A stretch of 48,761 nucleotides of DNA, taken from positions 1 through 48,761 of the IMG/VR virus record IMGVR_UViG_3300011444_000002; one strand, 5' to 3'. Under the pieces are notes generated by a model, which was not told where the DNA came from, ran no database searches, and worked only from the letters and a program-made list of their open reading frames with translations. Made by a program: the position numbers and the translations under genes. This stretch comes from a virus. Taxonomy: Duplodnaviria > Caudoviricetes. This document shows positions 1-48,761 of this stretch, in pieces; positions within the stretch are counted from its first letter, which is position 1, and every line of letters starts with the position of its first letter.

Positions 1-123
1 CCTCGTGGCAGTAGCTCTGGGCATTTCGACCTCCTCGTTTCAGGGTATGCGCGCGGCTCCGGTCCTTGCAGGGGTCGACGGTGCCGATTGTCCCGTCGCC
101 GCGCGCTGCGGAACTCTACGTCG
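1..123. repeat. Terminal direct repeat (copy 1); circular assembly overlap
   Basis: Bases 1-123 are identical to 48639-48761. The nuclease gene start (ATG at 24 = 48662) and its RBS lie inside the repeat. Confidence 0.97.
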
Positions 124-1234
124 TCGTCGGGACGGTGTCGACGCCCGCGTTCCGCGCGCGCCGCTCGGCCTTCTCTTTCGCGATCTCCTGGAGCGTGCGG
201 ATAATCTCGGCCGCGTTGACCTGGTCGGCGAGGAATGTCGGAGTGTAGCCGTCCGCGCCGTCGAGCCCGAGCTGGCCGGCGACGCGCTCGTTCAGGACGA
301 CGGTTTTCAGATCGTCGTTCCAGACCTGGGCCTCGATCGCGTATTTCCGGATCGCGGCCGCGGTCCCAGGCGACGACCCGCCGCCCTCGACGCGCTTCAC
401 GGTCTCGACCGGCTCGGGGTCGGAGCCGTTCGTCGGCTCGACCTCGTTCTTCGCCGCGGGCGGGTCGCCCGCGCCGGCCTCTGCGGACGCCTTCGCGATC
501 TCCGACTTCGCGGGGCTCGCGATCTGCGGCCGCGGAGCCTGCTCGGGGAGCTCGACGATCGCGCCGGTCAGCGGGTCGATCTTCGCGCCGAGCTCCTCTG
601 CCAGGAGCATCCCGCCCGCGACGAGCTCGGGGACATTCCCGTTCACGACGAACGAGAGCGCGCGCCATCGGAGCATCCTCTTAGGGTATCGGGTGTAGTT
701 GGATCCCTGCTTGTCGAGCAGGCCCGCGCGGTCGGCCTCCTCGATCGAGAACTCGTCCTCGAACGTCTCGCCGTTCGGGAGCGTGATCCGCACCCGCGCG
801 AGCTCGTCGGTCGAGACGAGCCACTCGTGCCGGACGCCGGCCTCGCGGATCTTTTTGAGGAGCAGTTTCCCCGAGCACCCGATTTTCCCGTCGATCGCGT
901 GGAGCTCGGACTGCGCCTCCAGAGGCCCGATCCCGATCTCGAACCCGCGCATTACCTTTAGGAAAACGGTCTCGGCGTTCTTGACGCCCTTTCCCGCGTT
1001 CCCCGACTCGAAAATGATCCGGCAGAACCGCGCCGCGGTGTTGACGTTGTTTCCGACGTAGACGGCCGACGCGGGGAGCCTGGAGCGGATCACGCTCGCG
1101 TCGTCGAGAGTCGCGATCGCGTGCGACGTCGCGGGAATGGCGAGCGGCTCGGCGTGCTCGTTCGTCTGCGGGGTTTCGACTGCGGTCCGGAGCTGCGGCT
1201 GCGGCGGCCGCGTGGCGGCCTTTGCTCGTGGCAT
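116..1234 (-). CDS. RecT/Redbeta-like ssDNA annealing protein
   Basis: Core KVMRGFEIGIGPLEAQSELHAIDGKIG...FSIEEADRAGLL...YTRYPKRMLRWRALS resembles RecT-family annealases. Strong RBS. Sits directly upstream of the nuclease across the circular junction. Confidence 0.8.
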   Translation of the reverse strand: MPRAKAATRPPQPQLRTAVETPQTNEHAEPLAIPATSHAIATLDDASVIRSRLPASAVYVGNNVNTAARFCRIIFESGNAGKGVKNAETVFLKVMRGFEIGIGPLEAQSELHAIDGKIGCSGKLLLKKIREAGVRHEWLVSTDELARVRITLPNGETFEDEFSIEEADRAGLLDKQGSNYTRYPKRMLRWRALSFVVNGNVPELVAGGMLLAEELGAKIDPLTGAIVELPEQAPRPQIASPAKSEIAKASAEAGAGDPPAAKNEVEPTNGSDPEPVETVKRVEGGGSSPGTAAAIRKYAIEAQVWNDDLKTVVLNERVAGQLGLDGADGYTPTFLADQVNAAEIIRTLQEIAKEKAERRARNAGVDTVPTTT

Positions 1235-1286
1235 CGTCTCCTCCTCGTTTCAGGACGGCGAGCGGGGTGCTCGCACGAGGACGGAA

Positions 1287-1313
1287 CGCTACTCGGGGTT
1301 CCGATGTTTTGCA
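1287..1313 (-). promoter_or_regulatory. Sigma70-like promoter for the recombination operon
   Basis: Minus strand reads TTGCAA-17 nt-TAGCGT upstream of the 1234 ATG. The spacer contains the reverse complement of GGTTCCGATG. Coordinates approximate. Confidence 0.55.
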
Positions 1314-1441
1314 ACGCCGACTTTTTGCTTCGCGGTCTGGGAGCTCGGGAGTACGTTCCGCGCTCAAACGAAATCGGCCCGGGCGTGACGTCCCGAGCCG
1401 ATCCGATGATCCCCATTGTCCCCGGCGAGGAGGACCCCCGC

Positions 1442-2287
1442 ATGTTACCGGACGGATCCGAAGATCGCAACGCCCTACCCTGGTTCCGCTTCTATACCGA
1501 GTTCGCGACCGACCCCGCAGTCCAGAGCCTCGCGTTCGAGGATCAGAGGCATTTCGTCGTCCTGCTCTGCCTCAAGGGCTCGGGCGTGCTCGACAAGTCC
1601 TATCCCACGCCCGAGCGGCGCGAGCTCGTGCTCGCCCGGGCCCTCGGGCTCGACCGCAGCTCCGCGGGCGAGGCCCTGCGCCGGCTGGTCGAGGCCGGCC
1701 TCGTCGACCAGGACGGGACCCCGAGCGGCTGGTCCCGCCGGCAGTACGTCGGCGACGTCTCGACCGAGCGGGTCCGGCGGTTCCGGGAACGGACGAAACG
1801 GGGTGAAACGGTTTCCGAAACGCGCCCAGATACAGATTCAGAATCAGAGACAGAGTCAAAAGCACGCCCGGGCGATTGTGGATATGTGGATAACTCCCGC
1901 CCGACGCCGGCAAAGCCGGCGGCCTCGTCGCAAGCGACGAACCCCAGACCCCCTCAAAAAACGAGCACAAAGGCCCCAGGGCCCTACCAGGCCGCGATCG
2001 AGCGGGGGCTGGCCGGACTCCCCAGGATGCGCGAGGACGACCTCCTGCGCGTCGTGAAGGCGGTCCGGCACGCCGTCCGCGAGCGTCCGGAGACGCCCCC
2101 CGAGGCCGTCGAGCGCGCGATCTCGCAGCTCGCGGGGTCCGCGGGCCCGGGCGGGGTCCCCGGGGCGGCCTGGTGGCCGTATCTGGTCTCGACGATCCCC
2201 CGAAAGGCCGACGCCCTGGTCGAGGAACGCCTGGAGCGGGAGGCCCGGGAGCGGCGGGAGCTCCTCGCCCGGGAGCGGCGAGCGTGA
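1442..2287 (+). CDS. Phage replication initiator (replisome organizer-like)
   Basis: N-terminal PWFRFYTEFATDPAVQSL, then WSRRQY...STERVRRFRER and a DTDSESETE linker, typical of phage initiators. GAGGAGG precedes ATG 1442. Confidence 0.8.
   Translation: MLPDGSEDRNALPWFRFYTEFATDPAVQSLAFEDQRHFVVLLCLKGSGVLDKSYPTPERRELVLARALGLDRSSAGEALRRLVEAGLVDQDGTPSGWSRRQYVGDVSTERVRRFRERTKRGETVSETRPDTDSESETESKARPGDCGYVDNSRPTPAKPAASSQATNPRPPQKTSTKAPGPYQAAIERGLAGLPRMREDDLLRVVKAVRHAVRERPETPPEAVERAISQLAGSAGPGGVPGAAWWPYLVSTIPRKADALVEERLEREARERRELLARERRA
1795..1893 (+). promoter_or_regulatory. Putative replication origin inside the initiator gene (iteron-like repeats and DnaA boxes)
   Basis: GAAACG at 1795, 1805 and 1817; five tandem CAGANN hexamers from ~1827; perfect DnaA box TGTGGATAA at 1885-1893 and a 1-mismatch box at 1877-1885. 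Confidence 0.6.
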
Positions 2288-2442
2288 CCGACCCCGAGGA
2301 GGGCTCCCTGGAGCGGCTCTGCCGGTGCGGTTGCCGGTTCCCCCAGGAGCTCGGGGCTTACGGGTGCCCGAGCTGCGAGGGCGATTCGGGCTGGTCCCGG
2401 CTGGTCCTGAAAAAAGATTCGGACCCCCGTCGATTTTCCTAA
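2284..2442 (+). CDS. Small Zn-ribbon protein
   Basis: GTG overlaps the initiator stop (GTGA). CxC...CxxC motif (LCRCGC...GCPSC). Confidence 0.55.
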   Translation: MTDPEEGSLERLCRCGCRFPQELGAYGCPSCEGDSGWSRLVLKKDSDPRRFS

Positions 2443-2512
2443 CGCCCGCAGGTTCCGATGCCGTAACTTGAAGTACGTCGGCGGTGGTCGCCGGCATCCT
2501 GAAACGAGGAGG
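2426..2512 (+). promoter_or_regulatory. Early promoter/leader, copy 1
   Basis: CCCGTCGATTTTCCTAAC-N7-GGTTCCGATGCCGTAACTTGA, then a hairpin, then CCTGAAACGAGGAGG. Duplicated at 4082-4172. Confidence 0.75.
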
Positions 2513-2517
2513 ACAAG

Positions 2518-3051
2518 ATGCGCCGCAAGTTGCTGGCCCAGATCGAGTGCTCGATCACGACGAACGTTGCCGATACGCTCCGCGAGGAGAACGCGTTCGA
2601 GGACTGGACGCGCCGCGCGCAGCTCGAAGTCGCGAACGTGAACTACCAGGTCGACCAGAACTCCCTCTCCCCGCGCGAGCACGCCGAGCTCCTGAAGATG
2701 ATCGGCCGCCTCGACCTCGCCGTCGCGATCGCCCCCGAGCTCGCGCCGGAGCTCCCGACCGGGTTCTTCGCGATCGCGATCGGCACGTTCGCGAACTCCT
2801 ACAAGTTCTGCTCCTGCCAGTTCTGCGGAACGGTGATCCGTCGCAACAAGCCGGGAGCCGCTCGGCATCGCAAGGCGTGCGCCGGCTGGATCCGGGAGTA
2901 CGCTCCGACCGACTGCGGCCACAAGTTCACGACCCCCGGCTGCGCCTCGTGCGCCTCCAAGCCGCTCCGCTTCCCGACGCACGCCGAGTTCCCCTGCCAG
3001 CCGGTCGGCTCCTGCTCCTGCGAGAGCGGGTTCGACAACGGGTCCGAGTAA
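2518..3051 (+). CDS. Hypothetical protein with Cys/His-rich C-terminus
   Basis: Strong RBS and phage-like codon usage. Contains CSCQFC, CGH...CASC and H...C...CSC clusters. Confidence 0.8.
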   Translation: MRRKLLAQIECSITTNVADTLREENAFEDWTRRAQLEVANVNYQVDQNSLSPREHAELLKMIGRLDLAVAIAPELAPELPTGFFAIAIGTFANSYKFCSCQFCGTVIRRNKPGAARHRKACAGWIREYAPTDCGHKFTTPGCASCASKPLRFPTHAEFPCQPVGSCSCESGFDNGSE

Positions 3052-3767
3052 TGGCGGCCGCGTCGGTTCACCCGTTCGAGCGCGCGGGCCTCGGGCTCGC
3101 GCCGTTCCGCGTCGTCGGCATGATCGAGCGTCGCGGTCCGATTAACACGGTCCTCGGGGGCGTCCTCGTTTCCGTCGGAGCTCCGGGGCAGCCGATGGGG
3201 AGCTGCAAGTTCTGCGGGATCGGGATCGCGTACTGCTTCGTCGTCCGCTCGTCCGATAAGCGCGAGTTCGAGGTCGGCTCCGACTGCGTCGCGCGCACGC
3301 GGACCGAGATCCTCCCGGCGGTGAAGCGTCAGGTCGCGAAGGCCGAGCGCGAGCGCGTCCAGGCTCGCGTCGACGCCCGCGTCGGGTCCGCTCGCGTCTC
3401 CCTGGAGCGCGAGGACGTGCGCGCCGTCCTGCGGGCCCGCTCGACGAACTACGGGACGTCGACCGGCCGCCGCCAGACCGTTCTCGCCTGGGCCGAGTGG
3501 ATGCTCGCGCACGCCGGCCGCAAGGGTCAGACGCTCGTCGCGCAGCGCGTCGAGGCCGTCGTCGCCGAGCTGGCCGAGAACCCGCTCCCCGCGGCCGTCT
3601 ACGAAACCTCCGACGAGTCGGGCCCGCTCGATCGCGCCTGCCAGGCGCACGCGATCGAGAAGTTCGAGGACGGCGACGGCTACCAGATCCGGCGGGTCGA
3701 GACCGGCGCGCCTTGCACGTTCTGCGCCCTGGAGCTCGCCCGGGCGGCCGCGGGGTTCGGCTCGTGA
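3051..3767 (+). CDS. Hypothetical Zn-binding phage protein
   Basis: TAATG coupling with the upstream gene. Sequence HPFERAGLGLAPF...SCKFCGIGIAYCFVVRSSDKREFEVGSDCV, with a second C/H cluster at the C-terminus. Confidence 0.8.
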   Translation: MAAASVHPFERAGLGLAPFRVVGMIERRGPINTVLGGVLVSVGAPGQPMGSCKFCGIGIAYCFVVRSSDKREFEVGSDCVARTRTEILPAVKRQVAKAERERVQARVDARVGSARVSLEREDVRAVLRARSTNYGTSTGRRQTVLAWAEWMLAHAGRKGQTLVAQRVEAVVAELAENPLPAAVYETSDESGPLDRACQAHAIEKFEDGDGYQIRRVETGAPCTFCALELARAAAGFGS

Positions 3768-4072
3768 GGACGGTCCAGGAGTGGCGGGAGCGGGACCTCG
3801 CGAACCGCCGGGAGCTGCGCGCCGCGATGCGATGGTGGCGCGCAGCGCACCCGCGCCGGGTCGTGCGGGTCGTGAGCCACAATTTCGTCGGCCACGTCCT
3901 CTGGTCGAACGAGGGCGACGCCGGGCCCGTCGGCTCGGTCGCCCGGGTTCTGGAGGGGTTCCGGGCCCGCCTGGACGGGGACCCGCGTTGCACGGTGCGC
4001 GACTGCTACTACTGCCGCGTCGACGCCTTTCGGGAGGACCAGGCCCGGGCCCTGGGAGCTCCCCGAAAATAG
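3764..4072 (+). CDS. Hypothetical protein
   Basis: GTGA coupling; C-terminal CTVRDCYYC. Confidence 0.65.
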   Translation: MRTVQEWRERDLANRRELRAAMRWWRAAHPRRVVRVVSHNFVGHVLWSNEGDAGPVGSVARVLEGFRARLDGDPRCTVRDCYYCRVDAFREDQARALGAPRK

Positions 4073-4081
4073 TTTGGCCGG

Positions 4082-4172
4082 CCCGTCGATTTTCCTAACC
4101 CTCCCGGGTTCCGATGCCGTAACTTGATCCATGTCGCGGCGACGGTCGCCCCGACGTCCTGAAACGAGGAGG
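4082..4172 (+). promoter_or_regulatory. Early promoter/leader, copy 2
   Basis: Same two conserved blocks and same 15-mer as 2426-2512. Confidence 0.75.
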
Positions 4173-4177
4173 ATCCG

Positions 4178-4429
4178 ATGCTCGAACTTTCCGAATACCA
4201 GAACGACCGCGCCGCCGCGGCCTTGAACGTCGACCCCGCGGACATTCGCGCCCGCAAGTCCGAGGACGGGCTCTACATGGTCTACGCGGTGTCCTCGATC
4301 GCCGTCGGGTTCGGGGCGACCGAGGCCCTCGCCGTCGACGCGCTCGAAGTCGACGCCCGCTCGATGCCGGACCACAAGAACCCCGTCGCGATCGAGGCCC
4401 TCGTCGCGTTCCGCGGGGTGCGGTCGTGA
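4178..4429 (+). CDS. Hypothetical protein
   Basis: Strong RBS 5 nt before ATG; 83 aa. Confidence 0.8.
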   Translation: MLELSEYQNDRAAAALNVDPADIRARKSEDGLYMVYAVSSIAVGFGATEALAVDALEVDARSMPDHKNPVAIEALVAFRGVRS

Positions 4430-4776
4430 AGGCCGCGATCCGCTGCGTCGGCTGCTCGCGCAAGCTGCGCGAGCTCGACCTCCTGCTCGTCGCGACCGCG
4501 GTGTTCGATCGCAAGTGCGCGGGGTGCGGTGTCTCCTGGCGCATCGTCGCGACCCCGCTCGCGAACGCGGCGACGCAGGTCGTTCACCGTCTGGACTGGA
4601 CCGCGAAAAACTTCCGCGCGGTCGCGACGTTCTCGCAGGGTGGCGCGCCGGCCGACAAGCCGGCGACCGCCCATTGTAACGAGCGCGAGATCGGCTGCCT
4701 CGACGCGCTCGCCTCGACCTGCTCGTGCGACTGCGTCCCCTGCCACGAGGCCGAGCTCGGCGCGGTGAAGTCGTGA
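4426..4776 (+). CDS. Cys-rich hypothetical protein (Com-like Zn ribbon plus a second Cys cluster)
   Basis: IRCVGCSRKL...KCAGCG and HC...GC...CSCDCVPCH; GTGA coupling. Confidence 0.7.
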   Translation: MKAAIRCVGCSRKLRELDLLLVATAVFDRKCAGCGVSWRIVATPLANAATQVVHRLDWTAKNFRAVATFSQGGAPADKPATAHCNEREIGCLDALASTCSCDCVPCHEAELGAVKS

Positions 4777-5246
4777 GCCGCTTCCCGAAGATCACGGCGA
4801 CGCAGACGCTCCCCGAGATCCTCGCCGTGACGGGGGTCCGCGACTACGGGCCCTCGGACGGCGAGGGCTCGACCGCGTGTCCGCATTGTGGCTCCCGCGG
4901 CCGGTACGTTATCTCGTTCGTCTGCGCCGACGGCTCGCGCCGCGGCGCGATGCGCGGCTGCGTGAACTTGTTCCCGATCGCGCGCGAGACCTCGCGCGCT
5001 GCGAAATTGATCCAGGAGGCTTTCGAGCGCGCGGCCATCGCGGCCGAGAGCAAGCGCAAGCCGGCGCGCTGGTGGCAGGACATGATCGACGCGACCGAGC
5101 GGTTCTCCGCGCACCCGCTCCCCGACGTGCCGGCGATCCAGGCCGCACGCGTCGAGCTCTTTCGCGCGGTCTGGGAGGCCGAGTCCCGCCGCCAGGAGTG
5201 GCTCGCGAAAAACGGCTACGGGGTTCGCGCGCGGCGGTCCCGGTGA
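4773..5246 (+). CDS. Hypothetical Zn-binding protein
   Basis: GTGA coupling; CPHCG...FVC...GAMRGCV. Confidence 0.75.
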   Translation: MSRFPKITATQTLPEILAVTGVRDYGPSDGEGSTACPHCGSRGRYVISFVCADGSRRGAMRGCVNLFPIARETSRAAKLIQEAFERAAIAAESKRKPARWWQDMIDATERFSAHPLPDVPAIQAARVELFRAVWEAESRRQEWLAKNGYGVRARRSR

Positions 5247-5422
5247 GCGCGGTCCTGCTCGACGCGCTCCGCAAGATCCGGGACAAGTTCCCGCACGACA
5301 AACGCTGCGCGTCAGGGAGGACGCGCCTCTCCGGGTTCGAGCGGAACCCGAGCTGCGACTGCTACGTCGGGATCGCGAACGACGCGATCCGCAAGTTCGA
5401 GTCCGAAAACGAGGAGGTCTAG
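5243..5422 (+). CDS. Small hypothetical protein
   Basis: GTGA coupling; HxxxC...CDC motif. Confidence 0.65.
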   Translation: MSAVLLDALRKIRDKFPHDKRCASGRTRLSGFERNPSCDCYVGIANDAIRKFESENEEV

Positions 5423-5424
5423 CC

Positions 5425-6075
5425 GTGAAAGCTACCTATCAGGTCGACGCGATCCAGGGGAAGTTCCTGCGGGTGCTCGCGATGGGAGAGACGTTCGACA
5501 AGGCTCGCGCGATCGCAGACCGCGCGGTCGCGGACCCGGCGGTTCAGGTCCGCGTTACGGGAACGACGTCCGACGGCGACGTCCTCGTCGTCGAGGACTG
5601 GCGCGCCGCGTCCGAGCGCGCCGGCCGCGTCGGCGTCGGACACGTCCTCGCGGACGGACACGTCGCCGAGACCTGCGAGCTCTGCCTCGCGCGCCCGCGG
5701 GTCGTCGTCTCCGACGCCCTCGACGCCGGCTACCGCACGCTCCAGGACGACGTCCTGCGGAACGTCGGCCTCTTGAAGATCGCGACAAACGAGGCCGCGG
5801 CCGAGTCCTACCGCGAGCTCGCGGGCGTCTGCGCCGAGCGCGCGAAGGCCGAGCGCGACCGCCTCGGGATCGAGGCCCTCGCCGCGAACGACGCGTGCCG
5901 GGAGTATCTGGACCGGCTCCAGGACAACGCCCCCGCGATGCTCCAGTTTCTCGACGACTTCGTCGCGTGGACCGACGGCGAGGTCTCCCTCGGGAAGGCC
6001 GTCCCGTCGATCGCGTCGGCGAACGTCGAGCGGGCTCGCGCGATCCGCGACCGGATCGTCGGGGTGAAGTCGTGA
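5425..6075 (+). CDS. Hypothetical protein
   Basis: GAGGAGG RBS; 216 aa with phage-like codon usage. Confidence 0.8.
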   Translation: MKATYQVDAIQGKFLRVLAMGETFDKARAIADRAVADPAVQVRVTGTTSDGDVLVVEDWRAASERAGRVGVGHVLADGHVAETCELCLARPRVVVSDALDAGYRTLQDDVLRNVGLLKIATNEAAAESYRELAGVCAERAKAERDRLGIEALAANDACREYLDRLQDNAPAMLQFLDDFVAWTDGEVSLGKAVPSIASANVERARAIRDRIVGVKS

Positions 6076-6536
6076 AGGCCCGCCCCGACGGGGACCCCTG
6101 CGTCGTCGGCGACTGCGGGCTCCCCCGCAGCGCGCCCGAGCACGACGACGAGAGCGAGCTCTACTCGCACAGATACCGCGACGACGGCGCAGAGGACGGC
6201 CAGAGCCTCGTCGAGTTCGCGCTCGTGCTGCCGGTGTTCCTGGTCGTCGTCCTGCTCTTGTTCGACGCGGGCGGCATCCTCTGGCGGTTCAATATGACTA
6301 CCTCGATTGCGCGCCTGGTCGCGCGCGACGCCTCGATAAACGGTCCGGTCGTTGCCTCGCGGAACGGGGTCGCGCTCGCAGCTCGGCTCGGCTACAAGGG
6401 GGTCGTGACGGCGAAGTACGAACCCGGCAAGCGCGACGTGATCGTGACGGCGACGACGACGAACCGCGCGATCTTGTTCGGCCGGAACCTCCCGATCACG
6501 GCGACGACGTCGGCGCATGTCGAGATCGTTCGATGA
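6072..6536 (+). CDS. TadE-like (Flp/Tad pilus) pseudopilin
   Basis: G|QSLVEFALVLPVFLVVVLLLFDAG...ARLVARDAS matches the TadE prepilin-peptidase site, the hydrophobic helix and a degenerate AAREGAR motif. Confidence 0.8.
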   Translation: MKARPDGDPCVVGDCGLPRSAPEHDDESELYSHRYRDDGAEDGQSLVEFALVLPVFLVVVLLLFDAGGILWRFNMTTSIARLVARDASINGPVVASRNGVALAARLGYKGVVTAKYEPGKRDVIVTATTTNRAILFGRNLPITATTSAHVEIVR

Positions 6537-6904
6537 GCCGCGCGATCGAGAACCCCGAGCGGAAGTGTCTCGTCTGCGGGAAGCGTCTGGTCGGAAAGTA
6601 CCGCCAGGCGGTCGTCCGGACCTGGCACGAGCTCCCGCAGCGCGGGTGCATCCACAGGACGCTCGCCGCGAACGGTCGGATCGTCGCCTGCGATCTGCCG
6701 ATCCGGCTCGACGGGTCGATCTCGGTCTGCTCCGCGGGGCATCGCGAGGCCGCGATCCAGCGCGTCGAGCTCGGTCCGAAGGAACTCGTCGGCTACGGGC
6801 TCGACGCCCGCGGAGCCTTCCACTCCCAGAACTGCGCGACGGTGTTCGCGCACGCCGCGGCCGAAAACGGGCATCGGTACAAGTTTTTCGGGGTGAGCTC
6901 GTGA
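6533..6904 (+). CDS. Hypothetical treble-clef-like Zn protein
   Basis: KCLVCGKRL...GYGLDARGAFHSQNCATVFA; ATGA coupling. Confidence 0.75.
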   Translation: MSRAIENPERKCLVCGKRLVGKYRQAVVRTWHELPQRGCIHRTLAANGRIVACDLPIRLDGSISVCSAGHREAAIQRVELGPKELVGYGLDARGAFHSQNCATVFAHAAAENGHRYKFFGVSS

Positions 6905-7107
6905 GGCCGCGCCCGAAACGCGACTGGATCACGGTTACAGAGGCCGCGATCGAGCTCGGGTTCTCCGATACCTACGTTCGGCGTCTCGTGCGCGAGGGTC
7001 GGATCTACGCCGAGAACGCGTTCGGCGTCTACCTCGTGTACGCGCCCGCGGTCGAGGAGTTCAAGAGGACGCCCGCGCGGCCGCCAGGCCGCCAGGCCGC
7101 CGTCTAG
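6901..7107 (+). CDS. Excisionase/MerR-like helix-turn-helix DNA-binding protein
   Basis: WITVTEAAIELGFSDTYVRRLVREGRI, an HTH_17-type pattern. Confidence 0.8.
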   Translation: MRPRPKRDWITVTEAAIELGFSDTYVRRLVREGRIYAENAFGVYLVYAPAVEEFKRTPARPPGRQAAV

Positions 7108-7155
7108 GAAACGAGAACGCGGGCGTCCAGTCGACGCCCGCGTCCCCCTCGTTTC
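7108..7155. terminator. Long hairpin between the convergent arms (probable bidirectional terminator)
   Basis: ACGCGGGCGTC-cagtc-GACGCCCGCGT stem, extended by GAAACGAG/CTCGTTTC. Confidence 0.65.
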
Positions 7156-7268
7156 GTTGCAGTCAATCTCGCCCTAGCGGCGAACGATCCAGCGCATGTC
7201 GAGATCCTCCCAAGGTGTCTCCGCTGAAAGGCCCAGGCGCAAGCCGCCCGGGGGTTTCGCGACGCCGG

Positions 7269-7535
7269 CTACGCGCCGCCGATGTGATCCCGGTTGTAGC
7301 CGCTCCGCTTGCGCCGGAGCTCCAGGAACGCCCTCTGGAGGTTGGCCGCGACCATCGCGGGATTGATCCCGTCGAGCGCGCGCTCGGCCTCCGCGTGAAA
7401 CAGATTCCAGAGCTCGGCCTCGGAGAGGCCCGGGTTCGCCTTCTCGACCTCGTCGAGCTTCCCCTCTGCGTGCTCCCGGAGCCATTCGATCTGCTGCTCC
7501 AGGTCTTTGATCGTCTCCTCGATATTCGTCGGCAT
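7269..7535 (-). CDS. Small hypothetical protein, last gene of the late operon
   Basis: GAGGAG RBS before ATG 7535 (alternative start 7622); helical and acidic. Confidence 0.7.
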   Translation of the reverse strand: MPTNIEETIKDLEQQIEWLREHAEGKLDEVEKANPGLSEAELWNLFHAEAERALDGINPAMVAANLQRAFLELRRKRSGYNRDHIGGA

Positions 7536-7625
7536 GTAGAGCTCCTCGACGGGGACGCAGCCGCCCCCGGGCCCGAAGTAACAGACGACCCCGCGCACGC
7601 CGCGCGGGACATGGAAGATCATCGG

Positions 7626-8711
7626 CTAGTGGCCGCCCCAGGCCGCCCAACGCAGGCCGACCGCGTACTCCGGCTCGCGGTGGACGGCGATTCCCTGGAC
7701 GGGGTTCCCGAGCTCGTCGTACTCGATCGTCGACGTTGTCTCGTCGGGGATCCAGCGCGCCGTCCCGATCGCGAATAGCGCGGTCGAGCCGTCGCCGCGA
7801 AAGAGGACCGGCGCGGCCATGCGTAACGAGAGCTCGGAGTGCCTCGTCTGCTGGAGCCCGAGGATCTCGCGCGCCTTGTTGTTCGGCCAGACGTAGTCGG
7901 CTCCCAGGTAGAGGGAGAGAGGATGCGAGCCCGGGCCCTTGTAGGCGCGCAGGCGAGCTCCGACGAACGCCCAGGACATATCGGTCGAGAGGTCGATCTC
8001 GCCGCCGGCCGCCGTCGAGAGGGCCTCGGTCCAGGAATAGGAGAACCCGGCTCCCGGCATCGCCGCAGTAAACGTCGAGCCGTCGCCGTGCTGGAGCTGC
8101 GCGGCCTTGACGTCGACGTAGGCCCCGAGCCGCCAGAACGCGAAGATCGAGGAGTCCGGCTCCGTCACGACCTGGCCGTTCTCGGTCGTGTAGGACCTGG
8201 AGGGCTGCGCCTGCGCCGTCGAGCACCCGAGCGCGCCCAGGGCGAACACGAGAGCAAGTCCGATCATAACGATAGGTCCCATGCCGGACGGCCGGTTGAC
8301 GTCCGCGCCAGGAGCCATCGGCGCGACGTAGACGCCGGCCTTCGCCGCGACCATCGGGTCGACCTTGCCCAGGTAGGCGCGCAGATCGTCGACGGTTGCC
8401 GGCGGCCGGCCCGAGCCGTAGATCCCGCGCGCCAGGAAGTGAACGGCGACCGTCTCGACCCAGAGGACGAACACTTGGAGCGGAACGTCGGTCAGGATGC
8501 CGTGAGGCTCGGTCGGGTCGACGTAGTGAAGGACCCGCGAGACGACGAGCCAGGAGAAAAGGCCCGCGAGCGTTCCGAGGATCGGGTCCGCGTACTTCGG
8601 GAGCTCGCCCTCGACCGCACCCGTCCAGTAGTTCTTTATGACCTGGCACGCCGCGGCGATCAGCGCGGCGAATGGCAGGAGCGTAACGTTCAGTAGATCC
8701 TTGAACTCCAC
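7626..8711 (-). CDS. Putative holin fused to an internal signal peptide and an outer-membrane beta-barrel-like domain
   Basis: GGAGG RBS before GTG 8711; 361 aa. Three N-terminal hydrophobic segments with an A118-holin-like pattern, then IVMIGLALVFALGALGCSTAQA|Q, then about eight alternating amphipathic strands ending EYAVGLRWAAW. Confidence 0.6.
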   Translation of the reverse strand: MEFKDLLNVTLLPFAALIAAACQVIKNYWTGAVEGELPKYADPILGTLAGLFSWLVVSRVLHYVDPTEPHGILTDVPLQVFVLWVETVAVHFLARGIYGSGRPPATVDDLRAYLGKVDPMVAAKAGVYVAPMAPGADVNRPSGMGPIVMIGLALVFALGALGCSTAQAQPSRSYTTENGQVVTEPDSSIFAFWRLGAYVDVKAAQLQHGDGSTFTAAMPGAGFSYSWTEALSTAAGGEIDLSTDMSWAFVGARLRAYKGPGSHPLSLYLGADYVWPNNKAREILGLQQTRHSELSLRMAAPVLFRGDGSTALFAIGTARWIPDETTSTIEYDELGNPVQGIAVHREPEYAVGLRWAAWGGH

Positions 8712-8722
8712 TTGGGAACCTC

Positions 8723-9352
8723 CTACGGTTGGCCGCCCGCGAGAACGCCGGGACGGTAGGTTTCCGGCACGAGCCGGCCGAACGTCGCGAGCGAATCGTC
8801 GCGCGTCCAATTGTTCGCGCGCACGATGAGCCATGCGCGGAACTCGACGACGCTATCAGTCGCCGCAGTAACGACCGCGAATCCTCGTTTGAGGTACACG
8901 GTCGAGTCGTCGTCGACGCCGAACGCGAGAGACATTCGCGCGTCCTGGAACCCGACGTATCCCAGAGAGTCGCCGACCGCCGGAGCTCCGGAGATCATCC
9001 CCGCATAGTTGACCGAGAGCGTCCGCTTGGACTTGCGGTTCCAGTCGCCGTAGGTCGGGATCGGTGGGGACCAGAACCCGTAGGCGACTCCCGTAAGGTC
9101 GAACCGCCCGCTCGGCCAGAGCCACGCCCGCGGGAACGGCGCGCTCGACCCGGTGTCGGGGTTCGCGGAGATCGGCCGGCCTGGCGTCGTGTCGAACGGG
9201 TCGAGCAGCGGGGGAGCGTAGAGCGTGAGCGTCGCCGGGAGCGGGTCCGAGCCCGCGGCCTTCGCGCAGGGCCCGAGCATCGAGACGACGACGACCAGGG
9301 CGAGCAGGAGCGCGCCCGAGACGAACGCGAGATAGCGGTCGTGTTCTGACAT
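8723..9352 (-). CDS. Exported beta-rich hypothetical protein
   Basis: N-terminal signal peptide RYLAFVSGALLLALVVVVSMLGPCAKA; RBS AGGAG. Confidence 0.75.
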   Translation of the reverse strand: MSEHDRYLAFVSGALLLALVVVVSMLGPCAKAAGSDPLPATLTLYAPPLLDPFDTTPGRPISANPDTGSSAPFPRAWLWPSGRFDLTGVAYGFWSPPIPTYGDWNRKSKRTLSVNYAGMISGAPAVGDSLGYVGFQDARMSLAFGVDDDSTVYLKRGFAVVTAATDSVVEFRAWLIVRANNWTRDDSLATFGRLVPETYRPGVLAGGQP

Positions 9353-9356
9353 GGGA

Positions 9357-9812
9357 CTATCTCCTGGCGGCCTTGGGGACCGCGGTTTTCACCGAGTCGA
9401 CGGTCGCGGCGACGGTGTCGACGACCGCGGCGACGGTGTCAATCTTCGCCTCGACGACCTTCACGCTCGCGACGACGGCCGCCGTCTGGACGGTGCGCGC
9501 GCGCGACGCCCGCAGCTCCAGGCGGTCGATCCGCTCGATAACGGTCTGGACTCCGGACGCGATCGCGATCGTGTTCCGCTCGCCGCGTTCGAGGGCCTCC
9601 TGCGCCAGGCTTACGCCGCGCCGGATCGAGTCGGAGACCGCGGCCTGCTCGTGCTGGAGGTCGGCCTGCTTCTGCTGCTCGGATCGGCCGGCGGTGAGCT
9701 CGCGCCCGACCCAGGCGATCGCGACGAAAATCGTAAACAGGAACGAGAGGTAGACGAGCCTCCAGCTCGGCGCGAGGGCCTTCGTCGTCTGGGGTCCGGT
9801 GTCATGTTCCAT
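9357..9812 (-). CDS. Single-TM coiled-coil protein (i-spanin/Rz-like candidate)
   Basis: GGGGAGG RBS. TM LVYLSFLFTIFVAIAWVG followed by a long heptad helix (KIDTVAAVVDTVAATVDSVK). Confidence 0.6.
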   Translation of the reverse strand: MEHDTGPQTTKALAPSWRLVYLSFLFTIFVAIAWVGRELTAGRSEQQKQADLQHEQAAVSDSIRRGVSLAQEALERGERNTIAIASGVQTVIERIDRLELRASRARTVQTAAVVASVKVVEAKIDTVAAVVDTVAATVDSVKTAVPKAARR

Positions 9813-10125
9813 TCGGCCGCCTCCCCTGGATCGCCGCGAGCTCGCGGTCGTGTCGGTCGAGCTTGTGTCTTTCGACGGGTCCGTCCAGGGTATGCCGTCG
9901 ATCGTTGTCCGCATGGTCGTCTAGCTCCCCCTCGATCGAGGACATTCGGTTCTCGTGCGCCTCGCGCAGCTCCTTGAGGACTTTCTCGAACTGCTGCTGC
10001 CGGACGTAGGTTGTAACCGCCAGGGAAACGTTCGTAACCGCCCAGATCACGAGCGGCCAGGTAATCGGGGGGAGCTGTGACCAGGGAATCCCCTCTGCGA
10101 GCGGGACGACGACTGCGAGCGTCAA
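9802..10125 (-). CDS. Single-TM coiled-coil membrane protein
   Basis: TTG start overlapping the upstream TGA, with GAAGGAG RBS. TM ITWPLVIWAVTNVSLAVTTYV followed by a charged coiled coil. Confidence 0.65.
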   Translation of the reverse strand: MTLAVVVPLAEGIPWSQLPPITWPLVIWAVTNVSLAVTTYVRQQQFEKVLKELREAHENRMSSIEGELDDHADNDRRHTLDGPVERHKLDRHDRELAAIQGRRPNGT

Positions 10126-10661
10126 GGGACGAGCTCCTTCGGTGTCGAGGTTTCGAGCTCCAGCTCCAGGAACCGAGACGTCGCGCTCGCACGAGAACCC
10201 GTCGTCCGAATGGAGAATACACGTCCCGAGATCTCGTCGGTCCCCTCGACGTAGAGCCACTCCAGAAATCCCTCGTCGTCGACGGTGTACGTCGCGCTCG
10301 CCAGGTGATCGACGAGCAGCTCGCGGTCCGACGTCGACGGGCCCTCCGGCAAATGCACGGCGACGAGCGTCGCGAACGTGTCGCGGATCGCGACCGCCTG
10401 CTCGTCGGGGACCAGGTAGAGAACGCGAGCCGGGACGCGGAGCGTCGAACCGTTCCATTCCCGAACGCCCGCGGCCGCCAGGAGGAGCCCGGAGCCCGGG
10501 AGCTGGTCGTTCGCCTGGAGCTCCAGGGAGACGAACCTCGGGGAGAGCTCCCGAGGCCACTCCCAGACGAGCAGGCCGGCGGCCAGGGCGAGGAACGAGA
10601 GGGACGAGAGTCCGAGCAGCCAGGGCGCACAGACCCGCGCAGACGGGACCCTGGGCCTCAC
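10122..10661 (-). CDS. Membrane-anchored hypothetical protein
   Basis: GTGA coupling to the endolysin. TM WLLGLSSLSFLALAAGLLVWEW followed by a soluble domain. Confidence 0.65.
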   Translation of the reverse strand: MRPRVPSARVCAPWLLGLSSLSFLALAAGLLVWEWPRELSPRFVSLELQANDQLPGSGLLLAAAGVREWNGSTLRVPARVLYLVPDEQAVAIRDTFATLVAVHLPEGPSTSDRELLVDHLASATYTVDDEGFLEWLYVEGTDEISGRVFSIRTTGSRASATSRFLELELETSTPKELVP

Positions 10662-11179
10662 AGAGGGAACTCCCAGGCCCCAGGGTGAGCGATCGCCCAG
10701 GCGCGCGCCTCGTCGAGCGTCCGCGCCGGGTGGTATTCCAGGTGCGGCCGGTCCTTCCTGGTCGGCCAATCGCCGCCCCAGAGGAACCCGAGCTCCTCGG
10801 CCGCCTGCTCGATCTCGTCCCAATGGTCTGCGGGGTCGGTCGGCGTGTAGTCCCAATCGGCCGCCGCGGCGCGGTAGAGCGGGACGAAATCCAGGGCGAG
10901 CCCGTAGTAGTGCCAGGAGTCGCGCGCCGTCTGGGCGTTCGTGATCGTCGAGAGGTTCTCGGCCGCGGTCGGGGGCGTGAGGCCCTGGGCCCGGTAGAGT
11001 GTCGCAACGTCGGCTAGCGGTCGACGCCCGCGGCTCCAGTAGGCCCTCTGGAGAGCGTCGTCGCGCCTGGTCTCGGTGATCAGGACGAGCCATCCCTTAG
11101 CCGCGCAACGCCTGAGCCACTCGCCGACGAGGCCCTGGAACTTCGGGTGAAGATCTCGAACGTCTCGCCGGACCGGCAT
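10658..11179 (-). CDS. Endolysin, M15 family (L-Ala-D-Glu type) peptidase
   Basis: DLHP...ITETRR...Q...SRGR...ITNA...SWHYYGLALD...WGGDW...DRPHLE, the SxHxxGxAxD and DxxH motifs. Confidence 0.93.
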   Translation of the reverse strand: MPVRRDVRDLHPKFQGLVGEWLRRCAAKGWLVLITETRRDDALQRAYWSRGRRPLADVATLYRAQGLTPPTAAENLSTITNAQTARDSWHYYGLALDFVPLYRAAAADWDYTPTDPADHWDEIEQAAEELGFLWGGDWPTRKDRPHLEYHPARTLDEARAWAIAHPGAWEFPL

Positions 11180-11188
11180 CGCGGCCTC

Positions 11189-14100
11189 CTAGTAAACGTG
11201 CGGATTGACCGCGCGGAGCGTGACCTTGGAGCGGCCGTTAATCGGGTCGAGCGTGAACGAGCGGATCGTCGCCGCGACCGCGCGCGCGGTGTCCGGCACG
11301 ACCGGAGCTCCTGCGGGGTCGCCCTGGGGGTTGAGCGTCAGCGTCCACTTGAGCTGGCGGGGCTCCTCGACCAGGTAGCAGTCGCCCAGGTGCGGAACGA
11401 ACGTCAGCGGGAAATCGACGTCGAGCATGTAGCGCGCCTGGTCGTTCTGCTGGACGACGCGCCGCGCGAGCTCGCGGGCCCGAGCGTAGTTCAGGAACGG
11501 CGAGCGGCGCGCCGGCCGGAAGATCGAGACCCCGTATTTCTCGATCGACTCGCGCGCCGTCGCGATCTGCTTCGTGAGCTCCTGCGGATCGAGAGACAGA
11601 CCCTCGCAGTCGATCTGGATCTCGTCGCCGACCATGAAAGGGCACTCGGGGTAATCGTAGGGCTCGCCCTGATTGTTGAGCGTGCGGGACTTCGGGACCT
11701 CGAATACCATCCCGACGCCCGTCGGCCCGACCCAGAAAACCGTCCCCTCGTTGTATTCCTCGACGTTCTGGACCGGCGCGACGTAGCCGCGGATCGGGCG
11801 AAACCGTTTGATATCGTCCGCGTCTCCCCCGGAGCCGACGCGCCGGCCGGCCCAGGTCGTCCCGTCGATCACGTTCACGACCAGGAGGTCGGGGTCGCCG
11901 GCCTCGGAGTCGTCGACGTGCGGGCGAGCGATCATCCCCTTTACCAGGTTACGCGTCGAGATCGCCTGGAACTCGGTCTCGGTCTCCTCGGATCCAGGGA
12001 CGACGGTTCCCGACGGGTCCGCGGTGCGCGCGACGCCCAGAGGCCCGTCCGACCAGACGTTGTTCTCCCAGGAACGCAGGACGACGCGAGTCCCGATCGG
12101 ATACGGGAGGTCCGAGGGAGCGTGGTCGACGAGGATTACCGAGCGGTCGTTCGCCTCGTCGTGCGTAATGTCGCGAACCTTCCCGACGTAGGCCCCGATC
12201 TCGACCGAGTCGCCGTAGAGCTCGCCGTCGGCCGTCGAGAGTGAGGACTCCTCGTCGGTCCCGCGGGTCGTGTCGAGAGCTGCGATATACGGGACGACGA
12301 TCTCAAGTCCCGCGGTCGGGTCGTCGACGACGTCGTCTAGCGTCGTGATCCAGACCTCGTACTGTCCGCTCGTGGTATTGAACCGCGTATAGAGCCGCCA
12401 GAAGTCGAACCCGACGATCAGGCCGTCGCCCGCGTCGGAGTCCGAGCCGACGTTCGCGAGGCCCGTAACCGTGAGGTCGTCCCAGGAGGAGCCGTCGTCG
12501 GTCCCGCGGAAAAACCGGAACGTCCCGGTCGAGTCGAACGCGCCCGCGTAGAGGTTCCCGTTCTCGTCGACGTCGAACGCGTAGTCGTGATTCCGCGACC
12601 ATCCCGCGACCGCCGCGAGCGGGGTCGGCGCGAACGCCCCCGACCAGGACGCGCCGTCGTCGTCGGAGTAGGAGAGGTAGAAGTCGCCGCCGTCGACCCA
12701 GGCCGCCCAGGTCCGGCCGGCGGTCGTGCGCCTGACAGCGGTCGGCCGGTATTGATTCGTCCCGGTGTAGTCGGCCAGGAGGACCGTCGAGCTCGCTCCC
12801 CAGGCGTTTGACGTCACGAGGGCTCGGACCTGGTCGTGCTGATTCGCCGCGTTCGAGTAGTCCTGGACGATTACCGCGACGTTCGCGTCGACGATGTAGC
12901 CGATACGGTAGGACGGGCCCGCGCGGAACCCGAACCAGGGCGAGCTCCCCGAGGCCGAGTCGTGAATCTTCGTCTGGGAGCCGTAGGTCCCGGCTCCGGT
13001 GCGCCGCATTTGGTACACGTCGTCGAGCGTCCCGCCGCCGCCGCGTTCCTGCGTAATGAGGTCGACGATCGTCGAGGCTCCGACGACGTCGACCAGGAAC
13101 CCGGCGAACCCGCGCGTCCCGCCCGCGTCGGGCGTCGTCTCCGACCAGGTCGCGCCCGCGTCGGTCGACTCGGCGACCTGGACCGAGAACGAGCCGTAGC
13201 CGCAGAGCAGCGTCCCGTCGTCGAGGAGCTCCAGGCCGACGACGTCGAACGTGTTCGTCGCCTCTGCGTGAACGACGACCGGGCCCGTCACGAGCGCGCG
13301 CGTCGCCGCATCGTAGGACGCGAAAAGGATCTCTTTGTTCGAGCTGAAACTGGAGCCCGAGGTCGCGCGGCCGGCCCAGGCGACGTGGACGAGCCCGCGC
13401 GGGACGTCGGAGACGAACGCGGCCGCGTGGAGCCCGTTGTTAAAGTTCTTCGCGTCGACGCGGAACTGGTGCGGGGTCGGAGCTCCAGGAGCTCCCGCCG
13501 GCTCCCAGGGTTCGAGGAGCTGCGTCTCGATTACCGAGTCGGTCGAGAGCCACGCGAACCGGAGTTTCGATCGCCGCTCGCCGCCGCCAGGAGCCGTCAG
13601 GACGACGACGTTCCCGTAGCGGTCGTGCGCGATGCACCCGTCGTCCTCTGCTCCGACGACGCCGCCCTCGACGCATTTCAGGATTACTTTCTGGCGATCG
13701 AGCGACCTCTGGACGACCGAGATCGCGCCGTTCCAGGGATCGCGCGTCCAGCCGACGGGACGGGCGAGGAGCTGGACCGTCCCCTTCGGCTCGACCAGGA
13801 TCGCGCGCGAGGGAGCGACCTCTGCGTAGTTGAATACCTCGTCGTAGCCCCAATCTTTCGTAATGTCCGAGGCCGCGAGCTCGCCCGAGAGCACGTTCGG
13901 CGTCGCCTTGATCGTTCCGAGGACCGTCGTCGGCGACTCGCGCAGCTTGAAAAAGAACGCGCCGTCCGCATCGTAGCCGAACACAAAGTCGGCGATCGCC
14001 GCGAGCGCGGAGAGCGCGTCCCAGACCGTCATTTCCGAGAAGTCGGCGAGCTCGATCCGGTCGGTCATTGTGAACCCGAGCTGGTAGAGATAGCCTTTCC

Positions 14101-16291
14101 CGTTCTGCGGAATGATCTGGACGTCGGGGTCCTGCTCGGTCCCGGTGCCGGCCCCCGAAATCCCGAAGATCGCGCCGTCGCCGCCGTTGTGTTCTTTCGA
14201 GAGCACGAGGCCCGCGGCGAGGCCGGTGTCGCCGTCGACCGGCGGGAACCCGTCGTCGACCGTCACGATCGAGCCCGTCCCGTCGTCCGGCATCCTGATT
14301 AGGGAGTTCGCGCCCGCGTCCTGCCAGAACATAGCCCCGGGTCCGGTGATCCCGCCCGAGTCCCAATGCACGAGCCCCGACTGCCGGCCGGTGCTCCAGC
14401 GCGCGACGCCCGTCGTCCCGCCGCCGCCGAGATCGAGCATCGCCGCGCCCCAACAAGCCCCCCCGACCTTGGTGTAGTCGAGGAACGTAATCCCGGCATG
14501 TCCCGAGGCCGCGTACTTCGCCTCCAGGACGATCCAGCGACGCCGGCCTCGGGAGTCGCCGACCGCGAAGTTCGTCGAGAGGAAGTCGAGCGTCTGCGCC
14601 GGCTGGCCGGTGAACGCGCCCGCCGCTAGCGGCCAGGTGAACTCGACGACGATCGAGCCGACCGGCTTGTTGTTCCCGACGTCGTCCGGCGCGCCGCCCG
14701 ACCAGGCCGACTCGTCGAAATAGGTCGCCGCGACGAGCAGCTTGTTCCCGGCTGCGTTGAACTCCATCGAGGTCGGGAGGTAATACTCGTTCCCTGACAT
14801 AACGTAATAGCCGGGGTCCGAGACCGCGCCGCTCTGGATATTGCGGACGATGATCTTCGCTTTGTAGCGGTCGAGGCCCGCGTCCCAGGAAATCGTCGTG
14901 AGCGCGAGCTCGTCGGTCGCCTCGTTAAACGCGAACGCGCCCGCGTATTGCCCGTAGTTGAAACGGTGATCCGAGGGGTATCGCGGCGAGACCGACGTGT
15001 CGTCGAAATGATTGTGATAGGGCCCAATCTCGGTCATCCAGTAATCCGGAGACGTGTTATTGAGCATGGCCGACTCGAACGCGCCCGGGGCGTCGTCGTT
15101 CCAGGCGTCGTGCGCGTAGAGCGACCGCCCGGTCCCGACCGACGGCTGGCGCGCGCGCAGCCAATGGGGAGTCACGTTCGGGATATTGATTCCCGCCTGG
15201 TCGGCGTCGGCGTTAAACGGGTGCCCGCCGATAACGACGTGGAACGGCGACGCGGCCAGCTTGCGCCCGGCGCGGACATGGAAAAGCCCGGTGTAGAAGT
15301 TCGTCGAGAAGATCGAGAACTCGGTCGCCGCGGCCGGCGCGGCCGTCATGCTCGCCGTAAGCTGGACGACGTTGTCGTAAGTCACGAGGTCGACGTTCCC
15401 GGCCAGGCGAGCTGCGACGTCGGCCGTCGGGAACTCGGGCGTCCAGGCGAGGAGGACGATTTTCTGGCGCAGCGTCGAGACGTAAACGTGGTGAATCTTC
15501 GCGCCCGCGGCGATCAGAGCTGCCGGGAGTTTCGTCCAGTAGGTCCAGACGCCCGTCTCCGGGTTGAACTTCCAGAGCTCCTCCTCCAGGCCGACCCAGA
15601 TCTCGCCGTAGCCTGCGTCGGCGGGATTGTTGTTCACGGCGAGCGGCGACCCGTAAATCGTGTAGTCGCGCGCGGTCTCCGGCGGCCGCGCGAACGACGA
15701 GATAACCGGACCGTCCTCGCGCGTCGCGTCGGAGATCGGGATCTGGTAGGAGTCCTCGATCTCGGAGAACGCGGCGACCTCTGCGACGGTGTGACGCGTT
15801 TCGAGGAGCCGCCGCACGAGGAACCCCGTCGGCATGTTGACCCACCATTGTTTCCCGCGGCGCACGCGGTCGGCCTGGGCGTCGACGAGCAGGGACGTCA
15901 GGGTCCGGAGCGTGATCGTCGCCTGCGGGAGGTTCGCGCGCGTCGTGATCCGGTCGAGGACCCAGACGCCGAGACGCTCGGTCCCGCCGAGAGTCACGAG
16001 GGAGATCCGGCAGCGGAGCCGCTTCCAGGTTTTCGCGACGAACGTCGACGGCGGGGGCGAGTCCCAGAATCGGTCGTCGTTCCGGACGGTCAGGGTCGAG
16101 AGCTGGACGTCGAACGCGCCGGTCTCTTTCTCCTGGCGCGCCGTCAGGCCCGACCCGACGTTCACGAGCCGTTCCTGCGTGAACCGATCCGAGAGGTCGA
16201 TCCAGGAGCCGTTCGTGTCGCGGACCTCGAATAGAACGCGGACTGGCCGTCTACGCTGCGCGAGCGCGTCGTTTACCGTCCCGTAAGTCAT
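11189..16291 (-). CDS. Large tail tip/host-recognition protein with a BNR (Asp-box) beta-propeller
   Basis: 1700 aa, downstream of the tape measure and distal tail genes. Asp-boxes STDAGATW, SDDDGASW, TDDGSSW. Hub-like segments TVWDALSALAAIADFVFGYDADGAFFF and ARESIEKYGV. Confidence 0.8.
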   Translation of the reverse strand: MTYGTVNDALAQRRRPVRVLFEVRDTNGSWIDLSDRFTQERLVNVGSGLTARQEKETGAFDVQLSTLTVRNDDRFWDSPPPSTFVAKTWKRLRCRISLVTLGGTERLGVWVLDRITTRANLPQATITLRTLTSLLVDAQADRVRRGKQWWVNMPTGFLVRRLLETRHTVAEVAAFSEIEDSYQIPISDATREDGPVISSFARPPETARDYTIYGSPLAVNNNPADAGYGEIWVGLEEELWKFNPETGVWTYWTKLPAALIAAGAKIHHVYVSTLRQKIVLLAWTPEFPTADVAARLAGNVDLVTYDNVVQLTASMTAAPAAATEFSIFSTNFYTGLFHVRAGRKLAASPFHVVIGGHPFNADADQAGINIPNVTPHWLRARQPSVGTGRSLYAHDAWNDDAPGAFESAMLNNTSPDYWMTEIGPYHNHFDDTSVSPRYPSDHRFNYGQYAGAFAFNEATDELALTTISWDAGLDRYKAKIIVRNIQSGAVSDPGYYVMSGNEYYLPTSMEFNAAGNKLLVAATYFDESAWSGGAPDDVGNNKPVGSIVVEFTWPLAAGAFTGQPAQTLDFLSTNFAVGDSRGRRRWIVLEAKYAASGHAGITFLDYTKVGGACWGAAMLDLGGGGTTGVARWSTGRQSGLVHWDSGGITGPGAMFWQDAGANSLIRMPDDGTGSIVTVDDGFPPVDGDTGLAAGLVLSKEHNGGDGAIFGISGAGTGTEQDPDVQIIPQNGKGYLYQLGFTMTDRIELADFSEMTVWDALSALAAIADFVFGYDADGAFFFKLRESPTTVLGTIKATPNVLSGELAASDITKDWGYDEVFNYAEVAPSRAILVEPKGTVQLLARPVGWTRDPWNGAISVVQRSLDRQKVILKCVEGGVVGAEDDGCIAHDRYGNVVVLTAPGGGERRSKLRFAWLSTDSVIETQLLEPWEPAGAPGAPTPHQFRVDAKNFNNGLHAAAFVSDVPRGLVHVAWAGRATSGSSFSSNKEILFASYDAATRALVTGPVVVHAEATNTFDVVGLELLDDGTLLCGYGSFSVQVAESTDAGATWSETTPDAGGTRGFAGFLVDVVGASTIVDLITQERGGGGTLDDVYQMRRTGAGTYGSQTKIHDSASGSSPWFGFRAGPSYRIGYIVDANVAVIVQDYSNAANQHDQVRALVTSNAWGASSTVLLADYTGTNQYRPTAVRRTTAGRTWAAWVDGGDFYLSYSDDDGASWSGAFAPTPLAAVAGWSRNHDYAFDVDENGNLYAGAFDSTGTFRFFRGTDDGSSWDDLTVTGLANVGSDSDAGDGLIVGFDFWRLYTRFNTTSGQYEVWITTLDDVVDDPTAGLEIVVPYIAALDTTRGTDEESSLSTADGELYGDSVEIGAYVGKVRDITHDEANDRSVILVDHAPSDLPYPIGTRVVLRSWENNVWSDGPLGVARTADPSGTVVPGSEETETEFQAISTRNLVKGMIARPHVDDSEAGDPDLLVVNVIDGTTWAGRRVGSGGDADDIKRFRPIRGYVAPVQNVEEYNEGTVFWVGPTGVGMVFEVPKSRTLNNQGEPYDYPECPFMVGDEIQIDCEGLSLDPQELTKQIATARESIEKYGVSIFRPARRSPFLNYARARELARRVVQQNDQARYMLDVDFPLTFVPHLGDCYLVEEPRQLKWTLTLNPQGDPAGAPVVPDTARAVAATIRSFTLDPINGRSKVTLRAVNPHVY

Positions 16292-16294
16292 GGA

Positions 16295-17413
16295 TCAGAC
16301 CTCGACGAAACGGAGCTGGCCGCGCCAGAGAGCCGTCGCAGGGTTCGACTCCTCGAACGCGCCGTCAATCTCCAGAGGGAACGCCTCGCCGTCGAAATCG
16401 ACGTAGGCCGGCCTCGTGTAGTACGGGGAGCTCGGGATCACGACGAGCGGGCGTGCGATCCCGTAGGAGATCCCGCCGCCCGAGCCGCCGCGCCCCTTGT
16501 TCGACGCCCAAAGCCGTTTCACCTTCTCGGCGTCGGGGTTCTTGAGCAGGCGGTAGCCGTACTCGAACGTCCGCTTGACCGCGCCTCCCGAGGGGTCGAA
16601 CGAGAACCGAGCTCCCGAGGGGAGCGTCGTCCCCTTCGCGAGCGTCGAGAGGTTCCCGACGATCGAGCCCTCATGTCTGGGCGAGCGGTTGAACTCGTAG
16701 AACGTCTCGTGGTCCGCGCCCGCGGCCGTGAGCCCGAGCCCGGTCGTCTGCTCGGCGAAGTCGATCGGGCCCAGGGTCTCGATCGTGAACGAGTCGAAGA
16801 TCCCGACCGAGCTCCCCGAGCTCGGGCCCGACGCGACGATCAGTCGGACGCGGACGTGGTCGAGCGCGGAGCTCGTAAGGTCGATCGCGATCGGCGAGGA
16901 GACCAGGTCGACCCAATCGCCGGTCCAGGACGCGGCCGCGATCGTGAGGGAGCCGCAGGAGACGTCGGACGACTCGGTCGCGTTCAGTTGCCGCAGGTTG
17001 AGGCTCCAGTCGTTCGCGGGTGCGGGCGTCTGTCCCAGGAACCGAACCCGGATCCGGGCCCACCATGTAGCCGACTCCGCGGCCATGTAGGCGGCCGAGA
17101 ACGGCTCCGAGCCCGGGAGCTGCGCCGACGCCCCCCTCGGGGACAATAGGTATCGCGAGGCCGAGTTGCCGAGCGCGGCCGGCGCGATGATCCGCAGAGC
17201 TCGTCCCGATCCGTCGACGTTTGCGCGCCCGAGAGACGCGCCGCCGCCGATCAGGATCGGGACCCAATGGATCCGCGCGGGCGTAACGAGGTCCGTCGTC
17301 GCGCCGGCCGATGCGGTCCAGCCGTCGGGGAGTCCGGTCGCGCCGAGCGACGAGTATTTCCAGCCGAAATCGGCGTTCGGAACGTAGAGGCCGCAGGAGA
17401 TTTTCGGGCCCAT
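16295..17413 (-). CDS. Distal tail-like protein with a carbohydrate-binding-like N-terminal domain
   Basis: Follows the tape measure gene; PNADF...LPDGW start; ends LRFVEV as in Dit-like proteins. Confidence 0.6.
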   Translation of the reverse strand: MGPKISCGLYVPNADFGWKYSSLGATGLPDGWTASAGATTDLVTPARIHWVPILIGGGASLGRANVDGSGRALRIIAPAALGNSASRYLLSPRGASAQLPGSEPFSAAYMAAESATWWARIRVRFLGQTPAPANDWSLNLRQLNATESSDVSCGSLTIAAASWTGDWVDLVSSPIAIDLTSSALDHVRVRLIVASGPSSGSSVGIFDSFTIETLGPIDFAEQTTGLGLTAAGADHETFYEFNRSPRHEGSIVGNLSTLAKGTTLPSGARFSFDPSGGAVKRTFEYGYRLLKNPDAEKVKRLWASNKGRGGSGGGISYGIARPLVVIPSSPYYTRPAYVDFDGEAFPLEIDGAFEESNPATALWRGQLRFVEV

Positions 17414-17416
17414 CGC

Positions 17417-20400
17417 CTAGCCTCCCGAGCTGGTCGGAACGACGAGCTCCCGGTCATTGAGCATTTGCTGGAGGACGGGACGCATTTCGCGCGCGAGCGC
17501 GATCGCGGCCTCGGGCCCGAACAAGTTCAGGCCCCCGAAGAATCCGATCGTCACGTTAAAGTTCTGCGTGATCGGGGCGTTCCCCGCGACCGTCCGGAGT
17601 CTCGTCGAGGTCGACTGCGAGGACCCGCCGCTCGCCTCGGCGGCCGCCGGAGTTCCCGCCTGCTCCTCCTCGTTCTGCGCGCGGAGCGCGTTCGCGCCGC
17701 CCTGCGCGACCGCAGCTCCGACCCCGTAGGCCGCCGCGGCCAGGGCGTGCTTTCCCGCCGCCGCGAGGTACTGGCCGGCCTGGAGCGGGAACTCGATCGC
17801 CTTCGCGACCGAGCGGATCGCCGCCGCGGCCTCCTGGGCCCCCTCGGTCCGCATGACAGCGGCGAGGGCCTCGATCGAGGCCGCCGCCCCCTCTTTCGCC
17901 GCCGACTTAACGATCTGGAGCGCGAGGCCGTGCGTCCCCTGGTGATACTTGAACCATTTCGTCGTCGCCGCGACGAGCGTGTTATAGGCCGCCGTCCCCG
18001 CGGCCGCCATGCCGGACGACGCGACGAGGGCTGCCTGCGCGGCCTGGTCCCATCCTGCGCCGACGTCGTGAAAGAACGCCGCCCAGGTCGCGCGCATCGA
18101 GTCCGTAGCGAACTGCGTGTTCTGGATCGTCGCGTCGAGGGACGCGTTCGCCTGCGCCGCGACCGAGAGGTCCGCGGCCTCTTTCCCCGTCGTGTCCGTC
18201 GCCCGCCCGACGTCGGCGACGTTCTCGGGCGAGATCCCGCGCCCCAGGAGCTCGCGCCCCTTGCGGGCGTCGATCCCGAGCTGCGCGAACTTCCCGAGGG
18301 CCTCGTTTAGGTTGTCCTGCTCGGACTTGACCTTGAGCGTCGCGACCGCGAGGTCGTCCAGGAGCTTGAGCCACGCGTCGGAGCCGACCTTGACGGTCTG
18401 GAGCTGGAACTTGAGGACCTCGACCGCGAGCTCGTTCCGGTCCTCTGCGGCCTTCTTGTTGACCTCTGCGACGTCGTCGGCGACCTGCTTCTCCAGGACG
18501 ACCCTCTGGTCCCCGAGTTTCCTCTGGAACGCGAGGAGGAACGTCCCGTCCTGGAGCGACTGGTCGAGGGCCTGGCGTTCGATCTTCGCCTTCTCGTTCG
18601 CGACCTTCTGGACCTGGGCGATCTGCGCCGCCGTCGCGCCCGGCGCGCTGGCCGCGGCGAGGACCTGGGACCGCCTGCGGTCCTCGATCTCCTGGTCGGC
18701 GCGCGCGAACGCCTCGCCGAGCGCGATCGACTTCGCGACCGCGTCGTGCTCGATCTTGTCCAGGAGCTTGAGCCGCTCGGCCGCGCCGTGCGCCTCGATC
18801 CCGAGCCGCCGCTCGATCGAGTCGGCGGCCGCGGCCGCGAGCTTCTGGCCGGTCGAGAGTTCGAGCGTGACGTAGTCCTGGGCCCGCTTGACCGCGTCGT
18901 CGAACGCCTTCTTAGCCGCCTTCGCGAGCTCGGGATCGACCTCGGGCGGGGTCGCCTTCGCGGCCTTCGCCGGAGCTGCGAACGCCTGGCCGCGGGTCGC
19001 CAGGTCGGCGAACGTGTCGCCCAGGTGGAACCCGTAGGTCTGGCCGAGCTGCGAGCGCGCATCGCGAACCGCGGCGACCGGCGGGGCGATCGGAGCCTCG
19101 CGGTTGAACCCGCCCGAGCGCGCGCGCGCGACCTCCGCGGTAAGGCCGCGCATCCTGGCCGTCGCGTCGTCGATCCGCAGGAGCTCGGAGTCGGAGATCA
19201 GCTCGACCGGGACGATCGCCCCGATAGCCTCCAGCTCTTTCCGCATATCCTGCGTCGCCCGCGTCGCGTCCCGCATCGCGGCCGGCCCGGCCGCCTTGGA
19301 GAGCTCCTCGTCGAGCTCGCCGTAACTCTTTTTCAGGGCCTCGACCTGGTCGTGCGCGTCGTCGAAAATCGCCGCGACGGCGATCCCGCCCAGGAGCCCG
19401 ATCGCGATCCCGATCGGACCGCCGAGCCCCATAATCGCGCCCGAGAGTTTCGAGACGCCGAACGACGCGACCGTCGCCGACGTGCCGGCCGCGACCGCCG
19501 CCTCCGACCAGAGGCCGAACGCCTCGACGCCGGCCAGGACCAGACCCGTCAGCTTGAGGAACCCGACCGAGCCGATCAGGAACCCGATCGGCGCGCGCAG
19601 CTTGTCGAGGTTCTCGGCGAGCGTCAGAGCCGCATTGAACCCGGTCTCGGCCGCGTGGACGAACGTCTCCATCGCGCCCGAGACGCTTTTCGCCCATCGT
19701 TCGAGCGTCCCGTTTTTCTCCAGCTCGGCGATCTTGGAGAGGATCTTTTCCAGCTCGCCGCGCACGAGGTCGCCGACGCCCGACTCGGAGATCTTGAGGA
19801 GGAGCTGGAACACTTCGTCGCGCAGAGCCGAGAACCGGCCGCTCGTCGTCTTTGCGATCAGCTCGTCGTCCTCGCCGAACTTCTGTTTCCAGAACTCCAT
19901 TACCTCGGCCGCGATCTTCTTAGAGTCCGACGCCGATCGGCGGCCGCCCTCCATGAGGTCGACGCCGGCCTTCGCCGCGATCGCCTGGATATCGACGCCG
20001 AACGACTTTAGGTTCTGGAGCTCGCCGACCCGCGCCTGGGAGATCGCGAGGACGGCCTCGTTTAGCGGACGGTGGAGGAACGCGGCGACGTTCGAGAGCG
20101 TGCCGATATATTCCTTCGTATTGAGGTTCAGGGCCTCCAGGAGTTTCGACGCCTCGATCACGTTCGGGAGGTCGAACGAGGAGGTTTTCGCGAACTCTTT
20201 CAGGTAGGCCAGGTGCGCGACCGCCTCGTCCGAGCCGCCCAGGAGGACGCCGAACGAGGCTTTCCATGCTTCCATGTCCGCGCCCGCGGAGATCACGTCG
20301 CCGAATAGCTCCGCGCCCTTGGTGATCCCCTCCTGGGCGAACCGGACGGCCTCCATAAGTCCCGGCAGCTTCACGAGGGTTTCACCGACCCCGGTGTAGG

Positions 20401-20614
20401 CGTGTTCGAGCTTCTGCGCCGCCCGCTCGGCGTTCGCGAACTGTCCGGCGATCTGGCCGATTGCCGCGGCCTGCTTCGTCGAGACCGCGGCCTGCTCGGT
20501 CTGCATCTTGAGCGCGCGCTCGTTCATCGCGAGGATCTGCTGCTGGACCGCCGCGATCTGCTGGACGCCCTCGGTCGTGACCTTTAGCCGTAGATTGATA
20601 TCGTCGTTCGGCAC
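17417..20614 (-). CDS. Tail tape measure protein
   Basis: 1065 aa, Ala-rich and helical. Tape-measure domain MEAWKASFGVLLGG...LKEFAKTSSFDL...TTSGRFSALRD. Confidence 0.93.
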   Translation of the reverse strand: MPNDDINLRLKVTTEGVQQIAAVQQQILAMNERALKMQTEQAAVSTKQAAAIGQIAGQFANAERAAQKLEHAYTGVGETLVKLPGLMEAVRFAQEGITKGAELFGDVISAGADMEAWKASFGVLLGGSDEAVAHLAYLKEFAKTSSFDLPNVIEASKLLEALNLNTKEYIGTLSNVAAFLHRPLNEAVLAISQARVGELQNLKSFGVDIQAIAAKAGVDLMEGGRRSASDSKKIAAEVMEFWKQKFGEDDELIAKTTSGRFSALRDEVFQLLLKISESGVGDLVRGELEKILSKIAELEKNGTLERWAKSVSGAMETFVHAAETGFNAALTLAENLDKLRAPIGFLIGSVGFLKLTGLVLAGVEAFGLWSEAAVAAGTSATVASFGVSKLSGAIMGLGGPIGIAIGLLGGIAVAAIFDDAHDQVEALKKSYGELDEELSKAAGPAAMRDATRATQDMRKELEAIGAIVPVELISDSELLRIDDATARMRGLTAEVARARSGGFNREAPIAPPVAAVRDARSQLGQTYGFHLGDTFADLATRGQAFAAPAKAAKATPPEVDPELAKAAKKAFDDAVKRAQDYVTLELSTGQKLAAAAADSIERRLGIEAHGAAERLKLLDKIEHDAVAKSIALGEAFARADQEIEDRRRSQVLAAASAPGATAAQIAQVQKVANEKAKIERQALDQSLQDGTFLLAFQRKLGDQRVVLEKQVADDVAEVNKKAAEDRNELAVEVLKFQLQTVKVGSDAWLKLLDDLAVATLKVKSEQDNLNEALGKFAQLGIDARKGRELLGRGISPENVADVGRATDTTGKEAADLSVAAQANASLDATIQNTQFATDSMRATWAAFFHDVGAGWDQAAQAALVASSGMAAAGTAAYNTLVAATTKWFKYHQGTHGLALQIVKSAAKEGAAASIEALAAVMRTEGAQEAAAAIRSVAKAIEFPLQAGQYLAAAGKHALAAAAYGVGAAVAQGGANALRAQNEEEQAGTPAAAEASGGSSQSTSTRLRTVAGNAPITQNFNVTIGFFGGLNLFGPEAAIALAREMRPVLQQMLNDRELVVPTSSGG

Positions 20615-20616
20615 GG

Positions 20617-21129
20617 TCAGCTCCCTACGTTTCGCGAAATGTCGAGGGCCCGGTTACGGGCCTCGCGCATCCTGATAACCGAGCGCGTCTGGCGCACGAC
20701 CCCGAACGCTTCCAGGAGTTGCGCCGGCTGCGAGAGGAGACCGCCCTCGAACGGGAGCGTCGAGTATGCCTCGGACATTCCCTCTAGGCCGATGATCTCG
20801 GCGGCCTCGCCGATCCCCTCGGTGACTTCCAGGAGCCCTGGTACGCAGAGCCCGCAATACTGCGCGCGGTCGTGCGCCGTGAGATCGCGCCAGTCCCAGA
20901 GCTCGTCGCCCAGGTGCTCCCAGATCGTCTCTTTCGAGACCCAGACGCGCCGATCGGCGGCTCCCGTCGGGACCTCGACGCGGACATACTGCCGCCGGGT
21001 GAGGCATCGTTCGTCCTCGTGCGCGCCGCTCTTGGACAGTCCGTCGCAGGTGAGCGTCCATTGACGCCCGGTCGTGTTCGCTTCGAGACTGTCCATCGAG
21101 TAGCCGACGACGAACTCTAGGATTTTTTT
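20617..21129 (-). CDS. Tail assembly chaperone frameshift extension (gpGT-like)
   Basis: Open -1 frame entered at the A AAA AAA slippery site; contains LPFEGGLLSQPA. Confidence 0.75.
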   Translation of the reverse strand, partial: KKILEFVVGYSMDSLEANTTGRQWTLTCDGLSKSGAHEDERCLTRRQYVRVEVPTGAADRRVWVSKETIWEHLGDELWDWRDLTAHDRAQYCGLCVPGLLEVTEGIGEAAEIIGLEGMSEAYSTLPFEGGLLSQPAQLLEAFGVVRQTRSVIRMREARNRALDISRNVGS

Positions 21130-21491
21130 CTGCCGGCCTCCAGGATCGCCGTCGACTGCGCCGCGAGCATGAGCTCCTGGAGCAGGAGGAAGTCGATCGC
21201 CTCGGTGACGTACTCGGCGATCTCCTCGCCCTTGAGCTCCAGACCCTCCTCGCCCGCGTTCTGGACGTAGTCGAGCTGGCCGATCAGAGACTCGCGGTCG
21301 ACCTTGATCGAGTTCTGCGCGCGCGCGACGGCCGGCACGTTGTATTCCTTGTCGGCCGCGTTCCAGCGCGCCCGGTAGAACGCCGACTCGTCGGCCTTCA
21401 TCGCGCGCAGGCCGAAAACGGTCTGGATATCCTTGTCGCGATCCGACGACGCGACGAACGGGACCGGGTCCTTTGAAATCCGAACGATCAT
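21117..21491 (-). CDS. Tail assembly chaperone (gpG-like)
   Basis: Between the tail tube and tape measure genes; ends GGC AGA AAA AAA TCC TAG. Confidence 0.8.
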   Translation of the reverse strand: MIVRISKDPVPFVASSDRDKDIQTVFGLRAMKADESAFYRARWNAADKEYNVPAVARAQNSIKVDRESLIGQLDYVQNAGEEGLELKGEEIAEYVTEAIDFLLLQELMLAAQSTAILEAGRKKS

Positions 21492-21526
21492 TGGGACGAC
21501 TCCCTGGTGAGCTGGTGAAGTGAATC

Positions 21527-21551
21527 GCGGGCCCGGCCCTTGCGGGCCCGC
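21527..21551 (-). terminator. Hairpin after the major tail gene
   Basis: GCGGGCCC...GGGCCCGC inverted repeat; weak U tract. Confidence 0.4.
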
Positions 21552-21560
21552 TCGGTGCTG

Positions 21561-22556
21561 CTACGCGGCCAGGTCGGCCGAGTGCCAAATGTCGATCGTG
21601 GTCGCCTGCGGCGCAGTCGCCGCGGTCGCCTTCGCGAAATCGACCTGGACGCCCTGGATCCCGCCGCGGTCGACCTGCTGGTGATTCGAGTAGATCGCGT
21701 CGAAGATCATCCGAACATAGCCGACGTCGTCGACCGCGGTCCCCCATCCGAACTCCAGAGTCCGGTTCGTCTTTGCCTTGAAGTCGTCGAACATGGGCAT
21801 CCCGATTGCCCGCGCCGTAACGACCATGTTCCCCGTCAGTCCGAAGATCCCCAGGACCAGGTCCTCGGGCGTCTGCGACTTGCCGTTCCAGGGGATCAGG
21901 CCGTTCGTCAGGGTGAGATCGACGACGACCGGCGCAGGAGTGATCGAGGCCCCCTCGATCTTCGCGACCAGAAGGTGCCGGTGCATATGCTGGAGCGCGT
22001 TCGACCAGGCCGACGCCGGAGACGCCAGGGTCCCCTTGTCGCCCGAGACGGCCATCGTCTCGACGTCCATCTTCCCGAAGTCGTTCTCCTGCGTTACCAG
22101 GTGGATCGACTTCGCGATGTTGCCGAGCGTTTTCTTGGACTCGTTCGTCGCGCCGGCCCGGAGCGCGTGCTGCGCGGAGAACGCGATGTTGACCGCGGGC
22201 TGCGCCGTGTAGGCGACGAACGTGTGCTTGAACTTGCCGGAGAGCGCGGGCGTCTCGACTCCGGCCGGCTTGAGCTGGAGCAGCGTCGCGAGCATCTTGT
22301 AGAGGAACACGTTCCCCATTCGGGCTGCGAACGTCACGCCCGAGTCGATATTCGCGGTCGCGTACTCGTCCTCGTGCCGCTCCGAACGACCCCGAGCCGT
22401 AACTCCGGTGTCGAGAAAGTTCGGATTGATGTTCATCTGCGGGATCCCGATTACCGGGAACGTCTTGTAAGTGACGGCCTCGGTTCCGATCGCGACGAGC
22501 TCGTCGCCGATCGCGAAATGGGATTCCCATCCTGCGTAATGATTATTCGACGGCAT
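21561..22556 (-). CDS. Major tail tube protein
   Basis: 331 aa, beta-rich, upstream of the chaperones; KFKHTF and DLTLTNGL tube-like motifs. No sheath gene is present. Confidence 0.8.
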   Translation of the reverse strand: MPSNNHYAGWESHFAIGDELVAIGTEAVTYKTFPVIGIPQMNINPNFLDTGVTARGRSERHEDEYATANIDSGVTFAARMGNVFLYKMLATLLQLKPAGVETPALSGKFKHTFVAYTAQPAVNIAFSAQHALRAGATNESKKTLGNIAKSIHLVTQENDFGKMDVETMAVSGDKGTLASPASAWSNALQHMHRHLLVAKIEGASITPAPVVVDLTLTNGLIPWNGKSQTPEDLVLGIFGLTGNMVVTARAIGMPMFDDFKAKTNRTLEFGWGTAVDDVGYVRMIFDAIYSNHQQVDRGGIQGVQVDFAKATAATAPQATTIDIWHSADLAA

Positions 22557-22574
22557 GGCGGCTCCTCTCCTCTG

Positions 22575-22922
22575 TTACGGGTTGTCGACGACCGGAGCTG
22601 CCGGTTCCGTCGTGCTGTAGAGCGGCTCGCCGCCGCCCTCGACGATCACGTCCTGGCCGAACTCGTCCTGGTCGACGCGATCCGGACGGAACGCGGCCAT
22701 CTTCGCCGCGAGCTCGGGAGTCACGTCGGCGAACGGCTGGTAGACGAACGAGACCCCGAACCGCTCGTCGACGTAGCCGACTCCGGTCAGGGACCAGATC
22801 CGCGTCAGCGTCGGCGCGAGCGTGGTCTCGGTCGTCGTGTTCTCGGCCAGCGTCTCGGCCGATTCGGGAGCAGTCGCCGTCGGGCGAGCTCCCCGCATCG
22901 TGGAACCGTCACGGATCGGCAT
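22575..22922 (-). CDS. Hypothetical protein
   Basis: GAGGAG RBS; lies within the structural operon. Confidence 0.7.
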   Translation of the reverse strand: MPIRDGSTMRGARPTATAPESAETLAENTTTETTLAPTLTRIWSLTGVGYVDERFGVSFVYQPFADVTPELAAKMAAFRPDRVDQDEFGQDVIVEGGGEPLYSTTEPAAPVVDNP

Positions 22923-22933
22923 TTGCTCCTCCT

Positions 22934-23752
22934 CTAGGTGAGCGACTCGGCGTAGACGCCGCCGTCGCCGTATTCGCCCGCCGCGCTGCGAGACCCGACC
23001 ATGTCCGGGAACCGCACGCGACAGACGACAAGCGCGTGATACAGGAGGCCGCCGCCCTCGGGCCTCTCCTCCCCGATCATCGCGGGCCCGAGAACCTGCG
23101 TATCGGCGGCCAGGCCGCCCCAGGTCCTCTGCTCCTCTGCGATCGAGATCAGGGCCGACCCCAGACGAACCGCGTCGAGGTAGGCGTTCTCGTTGTCGAG
23201 CCTGGAGACCCAGGCGTGGAGCTCCAGTTGTACGTCGTGCTCGTCGAACTGCTGGACCTGGCCCTCAAGCGTGACCGACCCCGAGGAGACGCCGATCGCC
23301 GGGAGGAGCGCGATCGGGACCTGGTGCCCGACGATCGGGTTCGTCCGTTCGAGCATTTCGTAGGGGTCGCGGTACTGCGCCAGGAGCGCGACGACCCGCG
23401 CGATCAGGAGCCCGAGGAGGTTGTGCGTCCAGGCGACCCGGATATCCGGGGTCGCGCCGTTCGCGCGAACCTGCGCGACCATGCCGGCGACCGAGAACAA
23501 CGCCCCGACCTCGGGGACCATCGCGACGTCGATCACGCCGGCACCCGAGGGCCCATGAGCTCCGGCGGCCAGCTTGCGGACGCCCGCGATCGCGTCGGCC
23601 TCGGACTGGTAGAGGTCGAGCGTCCAGGAGTCCGGCGCGGCCAGCTTGGAGACGAGCCAGAACTCCCTCCAGCGGTCGGTCTTGAGCTGGACGACGGCGA
23701 AGTCGCACCCGGAGAGCGGGCCTGGTGGCGCAACGCGGGCTCCGTATCTCAA
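22934..23752 (-). CDS. Tail terminator-like protein with an N-terminal extra domain
   Basis: Position; C-terminal half LLPAIGV...EEQRTWGGLAADT. Confidence 0.55.
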   Translation of the reverse strand: MRYGARVAPPGPLSGCDFAVVQLKTDRWREFWLVSKLAAPDSWTLDLYQSEADAIAGVRKLAAGAHGPSGAGVIDVAMVPEVGALFSVAGMVAQVRANGATPDIRVAWTHNLLGLLIARVVALLAQYRDPYEMLERTNPIVGHQVPIALLPAIGVSSGSVTLEGQVQQFDEHDVQLELHAWVSRLDNENAYLDAVRLGSALISIAEEQRTWGGLAADTQVLGPAMIGEERPEGGGLLYHALVVCRVRFPDMVGSRSAAGEYGDGGVYAESLT

Positions 23753-24456
23753 GGTCGGCTCCCAAAGAGATAGGCCCGGAGCGGGGTTCTCCAGTTGCGC
23801 TGGAGGAACGCCGCGCCGGCCTGCGTGTTCGGGTCGACCGGCGGGAGGAACGGCCGCGCGGGGTAGCCGGGGTGCTGGACCGAGAGCGCGTAGACGGTGA
23901 CGGCTCCCGGCCGCCCGGGAATCTGGCCGCGCCCGGTTGCACGACGCCGCGCCAGGGCGCGCGACCTCCGCTCGCGGAACGCGGCCAGGCCCTCGCGCCC
24001 GGTGAGCGTGCGACCGCCTTCTCGAACTCCGGCGACCTGGAACCGCAGCGGATAGTTTCCATGCGGCGCGATCGTCCAGGGACCTTTCCGGCCCTCCTGG
24101 TGGAACCGCCCGATCGCCGACGTCTTAACCGTGATCCCGATCTCGGAGCCGACCTCGGAGACGGTGATCGAGGTCGCGGCCTCGATGCCCGAGCGGCCGC
24201 GGCCGCCGTGGAGGACCTTGGAGTGTCCTTTCGCGGCGACGGTGTTAAGCCGGTTCGGGACCCATTGGGGATTCCCGCCGACGGCGAACTGCGTCCGGAC
24301 GTGCTGCCGCATCGCGGCCGCCAGTTGCGCGACGACGGGTCCCGGGTTCCGCATCCCGGCCCCGAAGCGTGCAAGCGTCTCGCGCGCCGCCGCCGCCTCG
24401 ACCTCGGTCGAGACCGGCGCGACGTAGAACGCCCGAACGTTGTAGGAGAGAGGCAT
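23749..24456 (-). CDS. Neck/tail completion protein (Mu gpG-like virion morphogenesis)
   Basis: TAATG coupling; QFAVGGNPQW...FHQEG...HPGYPARPFL. Confidence 0.75.
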   Translation of the reverse strand: MPLSYNVRAFYVAPVSTEVEAAAARETLARFGAGMRNPGPVVAQLAAAMRQHVRTQFAVGGNPQWVPNRLNTVAAKGHSKVLHGGRGRSGIEAATSITVSEVGSEIGITVKTSAIGRFHQEGRKGPWTIAPHGNYPLRFQVAGVREGGRTLTGREGLAAFRERRSRALARRRATGRGQIPGRPGAVTVYALSVQHPGYPARPFLPPVDPNTQAGAAFLQRNWRTPLRAYLFGSRP

Positions 24457-25223
24457 TACCGCCGGCTCCGAACCGAGAGCGACGGGATCGCCGTCGGCAT
24501 GATGTAGGACTGGTGTTTCGAGCCGACCGTGCGCGCGACGCCGCCGACGGTCTCGACGACGACCGGGACCGTCGGGATCACGATCTCGCCGGCCAGGATC
24601 GCGTCCAGCCACTTGTCGACCCACGCGTGGAGGTCGACCGCATGGAGTCCGCGGTTCCCGTTCTCGCCGTAGTAGCGGTCGAGCAGGAGCGCGGCCGCCT
24701 TCCAGTCGTTCATTAGGACGAGGATCGGGTCGAACGGCGCGACGAATGGGACGGTGTAGATCCCGCCGAGCCGGCCATTGATGTAGTCGGCTCCGCGGGT
24801 CGCCTCCAGCGCGACCGCCGACGAGTCGAGCGTCGGGTCGGAGAGGGCCTTGTCGACGGCGCGGATCCGCTCCTCGGTCGTGTAGCTCGTCCCGACCGTG
24901 CCGGTCGTCGCGAACGCGGCCGACGGCACGAGCTGGAGCGTATCGACCGAGCTCGTCGGCTTGCCGCTCGTGACGCCCGTCCAGCGGACGACGTACTGGC
25001 CGCTCGGCCAGGAGTTGAGGTCGGAGACGTCGAGGTCGGCGAGCATGAAACCCGTAAGGCCCAGGGCCTCGACGGGCGTCAGCGTCGCGAGAACCGCGAC
25101 CGGGTTCCCGCCCATGATCTTGATCTGCGGCGACGTCGGCGTCGCCGGCTGCGCGTCGTCGTCGAGGTACTGCGACGCGATCACGATCGGCGCGGCCTGG
25201 CCGACTGCTCCCTGGAAGATCAT
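24456..25223 (-). CDS. Head-tail adaptor (Mu gp36-like) with an N-terminal Ig-like extension
   Basis: SYTTEERIR...ADYINGRLGGIYTVPF...KWLDAILAGEI, preceded by ~105 aa of beta-rich sequence. Confidence 0.7.
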   Translation of the reverse strand: MIFQGAVGQAAPIVIASQYLDDDAQPATPTSPQIKIMGGNPVAVLATLTPVEALGLTGFMLADLDVSDLNSWPSGQYVVRWTGVTSGKPTSSVDTLQLVPSAAFATTGTVGTSYTTEERIRAVDKALSDPTLDSSAVALEATRGADYINGRLGGIYTVPFVAPFDPILVLMNDWKAAALLLDRYYGENGNRGLHAVDLHAWVDKWLDAILAGEIVIPTVPVVVETVGGVARTVGSKHQSYIMPTAIPSLSVRSRR

Positions 25224-25227
25224 CGGA

Positions 25228-25353
25228 CTATCTCCTCGTTTTCAGGCGACGCCGCTTGAGCGTCGCGCCTTCTGCGATCCGCGGCCGCTTGAGCGCGGGA
25301 GCGGGACCGATCGGGATCGTGAACTCCCAGAGGGAGCGGAGCGCGAGGAGCAC
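25228..25353 (-). CDS. Small basic protein (41 aa, absent from the ORF track)
   Basis: GTG...TAG ORF fills the gap: MLLALRSLWEFTIPIGPAPALKRPRIAEGATLKRRRLKTRR. Confidence 0.5.
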   Translation of the reverse strand: MLLALRSLWEFTIPIGPAPALKRPRIAEGATLKRRRLKTRR

Positions 25354-25354
25354 G

Positions 25355-26059
25355 CTAGAACCCCATCCCCGAGAGGCACGCCTGCGGGTGTAGCAGCTCG
25401 CCGCGGAACTCGGCGCACGCGAGCGCGTAGGGCTTCGCCGTCGCGCCCCAGGTAAACCCCGGAGTCACGCTCGCGCCGCCCGGCTGCGGGCCGTATGCGC
25501 TGGAGTAGCGCACGCGAGCTGGCGACGACCCCTGGGAGCTCGTCGCCTGCTGTCCCATGCTCGTTCCAGTCGCCGCGCTAACTGCGGGGACGGTCGTCCC
25601 GAAAAATACCGAGAGCCCCTCGAAGATCGCCGACGTCGTGAGATCCGGGCTCGTGAGCGTCTTGCTTGCGCTCGTCGCGGTGCCGATCCCGCCGTCGACC
25701 GCGCCGCCGAGCGCGCCGGGCTCGATCCCTTCGATTTCGTAGACCGACGTTCGGGTGATACACGTCGAGGCCGCCGTCGGAGTCACGACGACGCTATGCG
25801 TCCCCTTGGGCGGGAACTCGAACTTATAGATCCCGACGTCGGCCGTCCCGGCCTGGTACTTCACGATCGTAGCCGCGACGCCGCCGACGGTTACGCTCGC
25901 GATCGAGTTGTCGATCCCGAGGGTGTCCTCGTTGTGGACGACGATGATATGGCAGCGGCGAGCGGTGTCCGGCCAGCTCGGAGTTACGGAAACCGTGGTC
26001 GCCGCGCCGGTTCCATTCCCGTTCGTAAGTGCCGCCAGGACGACCAGGTCGCGCGCCAT
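25355..26059 (-). CDS. Putative virion surface protein (beta-sandwich)
   Basis: Thr/Ser/Gly/Ala-rich; IASVTVGGVAAT; located in the head-neck region. Confidence 0.65.
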   Translation of the reverse strand: MARDLVVLAALTNGNGTGAATTVSVTPSWPDTARRCHIIVVHNEDTLGIDNSIASVTVGGVAATIVKYQAGTADVGIYKFEFPPKGTHSVVVTPTAASTCITRTSVYEIEGIEPGALGGAVDGGIGTATSASKTLTSPDLTTSAIFEGLSVFFGTTVPAVSAATGTSMGQQATSSQGSSPARVRYSSAYGPQPGGASVTPGFTWGATAKPYALACAEFRGELLHPQACLSGMGF

Positions 26060-26062
26060 CCC

Positions 26063-27388
26063 CTAGACCTCTGCGTATTCCAGGAACCCGCTCGCCTGCG
26101 TGATCGTCGCGAGCGCGGCCGAGAGCTTGTTCCCCGACGTGGTCTCGACCCATCCTCCCGCGGCGAACGGGAGAACGAATCCCGAGCCCGCGCGCAGAGT
26201 CCAGGCCGCGCCGATAACGGTCGTGTTATCGCGCCAGGACCAGGTCCCGTCGACGTTCACGTTCAGGACCGCGGCGAGGACGCGGATCTTTTTCGACGTG
26301 ACGGCCGCGACGAGGTCTCCGGTCGCCGCGAGATTGATCGTCGCGCGTTTGATCTCGCAGGCGACGCCGTCGACGACGATGTATTTCCCGTCCTGGGACG
26401 CGCAGACGGTGTCGGCCGTGCGCGAGCTCGCCGGCATGGTCGCGACGTCGACGTCGCCGATGTTGTTGTTTCCCGCCGGGATCGCCGCGGCCAGGGAGAC
26501 CGAGCCGTCGACCGTGACCGAGCCGCCGCCGTCCTGGACGGTGACGGCCGCGGCGACCGAAACCGGGACCGTCCCCTGGACGCCGACCGGCAGCGGCTTG
26601 GCCGCCGAGACGGCGCGGAGCGTGTCGCCCGCGTCCTCCCAGAGGACCGCTCCCCCGGTGATCGACGCGTCGACGTCGCCCTCGGTGTATTGCGTCGAGC
26701 TCCCGCCGCCGCCCGAGACGACGTCGACCTTCAGGCCGCCGCCGCCGCCCAGGGCTGCCGGGAGCTGCGCCGAGTCGACGGTCAGGCTCCCGCCGCCGTC
26801 CTGGACCGTGACGGGGGCGGCCAGGGAGACCGGCTGCGTATCGGTCGGAGTCGTGGGCTTGTAGAACGCCGCGCCGTCGGAGAGCCGCGTCGAGCTCGGG
26901 GTCGCAGCGGCCGTGTGCTCGGCTGCCGGAGCCGCCGGGACCTTCGCGTTCAGGGCTGCGAGCGTCGTCTGCGTCGCCGCGTCCGCGGGGAGTGGAAGGG
27001 TCGCAGCGGAGACGGGGACGGCCGTCGCGCCGGCAACGCCTTCCACCTTGAGCCCGCCGCCGGGAGCTCCGAGAGCCGCCGGAAGTCGCGCGAGGAGAGC
27101 CGCCAGGTCGACCAGGAGGGCTGCGAGCGTAACCTCGGTCGCAGCTCCGGCGGGGAGCGGGAGAGCTGCGGCCGAGACCGGCTGCGTCCCCGAGGGAATG
27201 TTCCGGACGACGAGACCGGGGTCCGCGCCGCCTGGAGCTGCGGTCGCGATCTTCGCGGGATCGGAGTCGGTCCCGTCGCCGACGCCGATAATCTGCTGCT
27301 CGATCTCGGTCCCCGCGCGGTCGAACGAGCGGGTGTCGATTCGAGCTCCGGCCCCGTCGGGGGCGACCTGGACGAAATCCTTTGCCAT
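26063..27388 (-). CDS. Putative head fibre/decoration protein with internal repeats
   Basis: Duplicated PVSAAxLPLPAxAATxxTLAAL, LPAALGxxGGLKV and VTVQDGGGSxTVD. Confidence 0.65.
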   Translation of the reverse strand: MAKDFVQVAPDGAGARIDTRSFDRAGTEIEQQIIGVGDGTDSDPAKIATAAPGGADPGLVVRNIPSGTQPVSAAALPLPAGAATEVTLAALLVDLAALLARLPAALGAPGGGLKVEGVAGATAVPVSAATLPLPADAATQTTLAALNAKVPAAPAAEHTAAATPSSTRLSDGAAFYKPTTPTDTQPVSLAAPVTVQDGGGSLTVDSAQLPAALGGGGGLKVDVVSGGGGSSTQYTEGDVDASITGGAVLWEDAGDTLRAVSAAKPLPVGVQGTVPVSVAAAVTVQDGGGSVTVDGSVSLAAAIPAGNNNIGDVDVATMPASSRTADTVCASQDGKYIVVDGVACEIKRATINLAATGDLVAAVTSKKIRVLAAVLNVNVDGTWSWRDNTTVIGAAWTLRAGSGFVLPFAAGGWVETTSGNKLSAALATITQASGFLEYAEV

Positions 27389-27427
27389 AGCCGCCCCCCT
27401 ACGGTGCGCGGTGCGCGATGCGCCTTG

Positions 27428-27808
27428 TTAGGCGCGCTTCTTCGCGCTCTTGCTCGTTCCGCTCTTGCGACGGCCGGTCGCGATCGCGCCCGAGCCGGTC
27501 TCGGTCGAGGACTGGTCGTCGTCGGCCGCCTCTGCGTCGGCGAGCTCCTGCGCCGCCGCCTCGCGCTCCTCGTTCTCGATTCGCTGGAGCTCCTGGCGCG
27601 CGTCGAACGCCCGCTTGGAGACGATCAGCTTGTGCCCGCCCTTGACCAGGCGGTCGAGCTCGTCCTGGGAGATCTCGACGGGTTCGCCGGCCTTGTGAAA
27701 GGTCCCGATCCCGTCGGTGAAGTCCTGCGCCGCGACTCCCTCGACGATCTTCCGGGAGTCTGCCTCGCGCTTCGCGGCCAGCTTCTCCGGGTCCTCGCGC
27801 TTCGCCAT
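27428..27808 (-). CDS. Hypothetical charged protein after the capsid gene
   Basis: GGAGGA RBS; 126 aa. Confidence 0.75.
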   Translation of the reverse strand: MAKREDPEKLAAKREADSRKIVEGVAAQDFTDGIGTFHKAGEPVEISQDELDRLVKGGHKLIVSKRAFDARQELQRIENEEREAAAQELADAEAADDDQSSTETGSGAIATGRRKSGTSKSAKKRA

Positions 27809-27826
27809 TTCCGTTCCTCCTGGGGT

Positions 27827-27870
27827 GCGAGTGCGCGGCTCCGACCGTGTCCTGGAGCCGCGCGCCTCGC
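27827..27870 (-). terminator. Hairpin downstream of the major capsid gene
   Basis: GCGCGGCTCC...GGAGCCGCGC stem, extended by GCGAG/CTCGC. Confidence 0.45.
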
Positions 27871-27896
27871 GGTGTGGATCTCGTGCCGGAGTCCGG

Positions 27897-28850
27897 CTAG
27901 ATCGCGGTGATGATGCCGCCGGCTTCCTTGAACGTGACCGCCTCGGCCTGCTTGCGGCGCATCCAGACGAAATCGCCGAACCGACCCGGCCCGCCCTGCG
28001 ACCGAACCGATCCGACGTCGACGCCCTGCGTCCCGAACGTGCGGACGCGGAACTGGAGGCCCCAGGTCGGCGAGACGACGCCCGGGCTCGGGTCGACGTA
28101 GAGGATCTCGACCGTGTCCGTCCCGTCCCAGAGCTGCGCGAGCGACGCGGTCTGGCCCAGGTTCGCGGTGTTCGCGATCATGTAGGGCGTGAGGACCCGC
28201 ATCCCCATGAAACGCGGGGGCAGCTTCGCGTCGGACTGCTGGTCGATCGAGAAGAACGGCACGACCGCGCCGCCCGCGATCAGAGCGGTGTTCTTGAGGA
28301 TGCGCGGGACGACGTCGTCCGGGACGACGATCGTGTTCGGCTCGAACCCCGACGCGATCCGGACGCCGCGCTTGACGTACCGAATATCGCCGATGATATC
28401 GGCCGCGGGATCGTCCCACCCGCCGGTTCCGTTCGCGACCTTGGTCGTCCCATGATTCCCGGCCGTGGTGAGCAGGGCCTTGACGCGCCGCTCCAGGCCG
28501 AGATTCAGGAGGTTGCGGACCAGGTCGATAGCCGCCTGGTCTGCGGCCTGGCGACCCATAACGTCGGCCTCCTCGTCGGTGACGAGGTGCTGGAGACCGC
28601 GCTCGACCGCGACGTACTGCGCGGTCGACTTGCTCCAGTCGACCTCGCCGAGAGGTGCGCCCGGCGCGCGGACGTCGACGTACTGGTCCGAGTAGATCTC
28701 CGGACCCTTGAAAAGATTGTAGACGCCGATCTCGGCGTCGACGGGGAGGACGGACATTACCTCGTCCGCGATCCCGGCCTGCTGCTTGAGTCCGACCGCG
28801 TAGTTCGTGAGGAACGGCACGTTCGGACGGAGGTTTCTCGGGCTCGGCAT
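27897..28850 (-). CDS. Major capsid protein
   Basis: FLTNYAVG...IADEV...VRAPGA...WDDPAADIIGDI...GFEPNTIVV; follows the protease and decoration genes. Confidence 0.88.
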   Translation of the reverse strand: MPSPRNLRPNVPFLTNYAVGLKQQAGIADEVMSVLPVDAEIGVYNLFKGPEIYSDQYVDVRAPGAPLGEVDWSKSTAQYVAVERGLQHLVTDEEADVMGRQAADQAAIDLVRNLLNLGLERRVKALLTTAGNHGTTKVANGTGGWDDPAADIIGDIRYVKRGVRIASGFEPNTIVVPDDVVPRILKNTALIAGGAVVPFFSIDQQSDAKLPPRFMGMRVLTPYMIANTANLGQTASLAQLWDGTDTVEILYVDPSPGVVSPTWGLQFRVRTFGTQGVDVGSVRSQGGPGRFGDFVWMRRKQAEAVTFKEAGGIITAI

Positions 28851-28888
28851 GGCAGCTTGTTCCTTTCCTCGTTAGGCGGGTCCGAAGG

Positions 28889-29305
28889 CTAGGAGACCGC
28901 CAGGCCGCGCGTCTGGTTGATGTGAGCGGAGATCACGTCGCCGTCGGCTCCGGTGACGGTGGCGTGACCGCAGACTTCCTTGTTCGTCGCGACTGCGGTC
29001 TTGAACGAACCGTTCGCCGCGACGCAGATCGGATCGCCCGCGGCGATCGCGCCCGAGCAGCGGATCTCGACGTCGCCGCCCGCGACGTAGGAGATCTCCT
29101 GGCCGGCGACGCCAGGGTTCGCGGAGTCCATGAGAGCAACGCCCGCGAACTTCGCCTCGTTGTTCGCCGTGCCGAGCTTCACGGTCTCCGAGTCGGTGTC
29201 CGACGCGTAGACGAGAGCCTGGCCGCGGAGTACGACGGTCGTGTTCGCCGTCAGGCCCGACCGAATCTGGTCGGGGAAATTGGGGAGTCTCTTGTTGTTC
29301 GGCAT
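28889..29305 (-). CDS. Capsid cement/decoration protein (DUF2190-like)
   Basis: FAGVA...GDVEIRCSGAIAAGDPICVAANG...GHA...ADGDVI. Confidence 0.75.
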   Translation of the reverse strand: MPNNKRLPNFPDQIRSGLTANTTVVLRGQALVYASDTDSETVKLGTANNEAKFAGVALMDSANPGVAGQEISYVAGGDVEIRCSGAIAAGDPICVAANGSFKTAVATNKEVCGHATVTGADGDVISAHINQTRGLAVS

Positions 29306-29363
29306 GTCGCCTTGCTCCTTCGCTTGGAGTGCGCGCCGTTAGGCGCGAACGATGCCCGCGCCT

Positions 29364-30632
29364 CTAGACGTGGACGCCCTCGGACTCGCGCTCGAAAGCC
29401 GGAGCCGCTTCGCCGAACGACTTGTAGCCGCGTCCCTTCGCCCAGGCTCCCAGACGCTTGAGCCGAGCGACGTCCTGGTCGGACGCGTCCTTGGGGACGA
29501 TGATCGGGAATCCCGGGCCCTCGTTCTCCGCGAACTGGAGAACGCCCATCCGGTCGACCGACGGCGCGCCCGACTTCGGAGCCGGCACGTCGAGCGGGGA
29601 GAAGTGCGCGAGCGGCTGGCGCGCGTTCTCCGACTCCATGTAGTCGGCCAGCGCGGAGACCCGCGTCTCGCCGAACTGGAGGACCTGGCCGCGGAGAGCC
29701 TTCGCCCGCGCGATCGTGCGGTCCTTGTCCTTCCCCTCGATCTTGCCGTCGGCGACGAGCCGCTCGGCGAACTGGACGATCGCCCGGTCGCCGTGCTCGG
29801 GATCGGTCTCGGCCAGGCGCGAGTTCAGCGTCGCGACCTCCTGCCGGAGCGGCGCGACCGCGGCCTCGACCGCGGCCTGGACGACGCCCTGGACCTCGGA
29901 GAGCTGGATAGTCCCGCCCGCGGGATTCGAGCCCGGCGAGTGCGTGGGCGTGGTCGCCGGGGGATTCGTCGCGGGCGGGGTGCTGGTCGGCGTCGTCGTG
30001 CTCGGTCCCGGAGTGGGGTTCGGGCTCGGCGTCGGCGGGGTCGTGGCCGGCGGGGTCGCGGGCGGGGTCGCGGGCGGGACGCCGGTCGGGTTCGGATTGG
30101 TGCCCATGTTCGAGGCTCCTTCGGTGACGTCCTCGGCGAACCGCAGGACAGGGTTTTCGAGTGGCATCGGGAACGCCGCGGCCTCGCCCTCGGAGAGCAG
30201 GACGGGCCGTAGGAGCCCCTTTTGCGCGGGCGTGTCCGCGCCAACGAAAGCGACCGCCCGCAAGTGAAGGCGGCCGGTCGTTCGGAACTGCCGGTAGATC
30301 TCGGGCGTGACGGCATGGAGCCGGCCCGAGTTCACGAGCTCGCGGAGCTCCGCGGTCGCGCCGTGGACCTTTGCGACGACCGAGTCCTTCACCCGGCGCA
30401 GAGCTGCGACCAGGCCGTGATTGATTCCCTTCCTGGCGGGGTCGTTCGGCTCGCGCAGGTCGTGGTCGATTACCGCCGTCGCCTGGTGGAGCGCGGTCGG
30501 GGCGTAGTCGGCGACGATCTGGTCGAAGTCGGAGAGGGTGAGGTCGTCCGAGATTCCGTGGTGCTCGCCCAGGCGCAGGATCTCGATCTCGTCGGGTTCC
30601 AGATCTTCGGGGAGGAGAGCGCGCGCTGTCAT
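29364..30632 (-). CDS. Mu-like prohead protease/scaffold
   Basis: IEILRLGEH...VIDHD...LVNSGRLHAVTPEI...LRAVAFVGADTPAQKGL; Pro/Thr linker; helical scaffold C-terminus. Confidence 0.8.
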   Translation of the reverse strand: MTARALLPEDLEPDEIEILRLGEHHGISDDLTLSDFDQIVADYAPTALHQATAVIDHDLREPNDPARKGINHGLVAALRRVKDSVVAKVHGATAELRELVNSGRLHAVTPEIYRQFRTTGRLHLRAVAFVGADTPAQKGLLRPVLLSEGEAAAFPMPLENPVLRFAEDVTEGASNMGTNPNPTGVPPATPPATPPATTPPTPSPNPTPGPSTTTPTSTPPATNPPATTPTHSPGSNPAGGTIQLSEVQGVVQAAVEAAVAPLRQEVATLNSRLAETDPEHGDRAIVQFAERLVADGKIEGKDKDRTIARAKALRGQVLQFGETRVSALADYMESENARQPLAHFSPLDVPAPKSGAPSVDRMGVLQFAENEGPGFPIIVPKDASDQDVARLKRLGAWAKGRGYKSFGEAAPAFERESEGVHV

Positions 30633-30721
30633 GCCGGCCAGAGTGGCGGCCGCGGCGCAGCTTGTGAAACGAGGAACGAGGACGCGATTCTACAAACCGT
30701 TTCGCGCGGCCGGCTCCAGCT

Positions 30722-31756
30722 CTACTTTGCGGCGCGCGCTTGACGCTTGAGGTAGGCCGACGGGTTCGAGCGGAAACCCTCGTCTGGCAGGGCTCGGACC
30801 TTGGTCGCCTTGCCGCCCTTGTAGACCGTCGCGTACTGCGGAATCCGGTCCTCTTTGATCCCGTAGGTTCGGACCGTATTCACGGTGACGCCGATAACCT
30901 TGCATCGGCAGCGGAACCCGTTCGGCGGCCAGATCGTGTTCCAGATCGGGTTCGAGCGCGCGTAGAACTTGTTATGGAATACCGCGTGCGTCGGCCGCAC
31001 CCGCTCGTCGTTCATCGTGAGATAGCGAAAGAACGGGATCAGCGGCGCGACCTTCGGATCGTGGAGCGACTCCCAGGACGCAGCTCCATAGGCCCCGAGA
31101 AAGTTCTGCTCCGCGACGAGCTCGGCGTGCCAGGGCGCGAGCGGCTGGTATCCCTGCGCGGCGAACTTGCGGTTCAGCTTGAGGCCGACCGCCGTCGGGG
31201 CGTCGCCGTTTCGGATCCCCTTCTGGACCTCGCGCCGTGCAAGTTCGAGCATGGTCTTTCGAGTAACGCCCGCGATCGTGAACGCCGAGTGTTTCGCCGA
31301 GTCGGTCAGCTTGAGGAACTGCGGCTTTGTCAGGAGCCCTTTCCCGTCCAGGTAGGAGAGCGCGCGCCGCACGATCCGGTCGTCCGACCAGGAGTCGGGG
31401 AGCTTGGGGATCCGCTCGGCGAATAGCAGCGTCGGGTCGAACACGTCGCGGAGCGCGTGATAGCGGCCGACGACCAGGCCGGCCAGGATCACGCCGGCCA
31501 GGGCCTCTGCCAGGTCGTCTCCATTGATCGGGGTCGTCGGGGTGCGTTCGAGCCTGCGGATCGCGGCGAGCGACTGCGCGTTCGTCGACGCGCTCGCGGT
31601 GCGGTACACGATCGCCGACTGGATCGTGTCGAGCTCCGCGGCGACCAGGACGACGCCGGCCCGGATCACGAGGTCCTGCTCGCGGTCGAGCTGCCGGATC
31701 CCAGGGGTCGAGAGCTTCCCCCTGGTCTCGGCGAGCTGGAGGACGGCTGCGCCCAC
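30722..31756 (-). CDS. Minor head protein (Mu gpF/SPP1 gp7 family)
   Basis: AFTIAGV...YLTMNDERVRPTH...WNTIWPPNGFRCRC...PDEGFRSNP. Confidence 0.9.
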   Translation of the reverse strand: MGAAVLQLAETRGKLSTPGIRQLDREQDLVIRAGVVLVAAELDTIQSAIVYRTASASTNAQSLAAIRRLERTPTTPINGDDLAEALAGVILAGLVVGRYHALRDVFDPTLLFAERIPKLPDSWSDDRIVRRALSYLDGKGLLTKPQFLKLTDSAKHSAFTIAGVTRKTMLELARREVQKGIRNGDAPTAVGLKLNRKFAAQGYQPLAPWHAELVAEQNFLGAYGAASWESLHDPKVAPLIPFFRYLTMNDERVRPTHAVFHNKFYARSNPIWNTIWPPNGFRCRCKVIGVTVNTVRTYGIKEDRIPQYATVYKGGKATKVRALPDEGFRSNPSAYLKRQARAAK

Positions 31757-33153
31757 TAGGCCGCCGCGCTATCGCCCATCGAGGCCGCGTTCGTCCCCGA
31801 GTCGAGGGTGTCGGTCGCGCCCGTCACGTCGTCGGGGTTGCCGCCGCCCGCGCCGCCGAACGCAGGGATCGGCGTCGGCTTCACGAGGATAGCCTCGCCC
31901 GGCTTGGGCATCGGCACGCCGAGAGCTGCGTAGGCGAACTCCATCGGGATTTCCATCCCGAGCTCCTGCGCGAGCTGGAGCGTCTCGGCGATCTTCGCGG
32001 TGTCGACGGCCGGCTCGGCGTGAACGACGGCCTTCGGATACTCGTTCGCCGGCCGCGGTCCGAAATTGGCGTCGACGAGCATCCTCGACAGCTCGTTCAG
32101 GAAATCGGCCATCGTGAACGCGTCGTACTGGAGGTAGTCCTGCCGGACTGCGCCCTGCTCGTTTGCGACGCCCGAGTTCAGGCCCGTAGGCTTGGCCGTC
32201 GAGGAGAGGACCTGGCCCAGGACGGCGATCGCCTGCTCGTCGTTCAGGACCTCCAGGAGTTGCTTGTATGCCTCGACGTTCCCCGCGCGCGCCGACTCGA
32301 TCGGTTTCAGCTCGACCGCGTCGTCGTGCGCGACCGCCTGGGATTCGAGCGCGCCCTCTGCCATTTCGAGAATCGCGTCGGCGTTCGCCTTCGCGTTCCC
32401 CTTGTAGATCGCCTCCAGGGTCGGCGTCGCGTGCTTCTCGCAGTAGACCGCCCAGAAGTTTAGAACGTGCTTCTTATACGTCGCGTTGTAGTGGAGGACC
32501 TGGCCGATCCCGACCCCGTAGGGGTTCCAATGCTTCGCGCGGTGTCGCATGACAACGGCTTTCCGCGGGTCGACGGGTTTCGAGAGGGAGAGGTCGGCGG
32601 GGTTTACGATCACGCGAGGCCGCCAGGCCGCGTCGAATACGAACTGCCGCGGGTCGTGGTCTCTGAGCTCGACGATCGTCGAGTAGCCGTCGACGCCGCC
32701 CCAGATCGGCTCGGTGATCGAGTAGCCTTTCCGGCGCGATCCCTGGAACGCCCGACGGCGCGCGTCCTCGAAGTCCTTCACGCCCCAGAACGCCCGCGTT
32801 ACGAACTCGGCCTCGGCCTTCGCCTGGTCGGAGTCGTTCGCCGGCTGGATCTCCCATCCCAGGCCGATCACGCTCTGCGTCCGCGTTTCGTAGAGGCCGG
32901 AGAGGTTCGGGTCCCCGTCGGCGTCGGCGTCGTAGATCCCGAGCCCGAGGTCCTCGCCCTCTGCCTCCAGGACGGGGTCGGGGTTTAGGACGATCATGTC
33001 GTCGCCCTTCCCCTGCGTCCCGTAGAGGAACTTCTGGTCGCGGAACGCGAAGTCGAAAACGCTCTTTCCCTTGACCGCGATCGTCCCCGACGGGGGCTCG
33101 ATCGCCGCGGGCGAGCGGCGCGGGATATCGACGGTTTCGGACGTGGGGACCAT
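31756..33153 (-). CDS. Portal protein (Mu gp29/DUF935 family)
   Basis: KGYSITEPIW...NPYGVG...WAVYCEKHATP...AVLGQVLSS. Confidence 0.88.
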   Translation of the reverse strand: MVPTSETVDIPRRSPAAIEPPSGTIAVKGKSVFDFAFRDQKFLYGTQGKGDDMIVLNPDPVLEAEGEDLGLGIYDADADGDPNLSGLYETRTQSVIGLGWEIQPANDSDQAKAEAEFVTRAFWGVKDFEDARRRAFQGSRRKGYSITEPIWGGVDGYSTIVELRDHDPRQFVFDAAWRPRVIVNPADLSLSKPVDPRKAVVMRHRAKHWNPYGVGIGQVLHYNATYKKHVLNFWAVYCEKHATPTLEAIYKGNAKANADAILEMAEGALESQAVAHDDAVELKPIESARAGNVEAYKQLLEVLNDEQAIAVLGQVLSSTAKPTGLNSGVANEQGAVRQDYLQYDAFTMADFLNELSRMLVDANFGPRPANEYPKAVVHAEPAVDTAKIAETLQLAQELGMEIPMEFAYAALGVPMPKPGEAILVKPTPIPAFGGAGGGNPDDVTGATDTLDSGTNAASMGDSAAA

Positions 33154-33167
33154 GCTCGACTCCTCGG

Positions 33168-34739
33168 TTAACGGCGACGCATCGGGAACCGCTTAATCTT
33201 ACTCGCCCTGGCGAGGCCGGCGAAATGTCGCTTCGTCGAGCTCGTGAGAGCCGTCCCGCTCCCGGGGTTCTGCTCGGCCTGCCAGACCGCGAGAGCTAGA
33301 GCCATGATGTAGTCCCAGGTCTCGTCGCGGTCGCCCTCGGGATCAGTACCGTAGAGCCCGAGCTGCCGCAACAATTCCTCGTCGTTCGGCACGACGAATA
33401 GCCGCCGCTCGATCGCGAGTTTCAGTCGGAGTAGGAGCTGGTCTTTGCTCGGTTTCGTGAACTCGAACCGATCGTGCGGAATGTTCAGGAAGTCGACCAG
33501 GACGTCGCCGACCGAGCCGTGCGTCGAGTCGATCAGGATCGACGCCCGCCACTTGCGGACCTCCTCCTCGATCTCGGCCTGCTGGAACTCCCATCCGATC
33601 CCGCGGAACGCCCGGATCGAGACGACGCGCCAGGGCCGAACGTCGATCCGCATAACGACGAGCACGCTCCAGGACTTCCAGCGTCCGAGGTCGCAGCCGG
33701 CGACGACGACGTTCCCGTCCTGGTAGACGCCCTGGTGGAGCGGGCCTCCCGGGTTCAGGTCGTCGTTCCGGATCCCGCCCTCCTCGACCGGCGCGAGGTC
33801 GGCGGCCTTGCAGAGCGCGCCCTCGACCTCCAGGAACTCGGCGTTTAGCTCCTGGTCGATCGCGCTCGGAGAGAGGTTCTCGCGCAGCTCGGCGAGGGCC
33901 TCGGGCGTGAGCCAGGGGTTCTCGTCGGACCGCCAACGAATGTTCATGTGGTCGAGGAGCGACGCGCCGTAGATCCCTGGAGCGACCTCCTCGTCGAGGT
34001 CTCGGATCAGGCGTCGCCGCATTTCGCGCGCCTCGGTCCGCTCGTTCTGCGTCCAGGCCGAGTGGTAGAAGTTCAGGCCGTTAGGAGTCGTCGTCGTCGA
34101 GTAGGTTCCATTCACGTCGGCCAGGGTCGGGAGGATCACGGCGCGGTCGCGCTTGGAGCCGAACGCGGCCTCGTCCTGATTGACCTTCCCGTACCATTCG
34201 CCGCGGACGTTGTCGCCGCCGTTCTGGAGGGAGCGCGCCCAATATTCGGTCCCCGTAACCCAGGTGAGCCGAAAGAACGGTGAGCGGTCGAGGTCGGAGA
34301 TCAGCGTCCGGCCGATCTTGGTCCTGGAGCAGAGCCCGATCGCCTCCTGCGGAATGAGCAACGCCTGCTGATAGGTGCGCGCGGTGTTCAGGAACTTAGA
34401 TCTCGGCTGGAAGATCCCCGCGTGGACGTCGTCGGCCGCCTGCGTGAACGACTTCCCGGCGCGCCGGCCGGCGCAGAGGTTCCGCGTCTTTGCGAATGTG
34501 CCGGCGCGGAGCCAGCGCGCCTGCTTCGGCGTCGGGTCGAACTGGAGAACCTCCCGGCAAAAGGCGACCTTATCGACCGCCCATCGTTCGACGAGGTACT
34601 GGAGCGACTGCGGGAGCCGGAGAGCTCGCCGGACGACGTCCGGGTCCGCGAGACTCACGGTAGCGGGAGCCGTTTCGTCGGCGGGAGCCTGAGCGGGTGC
34701 GGGAGCATACGGACGAGCCGCGCGATCGTCGGGCTCCAT
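33168..34739 (-). CDS. terL: Terminase large subunit
   Basis: PTPKQ; Walker A AGRRAGKS; Walker B DEAAF; TTPNGLN; nuclease motifs GCDLG and DYIMALALA. Start codon uncertain. Confidence 0.93.
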   Translation of the reverse strand: MEPDDRAARPYAPAPAQAPADETAPATVSLADPDVVRRALRLPQSLQYLVERWAVDKVAFCREVLQFDPTPKQARWLRAGTFAKTRNLCAGRRAGKSFTQAADDVHAGIFQPRSKFLNTARTYQQALLIPQEAIGLCSRTKIGRTLISDLDRSPFFRLTWVTGTEYWARSLQNGGDNVRGEWYGKVNQDEAAFGSKRDRAVILPTLADVNGTYSTTTTPNGLNFYHSAWTQNERTEAREMRRRLIRDLDEEVAPGIYGASLLDHMNIRWRSDENPWLTPEALAELRENLSPSAIDQELNAEFLEVEGALCKAADLAPVEEGGIRNDDLNPGGPLHQGVYQDGNVVVAGCDLGRWKSWSVLVVMRIDVRPWRVVSIRAFRGIGWEFQQAEIEEEVRKWRASILIDSTHGSVGDVLVDFLNIPHDRFEFTKPSKDQLLLRLKLAIERRLFVVPNDEELLRQLGLYGTDPEGDRDETWDYIMALALAVWQAEQNPGSGTALTSSTKRHFAGLARASKIKRFPMRRR

Positions 34740-34960
34740 CCCCCGAAGCGACCCCGGGCTGCGACCCGAACGCGCCAGAGCCCGAGCTCGCGCCGGCAGC
34801 GCGCGCAGTCGAGCAGGTGCTCGGGTTCGAGGAGAGCGCGCTCGCCGCCATGCGGCGCGACGACGACGTGCGTCGGCTCGTAGGAGCGCGCCCGCGAGAA
34901 CGCCTCTTTCGCCGCTTGAATGTCCTTCACGATATCGGACCCCGAGTCCCAGGGCTTCAC
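34655..34960 (-). CDS. Hypothetical protein
   Basis: GTGA coupling; HLLDCARC; overlaps the predicted terL start. Confidence 0.5.
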   Translation of the reverse strand: MKPWDSGSDIVKDIQAAKEAFSRARSYEPTHVVVAPHGGERALLEPEHLLDCARCRRELGLWRVRVAARGRFGGWSPTIARLVRMLPHPLRLPPTKRLPLP

Positions 34961-35304
34961 AGTCCGAGCTCCAGGTTCCGGGCGACGGGTGCCGGCGGTG
35001 CGGCGCAGAGCTCGTGCCGGCACGCCTGGCAGAGCGCGACGATCCTCCCCGAGACCAGGGTCCGAGGGTTTCGTTCGGCCGCCTTCACGACTTCCAGGCG
35101 CACGATCTCGTCGCGGATCCCCTGGAGCTCGTAGCCTGGGACCTGGACGCCCTGGAGGGTGAGCCATCGCCCGGTCGACGGGGAAAACCGGGCCCAGGAG
35201 CCGCCAGGCCGGCGACGGACGATCGACGCCGCGCCGGCCTTGCACGCCTCGCAGAGCCCGCGGGCCCGCTCCAGGGCGTGCGCCTGCTCGGGCTCGGGGA
35301 TCAT
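34957..35304 (-). CDS. Zn-binding, degenerate HNH-like protein
   Basis: ERARGLCEAC...ALCQACRH, lacking the catalytic His; ATGA coupling. Confidence 0.55.
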   Translation of the reverse strand: MIPEPEQAHALERARGLCEACKAGAASIVRRRPGGSWARFSPSTGRWLTLQGVQVPGYELQGIRDEIVRLEVVKAAERNPRTLVSGRIVALCQACRHELCAAPPAPVARNLELGL

Positions 35305-35549
35305 CGCCGGCCCCGGATCTCGCGCTTCGTCCAGCCACAAGCCGGACAGAGCGGGGAGCCGCCGCGCCAGGACGTGAACGTCGCCCACCGATGCGGCTTG
35401 AGGCATGGGACGAGAGCCATTTGCGGCCAGACCGCGCGCTCGCGCCGGACCCGCTCGGCCTCGACCCGGCTCCGAGCTGCGATCCTCTGCGCGCGCCGGA
35501 CGTCGACCCCGGCGCGGCCGAACCGGATCTCGCCGTTCGGGAGGATCAC
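35301..35549 (-). CDS. Small Zn-ribbon protein
   Basis: CLKPH...CPACG; coupled at both ends. Confidence 0.65.
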   Translation of the reverse strand: MILPNGEIRFGRAGVDVRRAQRIAARSRVEAERVRRERAVWPQMALVPCLKPHRWATFTSWRGGSPLCPACGWTKREIRGRR

Positions 35550-36265
35550 GAGTCGACCTCGTCGCGGATCGTCTCCCGCGTCGCGAGCCGCGCGCCGTTC
35601 GCCAGGGAGAACGCGATGCGGATCCGAGGGTCGGCGGGGCTCTTGTAGATCGACGCCCAGGTCTCGACGTTGCCGGCGAGCGTCGCCCGGCTGTGCGTCA
35701 GGCCGAACCCCGGGATCACGCCCGCGGCGCGCCCGAGGTCGTCGGGGTCGTGCCGGCCGTGCTCGCAGAGCGGGACGGCGCAGGGTTTCTCGCCCTGGAT
35801 CCCGAGCTTCCCGTCCGGCCCGACGACCAGGGCCTCGCCCTTGCGAATCATCGGCGCGAGCGTGTCGAGGATCTTCTCCTGGCGCGAGAAGTGAACCGCG
35901 CCGGGCTCCTGCGAGGGCCTGGGGACCGGCTCGCCCGCGGCCGCCTTCTCCCGGTACTCGACCGGGACCGCGTAGTAGGCGACCTCCAGGTCGGCCGTAG
36001 CCTCGCGCCAGGCGGCCACGCCGCGCGTTCTCGCGTCGAGCACGTCGCGCGCCGCCCGCAGGAGCGCGCCGCCCTGGTCGAGCTCGACGCCCTTCCAGAG
36101 GTTCGCGATCCCGAGCAGACGCTCGCGCTCGATCAGCGCGTCCCGCACGCGCCGTGCCTCGGGGGTCTCGCCTTTCTGCTTCGCCCCGATCACGGCCGCG
36201 ACCGCGCCGCCCCAGAACGAGAAGATCCCGATCGCCGCTCCGACGAGGAGCTCGCCGCCGTTCAT
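35546..36265 (-). CDS. Membrane-anchored hypothetical protein
   Basis: N-terminal TM LLVGAAIGIFSFWGGAVAAVIGA. Confidence 0.7.
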   Translation of the reverse strand: MNGGELLVGAAIGIFSFWGGAVAAVIGAKQKGETPEARRVRDALIERERLLGIANLWKGVELDQGGALLRAARDVLDARTRGVAAWREATADLEVAYYAVPVEYREKAAAGEPVPRPSQEPGAVHFSRQEKILDTLAPMIRKGEALVVGPDGKLGIQGEKPCAVPLCEHGRHDPDDLGRAAGVIPGFGLTHSRATLAGNVETWASIYKSPADPRIRIAFSLANGARLATRETIRDEVDS

Positions 36266-36546
36266 CGGTTGCCCGGCTCCAGGCCGGCCTCCAGCTTGAT
36301 CTCCCGATTGTCGATCATGCGCTGGACCTCGGTCCGGAGCGCGTCGACTTGCTCCTGCGTCAGGTTCGAGAACCGCATGTCGAACGCGGTCTCGGTTGCG
36401 CGGTTGCGGTTGCGCGCGTCCTCCCGCGCCGCCTTGCTCTGCATCCTGCGGGCCCGCTTGAACCCGACGACGACTCCGGCGCGGTGCCCGATGCCATAGG
36501 CGAACGCGACCCCGAGCGCGACGCAGCCGATCTCCGTCCAGATCAT
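36262..36546 (-). CDS. Small membrane-anchored protein
   Basis: ATGA coupling, GGGGAG RBS; MIWTEIGCVALGVAFAYGIG. Confidence 0.7.
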   Translation of the reverse strand: MIWTEIGCVALGVAFAYGIGHRAGVVVGFKRARRMQSKAAREDARNRNRATETAFDMRFSNLTQEQVDALRTEVQRMIDNREIKLEAGLEPGNR

Positions 36547-37199
36547 TTGCTCCCCCTTCCTGCGCGCCCTCGCGCGCCTTGTTTCTCCAGCTCGTGCGCC
36601 GCGAGTTCGGCGCGCTTGACGAGCTCCTGGCGTCGAGCGACGACGTCGGAGTAGGCGGTCTCTGCTGCGTCCGAGAGCCTCTGGAACGCCGAGCCCTCGG
36701 ACGTCGCGAGCTTCTGCTCCAGGGTGATCGAGAACCCCTGGCCGAGCGATACGTTCTTGGCCGCCGACGAGCACGCCCGCAGGAGCCCGACCGCCTGCGC
36801 CGCCGTGATCTTGCGGTCGACCTGGAGCTGGAGGATCCGCACGACCTCCTCGTGGATCCCCTGGAGGATCTTGTCCAGCGTCGTGATCGTGTTCCGCGCC
36901 GAGACCAGGTGACGCTTGTTCCGTTCCGCGTCGTCGAGGCCCATCGCGTCGACCGTTTTTGTCACGACCGCGTCGCGATATTTCTCCCGCTCGTCGGACC
37001 ATTCCTCGCGAGCTGCGAGCGTCGTTAGCGTCGACCAGGAGCAGCCGGGCTCGCCCTTGAACTCCTCGACCAGGGCCCGGAGCGTAATCCGGCTCGTGAT
37101 ATAGCGCGCCTTCGCCCGCGCGAGCGGATCGTCTGGCAGCGGATCTGCCGGCCGACGCTTGAGCGGACCTCTCCCGGGAACGAGCGCGAACTTGGGCAC
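36543..37199 (-). CDS. Probable terminase small subunit
   Basis: N-terminal HTH AKARYIT...TLRALVEEF...STLTTLAAREEW, followed by helices; upstream of terL. Confidence 0.6.
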   Translation of the reverse strand: MPKFALVPGRGPLKRRPADPLPDDPLARAKARYITSRITLRALVEEFKGEPGCSWSTLTTLAAREEWSDEREKYRDAVVTKTVDAMGLDDAERNKRHLVSARNTITTLDKILQGIHEEVVRILQLQVDRKITAAQAVGLLRACSSAAKNVSLGQGFSITLEQKLATSEGSAFQRLSDAAETAYSDVVARRQELVKRAELAAHELEKQGARGRAGRGSK

Positions 37200-37200
37200 G

Positions 37201-37542
37201 TCAGGACCGGAAAGTCTCGGGCGTGGTCCCCTCGTCGGTCGTCGCCCCCGACTCCAGAGCCGGACGCCCCGTCCGATTCCATGCGTACCAGCGGTTCTTT
37301 ACCGCCCAGGCCGAGATCTTGAACTCGTCCGCGACGGCGCGCGCGGCCTCGTCGGAGAGGACCGTTTTCGAGTTCACGGTTCGCAGGACGCAAGCGACGA
37401 GGATCTGGAGGTTGCGTTGCCGCTCGATCAGGTCCGACCGCTTGGGGATCCGGTAGCCGCCGAACTGCCCGAGGAACCGCTCGACCTCGTCGAGGGACAT
37501 ACGGTCGCAGAGGAACGAGACGACGTCGTTCTCTGTTGGCAT
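37201..37542 (-). CDS. Mor/C-like transcription activator
   Basis: FLGQFGGYRIPK...QRNLQI...AVADEFKISAWAVKN. Confidence 0.6.
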   Translation of the reverse strand: MPTENDVVSFLCDRMSLDEVERFLGQFGGYRIPKRSDLIERQRNLQILVACVLRTVNSKTVLSDEAARAVADEFKISAWAVKNRWYAWNRTGRPALESGATTDEGTTPETFRS

Positions 37543-37543
37543 G

Positions 37544-38338
37544 TCAGGCCGACCGCTCGTCGAGCTCGTTCGCGCCGCGGCGAGTTTTCAGGCGGCCGCG
37601 GAGCTCGGCGATCACGAGCGGGCCCCGTTCGACGAGCCATCGGGTTGCGTCCTCCTCGTGCTTCGCCGTCACGGCGACCCCGCGCAAGTTCGCGATGTGC
37701 TGCTCGCCCTCGTCGAGGATCCGGCGCAGCTCGTCCTCGACGTCGCGGTTCGCGCTTCCCGTCGGGCCCGCGGTGTCGGTGATCTTCTCGTCCTCGCCCT
37801 GCGGCTGGAACGCCGGGAGCTCGCCCGCGTAGAAATACCGCTCGGTCGGGATCTCGAACTCCTGGAGCTGCGCCTGGAGCGGCTGCGCGTCCCATCCCGT
37901 CGCGAGCTCGGCCGCGCGGTTGTCGGCGACCGCGAGGTCGAACTTTTGGCCGGCGGTGAGGCCGGACCTCTGGACGGCGACGAGGACCGAGCCGTCCGAC
38001 GGGACGACCAGGACGTGCCGGACGCCCGCGGCCATCGCGGCCTCGACGGTCGCGTTCCCGGCCATAACCGTTAGGTCCTCGTCGATCGCGATCGAGCGCG
38101 CAGCTCCGACCCGCTCGATCGCCTCCTGGATCACGCCCTGATTCCTCGGGTTGTGGACGCGGACGTTCTTCGGATCGGCGACGAGGTCCTCGATCGGGAT
38201 TACCGGGAACGTCCCGCGCGCCGTCCGGTACTGGCCGACCTTGAGCCCCTTGACGTCGACGGCTCGGCCCTCTCCGGGTCGAGCTGCCAGGGTCTTACGC
38301 TTTGCCGCCTTCGCGGCCGGCTTTCCCTTGGTCGGCAT
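37544..38338 (-). CDS. ParB/Srx N-terminal domain protein
   Basis: IEDLVADPKNVRVH...IERVGAARSIAIDED...AGNATVEAA...LAVADNRAAELA. Confidence 0.8.
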   Translation of the reverse strand: MPTKGKPAAKAAKRKTLAARPGEGRAVDVKGLKVGQYRTARGTFPVIPIEDLVADPKNVRVHNPRNQGVIQEAIERVGAARSIAIDEDLTVMAGNATVEAAMAAGVRHVLVVPSDGSVLVAVQRSGLTAGQKFDLAVADNRAAELATGWDAQPLQAQLQEFEIPTERYFYAGELPAFQPQGEDEKITDTAGPTGSANRDVEDELRRILDEGEQHIANLRGVAVTAKHEEDATRWLVERGPLVIAELRGRLKTRRGANELDERSA

Positions 38339-38849
38339 TTCGGCGTCCTTTCCGGCCGTCGCGCCAGATCGCGCGCGGTGCCTTGACGTGTCCCCAGACG
38401 CGGCGCGATCGGATCAGACCGACCAGGCTCGCCGTCGTCCCGTAGAGCCGCGCGACCTCGACGTTCGACTTCGGACTCCCGAGGATCACGACGACGTCCC
38501 GCTCGGTCAGCTTCGCCGCCGGGTTCTCCGCTCCGAGGAGCCGGCCCTGGCGGTTGCGACCCTTTCCGACCATGTCGCGCATATTGTCGCGGCCGGTCCC
38601 GAGAAACAGGTGCTCGGGACGAACGCAGGGCGGGTTGTCGCAGCGGTGGAGGACCAGGAGCCCTGGCGGGATCGCGCCGTTGTGGAGCTCGAACGAGAAC
38701 CGATGCGCGTAGACCGCCGGCCCCCTCCTCTGCCGCACCCTCCCGTAACCGCCGCCCCCGAGAGCTCCCGTCCAGATCCAGCAAGTCGGCGTCCGGTTAA
38801 CCTTGCTCCAGAACCGGCCGGAGACGCCTCGCAGGTTTACAACGCCCAT
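38295..38849 (-). CDS. HNH endonuclease (homing-type)
   Basis: RFWSKV...CWIWTG...YAHRFSFELHNG...VLHRCDNPPCVRPEHLFLGT...N; C-terminal AKLTERDV HTH. Confidence 0.92.
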   Translation of the reverse strand: MGVVNLRGVSGRFWSKVNRTPTCWIWTGALGGGGYGRVRQRRGPAVYAHRFSFELHNGAIPPGLLVLHRCDNPPCVRPEHLFLGTGRDNMRDMVGKGRNRQGRLLGAENPAAKLTERDVVVILGSPKSNVEVARLYGTTASLVGLIRSRRVWGHVKAPRAIWRDGRKGRRNADQGKAGREGGKA

Positions 38850-38850
38850 G

Positions 38851-39396
38851 CTAGCGCACGATCTTTCGAGGCCGCCCGCGTCCGGTGCGCGCGGGCCCGA
38901 CTTCGCGGATCCGGATCCCGTTCGCCGCGTCCATGAGGGAGCGTTTGATCCGGTAGACCTCGGCCAGGATGTTGTCTTTGTAGTCCTCGACGACCTCGTC
39001 GCCGTCGCGCTTGTCCAGGTAGACCGCGTCGGCCTTGTAGCTCGTGACGTAGACGGTCTCCAGGCCCTCGCCGTATCGCCCGAGCAGCGCGGCGACGTGC
39101 GCGGCCGCGGGCGTGTCCGGAGCCTTGAGCGCGAGCTCCCGAGCTGCGGCGACGAGCTCCTCGACGAACGACGTCCGGACGACTGCGATCGCGAACACGA
39201 CTTGCGGCTGGAGGTTCGAGATCAGGCCGGCGCGCTCCATGAGCGCGAGCTCGACGAATCTCTTGTGCTCGCCCTTGGAGTCGAACGTCCGCAGCTCCCC
39301 GCGAACTTCGCGCTTCACGCGCCGGTTCGGATAGCGCGGCTTCCCCTTCGCGGCCGCTCCCATCTTGACCGGGCCTTGCGGCTGCCAGCGTTTCAT
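38851..39396 (-). CDS. DUF1064-like nuclease
   Basis: FDSKGEHKRF...LERAGLISNLQPQV...YKADAVY...VVEDYK...YRIKRSLM. Confidence 0.8.
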   Translation of the reverse strand: MKRWQPQGPVKMGAAAKGKPRYPNRRVKREVRGELRTFDSKGEHKRFVELALMERAGLISNLQPQVVFAIAVVRTSFVEELVAAARELALKAPDTPAAAHVAALLGRYGEGLETVYVTSYKADAVYLDKRDGDEVVEDYKDNILAEVYRIKRSLMDAANGIRIREVGPARTGRGRPRKIVR

Positions 39397-39545
39397 CCCT
39401 CGTCGATCCCCGCGTTCCAGAACGTGTCGTCGTCCTCCTCCTCGTCGTCCTCTCCGGGATCGGTCTCCTGGTCGAGCTCGTCGTCCTCGATCGGTTCGAG
39501 CTCGTTGTTCGCGGGGTTCTCGTCGTCGTGGAAGTCGCGCGGCAT
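39393..39545 (-). CDS. Very acidic 50-aa protein (absent from the ORF track)
   Basis: MPRDFHDDENPANNELEPIEDDELDQETDPGEDDEEEDDDTFWNAGIDEG; AAGGGAG RBS; ATGA coupling to the next gene. Confidence 0.7.
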   Translation of the reverse strand: MPRDFHDDENPANNELEPIEDDELDQETDPGEDDEEEDDDTFWNAGIDEG

Positions 39546-39546
39546 G

Positions 39547-39894
39547 TCAGGCTCCCTTCGGGATCGTGATCTTGAGCTGGCCGAGCTCGCCGTAGCGGGC
39601 GAAGTAGACGCCGGGCTTCTGCTCCAGGATCCAATGCCAGCCGTCGACGAGCGCGCGGGACTTGCCGTTCTGCGCGCAGAATAGACCGACCGGCGGGACC
39701 GGCTTTACGGTGTAGGTGTCGCGCATTGTTTCGTCGTATCTGCCAGGGAGCGCGAGGACGAAAACGGAAGTCTGTCCCAGGCCCTCGACCAGGATCTCGC
39801 GGGTCGTCTCGGCGGTGAACTCCTGGACCTCGACGCCCTCGACCTCGACTCGGTAGGTCCGGCCCTCTTGAATCCGAATCTGATTCTCTGCCAT
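39547..39894 (-). CDS. Hypothetical protein
   Basis: GGGGA RBS; 115 aa, beta-rich. Confidence 0.75.
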   Translation of the reverse strand: MAENQIRIQEGRTYRVEVEGVEVQEFTAETTREILVEGLGQTSVFVLALPGRYDETMRDTYTVKPVPPVGLFCAQNGKSRALVDGWHWILEQKPGVYFARYGELGQLKITIPKGA

Positions 39895-39922
39895 GCGTTC
39901 CCCCGTCCAGGGTTGCGCCGTG

Positions 39923-40102
39923 CTACCGCCTGCGCCGCAATCGCGGGCGAGCCGGTTCCTGCTCGGCGTCGTTTTTCCATCCGGTGAGGCCGCAGTAAAC
40001 GAGCCAGGCGACGAGCGCGACTATCGCCCCGAACCCGGCGATCGCCAGACCCTTGAGCGCGTCCGACGTGAGCGCGCGCGCCGCCTGCTCGACCTCGTTC
40101 AC
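39923..40102 (-). CDS. Small single-TM protein (59 aa, absent from the ORF track)
   Basis: GTG start 2 nt after the hydrolase stop; TM GLAIAGFGAIVALVAWLVYCGL; Arg-rich tail. Confidence 0.6.
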   Translation of the reverse strand: MNEVEQAARALTSDALKGLAIAGFGAIVALVAWLVYCGLTGWKNDAEQEPARPRLRRRR

Positions 40103-40104
40103 GA

Positions 40105-41310
40105 TTACCGCCCTGCGTTCGTAATGCGGGTGATATAGCGGCCGGCCGTGTCCCGCGTCTGACAGACCAGGCCGTCCCCGGGTTGCACGACGAGCTTCGT
40201 CGTCGACGTCAGGTAGTACGCGTGCGGGGTCGTCCCCATATTCAGAACGACGAACCCGCGTTTGAAGTTGCGCGCCCAGACGCCGCCGCCTCGGTTCCGC
40301 AGAGCCCCCGCGGTCGCGCCCAGGTCGAGCTCGAAGTGCTCGGGGTCCCGGTAGCTTTCTTTCGTCCCGCCGCCGTAGTCGCCGCGCAGATCGGACCAGT
40401 TGAACCGCGATCCGGTCAGGAGAGAGAGGCTCGCGAACGCCCGACGCTTGAGCGGGACGAGCTCCTCGACGCCGACGAACGCGATTTTATCGGGGTGCGC
40501 CGTGACGTTCTTCCAGACCTTCCCCAGAGGGTTGAGGGACATTCCCGCTTGTTCGTAGCGGATCCCGTCGGAGACCGGGACGAGGTCCTCGGGATATTGG
40601 TCGCATTGGATGATCGAGAGGCCGCCGGCCCGGGTCGCCTGGATCAGGCGACGGAACCCGGCGCGCCAGGCCGGCCAGATCGCCGGGTCGACTCCGAGGT
40701 TCGCCCAGGACACGTCGCCGCAGCCGTAGTCCCAGAGCACGCCCGCGGACCGGCCGCGGAACTTGTCGAGGATGAGCTGCGCGTAGGCGTCGACGAACGC
40801 CGAGTCGCGATAGTCGATCATCGTCGACCCGTAGACGCCCGGCCAGAGGACCGCCGGAGTCCCGTCGACCTTTTTCAGGATCGCGTTGTAGCGCGTGACC
40901 AGGTCGAGCGCGGCTGTATCCCAGGGGAAGTCGGGCCCGGAGACCGGGACCCCGTTCGTCGTCGCGATCGCCGGCTGGAGCCATACCAGGGCGTGCGCGC
41001 CGATCAGAGAGAGAGAGTCTGCGACCGACTGGATCAGGATCGCGCGGGGGGAGACCGCGACGTACTCGTAACCGGAGAGCGGTCCGACGACCGGGCGATT
41101 CTTGTAGTTCCAGAGGAACGTTCCCGTCCGCGGGGAAGCGTTCGACGCGATCGAGAACAACGCCCCGAGCAGAACCCCGAGCACGAGCACGAGGAGGAGC
41201 TGGAGCGCGGCGCGGGTGCGCCCTCTACGTTTCCTGCGAGCGGTGAGCTCGCGGAGCTCGTCGAGGTTCGTCGACGCGTGGAGCTGCACAGAGACCCGAT
41301 CGTCGGCCAT
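40105..41310 (-). CDS. Membrane-anchored/exported putative glycoside hydrolase (GHL15-like TIM barrel)
   Basis: Basic stretch plus hydrophobic helix. MIDYRDSAF...GVLWD...DGIRYEQ and C-terminal LDLGA...GGVWARNFKRGFVVLN. Confidence 0.65.
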   Translation of the reverse strand: MADDRVSVQLHASTNLDELRELTARRKRRGRTRAALQLLLVLVLGVLLGALFSIASNASPRTGTFLWNYKNRPVVGPLSGYEYVAVSPRAILIQSVADSLSLIGAHALVWLQPAIATTNGVPVSGPDFPWDTAALDLVTRYNAILKKVDGTPAVLWPGVYGSTMIDYRDSAFVDAYAQLILDKFRGRSAGVLWDYGCGDVSWANLGVDPAIWPAWRAGFRRLIQATRAGGLSIIQCDQYPEDLVPVSDGIRYEQAGMSLNPLGKVWKNVTAHPDKIAFVGVEELVPLKRRAFASLSLLTGSRFNWSDLRGDYGGGTKESYRDPEHFELDLGATAGALRNRGGGVWARNFKRGFVVLNMGTTPHAYYLTSTTKLVVQPGDGLVCQTRDTAGRYITRITNAGR

Positions 41311-41318
41311 GTCTCCTC

Positions 41319-41576
41319 CTACCTACCGCCAGGACGAACCGAGGACTCCAGGACGTAGCGCAGAGCCTTCCCGCCGCCGCCGACCTGGCCGAGCTCCTCG
41401 ACCGAACGAGCGCGCGCGCCGTTGCCGGTACGCTGCGCGAGAACGTCGCCCGTCTCCTCGGACTCGATGATCGAGCCGTCGGCCGCACGAGCGACGTAGA
41501 GGTACTTCGGCGGCTTCTTGACCGCCGGCTTCTTCGCGGCCTTCGCCGTGCGGGACGTCACGACTAGGCGTCCCAC
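41319..41576 (-). CDS. Small basic hypothetical protein
   Basis: In operon; KAAKKPAVKK N-terminus; start uncertain. Confidence 0.6.
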   Translation of the reverse strand: MGRLVVTSRTAKAAKKPAVKKPPKYLYVARAADGSIIESEETGDVLAQRTGNGARARSVEELGQVGGGGKALRYVLESSVRPGGR

Positions 41577-41998
41577 TTCTTGAGCTCGGCCTCCTGCGCG
41601 TGCGCGTTCGGCTTGTCGGACGTCGCCATCTCGAAACCGATCGACGTCTCGCCGGACTCGCCGGTCGAGCGGCCTTCCCAGAACCGGCCGTCGTCGGCGA
41701 CGCCGCGGACGGTGATCGAGCCCAGGATCTTTCCCGGCCAGCTCGCGTGCGGCGCGCCCTGCTCGATCTGGATCTCGGCCGCGGGGATCGTGAGGACCTT
41801 CTCGTCGTTCCCCTGGACGAGCTCGACCGAGCCGGTCGTCTTGCGCGGGCTCGCGTCGGTGAAAATCGCCTTGATCTTGCCGCTTGAGTTCTTGAGCTCC
41901 GACAGCTTGTCGTCGGTCGTCTGGACGGTGAAATCGAGGTCCAGACGCTTGAGCGTCTCGACTTCGCAGGGTAGCTCGGTTGTCAGCTTGGAGATCAT
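41564..41998 (-). CDS. Hypothetical protein
   Basis: GGGAGGG RBS before ATG 41998. Confidence 0.75.
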   Translation of the reverse strand: MISKLTTELPCEVETLKRLDLDFTVQTTDDKLSELKNSSGKIKAIFTDASPRKTTGSVELVQGNDEKVLTIPAAEIQIEQGAPHASWPGKILGSITVRGVADDGRFWEGRSTGESGETSIGFEMATSDKPNAHAQEAELKKWDA

Positions 41999-42033
41999 CG
42001 TTTGACCCTCCCTGGAACTGGTGGTGGACAGAA

Positions 42034-42135
42034 CCGCGGCGGGGTTTTCGCCGTTCCTTGGAACGAGGAGGTCCGAGGACCTACCGATCCCGCGTCTGTA
42101 GGGCGTCCCCCCAGACGTCACGACTCCCGCCGCGG
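42034..42135. ncRNA. Candidate structured RNA (four-way junction) in an intergenic leader
   Basis: Closing stem CCGCGGCGGG/CCCGCCGCGG encloses three hairpins. No family recognised. Confidence 0.35.
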
Positions 42136-42146
42136 CGATTTGGATC

Positions 42147-42353
42147 CTACTCGGACTGGATCCCGGCTGCCTCGAAAACCTGCTGCTGCGTGTATGCCTC
42201 CCCGACGACCAGGCGCGGCTCGCCGGCCCATTGTTTCGCGAACCGGAGCTCGACCCCTGGGCCTCGGAACTTGTAGGCGACGATCATCGGCGACGGGTTG
42301 AACGTGAGGGTCGCCTCGATACAGACCCAGGTTCCGACGCGCTCGTCGGTCAT
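42147..42353 (-). CDS. Hypothetical protein
   Basis: GGGGAGGG RBS; ATGA coupling. Confidence 0.65.
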   Translation of the reverse strand: MTDERVGTWVCIEATLTFNPSPMIVAYKFRGPGVELRFAKQWAGEPRLVVGEAYTQQQVFEAAGIQSE

Positions 42354-42586
42354 TCTCGGCCCTCCCCTTTTCTCCAACGCCGCAGCGTCGCCAGACGTGT
42401 TTCGCAACGCCGGCAACGGTTCGGCGGCCGCCGGTCGATCCGGTCGGGCTCGCCCTGGTGCTCGATCAGCTCGAAGTCGTCGCAGAGCGCGCGGCCTCGG
42501 TGGAAGTAGTGCGCCTGGTCGAGCCGGAGCGGCCAGGCCCATCCCTCCTGGGCCTCGGGGAGCAGATCGTCCGCGTACTGCGTCAA
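42350..42586 (-). CDS. Small Zn-binding protein
   Basis: TTGA coupling; AHYF...ALC...CRRC. Confidence 0.6.
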   Translation of the reverse strand: MTQYADDLLPEAQEGWAWPLRLDQAHYFHRGRALCDDFELIEHQGEPDRIDRRPPNRCRRCETRLATLRRWRKGEGRE

Positions 42587-42861
42587 GCGAGCTCCGCGCG
42601 CACGCGAGAGACCGCCTCGCCGAGCTGGAGGACGATCCGGTCGAAGTGTCCGTAGAGCTCCGATCGCATCATGCGGAACGGCTCGTGCGACTCCATCGGC
42701 ATAGAGGAGCCCCCGAGGCCCTGGCCGCGGGAGAGTCGAGCCATACACTCGTCGTGATTCGTCCAGGTCTGCGCGAGGGAGTGCTCCAGGACCTCGCCGC
42801 TCGCGTGCTCGACGAACACTCGGACCAGGAGCTCGACGCGGCGAACGTCGCCCGCGCTCAT
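42583..42861 (-). CDS. Hypothetical protein
   Basis: ATGA coupling. Confidence 0.6.
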   Translation of the reverse strand: MSAGDVRRVELLVRVFVEHASGEVLEHSLAQTWTNHDECMARLSRGQGLGGSSMPMESHEPFRMMRSELYGHFDRIVLQLGEAVSRVRAELA

Positions 42862-43097
42862 AGCTTGGACGACTTCGCGATCGCGTCGTCGACCGCGGCT
42901 GCGTAACTGTCCCCGCGCCCCTGGCAGATCTGCCGGTTCGGAGCGTTCCCGCCGCCGGACGCCTGGTCGGAGTAGGCGCAGACCCAGAACCCCTGGATCT
43001 TCCCCCATGCTTTGATCGGCTCGCCGACGACGCGGTGCGCGCCGGTCGCCGCTTGGAGCCGCGCGAGCTCGACGGACTTCCCCGCGCCGGGCCTCAT
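42858..43097 (-). CDS. Hypothetical protein
   Basis: Coupled at both ends. Confidence 0.65.
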   Translation of the reverse strand: MRPGAGKSVELARLQAATGAHRVVGEPIKAWGKIQGFWVCAYSDQASGGGNAPNRQICQGRGDSYAAAVDDAIAKSSKL

Positions 43098-43414
43098 TTC
43101 GCCCCCCGGAGCGCGGCCTTACAGGCCCGCGTGATCGACTCTCCGGAGCCGCGGATCGCGCCCGAGCGACGGTCGCGGATCTGCCACTCGCCGCGCACGC
43201 GGACGGCGATCGACTCCGGGAACGTGCGCGCGCAGCGTTCGATATACGGGCTCGGGCCCGACTTCCTGAGCTCGGCCCCCGAGAGGGCCTCGATCATCTT
43301 CGCGCGCTTCTTGTAGTCCTTCTCTGCGGCGATCGCCGAGTAGCGTTCGTCGACGGTCTCCTCGGTCTGCGCGCTCGCGAGCCGCGCCGCGATCTCTGCC
43401 AGGGTGTTTCTCAC
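43094..43414 (-). CDS. Hypothetical protein
   Basis: GTGA coupling; GAGGAGG RBS. Confidence 0.7.
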   Translation of the reverse strand: MRNTLAEIAARLASAQTEETVDERYSAIAAEKDYKKRAKMIEALSGAELRKSGPSPYIERCARTFPESIAVRVRGEWQIRDRRSGAIRGSGESITRACKAALRGAK

Positions 43415-44496
43415 GAGCCGACCTCCTCTGCGACCTTGCCGTCCTCGATCACGAATCCGACCGGCCCGTCGGTTCCGACGCGCTCGATCCAGACCTGGCC
43501 CTCGTGCTCCGCGGCCATCGCGGCCATGCGCGCGAGCGCGTTCTCGTCCAGGAGCGACCCCTGGCGAATGAAAGCGACGCGGATCTTCGGGTTGAGCGCG
43601 AACCCGAGCGCGGTCGCGACCTCAAGTCGTGTCGCGTCGCCGGCTTGCTCCAGCGGGACGCCCTGGTAGAGGACCGCGTCGTCCTGGAGCTCCAGGCCCG
43701 CGACCGGCATCTTCGCGTCGGCGAGCATCTTCGCCTTGCGGGCGTCGAGGGCCCCGATCTCCTCGGTGATCTCCTCGCGCGACTTCCGCTCGGCGTCGAG
43801 GTTCTGCTGGTCGATCCGGCGGCCGGCCTGATTCTGGACCTTGCGGTTGTGCTCCTCGGTCTCGCGGATCTTGCGGTTCAGAGCTGCGATCTGCTCCTGG
43901 AGGACCTCCAGGTCGTCGAGGAGTGGCCGCGTGTCGACGTGCTCCAGGATCGGGCCCGTCTGCGGGTTCTGCGCGATCGCGCCCTCCAGGCGCGCGACGA
44001 CGCGACCGACCGCGGTCCTCTCCTCGTAGAGCTCGGCGCGCTCGCGGTCGATCTGCGTCGTGTCGATCCCCGCGGCCTCGCGCAGCCGGGCGGCCTGCTC
44101 TTTCCCCGGCAAGTGCGCGAACTCGAACGGGTCGAACGCGAGCTGGCCGATCATCGCGTTTAGCGTCGCCTGCGTCTGCTGGACGTTCGGGTCCGCGGAG
44201 AGGATCCGCAGAGAGTGCTTTCCGTCCGGCGAGATCGCGCGCTCGACGGTGAACTCCCCGAGGTCGACGCGGACGACGGCTTTCTTCTGTCCCTTGCGGA
44301 CGGGCTCTTTCGGGATCGCGATCTTCCCGAGGAGGCACGCGAGCATCGCCTCGACCGTCGAGCTCTTTCCCTGGTCGTTGTCCCCGTTCAGGTAGACGAC
44401 GTCGCCCTTCGGCGTGATCGAGACCGCGGAAATACGTTTGAAGTTTTCGACGGTGAGCTGGCGAACGACGAGCGGTTGTCCCTGGTCCTTCGGCAT
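43411..44496 (-). CDS. SMC/Rad50-like ATPase with a short coiled coil
   Basis: LTVENFKRI; Walker A GDNDQGKSS; central coiled coil; Walker B/D-loop-like FIRQGSLLD. Confidence 0.85.
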   Translation of the reverse strand: MPKDQGQPLVVRQLTVENFKRISAVSITPKGDVVYLNGDNDQGKSSTVEAMLACLLGKIAIPKEPVRKGQKKAVVRVDLGEFTVERAISPDGKHSLRILSADPNVQQTQATLNAMIGQLAFDPFEFAHLPGKEQAARLREAAGIDTTQIDRERAELYEERTAVGRVVARLEGAIAQNPQTGPILEHVDTRPLLDDLEVLQEQIAALNRKIRETEEHNRKVQNQAGRRIDQQNLDAERKSREEITEEIGALDARKAKMLADAKMPVAGLELQDDAVLYQGVPLEQAGDATRLEVATALGFALNPKIRVAFIRQGSLLDENALARMAAMAAEHEGQVWIERVGTDGPVGFVIEDGKVAEEVGS

Positions 44497-44548
44497 TTCG
44501 ACCTCCTCGTTTCAGGATGCGAGCCGGCGGGGTGCCGGCTGCGCGGCG

Positions 44549-44578
44549 AATCTACAGAAACGGGCCCGGGTGCCGCAA
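44549..44578 (-). promoter_or_regulatory. Sigma70-like promoter for the ATPase operon
   Basis: Minus strand TTGCGG-18 nt-TAGATT, followed by a hairpin and the 15-mer leader. Confidence 0.5.
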
Positions 44579-44748
44579 GTCTTTCGGCAGAGTTGTGGGG
44601 TCCGGCGATTCCTCGCGTGCGACCCGAGCCCTTGAATCGGAACGGGGGCGAGCGCGCATCCCTGCGCGCCCGGGGCGAGACTTCTCCTCGCCCGTTCCAG
44701 GTGCTACGCCGGTTCCCCCCGAACCTAGCGTCGCGTGGATCTCCCCGC

Positions 44749-47046
44749 TTACAGGTAGACCGTGCGAGTCACGCTCGCCGCGCCGACCGTGACGGTCGCG
44801 TAGTAGCGTCCGGCCTCGACTCCGGCAGCGTCCCAGAGCAGAGGAGACTCGGAGACCGCCCCCTCTTTCCGGTAGATCTCCGCGTTGTTCATGTCGACGA
44901 CTCGCAGAGTCACGAGTGCCGTTTGCGCGGGAGCCTCGGGCGTCAGCGGGAGCGCGAACCGGAACCGCGCGAGCCGATCGTCTCCGGTCGTGATCTCGTG
45001 AACCTCGCCCGTCTGCGGGTCCATGTATTTTCCGTCGCCTGGGCCTGCTCCCGACCGCTTGACCGGCGGGTCCGCTCCGACGACGTCGCCGGGCGAGCCG
45101 CCGCCCGTACCAGGCGGGGCGGGAATCGTCGGCGAGGGGTCGACGCCGACGCCGCCCGCGACGAGCTGGAGCCACAGTTTCCCGTTCCCGAGCTTGTTGT
45201 TCGGGAGCGGATCCTGCGTCGCGGTGTCCTGCGCGGCTCCAGGGATTCTGGTCGCGACAAGGGTTTTCATGTAGGCGAGGAACTGCGCGTTCGACTGCCG
45301 GCCGTTCCTCTGGAGGACGAGCGCGGCCGCACCCGAGCCGAACGCCGCGGAGACCGAGGTCCCGCCGTCGTTTAGCGTGGTGCCTTGCACGACCTGCGCG
45401 TGCTTCATGTCCCGATCCAGACGGTAGCTCGGCAGAGCCGGGACCTTGCGCGAGCTCATGGTCGTTACGAACGCGGTCCCAGGCGCGACGACGTCCGGCT
45501 TGACCGTCGCCGACCCGAGCAGCGGACCGCGCGAGGAGAACGCGAGGTACTCGCCGACGTATTGATTCCCGGGAACCTCCTCGATCCCGTCGGGGTCGAT
45601 CCAGCGCGAGCTCGCCGACTCGCCGCCGACGCAGAGCGCGGCCAGGCTCGAACCCGGAGCCGTGATCGTCGACGCCTTCCAGGTTTCCGGGAGCGGGACG
45701 ACGTTCGGGAACGACGCGGAGTCGATCTTGCCGGGAATGATGCTTTTCACCATGTACCAATCGACGGTCGCCGTCCCCGTTCCGGCCGGGTGCGCCATGA
45801 AGATATTCACGACCGTAAGCGCGGCCGTCAGCGACGAGACGCGAATGTCGATTTTCTTCTTTCCGTTCACGGTGTCGACGCCGTTCCGGACGGTGCAAGT
45901 TATGCCGTCGATCGTCGTCGTGTTCTCGGTTCCCGGCTCGACGATCGGGAAGTAGGTCGACGCGCCGGTCGCGCTCATTTGCAGCCGGAACGTATGGCCG
46001 CCGGTCGGGTCGTACCATCCCTGGATCCAGTAGGACTCCTCGATGCCGGCGGGGGCGTGCGAGCTCGTCGAGACGCTCCACTCGATATTTAGGTTCGAGT
46101 GGACCGTCGGGTGCGTCGTGAGCGTGTGCCGGTAGGTGTTCCCGTCGTTGCCGACCGGCGCGACGATGTGACGGCCGAAACGGTTCGCCGCCTGCTCGGC
46201 TGCGATCAGGCCCTCCAGTTGCTTGTCGAGGTCGGCGAACCCGTCGTGCGGACCCTCGCGCGAGCAGAGGGAGAGATTGCAGACGATCCCCTTGTTCTGC
46301 TCTGTCGCGATGCCGAACGCCCAGGCGACCGCCTCGACGACGTTCGCGGTCGTCGGCTGGTCCGGCAGCTTGACGACGAGAATCGTCGCCTCGGGAGCGA
46401 TCCCGACGTACTGATACGCGGGCTCGCCGGACGCAGGAGCCGCGGAGCCGTTCCCGACGGCGATCCCCGCGACGAGCGTCCCATGTCCCGACGTGTCGAC
46501 GAGCGCGGTCTGGACGCCCGCGTTAATCATGTTCGCGATCTCCGCGTTGTCGATCCGCTGGCCGTAGGAGAACCCGGTCGGCGGGTCGGTCGCGGGAAGT
46601 GTCATGTCCCAGGCGTCCAGGATGCGAGTCACCTTGAGCGCGTCCTCGGTCCGAAAATCCGGGTGGAGGACGTCAATTCCGGTGTCGATTATCGCGACGA
46701 TCTGTCCCTTCCCGGTGAGACCAGGACGGGGAGGAACGCGGGAGCCCCAGAGGTTCGGCGCATAGGTGAGGGCTCCTGCCTCGTCCATCGCGTAGTCGAT
46801 CGGGGGCGCGAGCCGGATCTCTGTCACGGTCGCGACCGCCTCGACGAGCGGGAGGACGGCGACGTCGAATCGGCACGACGCGTAGCCGGTCGAGAACGCG
46901 TTCACCTTGCAGCCGGCGACCGCCTCCAGGGCTGCGCGCGTCATGGTCCCCTTTACGATCCAGGACTGTTTCACGAGCGGATTGATCGGGCCCGCGCCGC
47001 CGCCGTTTCCTGCGGGGTCGATATCGGCTGGAATGTCGCGCGGCAT
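44749..47046 (-). CDS. S8 (subtilisin-like) serine peptidase with a C-terminal FlgD-Ig-like domain
   Basis: Triad motifs VAIIDTGID, SGHGTLVAGIA and GGTSVSA; oxyanion VGNDG; FSSRGP...KPDVVAPG; insert domain between the His and Ser regions. Confidence 0.92.
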   Translation of the reverse strand: MPRDIPADIDPAGNGGGAGPINPLVKQSWIVKGTMTRAALEAVAGCKVNAFSTGYASCRFDVAVLPLVEAVATVTEIRLAPPIDYAMDEAGALTYAPNLWGSRVPPRPGLTGKGQIVAIIDTGIDVLHPDFRTEDALKVTRILDAWDMTLPATDPPTGFSYGQRIDNAEIANMINAGVQTALVDTSGHGTLVAGIAVGNGSAAPASGEPAYQYVGIAPEATILVVKLPDQPTTANVVEAVAWAFGIATEQNKGIVCNLSLCSREGPHDGFADLDKQLEGLIAAEQAANRFGRHIVAPVGNDGNTYRHTLTTHPTVHSNLNIEWSVSTSSHAPAGIEESYWIQGWYDPTGGHTFRLQMSATGASTYFPIVEPGTENTTTIDGITCTVRNGVDTVNGKKKIDIRVSSLTAALTVVNIFMAHPAGTGTATVDWYMVKSIIPGKIDSASFPNVVPLPETWKASTITAPGSSLAALCVGGESASSRWIDPDGIEEVPGNQYVGEYLAFSSRGPLLGSATVKPDVVAPGTAFVTTMSSRKVPALPSYRLDRDMKHAQVVQGTTLNDGGTSVSAAFGSGAAALVLQRNGRQSNAQFLAYMKTLVATRIPGAAQDTATQDPLPNNKLGNGKLWLQLVAGGVGVDPSPTIPAPPGTGGGSPGDVVGADPPVKRSGAGPGDGKYMDPQTGEVHEITTGDDRLARFRFALPLTPEAPAQTALVTLRVVDMNNAEIYRKEGAVSESPLLWDAAGVEAGRYYATVTVGAASVTRTVYL

Positions 47047-47169
47047 CTAATCCCCCTGCTGCGGAAAGTCGAAATCGTCGTTCGCGCCGGCCTGGCGTAC
47101 CAGGTCTCGCGTGCGGACGTCCTTGATCTTCGCGCTTTCGGCGACGGCGATAACTTCGGCGTTTGCCAC
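47047..47169 (-). CDS. 40-aa peptide directly upstream of and in frame with the subtilase
   Basis: GGAGG RBS, GTG start: MANAEVIAVAESAKIKDVRTRDLVRQAGANDDFDFPQQGD. Its TAG abuts the protease ATG. Confidence 0.55.
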   Translation of the reverse strand: MANAEVIAVAESAKIKDVRTRDLVRQAGANDDFDFPQQGD

Positions 47170-47173
47170 AGTC

Positions 47174-47479
47174 CTAGCCTCCGGTTCGGGGTTGTTTCGG
47201 CCACTCGCCCTCGGCGAGCCGCATCCATTGTGCCAGATCTTCGGCTCCCCTGAGAGCTGCGAACGCGACGCCCGAGTCGCCCTCGTCGGCGTCGTCGATC
47301 TGCTGGAGGAACACGATCACGCGAGCGCGCAGTCGACGAACCTCCTCCCAGGCGTGACGCTCGCCCGAGTCTGCGGGGAGCGCGGCGATCACGCGGTCGA
47401 GCTCGGTCGGAACGACGCCGCACGAGACCCCCGCGCGCCGGAGATATGCCTGGACCGCGGCCTTCGGATCTCGGTTCAC
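47174..47479 (-). CDS. Hypothetical protein
   Basis: GTGA coupling. Confidence 0.6.
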   Translation of the reverse strand: MNRDPKAAVQAYLRRAGVSCGVVPTELDRVIAALPADSGERHAWEEVRRLRARVIVFLQQIDDADEGDSGVAFAALRGAEDLAQWMRLAEGEWPKQPRTGG

Positions 47480-47805
47480 GAGTTCACGGTCGCCCAGACG
47501 ACCGCCGCGCGACCCCATCGCGTCAGGCGACGAACGCCCGAGTCGCAGAGGAGCCCCTTGCGGACCAGGCCGTTCACCCGCGCGCCGATCGTTAACCTAA
47601 GCATCCCGGTTCGGACCTCGATCTCGTCGCAGGTCGACGAGCCGTTCGCGCGGACGTCCTCCAGAATCCGGGCCTCTTTCTCGGCCAGGTGCGGGACCTG
47701 GGAGATCGCCGCGGCGAGGGACGTGTCCGAGCCTCGCTGGTAGGGTGCGCCCTCGCCGGGAAAGAGTCCCGGCTGGACCGCTCGCGGATCCGGCTTGTCC
47801 TTCAC
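47476..47805 (-). CDS. Winged-helix DNA-binding protein
   Basis: SDTSLAAA...TCDEIEVRTGM...IGARVNGLVRKGLLCDSGVRRLTRWGRAAVVW. Confidence 0.8.
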   Translation of the reverse strand: MKDKPDPRAVQPGLFPGEGAPYQRGSDTSLAAAISQVPHLAEKEARILEDVRANGSSTCDEIEVRTGMLRLTIGARVNGLVRKGLLCDSGVRRLTRWGRAAVVWATVNS

Positions 47806-48662
47806 GCGGCGACCCCTTTCCTCTGCGCCTCCCAGGCGTTCATCCGGTAGGCGAGCGGGACCGCGAGCTGGAACGTCGCGTAGTGGTGGTCGAGCTCGGC
47901 CTGGTCGAGCTGGACGATCCGGGTCGGGGCGTCGTCGGCCTTTTTCGGTAGGTGGACGAGGTAGCAGCGGTCGACGCGGTCGATCCCCTTCACGCGAGCC
48001 GGCTCGAACTCGTTGTAGCCGCGGCGGTACGCGGAGATCTGCATATAGTCCTCCAGGTAGAGGTTCCCGCCCGACTTCCAGTCGAGGATCGCCGGCTCGC
48101 CCTCGACGTAGGCGAGCTCGTCGAGCGTGCCGCCCCACTTGTCGGTCGGCGAGCAGACCGAGAGCTCCGACGCGATCGGCTGGAGGTCGGTCGCCTTCGC
48201 CCAGGCGAGGAACTTCTCGAACGAGACGAGCGCGGGTCCCTGGAGGATCGGGACGTCGGGCGGCTGGACGCCCCCGACCTGCTCGAACACTTTCCAGGCG
48301 AGCCAGATCTCGATCGCGGAGTGGACCTCATGTCCGATCGAGCCGGCATCGGAGCGCGCCTTGACCCAGGCGTACTGCTCGCCGCACGACGCGAGAACCG
48401 CGGCGCGGATCCCCGACGGCGAGAGCTGCGAGAGGTCGCGGCCGGTGAGGTATTCCTCGACCTTGCCGAGCACGAGCTCGCGTTCACACTTCGCGCTCCA
48501 GTTTTCGAGACGCTTGCGGAGAACGTCTTTCGTCTCGGAGACCGATACGAACTTAATCCCGTTCCAGTAGTAGGCGCGGCCGCTCTTGCCGTAGCGGCGC
48601 ACGACGAGCCCGTCCTGGGCGATCGTCGAGGGCCTGGGCCTCGTGGCAGTAGCTCTGGGCAT
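47802..48662 (-). CDS. PD-(D/E)XK exonuclease (RecE/Cas4-like recombination partner)
   Basis: LENWSAK...GHEVHSAIE...ASE...WGGTLD...ILDWKSG...QISAY. Confidence 0.88.
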   Translation of the reverse strand: MPRATATRPRPSTIAQDGLVVRRYGKSGRAYYWNGIKFVSVSETKDVLRKRLENWSAKCERELVLGKVEEYLTGRDLSQLSPSGIRAAVLASCGEQYAWVKARSDAGSIGHEVHSAIEIWLAWKVFEQVGGVQPPDVPILQGPALVSFEKFLAWAKATDLQPIASELSVCSPTDKWGGTLDELAYVEGEPAILDWKSGGNLYLEDYMQISAYRRGYNEFEPARVKGIDRVDRCYLVHLPKKADDAPTRIVQLDQAELDHHYATFQLAVPLAYRMNAWEAQRKGVAA

Positions 48663-48761
48663 TTCGACCTCCTCGTTTCAGGGTATGCGCGCGGCTCCGG
48701 TCCTTGCAGGGGTCGACGGTGCCGATTGTCCCGTCGCCGCGCGCTGCGGAACTCTACGTCG
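48639..48761. repeat. Terminal direct repeat (copy 2)
   Basis: Identical to 1-123. Confidence 0.97.

Follow-up and report, generated by a model that had tools for sequence, protein, structure and literature searches.

The stretch of DNA analysed here, called the window, is a whole virus record of 48.8 kb with direct terminal repeats (100% complete according to CheckV) and a G+C content of 68%. The sole sequencing run containing its sequence is recorded as a freshwater sediment metagenome, and no RNA run is listed. On the minus strand, genes for portal, Mu-F-like, terminase-like and tail-tube proteins lead up to a tail protein of 1,700 aa, after which come an M15 endolysin, four small proteins of membrane or exported type, a fusion gene and an 88-aa gene (Table 1). 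The tail protein (11189-16291, minus strand) gave weak BNR-repeat and Ig-like matches and is probably a receptor-binding protein. No sigma-70 promoter was found within 6800-11400, and no tyrosine integrase in the window genome. The hairpin in Table 1 is a possible terminator; the terminator scan did not call it.

Table 1. Features of the window around the fusion gene, including the predicted segments of its product.
Feature	Position	Strand	Basis
Fusion gene P0001, 361 aa: holin-like domain, internal signal peptide and predicted 8-stranded barrel	7626..8711	-	
AGGAGG ribosome-binding site; overlaps the TAG with which the upstream gene ends	8719..8724	-	
Residues 1-100: three predicted transmembrane helices, predicted N-out/C-in	8412..8711	-	hydropathy, positive-inside counts, models
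Residues 101-146: linker, predicted to be cytoplasmic, that has six Lys/Arg and the amphipathic helix 107-124; n-region of the internal signal	8274..8411	-	
Residues 147-168: h- and c-region of the internal signal; predicted signal peptidase I cut after AQA168	8208..8273	-	site picked by eye, conservation
Residues 169-361: predicted mature protein with periplasmic beta-hairpin 171-185, 8-stranded transmembrane barrel ~193-358 and conserved Gly-Gly end	7629..8207	-	
Endolysin, peptidase M15 family, no signal segment seen	10658..11179	-	Pfam PF13539, E 2.9e-15; PHROG endolysin, E 6.8e-21
~179-aa protein, one hydrophobic segment, start codon uncertain, no family found	10122..10661	-	
107-aa protein, one weak hydrophobic segment followed by a charged helical tail	9802..10125	-	
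151-aa predicted type II membrane protein with long helical tail, anatomy like an i-spanin (Rz)	9357..9812	-	
209-aa predicted exported protein, signal ending L-G-P-C	8723..9352	-	
88-aa soluble protein, directly 3' of the fusion	7269..7535	-	
Perfect 11-bp hairpin where the late operon meets the oncoming genes	7117..7143		

The fusion gene reads from a GTG start at 8711 down to 7626 on the minus strand without an internal stop, and the plus strand over the same positions is interrupted by stops. The ribosome-binding site has a pairing energy of -11.1, compared with a median of -7.1 for 27 real starts, which confirms the uninterrupted 361-aa frame with a 5' ribosome-binding site described in an earlier note on this DNA. 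The same note had seen no obvious site before the internal Met144, and here, too, the analysis agrees: the pairing energies of Met144 (-1.7) and Met149 (-3.6) lie at the background, which has a median of -2.95 over 194 internal ATG/GTG codons. The overlap of the ribosome-binding site with the preceding stop codon suggests that the fusion is translationally coupled to the upstream gene. GC3 stays between 0.80 and 1.0 throughout the gene, with no break at the junction of the holin and barrel parts. Continuity over 8200-8420, for which the earlier note had proposed a check of the reads, is seen in a Logan contig that covers 7000-11500 in one piece with 0 differences and that may itself be the source of the window DNA. 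Homologues that keep the fusion, also sought by that note, were found in the form of six proteins beyond P0001, which independently excludes an assembly artefact; together with the even codon bias they rule out a read-through of two genes as well. The fusion is real and conserved, and it is built from known parts.

Family and predicted domains of the fusion

The first homology search returned four proteins, the query P0001 and three full-length relatives, P0002-P0004, which align along 99-100% of the length at 51, 47 and 40% identity. A profile of these four gave 20 matches among 1.84 billion representatives: five fusions (P0002, P0004, P0005, P0006 and P0015), one protein of 101 aa with the holin part only (P0007, which may be partial), 13 proteins with the barrel only, and one false match, the selectin-like animal protein P0012, which was dropped. 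Both halves are thus found alone, and five further stand-alone barrels came from additional searches; the seven fusions considered below are P0001-P0006 and P0015. No new gene context emerged from the viral contigs searched with P0001, P0002 and the alignments A1, A3 and A4, or from the GTDB genomes searched with A1 and A3. The metagenome search returned only the window's own record, the short-protein search with the holin alignment only P0007, the GenBank phages no match for P0001 or P0007, and the PDB, by sequence, a single chance match. Gene context was read in two genomes, that is for two of the seven fusions (P0001 in the window and P0005 in the phage G001), and in no case for a stand-alone barrel. 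Each of the 15 stand-alone barrels listed begins with Met (or Val), carries one or two Lys/Arg within the first six residues and continues with a hydrophobic core. The internal hydrophobic segment of the fusions aligns with these N-terminal signals, so that the fused gene reads as two once-adjacent genes whose signal peptide was kept.

P0001 has hydrophobic segments at residues 7-25, 43-61 and 76-94 and a fourth at 147-165, and AlphaFold2 places helices at 9-30, 41-61, 72-98 and 144-160. In five fusions the three loops contain 2-3, 0-1 and 6-7 Lys plus Arg, respectively, with the helix limits set from hydropathy; this charge bias places the linker in the cytoplasm, which is the orientation required by a Sec signal. 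The linker had been described as a Pro/Ala stretch, a description that has to be corrected, as it comprises about 46 residues and its amphipathic helix is conserved. In class I holins there are three transmembrane helices in the N-out/C-in orientation (PMC9636201), and the N-terminus of P0001 is predicted to have this topology. It resembles the class I holins of the lambda S105 type and of Listeria phage A118 also in its length of about 100 residues, its basic cytoplasmic tail and its position in a lysis region with a signal-less endolysin; it differs from them in having neither a family match nor a dual-Met start, and in that the tail continues into a signal peptide and a predicted barrel.

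The earlier note had recognised an A118-type holin with three hydrophobic segments. The three segments stand, whereas the assignment to A118 fails every sequence test: PF06946 and PF16079 gave no match at E <= 10 in the window genome, hhalign of the N-terminus with Hol118 gave a probability of 0.9%, and no ATG, GTG or TTG lies between codons 1 and 80 of the fusion gene that could correspond to the dual start (hol-96/hol-93) of the A118 record. The A118 relatives found were nearly all near-copies, so they gave no deep profile. Comparison with holin families was likewise negative. The N-terminus of the window protein matched no holin in Pfam, PHROGs or NCBIfam, its best PHROG match being a family of unassigned function (E 3.6e-4), and none of six N-terminal sequences of the fusion family matched the A118 profiles. 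In the ESM Atlas it groups with viral proteins of 100-120 aa without family (score 0.92); a holin_5 lead had a score of 0.85, with 11-27% holin_5 members in the clusters and a TM of 0.46. A BFVD fold search with residues 1-125, whose model has a pLDDT of 62, gave no match at E <= 0.001.

The strongest evidence for a holin comes from a relative. The N-terminus of P0005 is an unrelated two-helix domain that matches the holin family PHROG 9752 (E 3.4e-9) and is the only match to that family in G001; its matches to annotated actinophage holins are weak (best E 9e-3). In an unrooted tree of 23 mature barrels, which leaves out P0007, P0012, P0023 and P0024, P0005 is the sister of P0004 (98/96) within a P0001-P0005 clade (97/90). 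As P0005 is nested among these barrels, one membrane module has replaced another, with the barrel staying fused. The reverse is seen in P0006, which has the holin part of the window at 51% identity and a distant barrel, on a long branch elsewhere in the tree. A single clade of fused barrels was rejected with a p-AU of 0.028, a weak result given three long branches and the unsettled status of P0009. The M15 endolysin lies four genes upstream of the fusion in the same run of genes and, lacking an export signal of its own, would need a holin. Because of the predicted topology, the gene context and the replacement by a recognised holin, the N-terminal part is probably a holin that releases the cytoplasmic endolysin.

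The residues at -3 and -1 of the predicted cleavage site are small in all seven fusions (six A-x-A and one V-x-A, the sites having been picked by eye), and the supposed lipobox cysteine is found in three of them. Of the signal-like stretch with an AxA site and a weak lipobox reported earlier, the AxA-type site is thus a trait of the family; an internal lipoprotein was rejected as such a trait, and neither Met144 nor the cysteine of the LGC motif is conserved among the relatives. From the cleavage site to the conserved Arg in strand 1, the fusions have 9-25 residues, a length that is not conserved. Since a spacer of as few as nine residues cannot span the periplasm, the simplest explanation is that signal peptidase I cleaves the protein. 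It is highly probable that the enzyme cuts after AQA168, freeing a 193-aa protein that would fold into the outer membrane and leaving the signal helix on the holin. The earlier note had left a choice between a cleaved polyprotein and an uncut tether; the former is retained and the latter disfavoured by the nine-residue spacer of one fusion. Outer-membrane proteins pass through the periplasm, and a barrel on a tether could not get through an intact wall to be assembled. A cellular parallel is FbcH of Bradyrhizobium (cytochrome b-c1), reportedly a polyprotein that is split at an internal signal peptide and in which, likewise, a polytopic inner-membrane domain is followed by an internal signal and an exported part freed by signal peptidase. 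The part freed from P0001 would instead be an outer-membrane barrel, and in a phage.

The C-terminal domain is predicted to be an 8-stranded barrel of the outer-membrane type. The AlphaFold2 model, based on an alignment of 26 sequences, has a mean pLDDT of 75.6 and a pTM of 0.54; taken in blocks of ten residues, the pLDDT is 88-97 across most of residues 191-350. The VIA search ranked a designed transmembrane barrel first (6x9z; Z 13.2, rmsd 2.4, 116 residues aligned), followed by OprF (Z 12.3, rmsd 3.2, 124 aligned), a designed soluble barrel (Z 12.0), NspA (Z 11.9, rmsd 3.5, 146 aligned) and PagL (11.8), and the identity to these top five was 10-17%. OmpW, NspA and OmpA head the Foldseek list, in which Ail takes ranks 16-23 amid many 8-strand barrels; BFVD gave 25 matches at E <= 0.001, including phage outer-membrane proteins, and the ESM Atlas gave outer-membrane clusters (score 0.96). 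The eight alternating strands noticed earlier are upheld by an alignment of 23 sequences, from which P0007 and two near-copies were left out: in eight of eight strands the alternation is strict, with a mean hydropathy of 1.4-2.6 on one face and of -1.7 to 0.4 on the other. The structural comparison proposed at that time thus pointed to an outer-membrane barrel. A soluble sandwich or a lipocalin-type barrel was rejected by the fold ranking together with the alternation, soluble designed barrels nevertheless scoring Z 10-12. Because of the predicted barrel, the host was presumably a diderm.

The N-domains of OmpA and OprF as well as OmpW, NspA and OmpX/Ail have the same predicted fold and the same lipid-facing alternation. 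The barrel of P0001 differs from them in its lack of a Pfam match, in ending with Gly-Gly-x instead of an aromatic residue, and in its export from an internal signal behind a membrane domain instead of an N-terminal signal. An aromatic last residue occurs in one of the 23 sequences (P0020), and Gly-Gly just past the last strand in 22. For the barrels of P0001-P0004, no Pfam or PHROG family was found and no sequence match to the Ail/Lom families; the closest barrel family match among all relatives, that of P0011 to PF13505, has an E of 0.016 and fails the cut-off. Both the length and the sequence of the extracellular loops are highly variable. Phage-encoded barrels as such are known from lambda Lom, which is also 8-stranded, and from huge phages, for which 1,603 barrels have been reported (bioRxiv 10.64898/2026.10.24.761521).

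Gene neighbourhood in two phages

P0005 is encoded by G001, a phage of 43.7 kb that has in common with the window the endolysin (49% identity), a subtilase, a 401-aa exported protein and the 88-aa gene. Its fusion cassette consists of a membrane coiled-coil gene, an exported gene with a G-P-C signal, the fusion and the 88-aa gene, in this order; portal and protease genes flank it, and the tail genes are elsewhere. The endolysin is found behind the last of the tail genes, at a distance of about 22 kb from the cassette and with no membrane gene adjoining it. From this layout, the barrel keeps together with the holin and the coiled-coil gene rather than with the endolysin or the genes of the tail. 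The 88-aa gene lies directly 3' of the fusion in both phages (L002 10904-11173 in G001), with 48% identity and a basic C-terminal motif kept, and is constant although the holin parts differ; no family was found for it, and a context search with it returned G001 only.

The coiled-coil gene of G001 has weak matches to two Rz-like spanin PHROGs (E 0.009 and 0.012), and its 151-aa counterpart in the window a weak match to the holin PHROG 9316 (E 0.007). The Rz-like matches are weak, and any membrane coiled coil would be expected to give them. In a six-frame lipobox scan of the window and G001, no canonical N-terminal lipoprotein was found in either cassette; G001 encodes a canonical lipoprotein of 163 aa (L004 3343-3834, plus strand; PHROG 14789) opposite the terminase, far from the lysis genes. 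The 209-aa gene of the window and its counterpart in G001 (L002 9230-9982, signal V-G-P-C) have only the signal region in common, which ends in G-P-C-A, and the bodies are unrelated. These genes may encode non-canonical lipoproteins. Deviant lipoboxes do exist (PMC6139136), and the G-P-C gene, which in both phages comes directly behind the Rz-like gene, could encode an o-spanin whose lipobox is unusual; the barrel would then have no spanin task.

Proposed role at lysis and alternatives

The following route is proposed. One gene of the lysis region would give a precursor of a likely holin and a predicted 8-stranded outer-membrane barrel. Its three helices would insert N-out/C-in and leave the linker in the cytoplasm, whereby the fourth segment would be oriented as a Sec signal. 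After the cut by the host signal peptidase I, the 193-aa barrel would reach the outer membrane, and the holin would retain the signal helix as its fourth segment. The holin would release the cytoplasmic M15 endolysin, and the barrel would serve as the outer-membrane partner at lysis in place of a lipoprotein o-spanin, either by anchoring the Rz-like coiled-coil neighbour in the outer membrane or by otherwise aiding the breach once the wall is gone. The fusion would fix the timing and a 1:1 supply. Because both readable cassettes contain an Rz-like neighbour and no canonical lipoprotein, the barrel would most likely be the outer-membrane lysis partner; that it anchors this neighbour or helps to breach the outer membrane is suggested with a confidence slightly short of even. 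The chain as a whole, a cleaved holin-barrel precursor whose barrel acts as outer-membrane partner at lysis, is put forward tentatively.

Known spanins grip the outer membrane by a lipoprotein, and the main text of Kongari et al., who found no spanin in 91 of 677 genomes, does not contain the word "barrel" (PMC6139136). As with Rz/Rz1 and the unimolecular spanin gp11 of phage T1 (PMC6139136), products of the lysis region would reach both membranes in the window phage, and P0001 has an Rz-like neighbour. The order of gp11 is opposite, with the lipid anchor first and the helix last, and it is not cut in two. P0001 begins with a three-helix domain instead of an N-terminal lipoprotein signal, its internal cysteine being present in three of seven fusions, and ends in a predicted barrel instead of a C-terminal transmembrane helix or a periplasm-spanning domain, with a short spacer in between. 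A third type of spanin system, in which an integral beta-barrel cut off the tail of the holin forms the outer-membrane half, one gene arms both membranes at 1:1 and the signal helix retained by the holin may also set the time of lysis, is a speculative and rather doubtful extension of the proposal. No description of a holin-barrel fusion was found in the literature as covered by titles and the beginnings of abstracts, with subscription journals outside this coverage, and the arrangement is apparently undescribed in print.

Among the alternatives, the one to be taken most seriously, though unlikely, accepts the cleaved polyprotein and sees in the barrel a late receptor blocker of the Lom kind that keeps progeny off debris and shuts out other phages, the holin fusion merely lending its late timing and a membrane-targeting route. 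The 8-stranded Lom of lambda is reported to bind LamB and to block superinfection (as cited in bioRxiv 10.64898/2026.10.24.761521), and exclusion proteins are said to keep progeny off the remnants of lysed cells (PMC13164509). The high variability of the extracellular loops and the presence of an integrase in G001 would fit such a function. However, the missing sequence match to Ail/Lom argues against it, and a blocker set free only along with the holin would be too late to protect the infection itself. Moreover, the Cor exclusion cassette is described as lying directly downstream of tail-fibre genes (PMC13164509), whereas the barrel of G001 lies away from the tail genes.

It is somewhat less probable still that the N-terminus is not a lytic holin at all and that the gene is an accessory module which modifies the envelope with one inner- and one outer-membrane protein, lysis being left to the neighbouring single-helix proteins. 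This would account for the missing holin family match in the window and for the 22 kb between cassette and endolysin in G001. The 151-aa neighbour, with its weak holin match, would be a rival holin candidate, and the subtilase, the 401-aa exported protein and the TadE-like gene of both phages would be other accessories of the envelope type. Against this stand the replacement of the domain by a recognised holin in P0005, and a size and predicted topology that fit class I holins.

Very improbable is a third view, according to which translation from an internal start, as in a separate gene, supplies most of the barrel and the fused frame arose incidentally when a stop codon was lost. A Met lies upstream of the signal in P0002, P0004 and P0006, which are three of the five fusions with a long linker, and the one in P0006 precedes Arg and the hydrophobic core as an ordinary signal start does; that each half exists alone would also be consistent with this. 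In the two genomes for which DNA is available, however, the internal starts are at background, the best values of -5.4 and -5.9 being matched by 16% and 12% of background codons, and Met144 and Met149 have no Lys/Arg before the core, in contrast to the stand-alone barrels. An internal start would, besides, still leave the holin made only as a fusion. The least probable reading, and only marginally behind the internal start, is an uncut protein that clamps the inner to the outer membrane as a one-piece, barrel-anchored spanin, since the seven single chains with both membrane domains and the gp11 precedent are opposed by the conserved -3/-1 site, the short spacer of variable length, the ordinary signal at the same place in stand-alone barrels and the wall that a tethered barrel would have to cross.

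Implications and other genes common to both phages

For the open question of how the outer membrane is crossed by phages that lack recognisable spanins, the fusion gene offers a concrete, clonable candidate. A barrel spanin, if true, would explain some of the spanin-less phages of diderm hosts. The swaps of both halves among the relatives indicate that the pairing of holin and barrel is kept while its parts change. Screens for phage outer-membrane proteins overlook such precursors when they require the signal peptide to be N-terminal. Should the barrel do no more than mask receptors, a holin serving at the same time as leader for an outer-membrane protein would still be an undescribed use of signal peptidase.

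Further observations concern the two genomes as a whole. The head and tail genes of the window and G001 differ (Mu-like and lambda-like portal, respectively). In G001, different strands encode the portal and capsid genes and the lysis genes are found at two separate places, which indicates a rearranged or mosaic genome, or an effect of assembly. Two repeat-bearing genes of the head region are common to both phages (window 25355-27388, minus strand; G001 ~24180-26325), with 35-77% identity over pieces despite the different capsid modules. The 401-aa protein (window 40105-41310, minus strand; L006 3039-4172; 51% identical) has a single segment of the membrane or signal type, belongs to no family in Pfam or NCBIfam, and resembles an exported enzyme. 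Both phages also have a TadE-like gene (pseudopilin, E 2.3e-9; window ~6073-6536, plus strand; L002 17048-17647), which could interfere with host pili. The subtilase, a protein of 765 aa (Pfam S8, E 2e-31) with a short ORF upstream, is 61% identical between the phages (window 44749-47169, minus strand; L002 11927-14371); no signal peptide was seen in it, and its C-terminus may resemble FlgD-type domains of candidate phyla of the FCB group.
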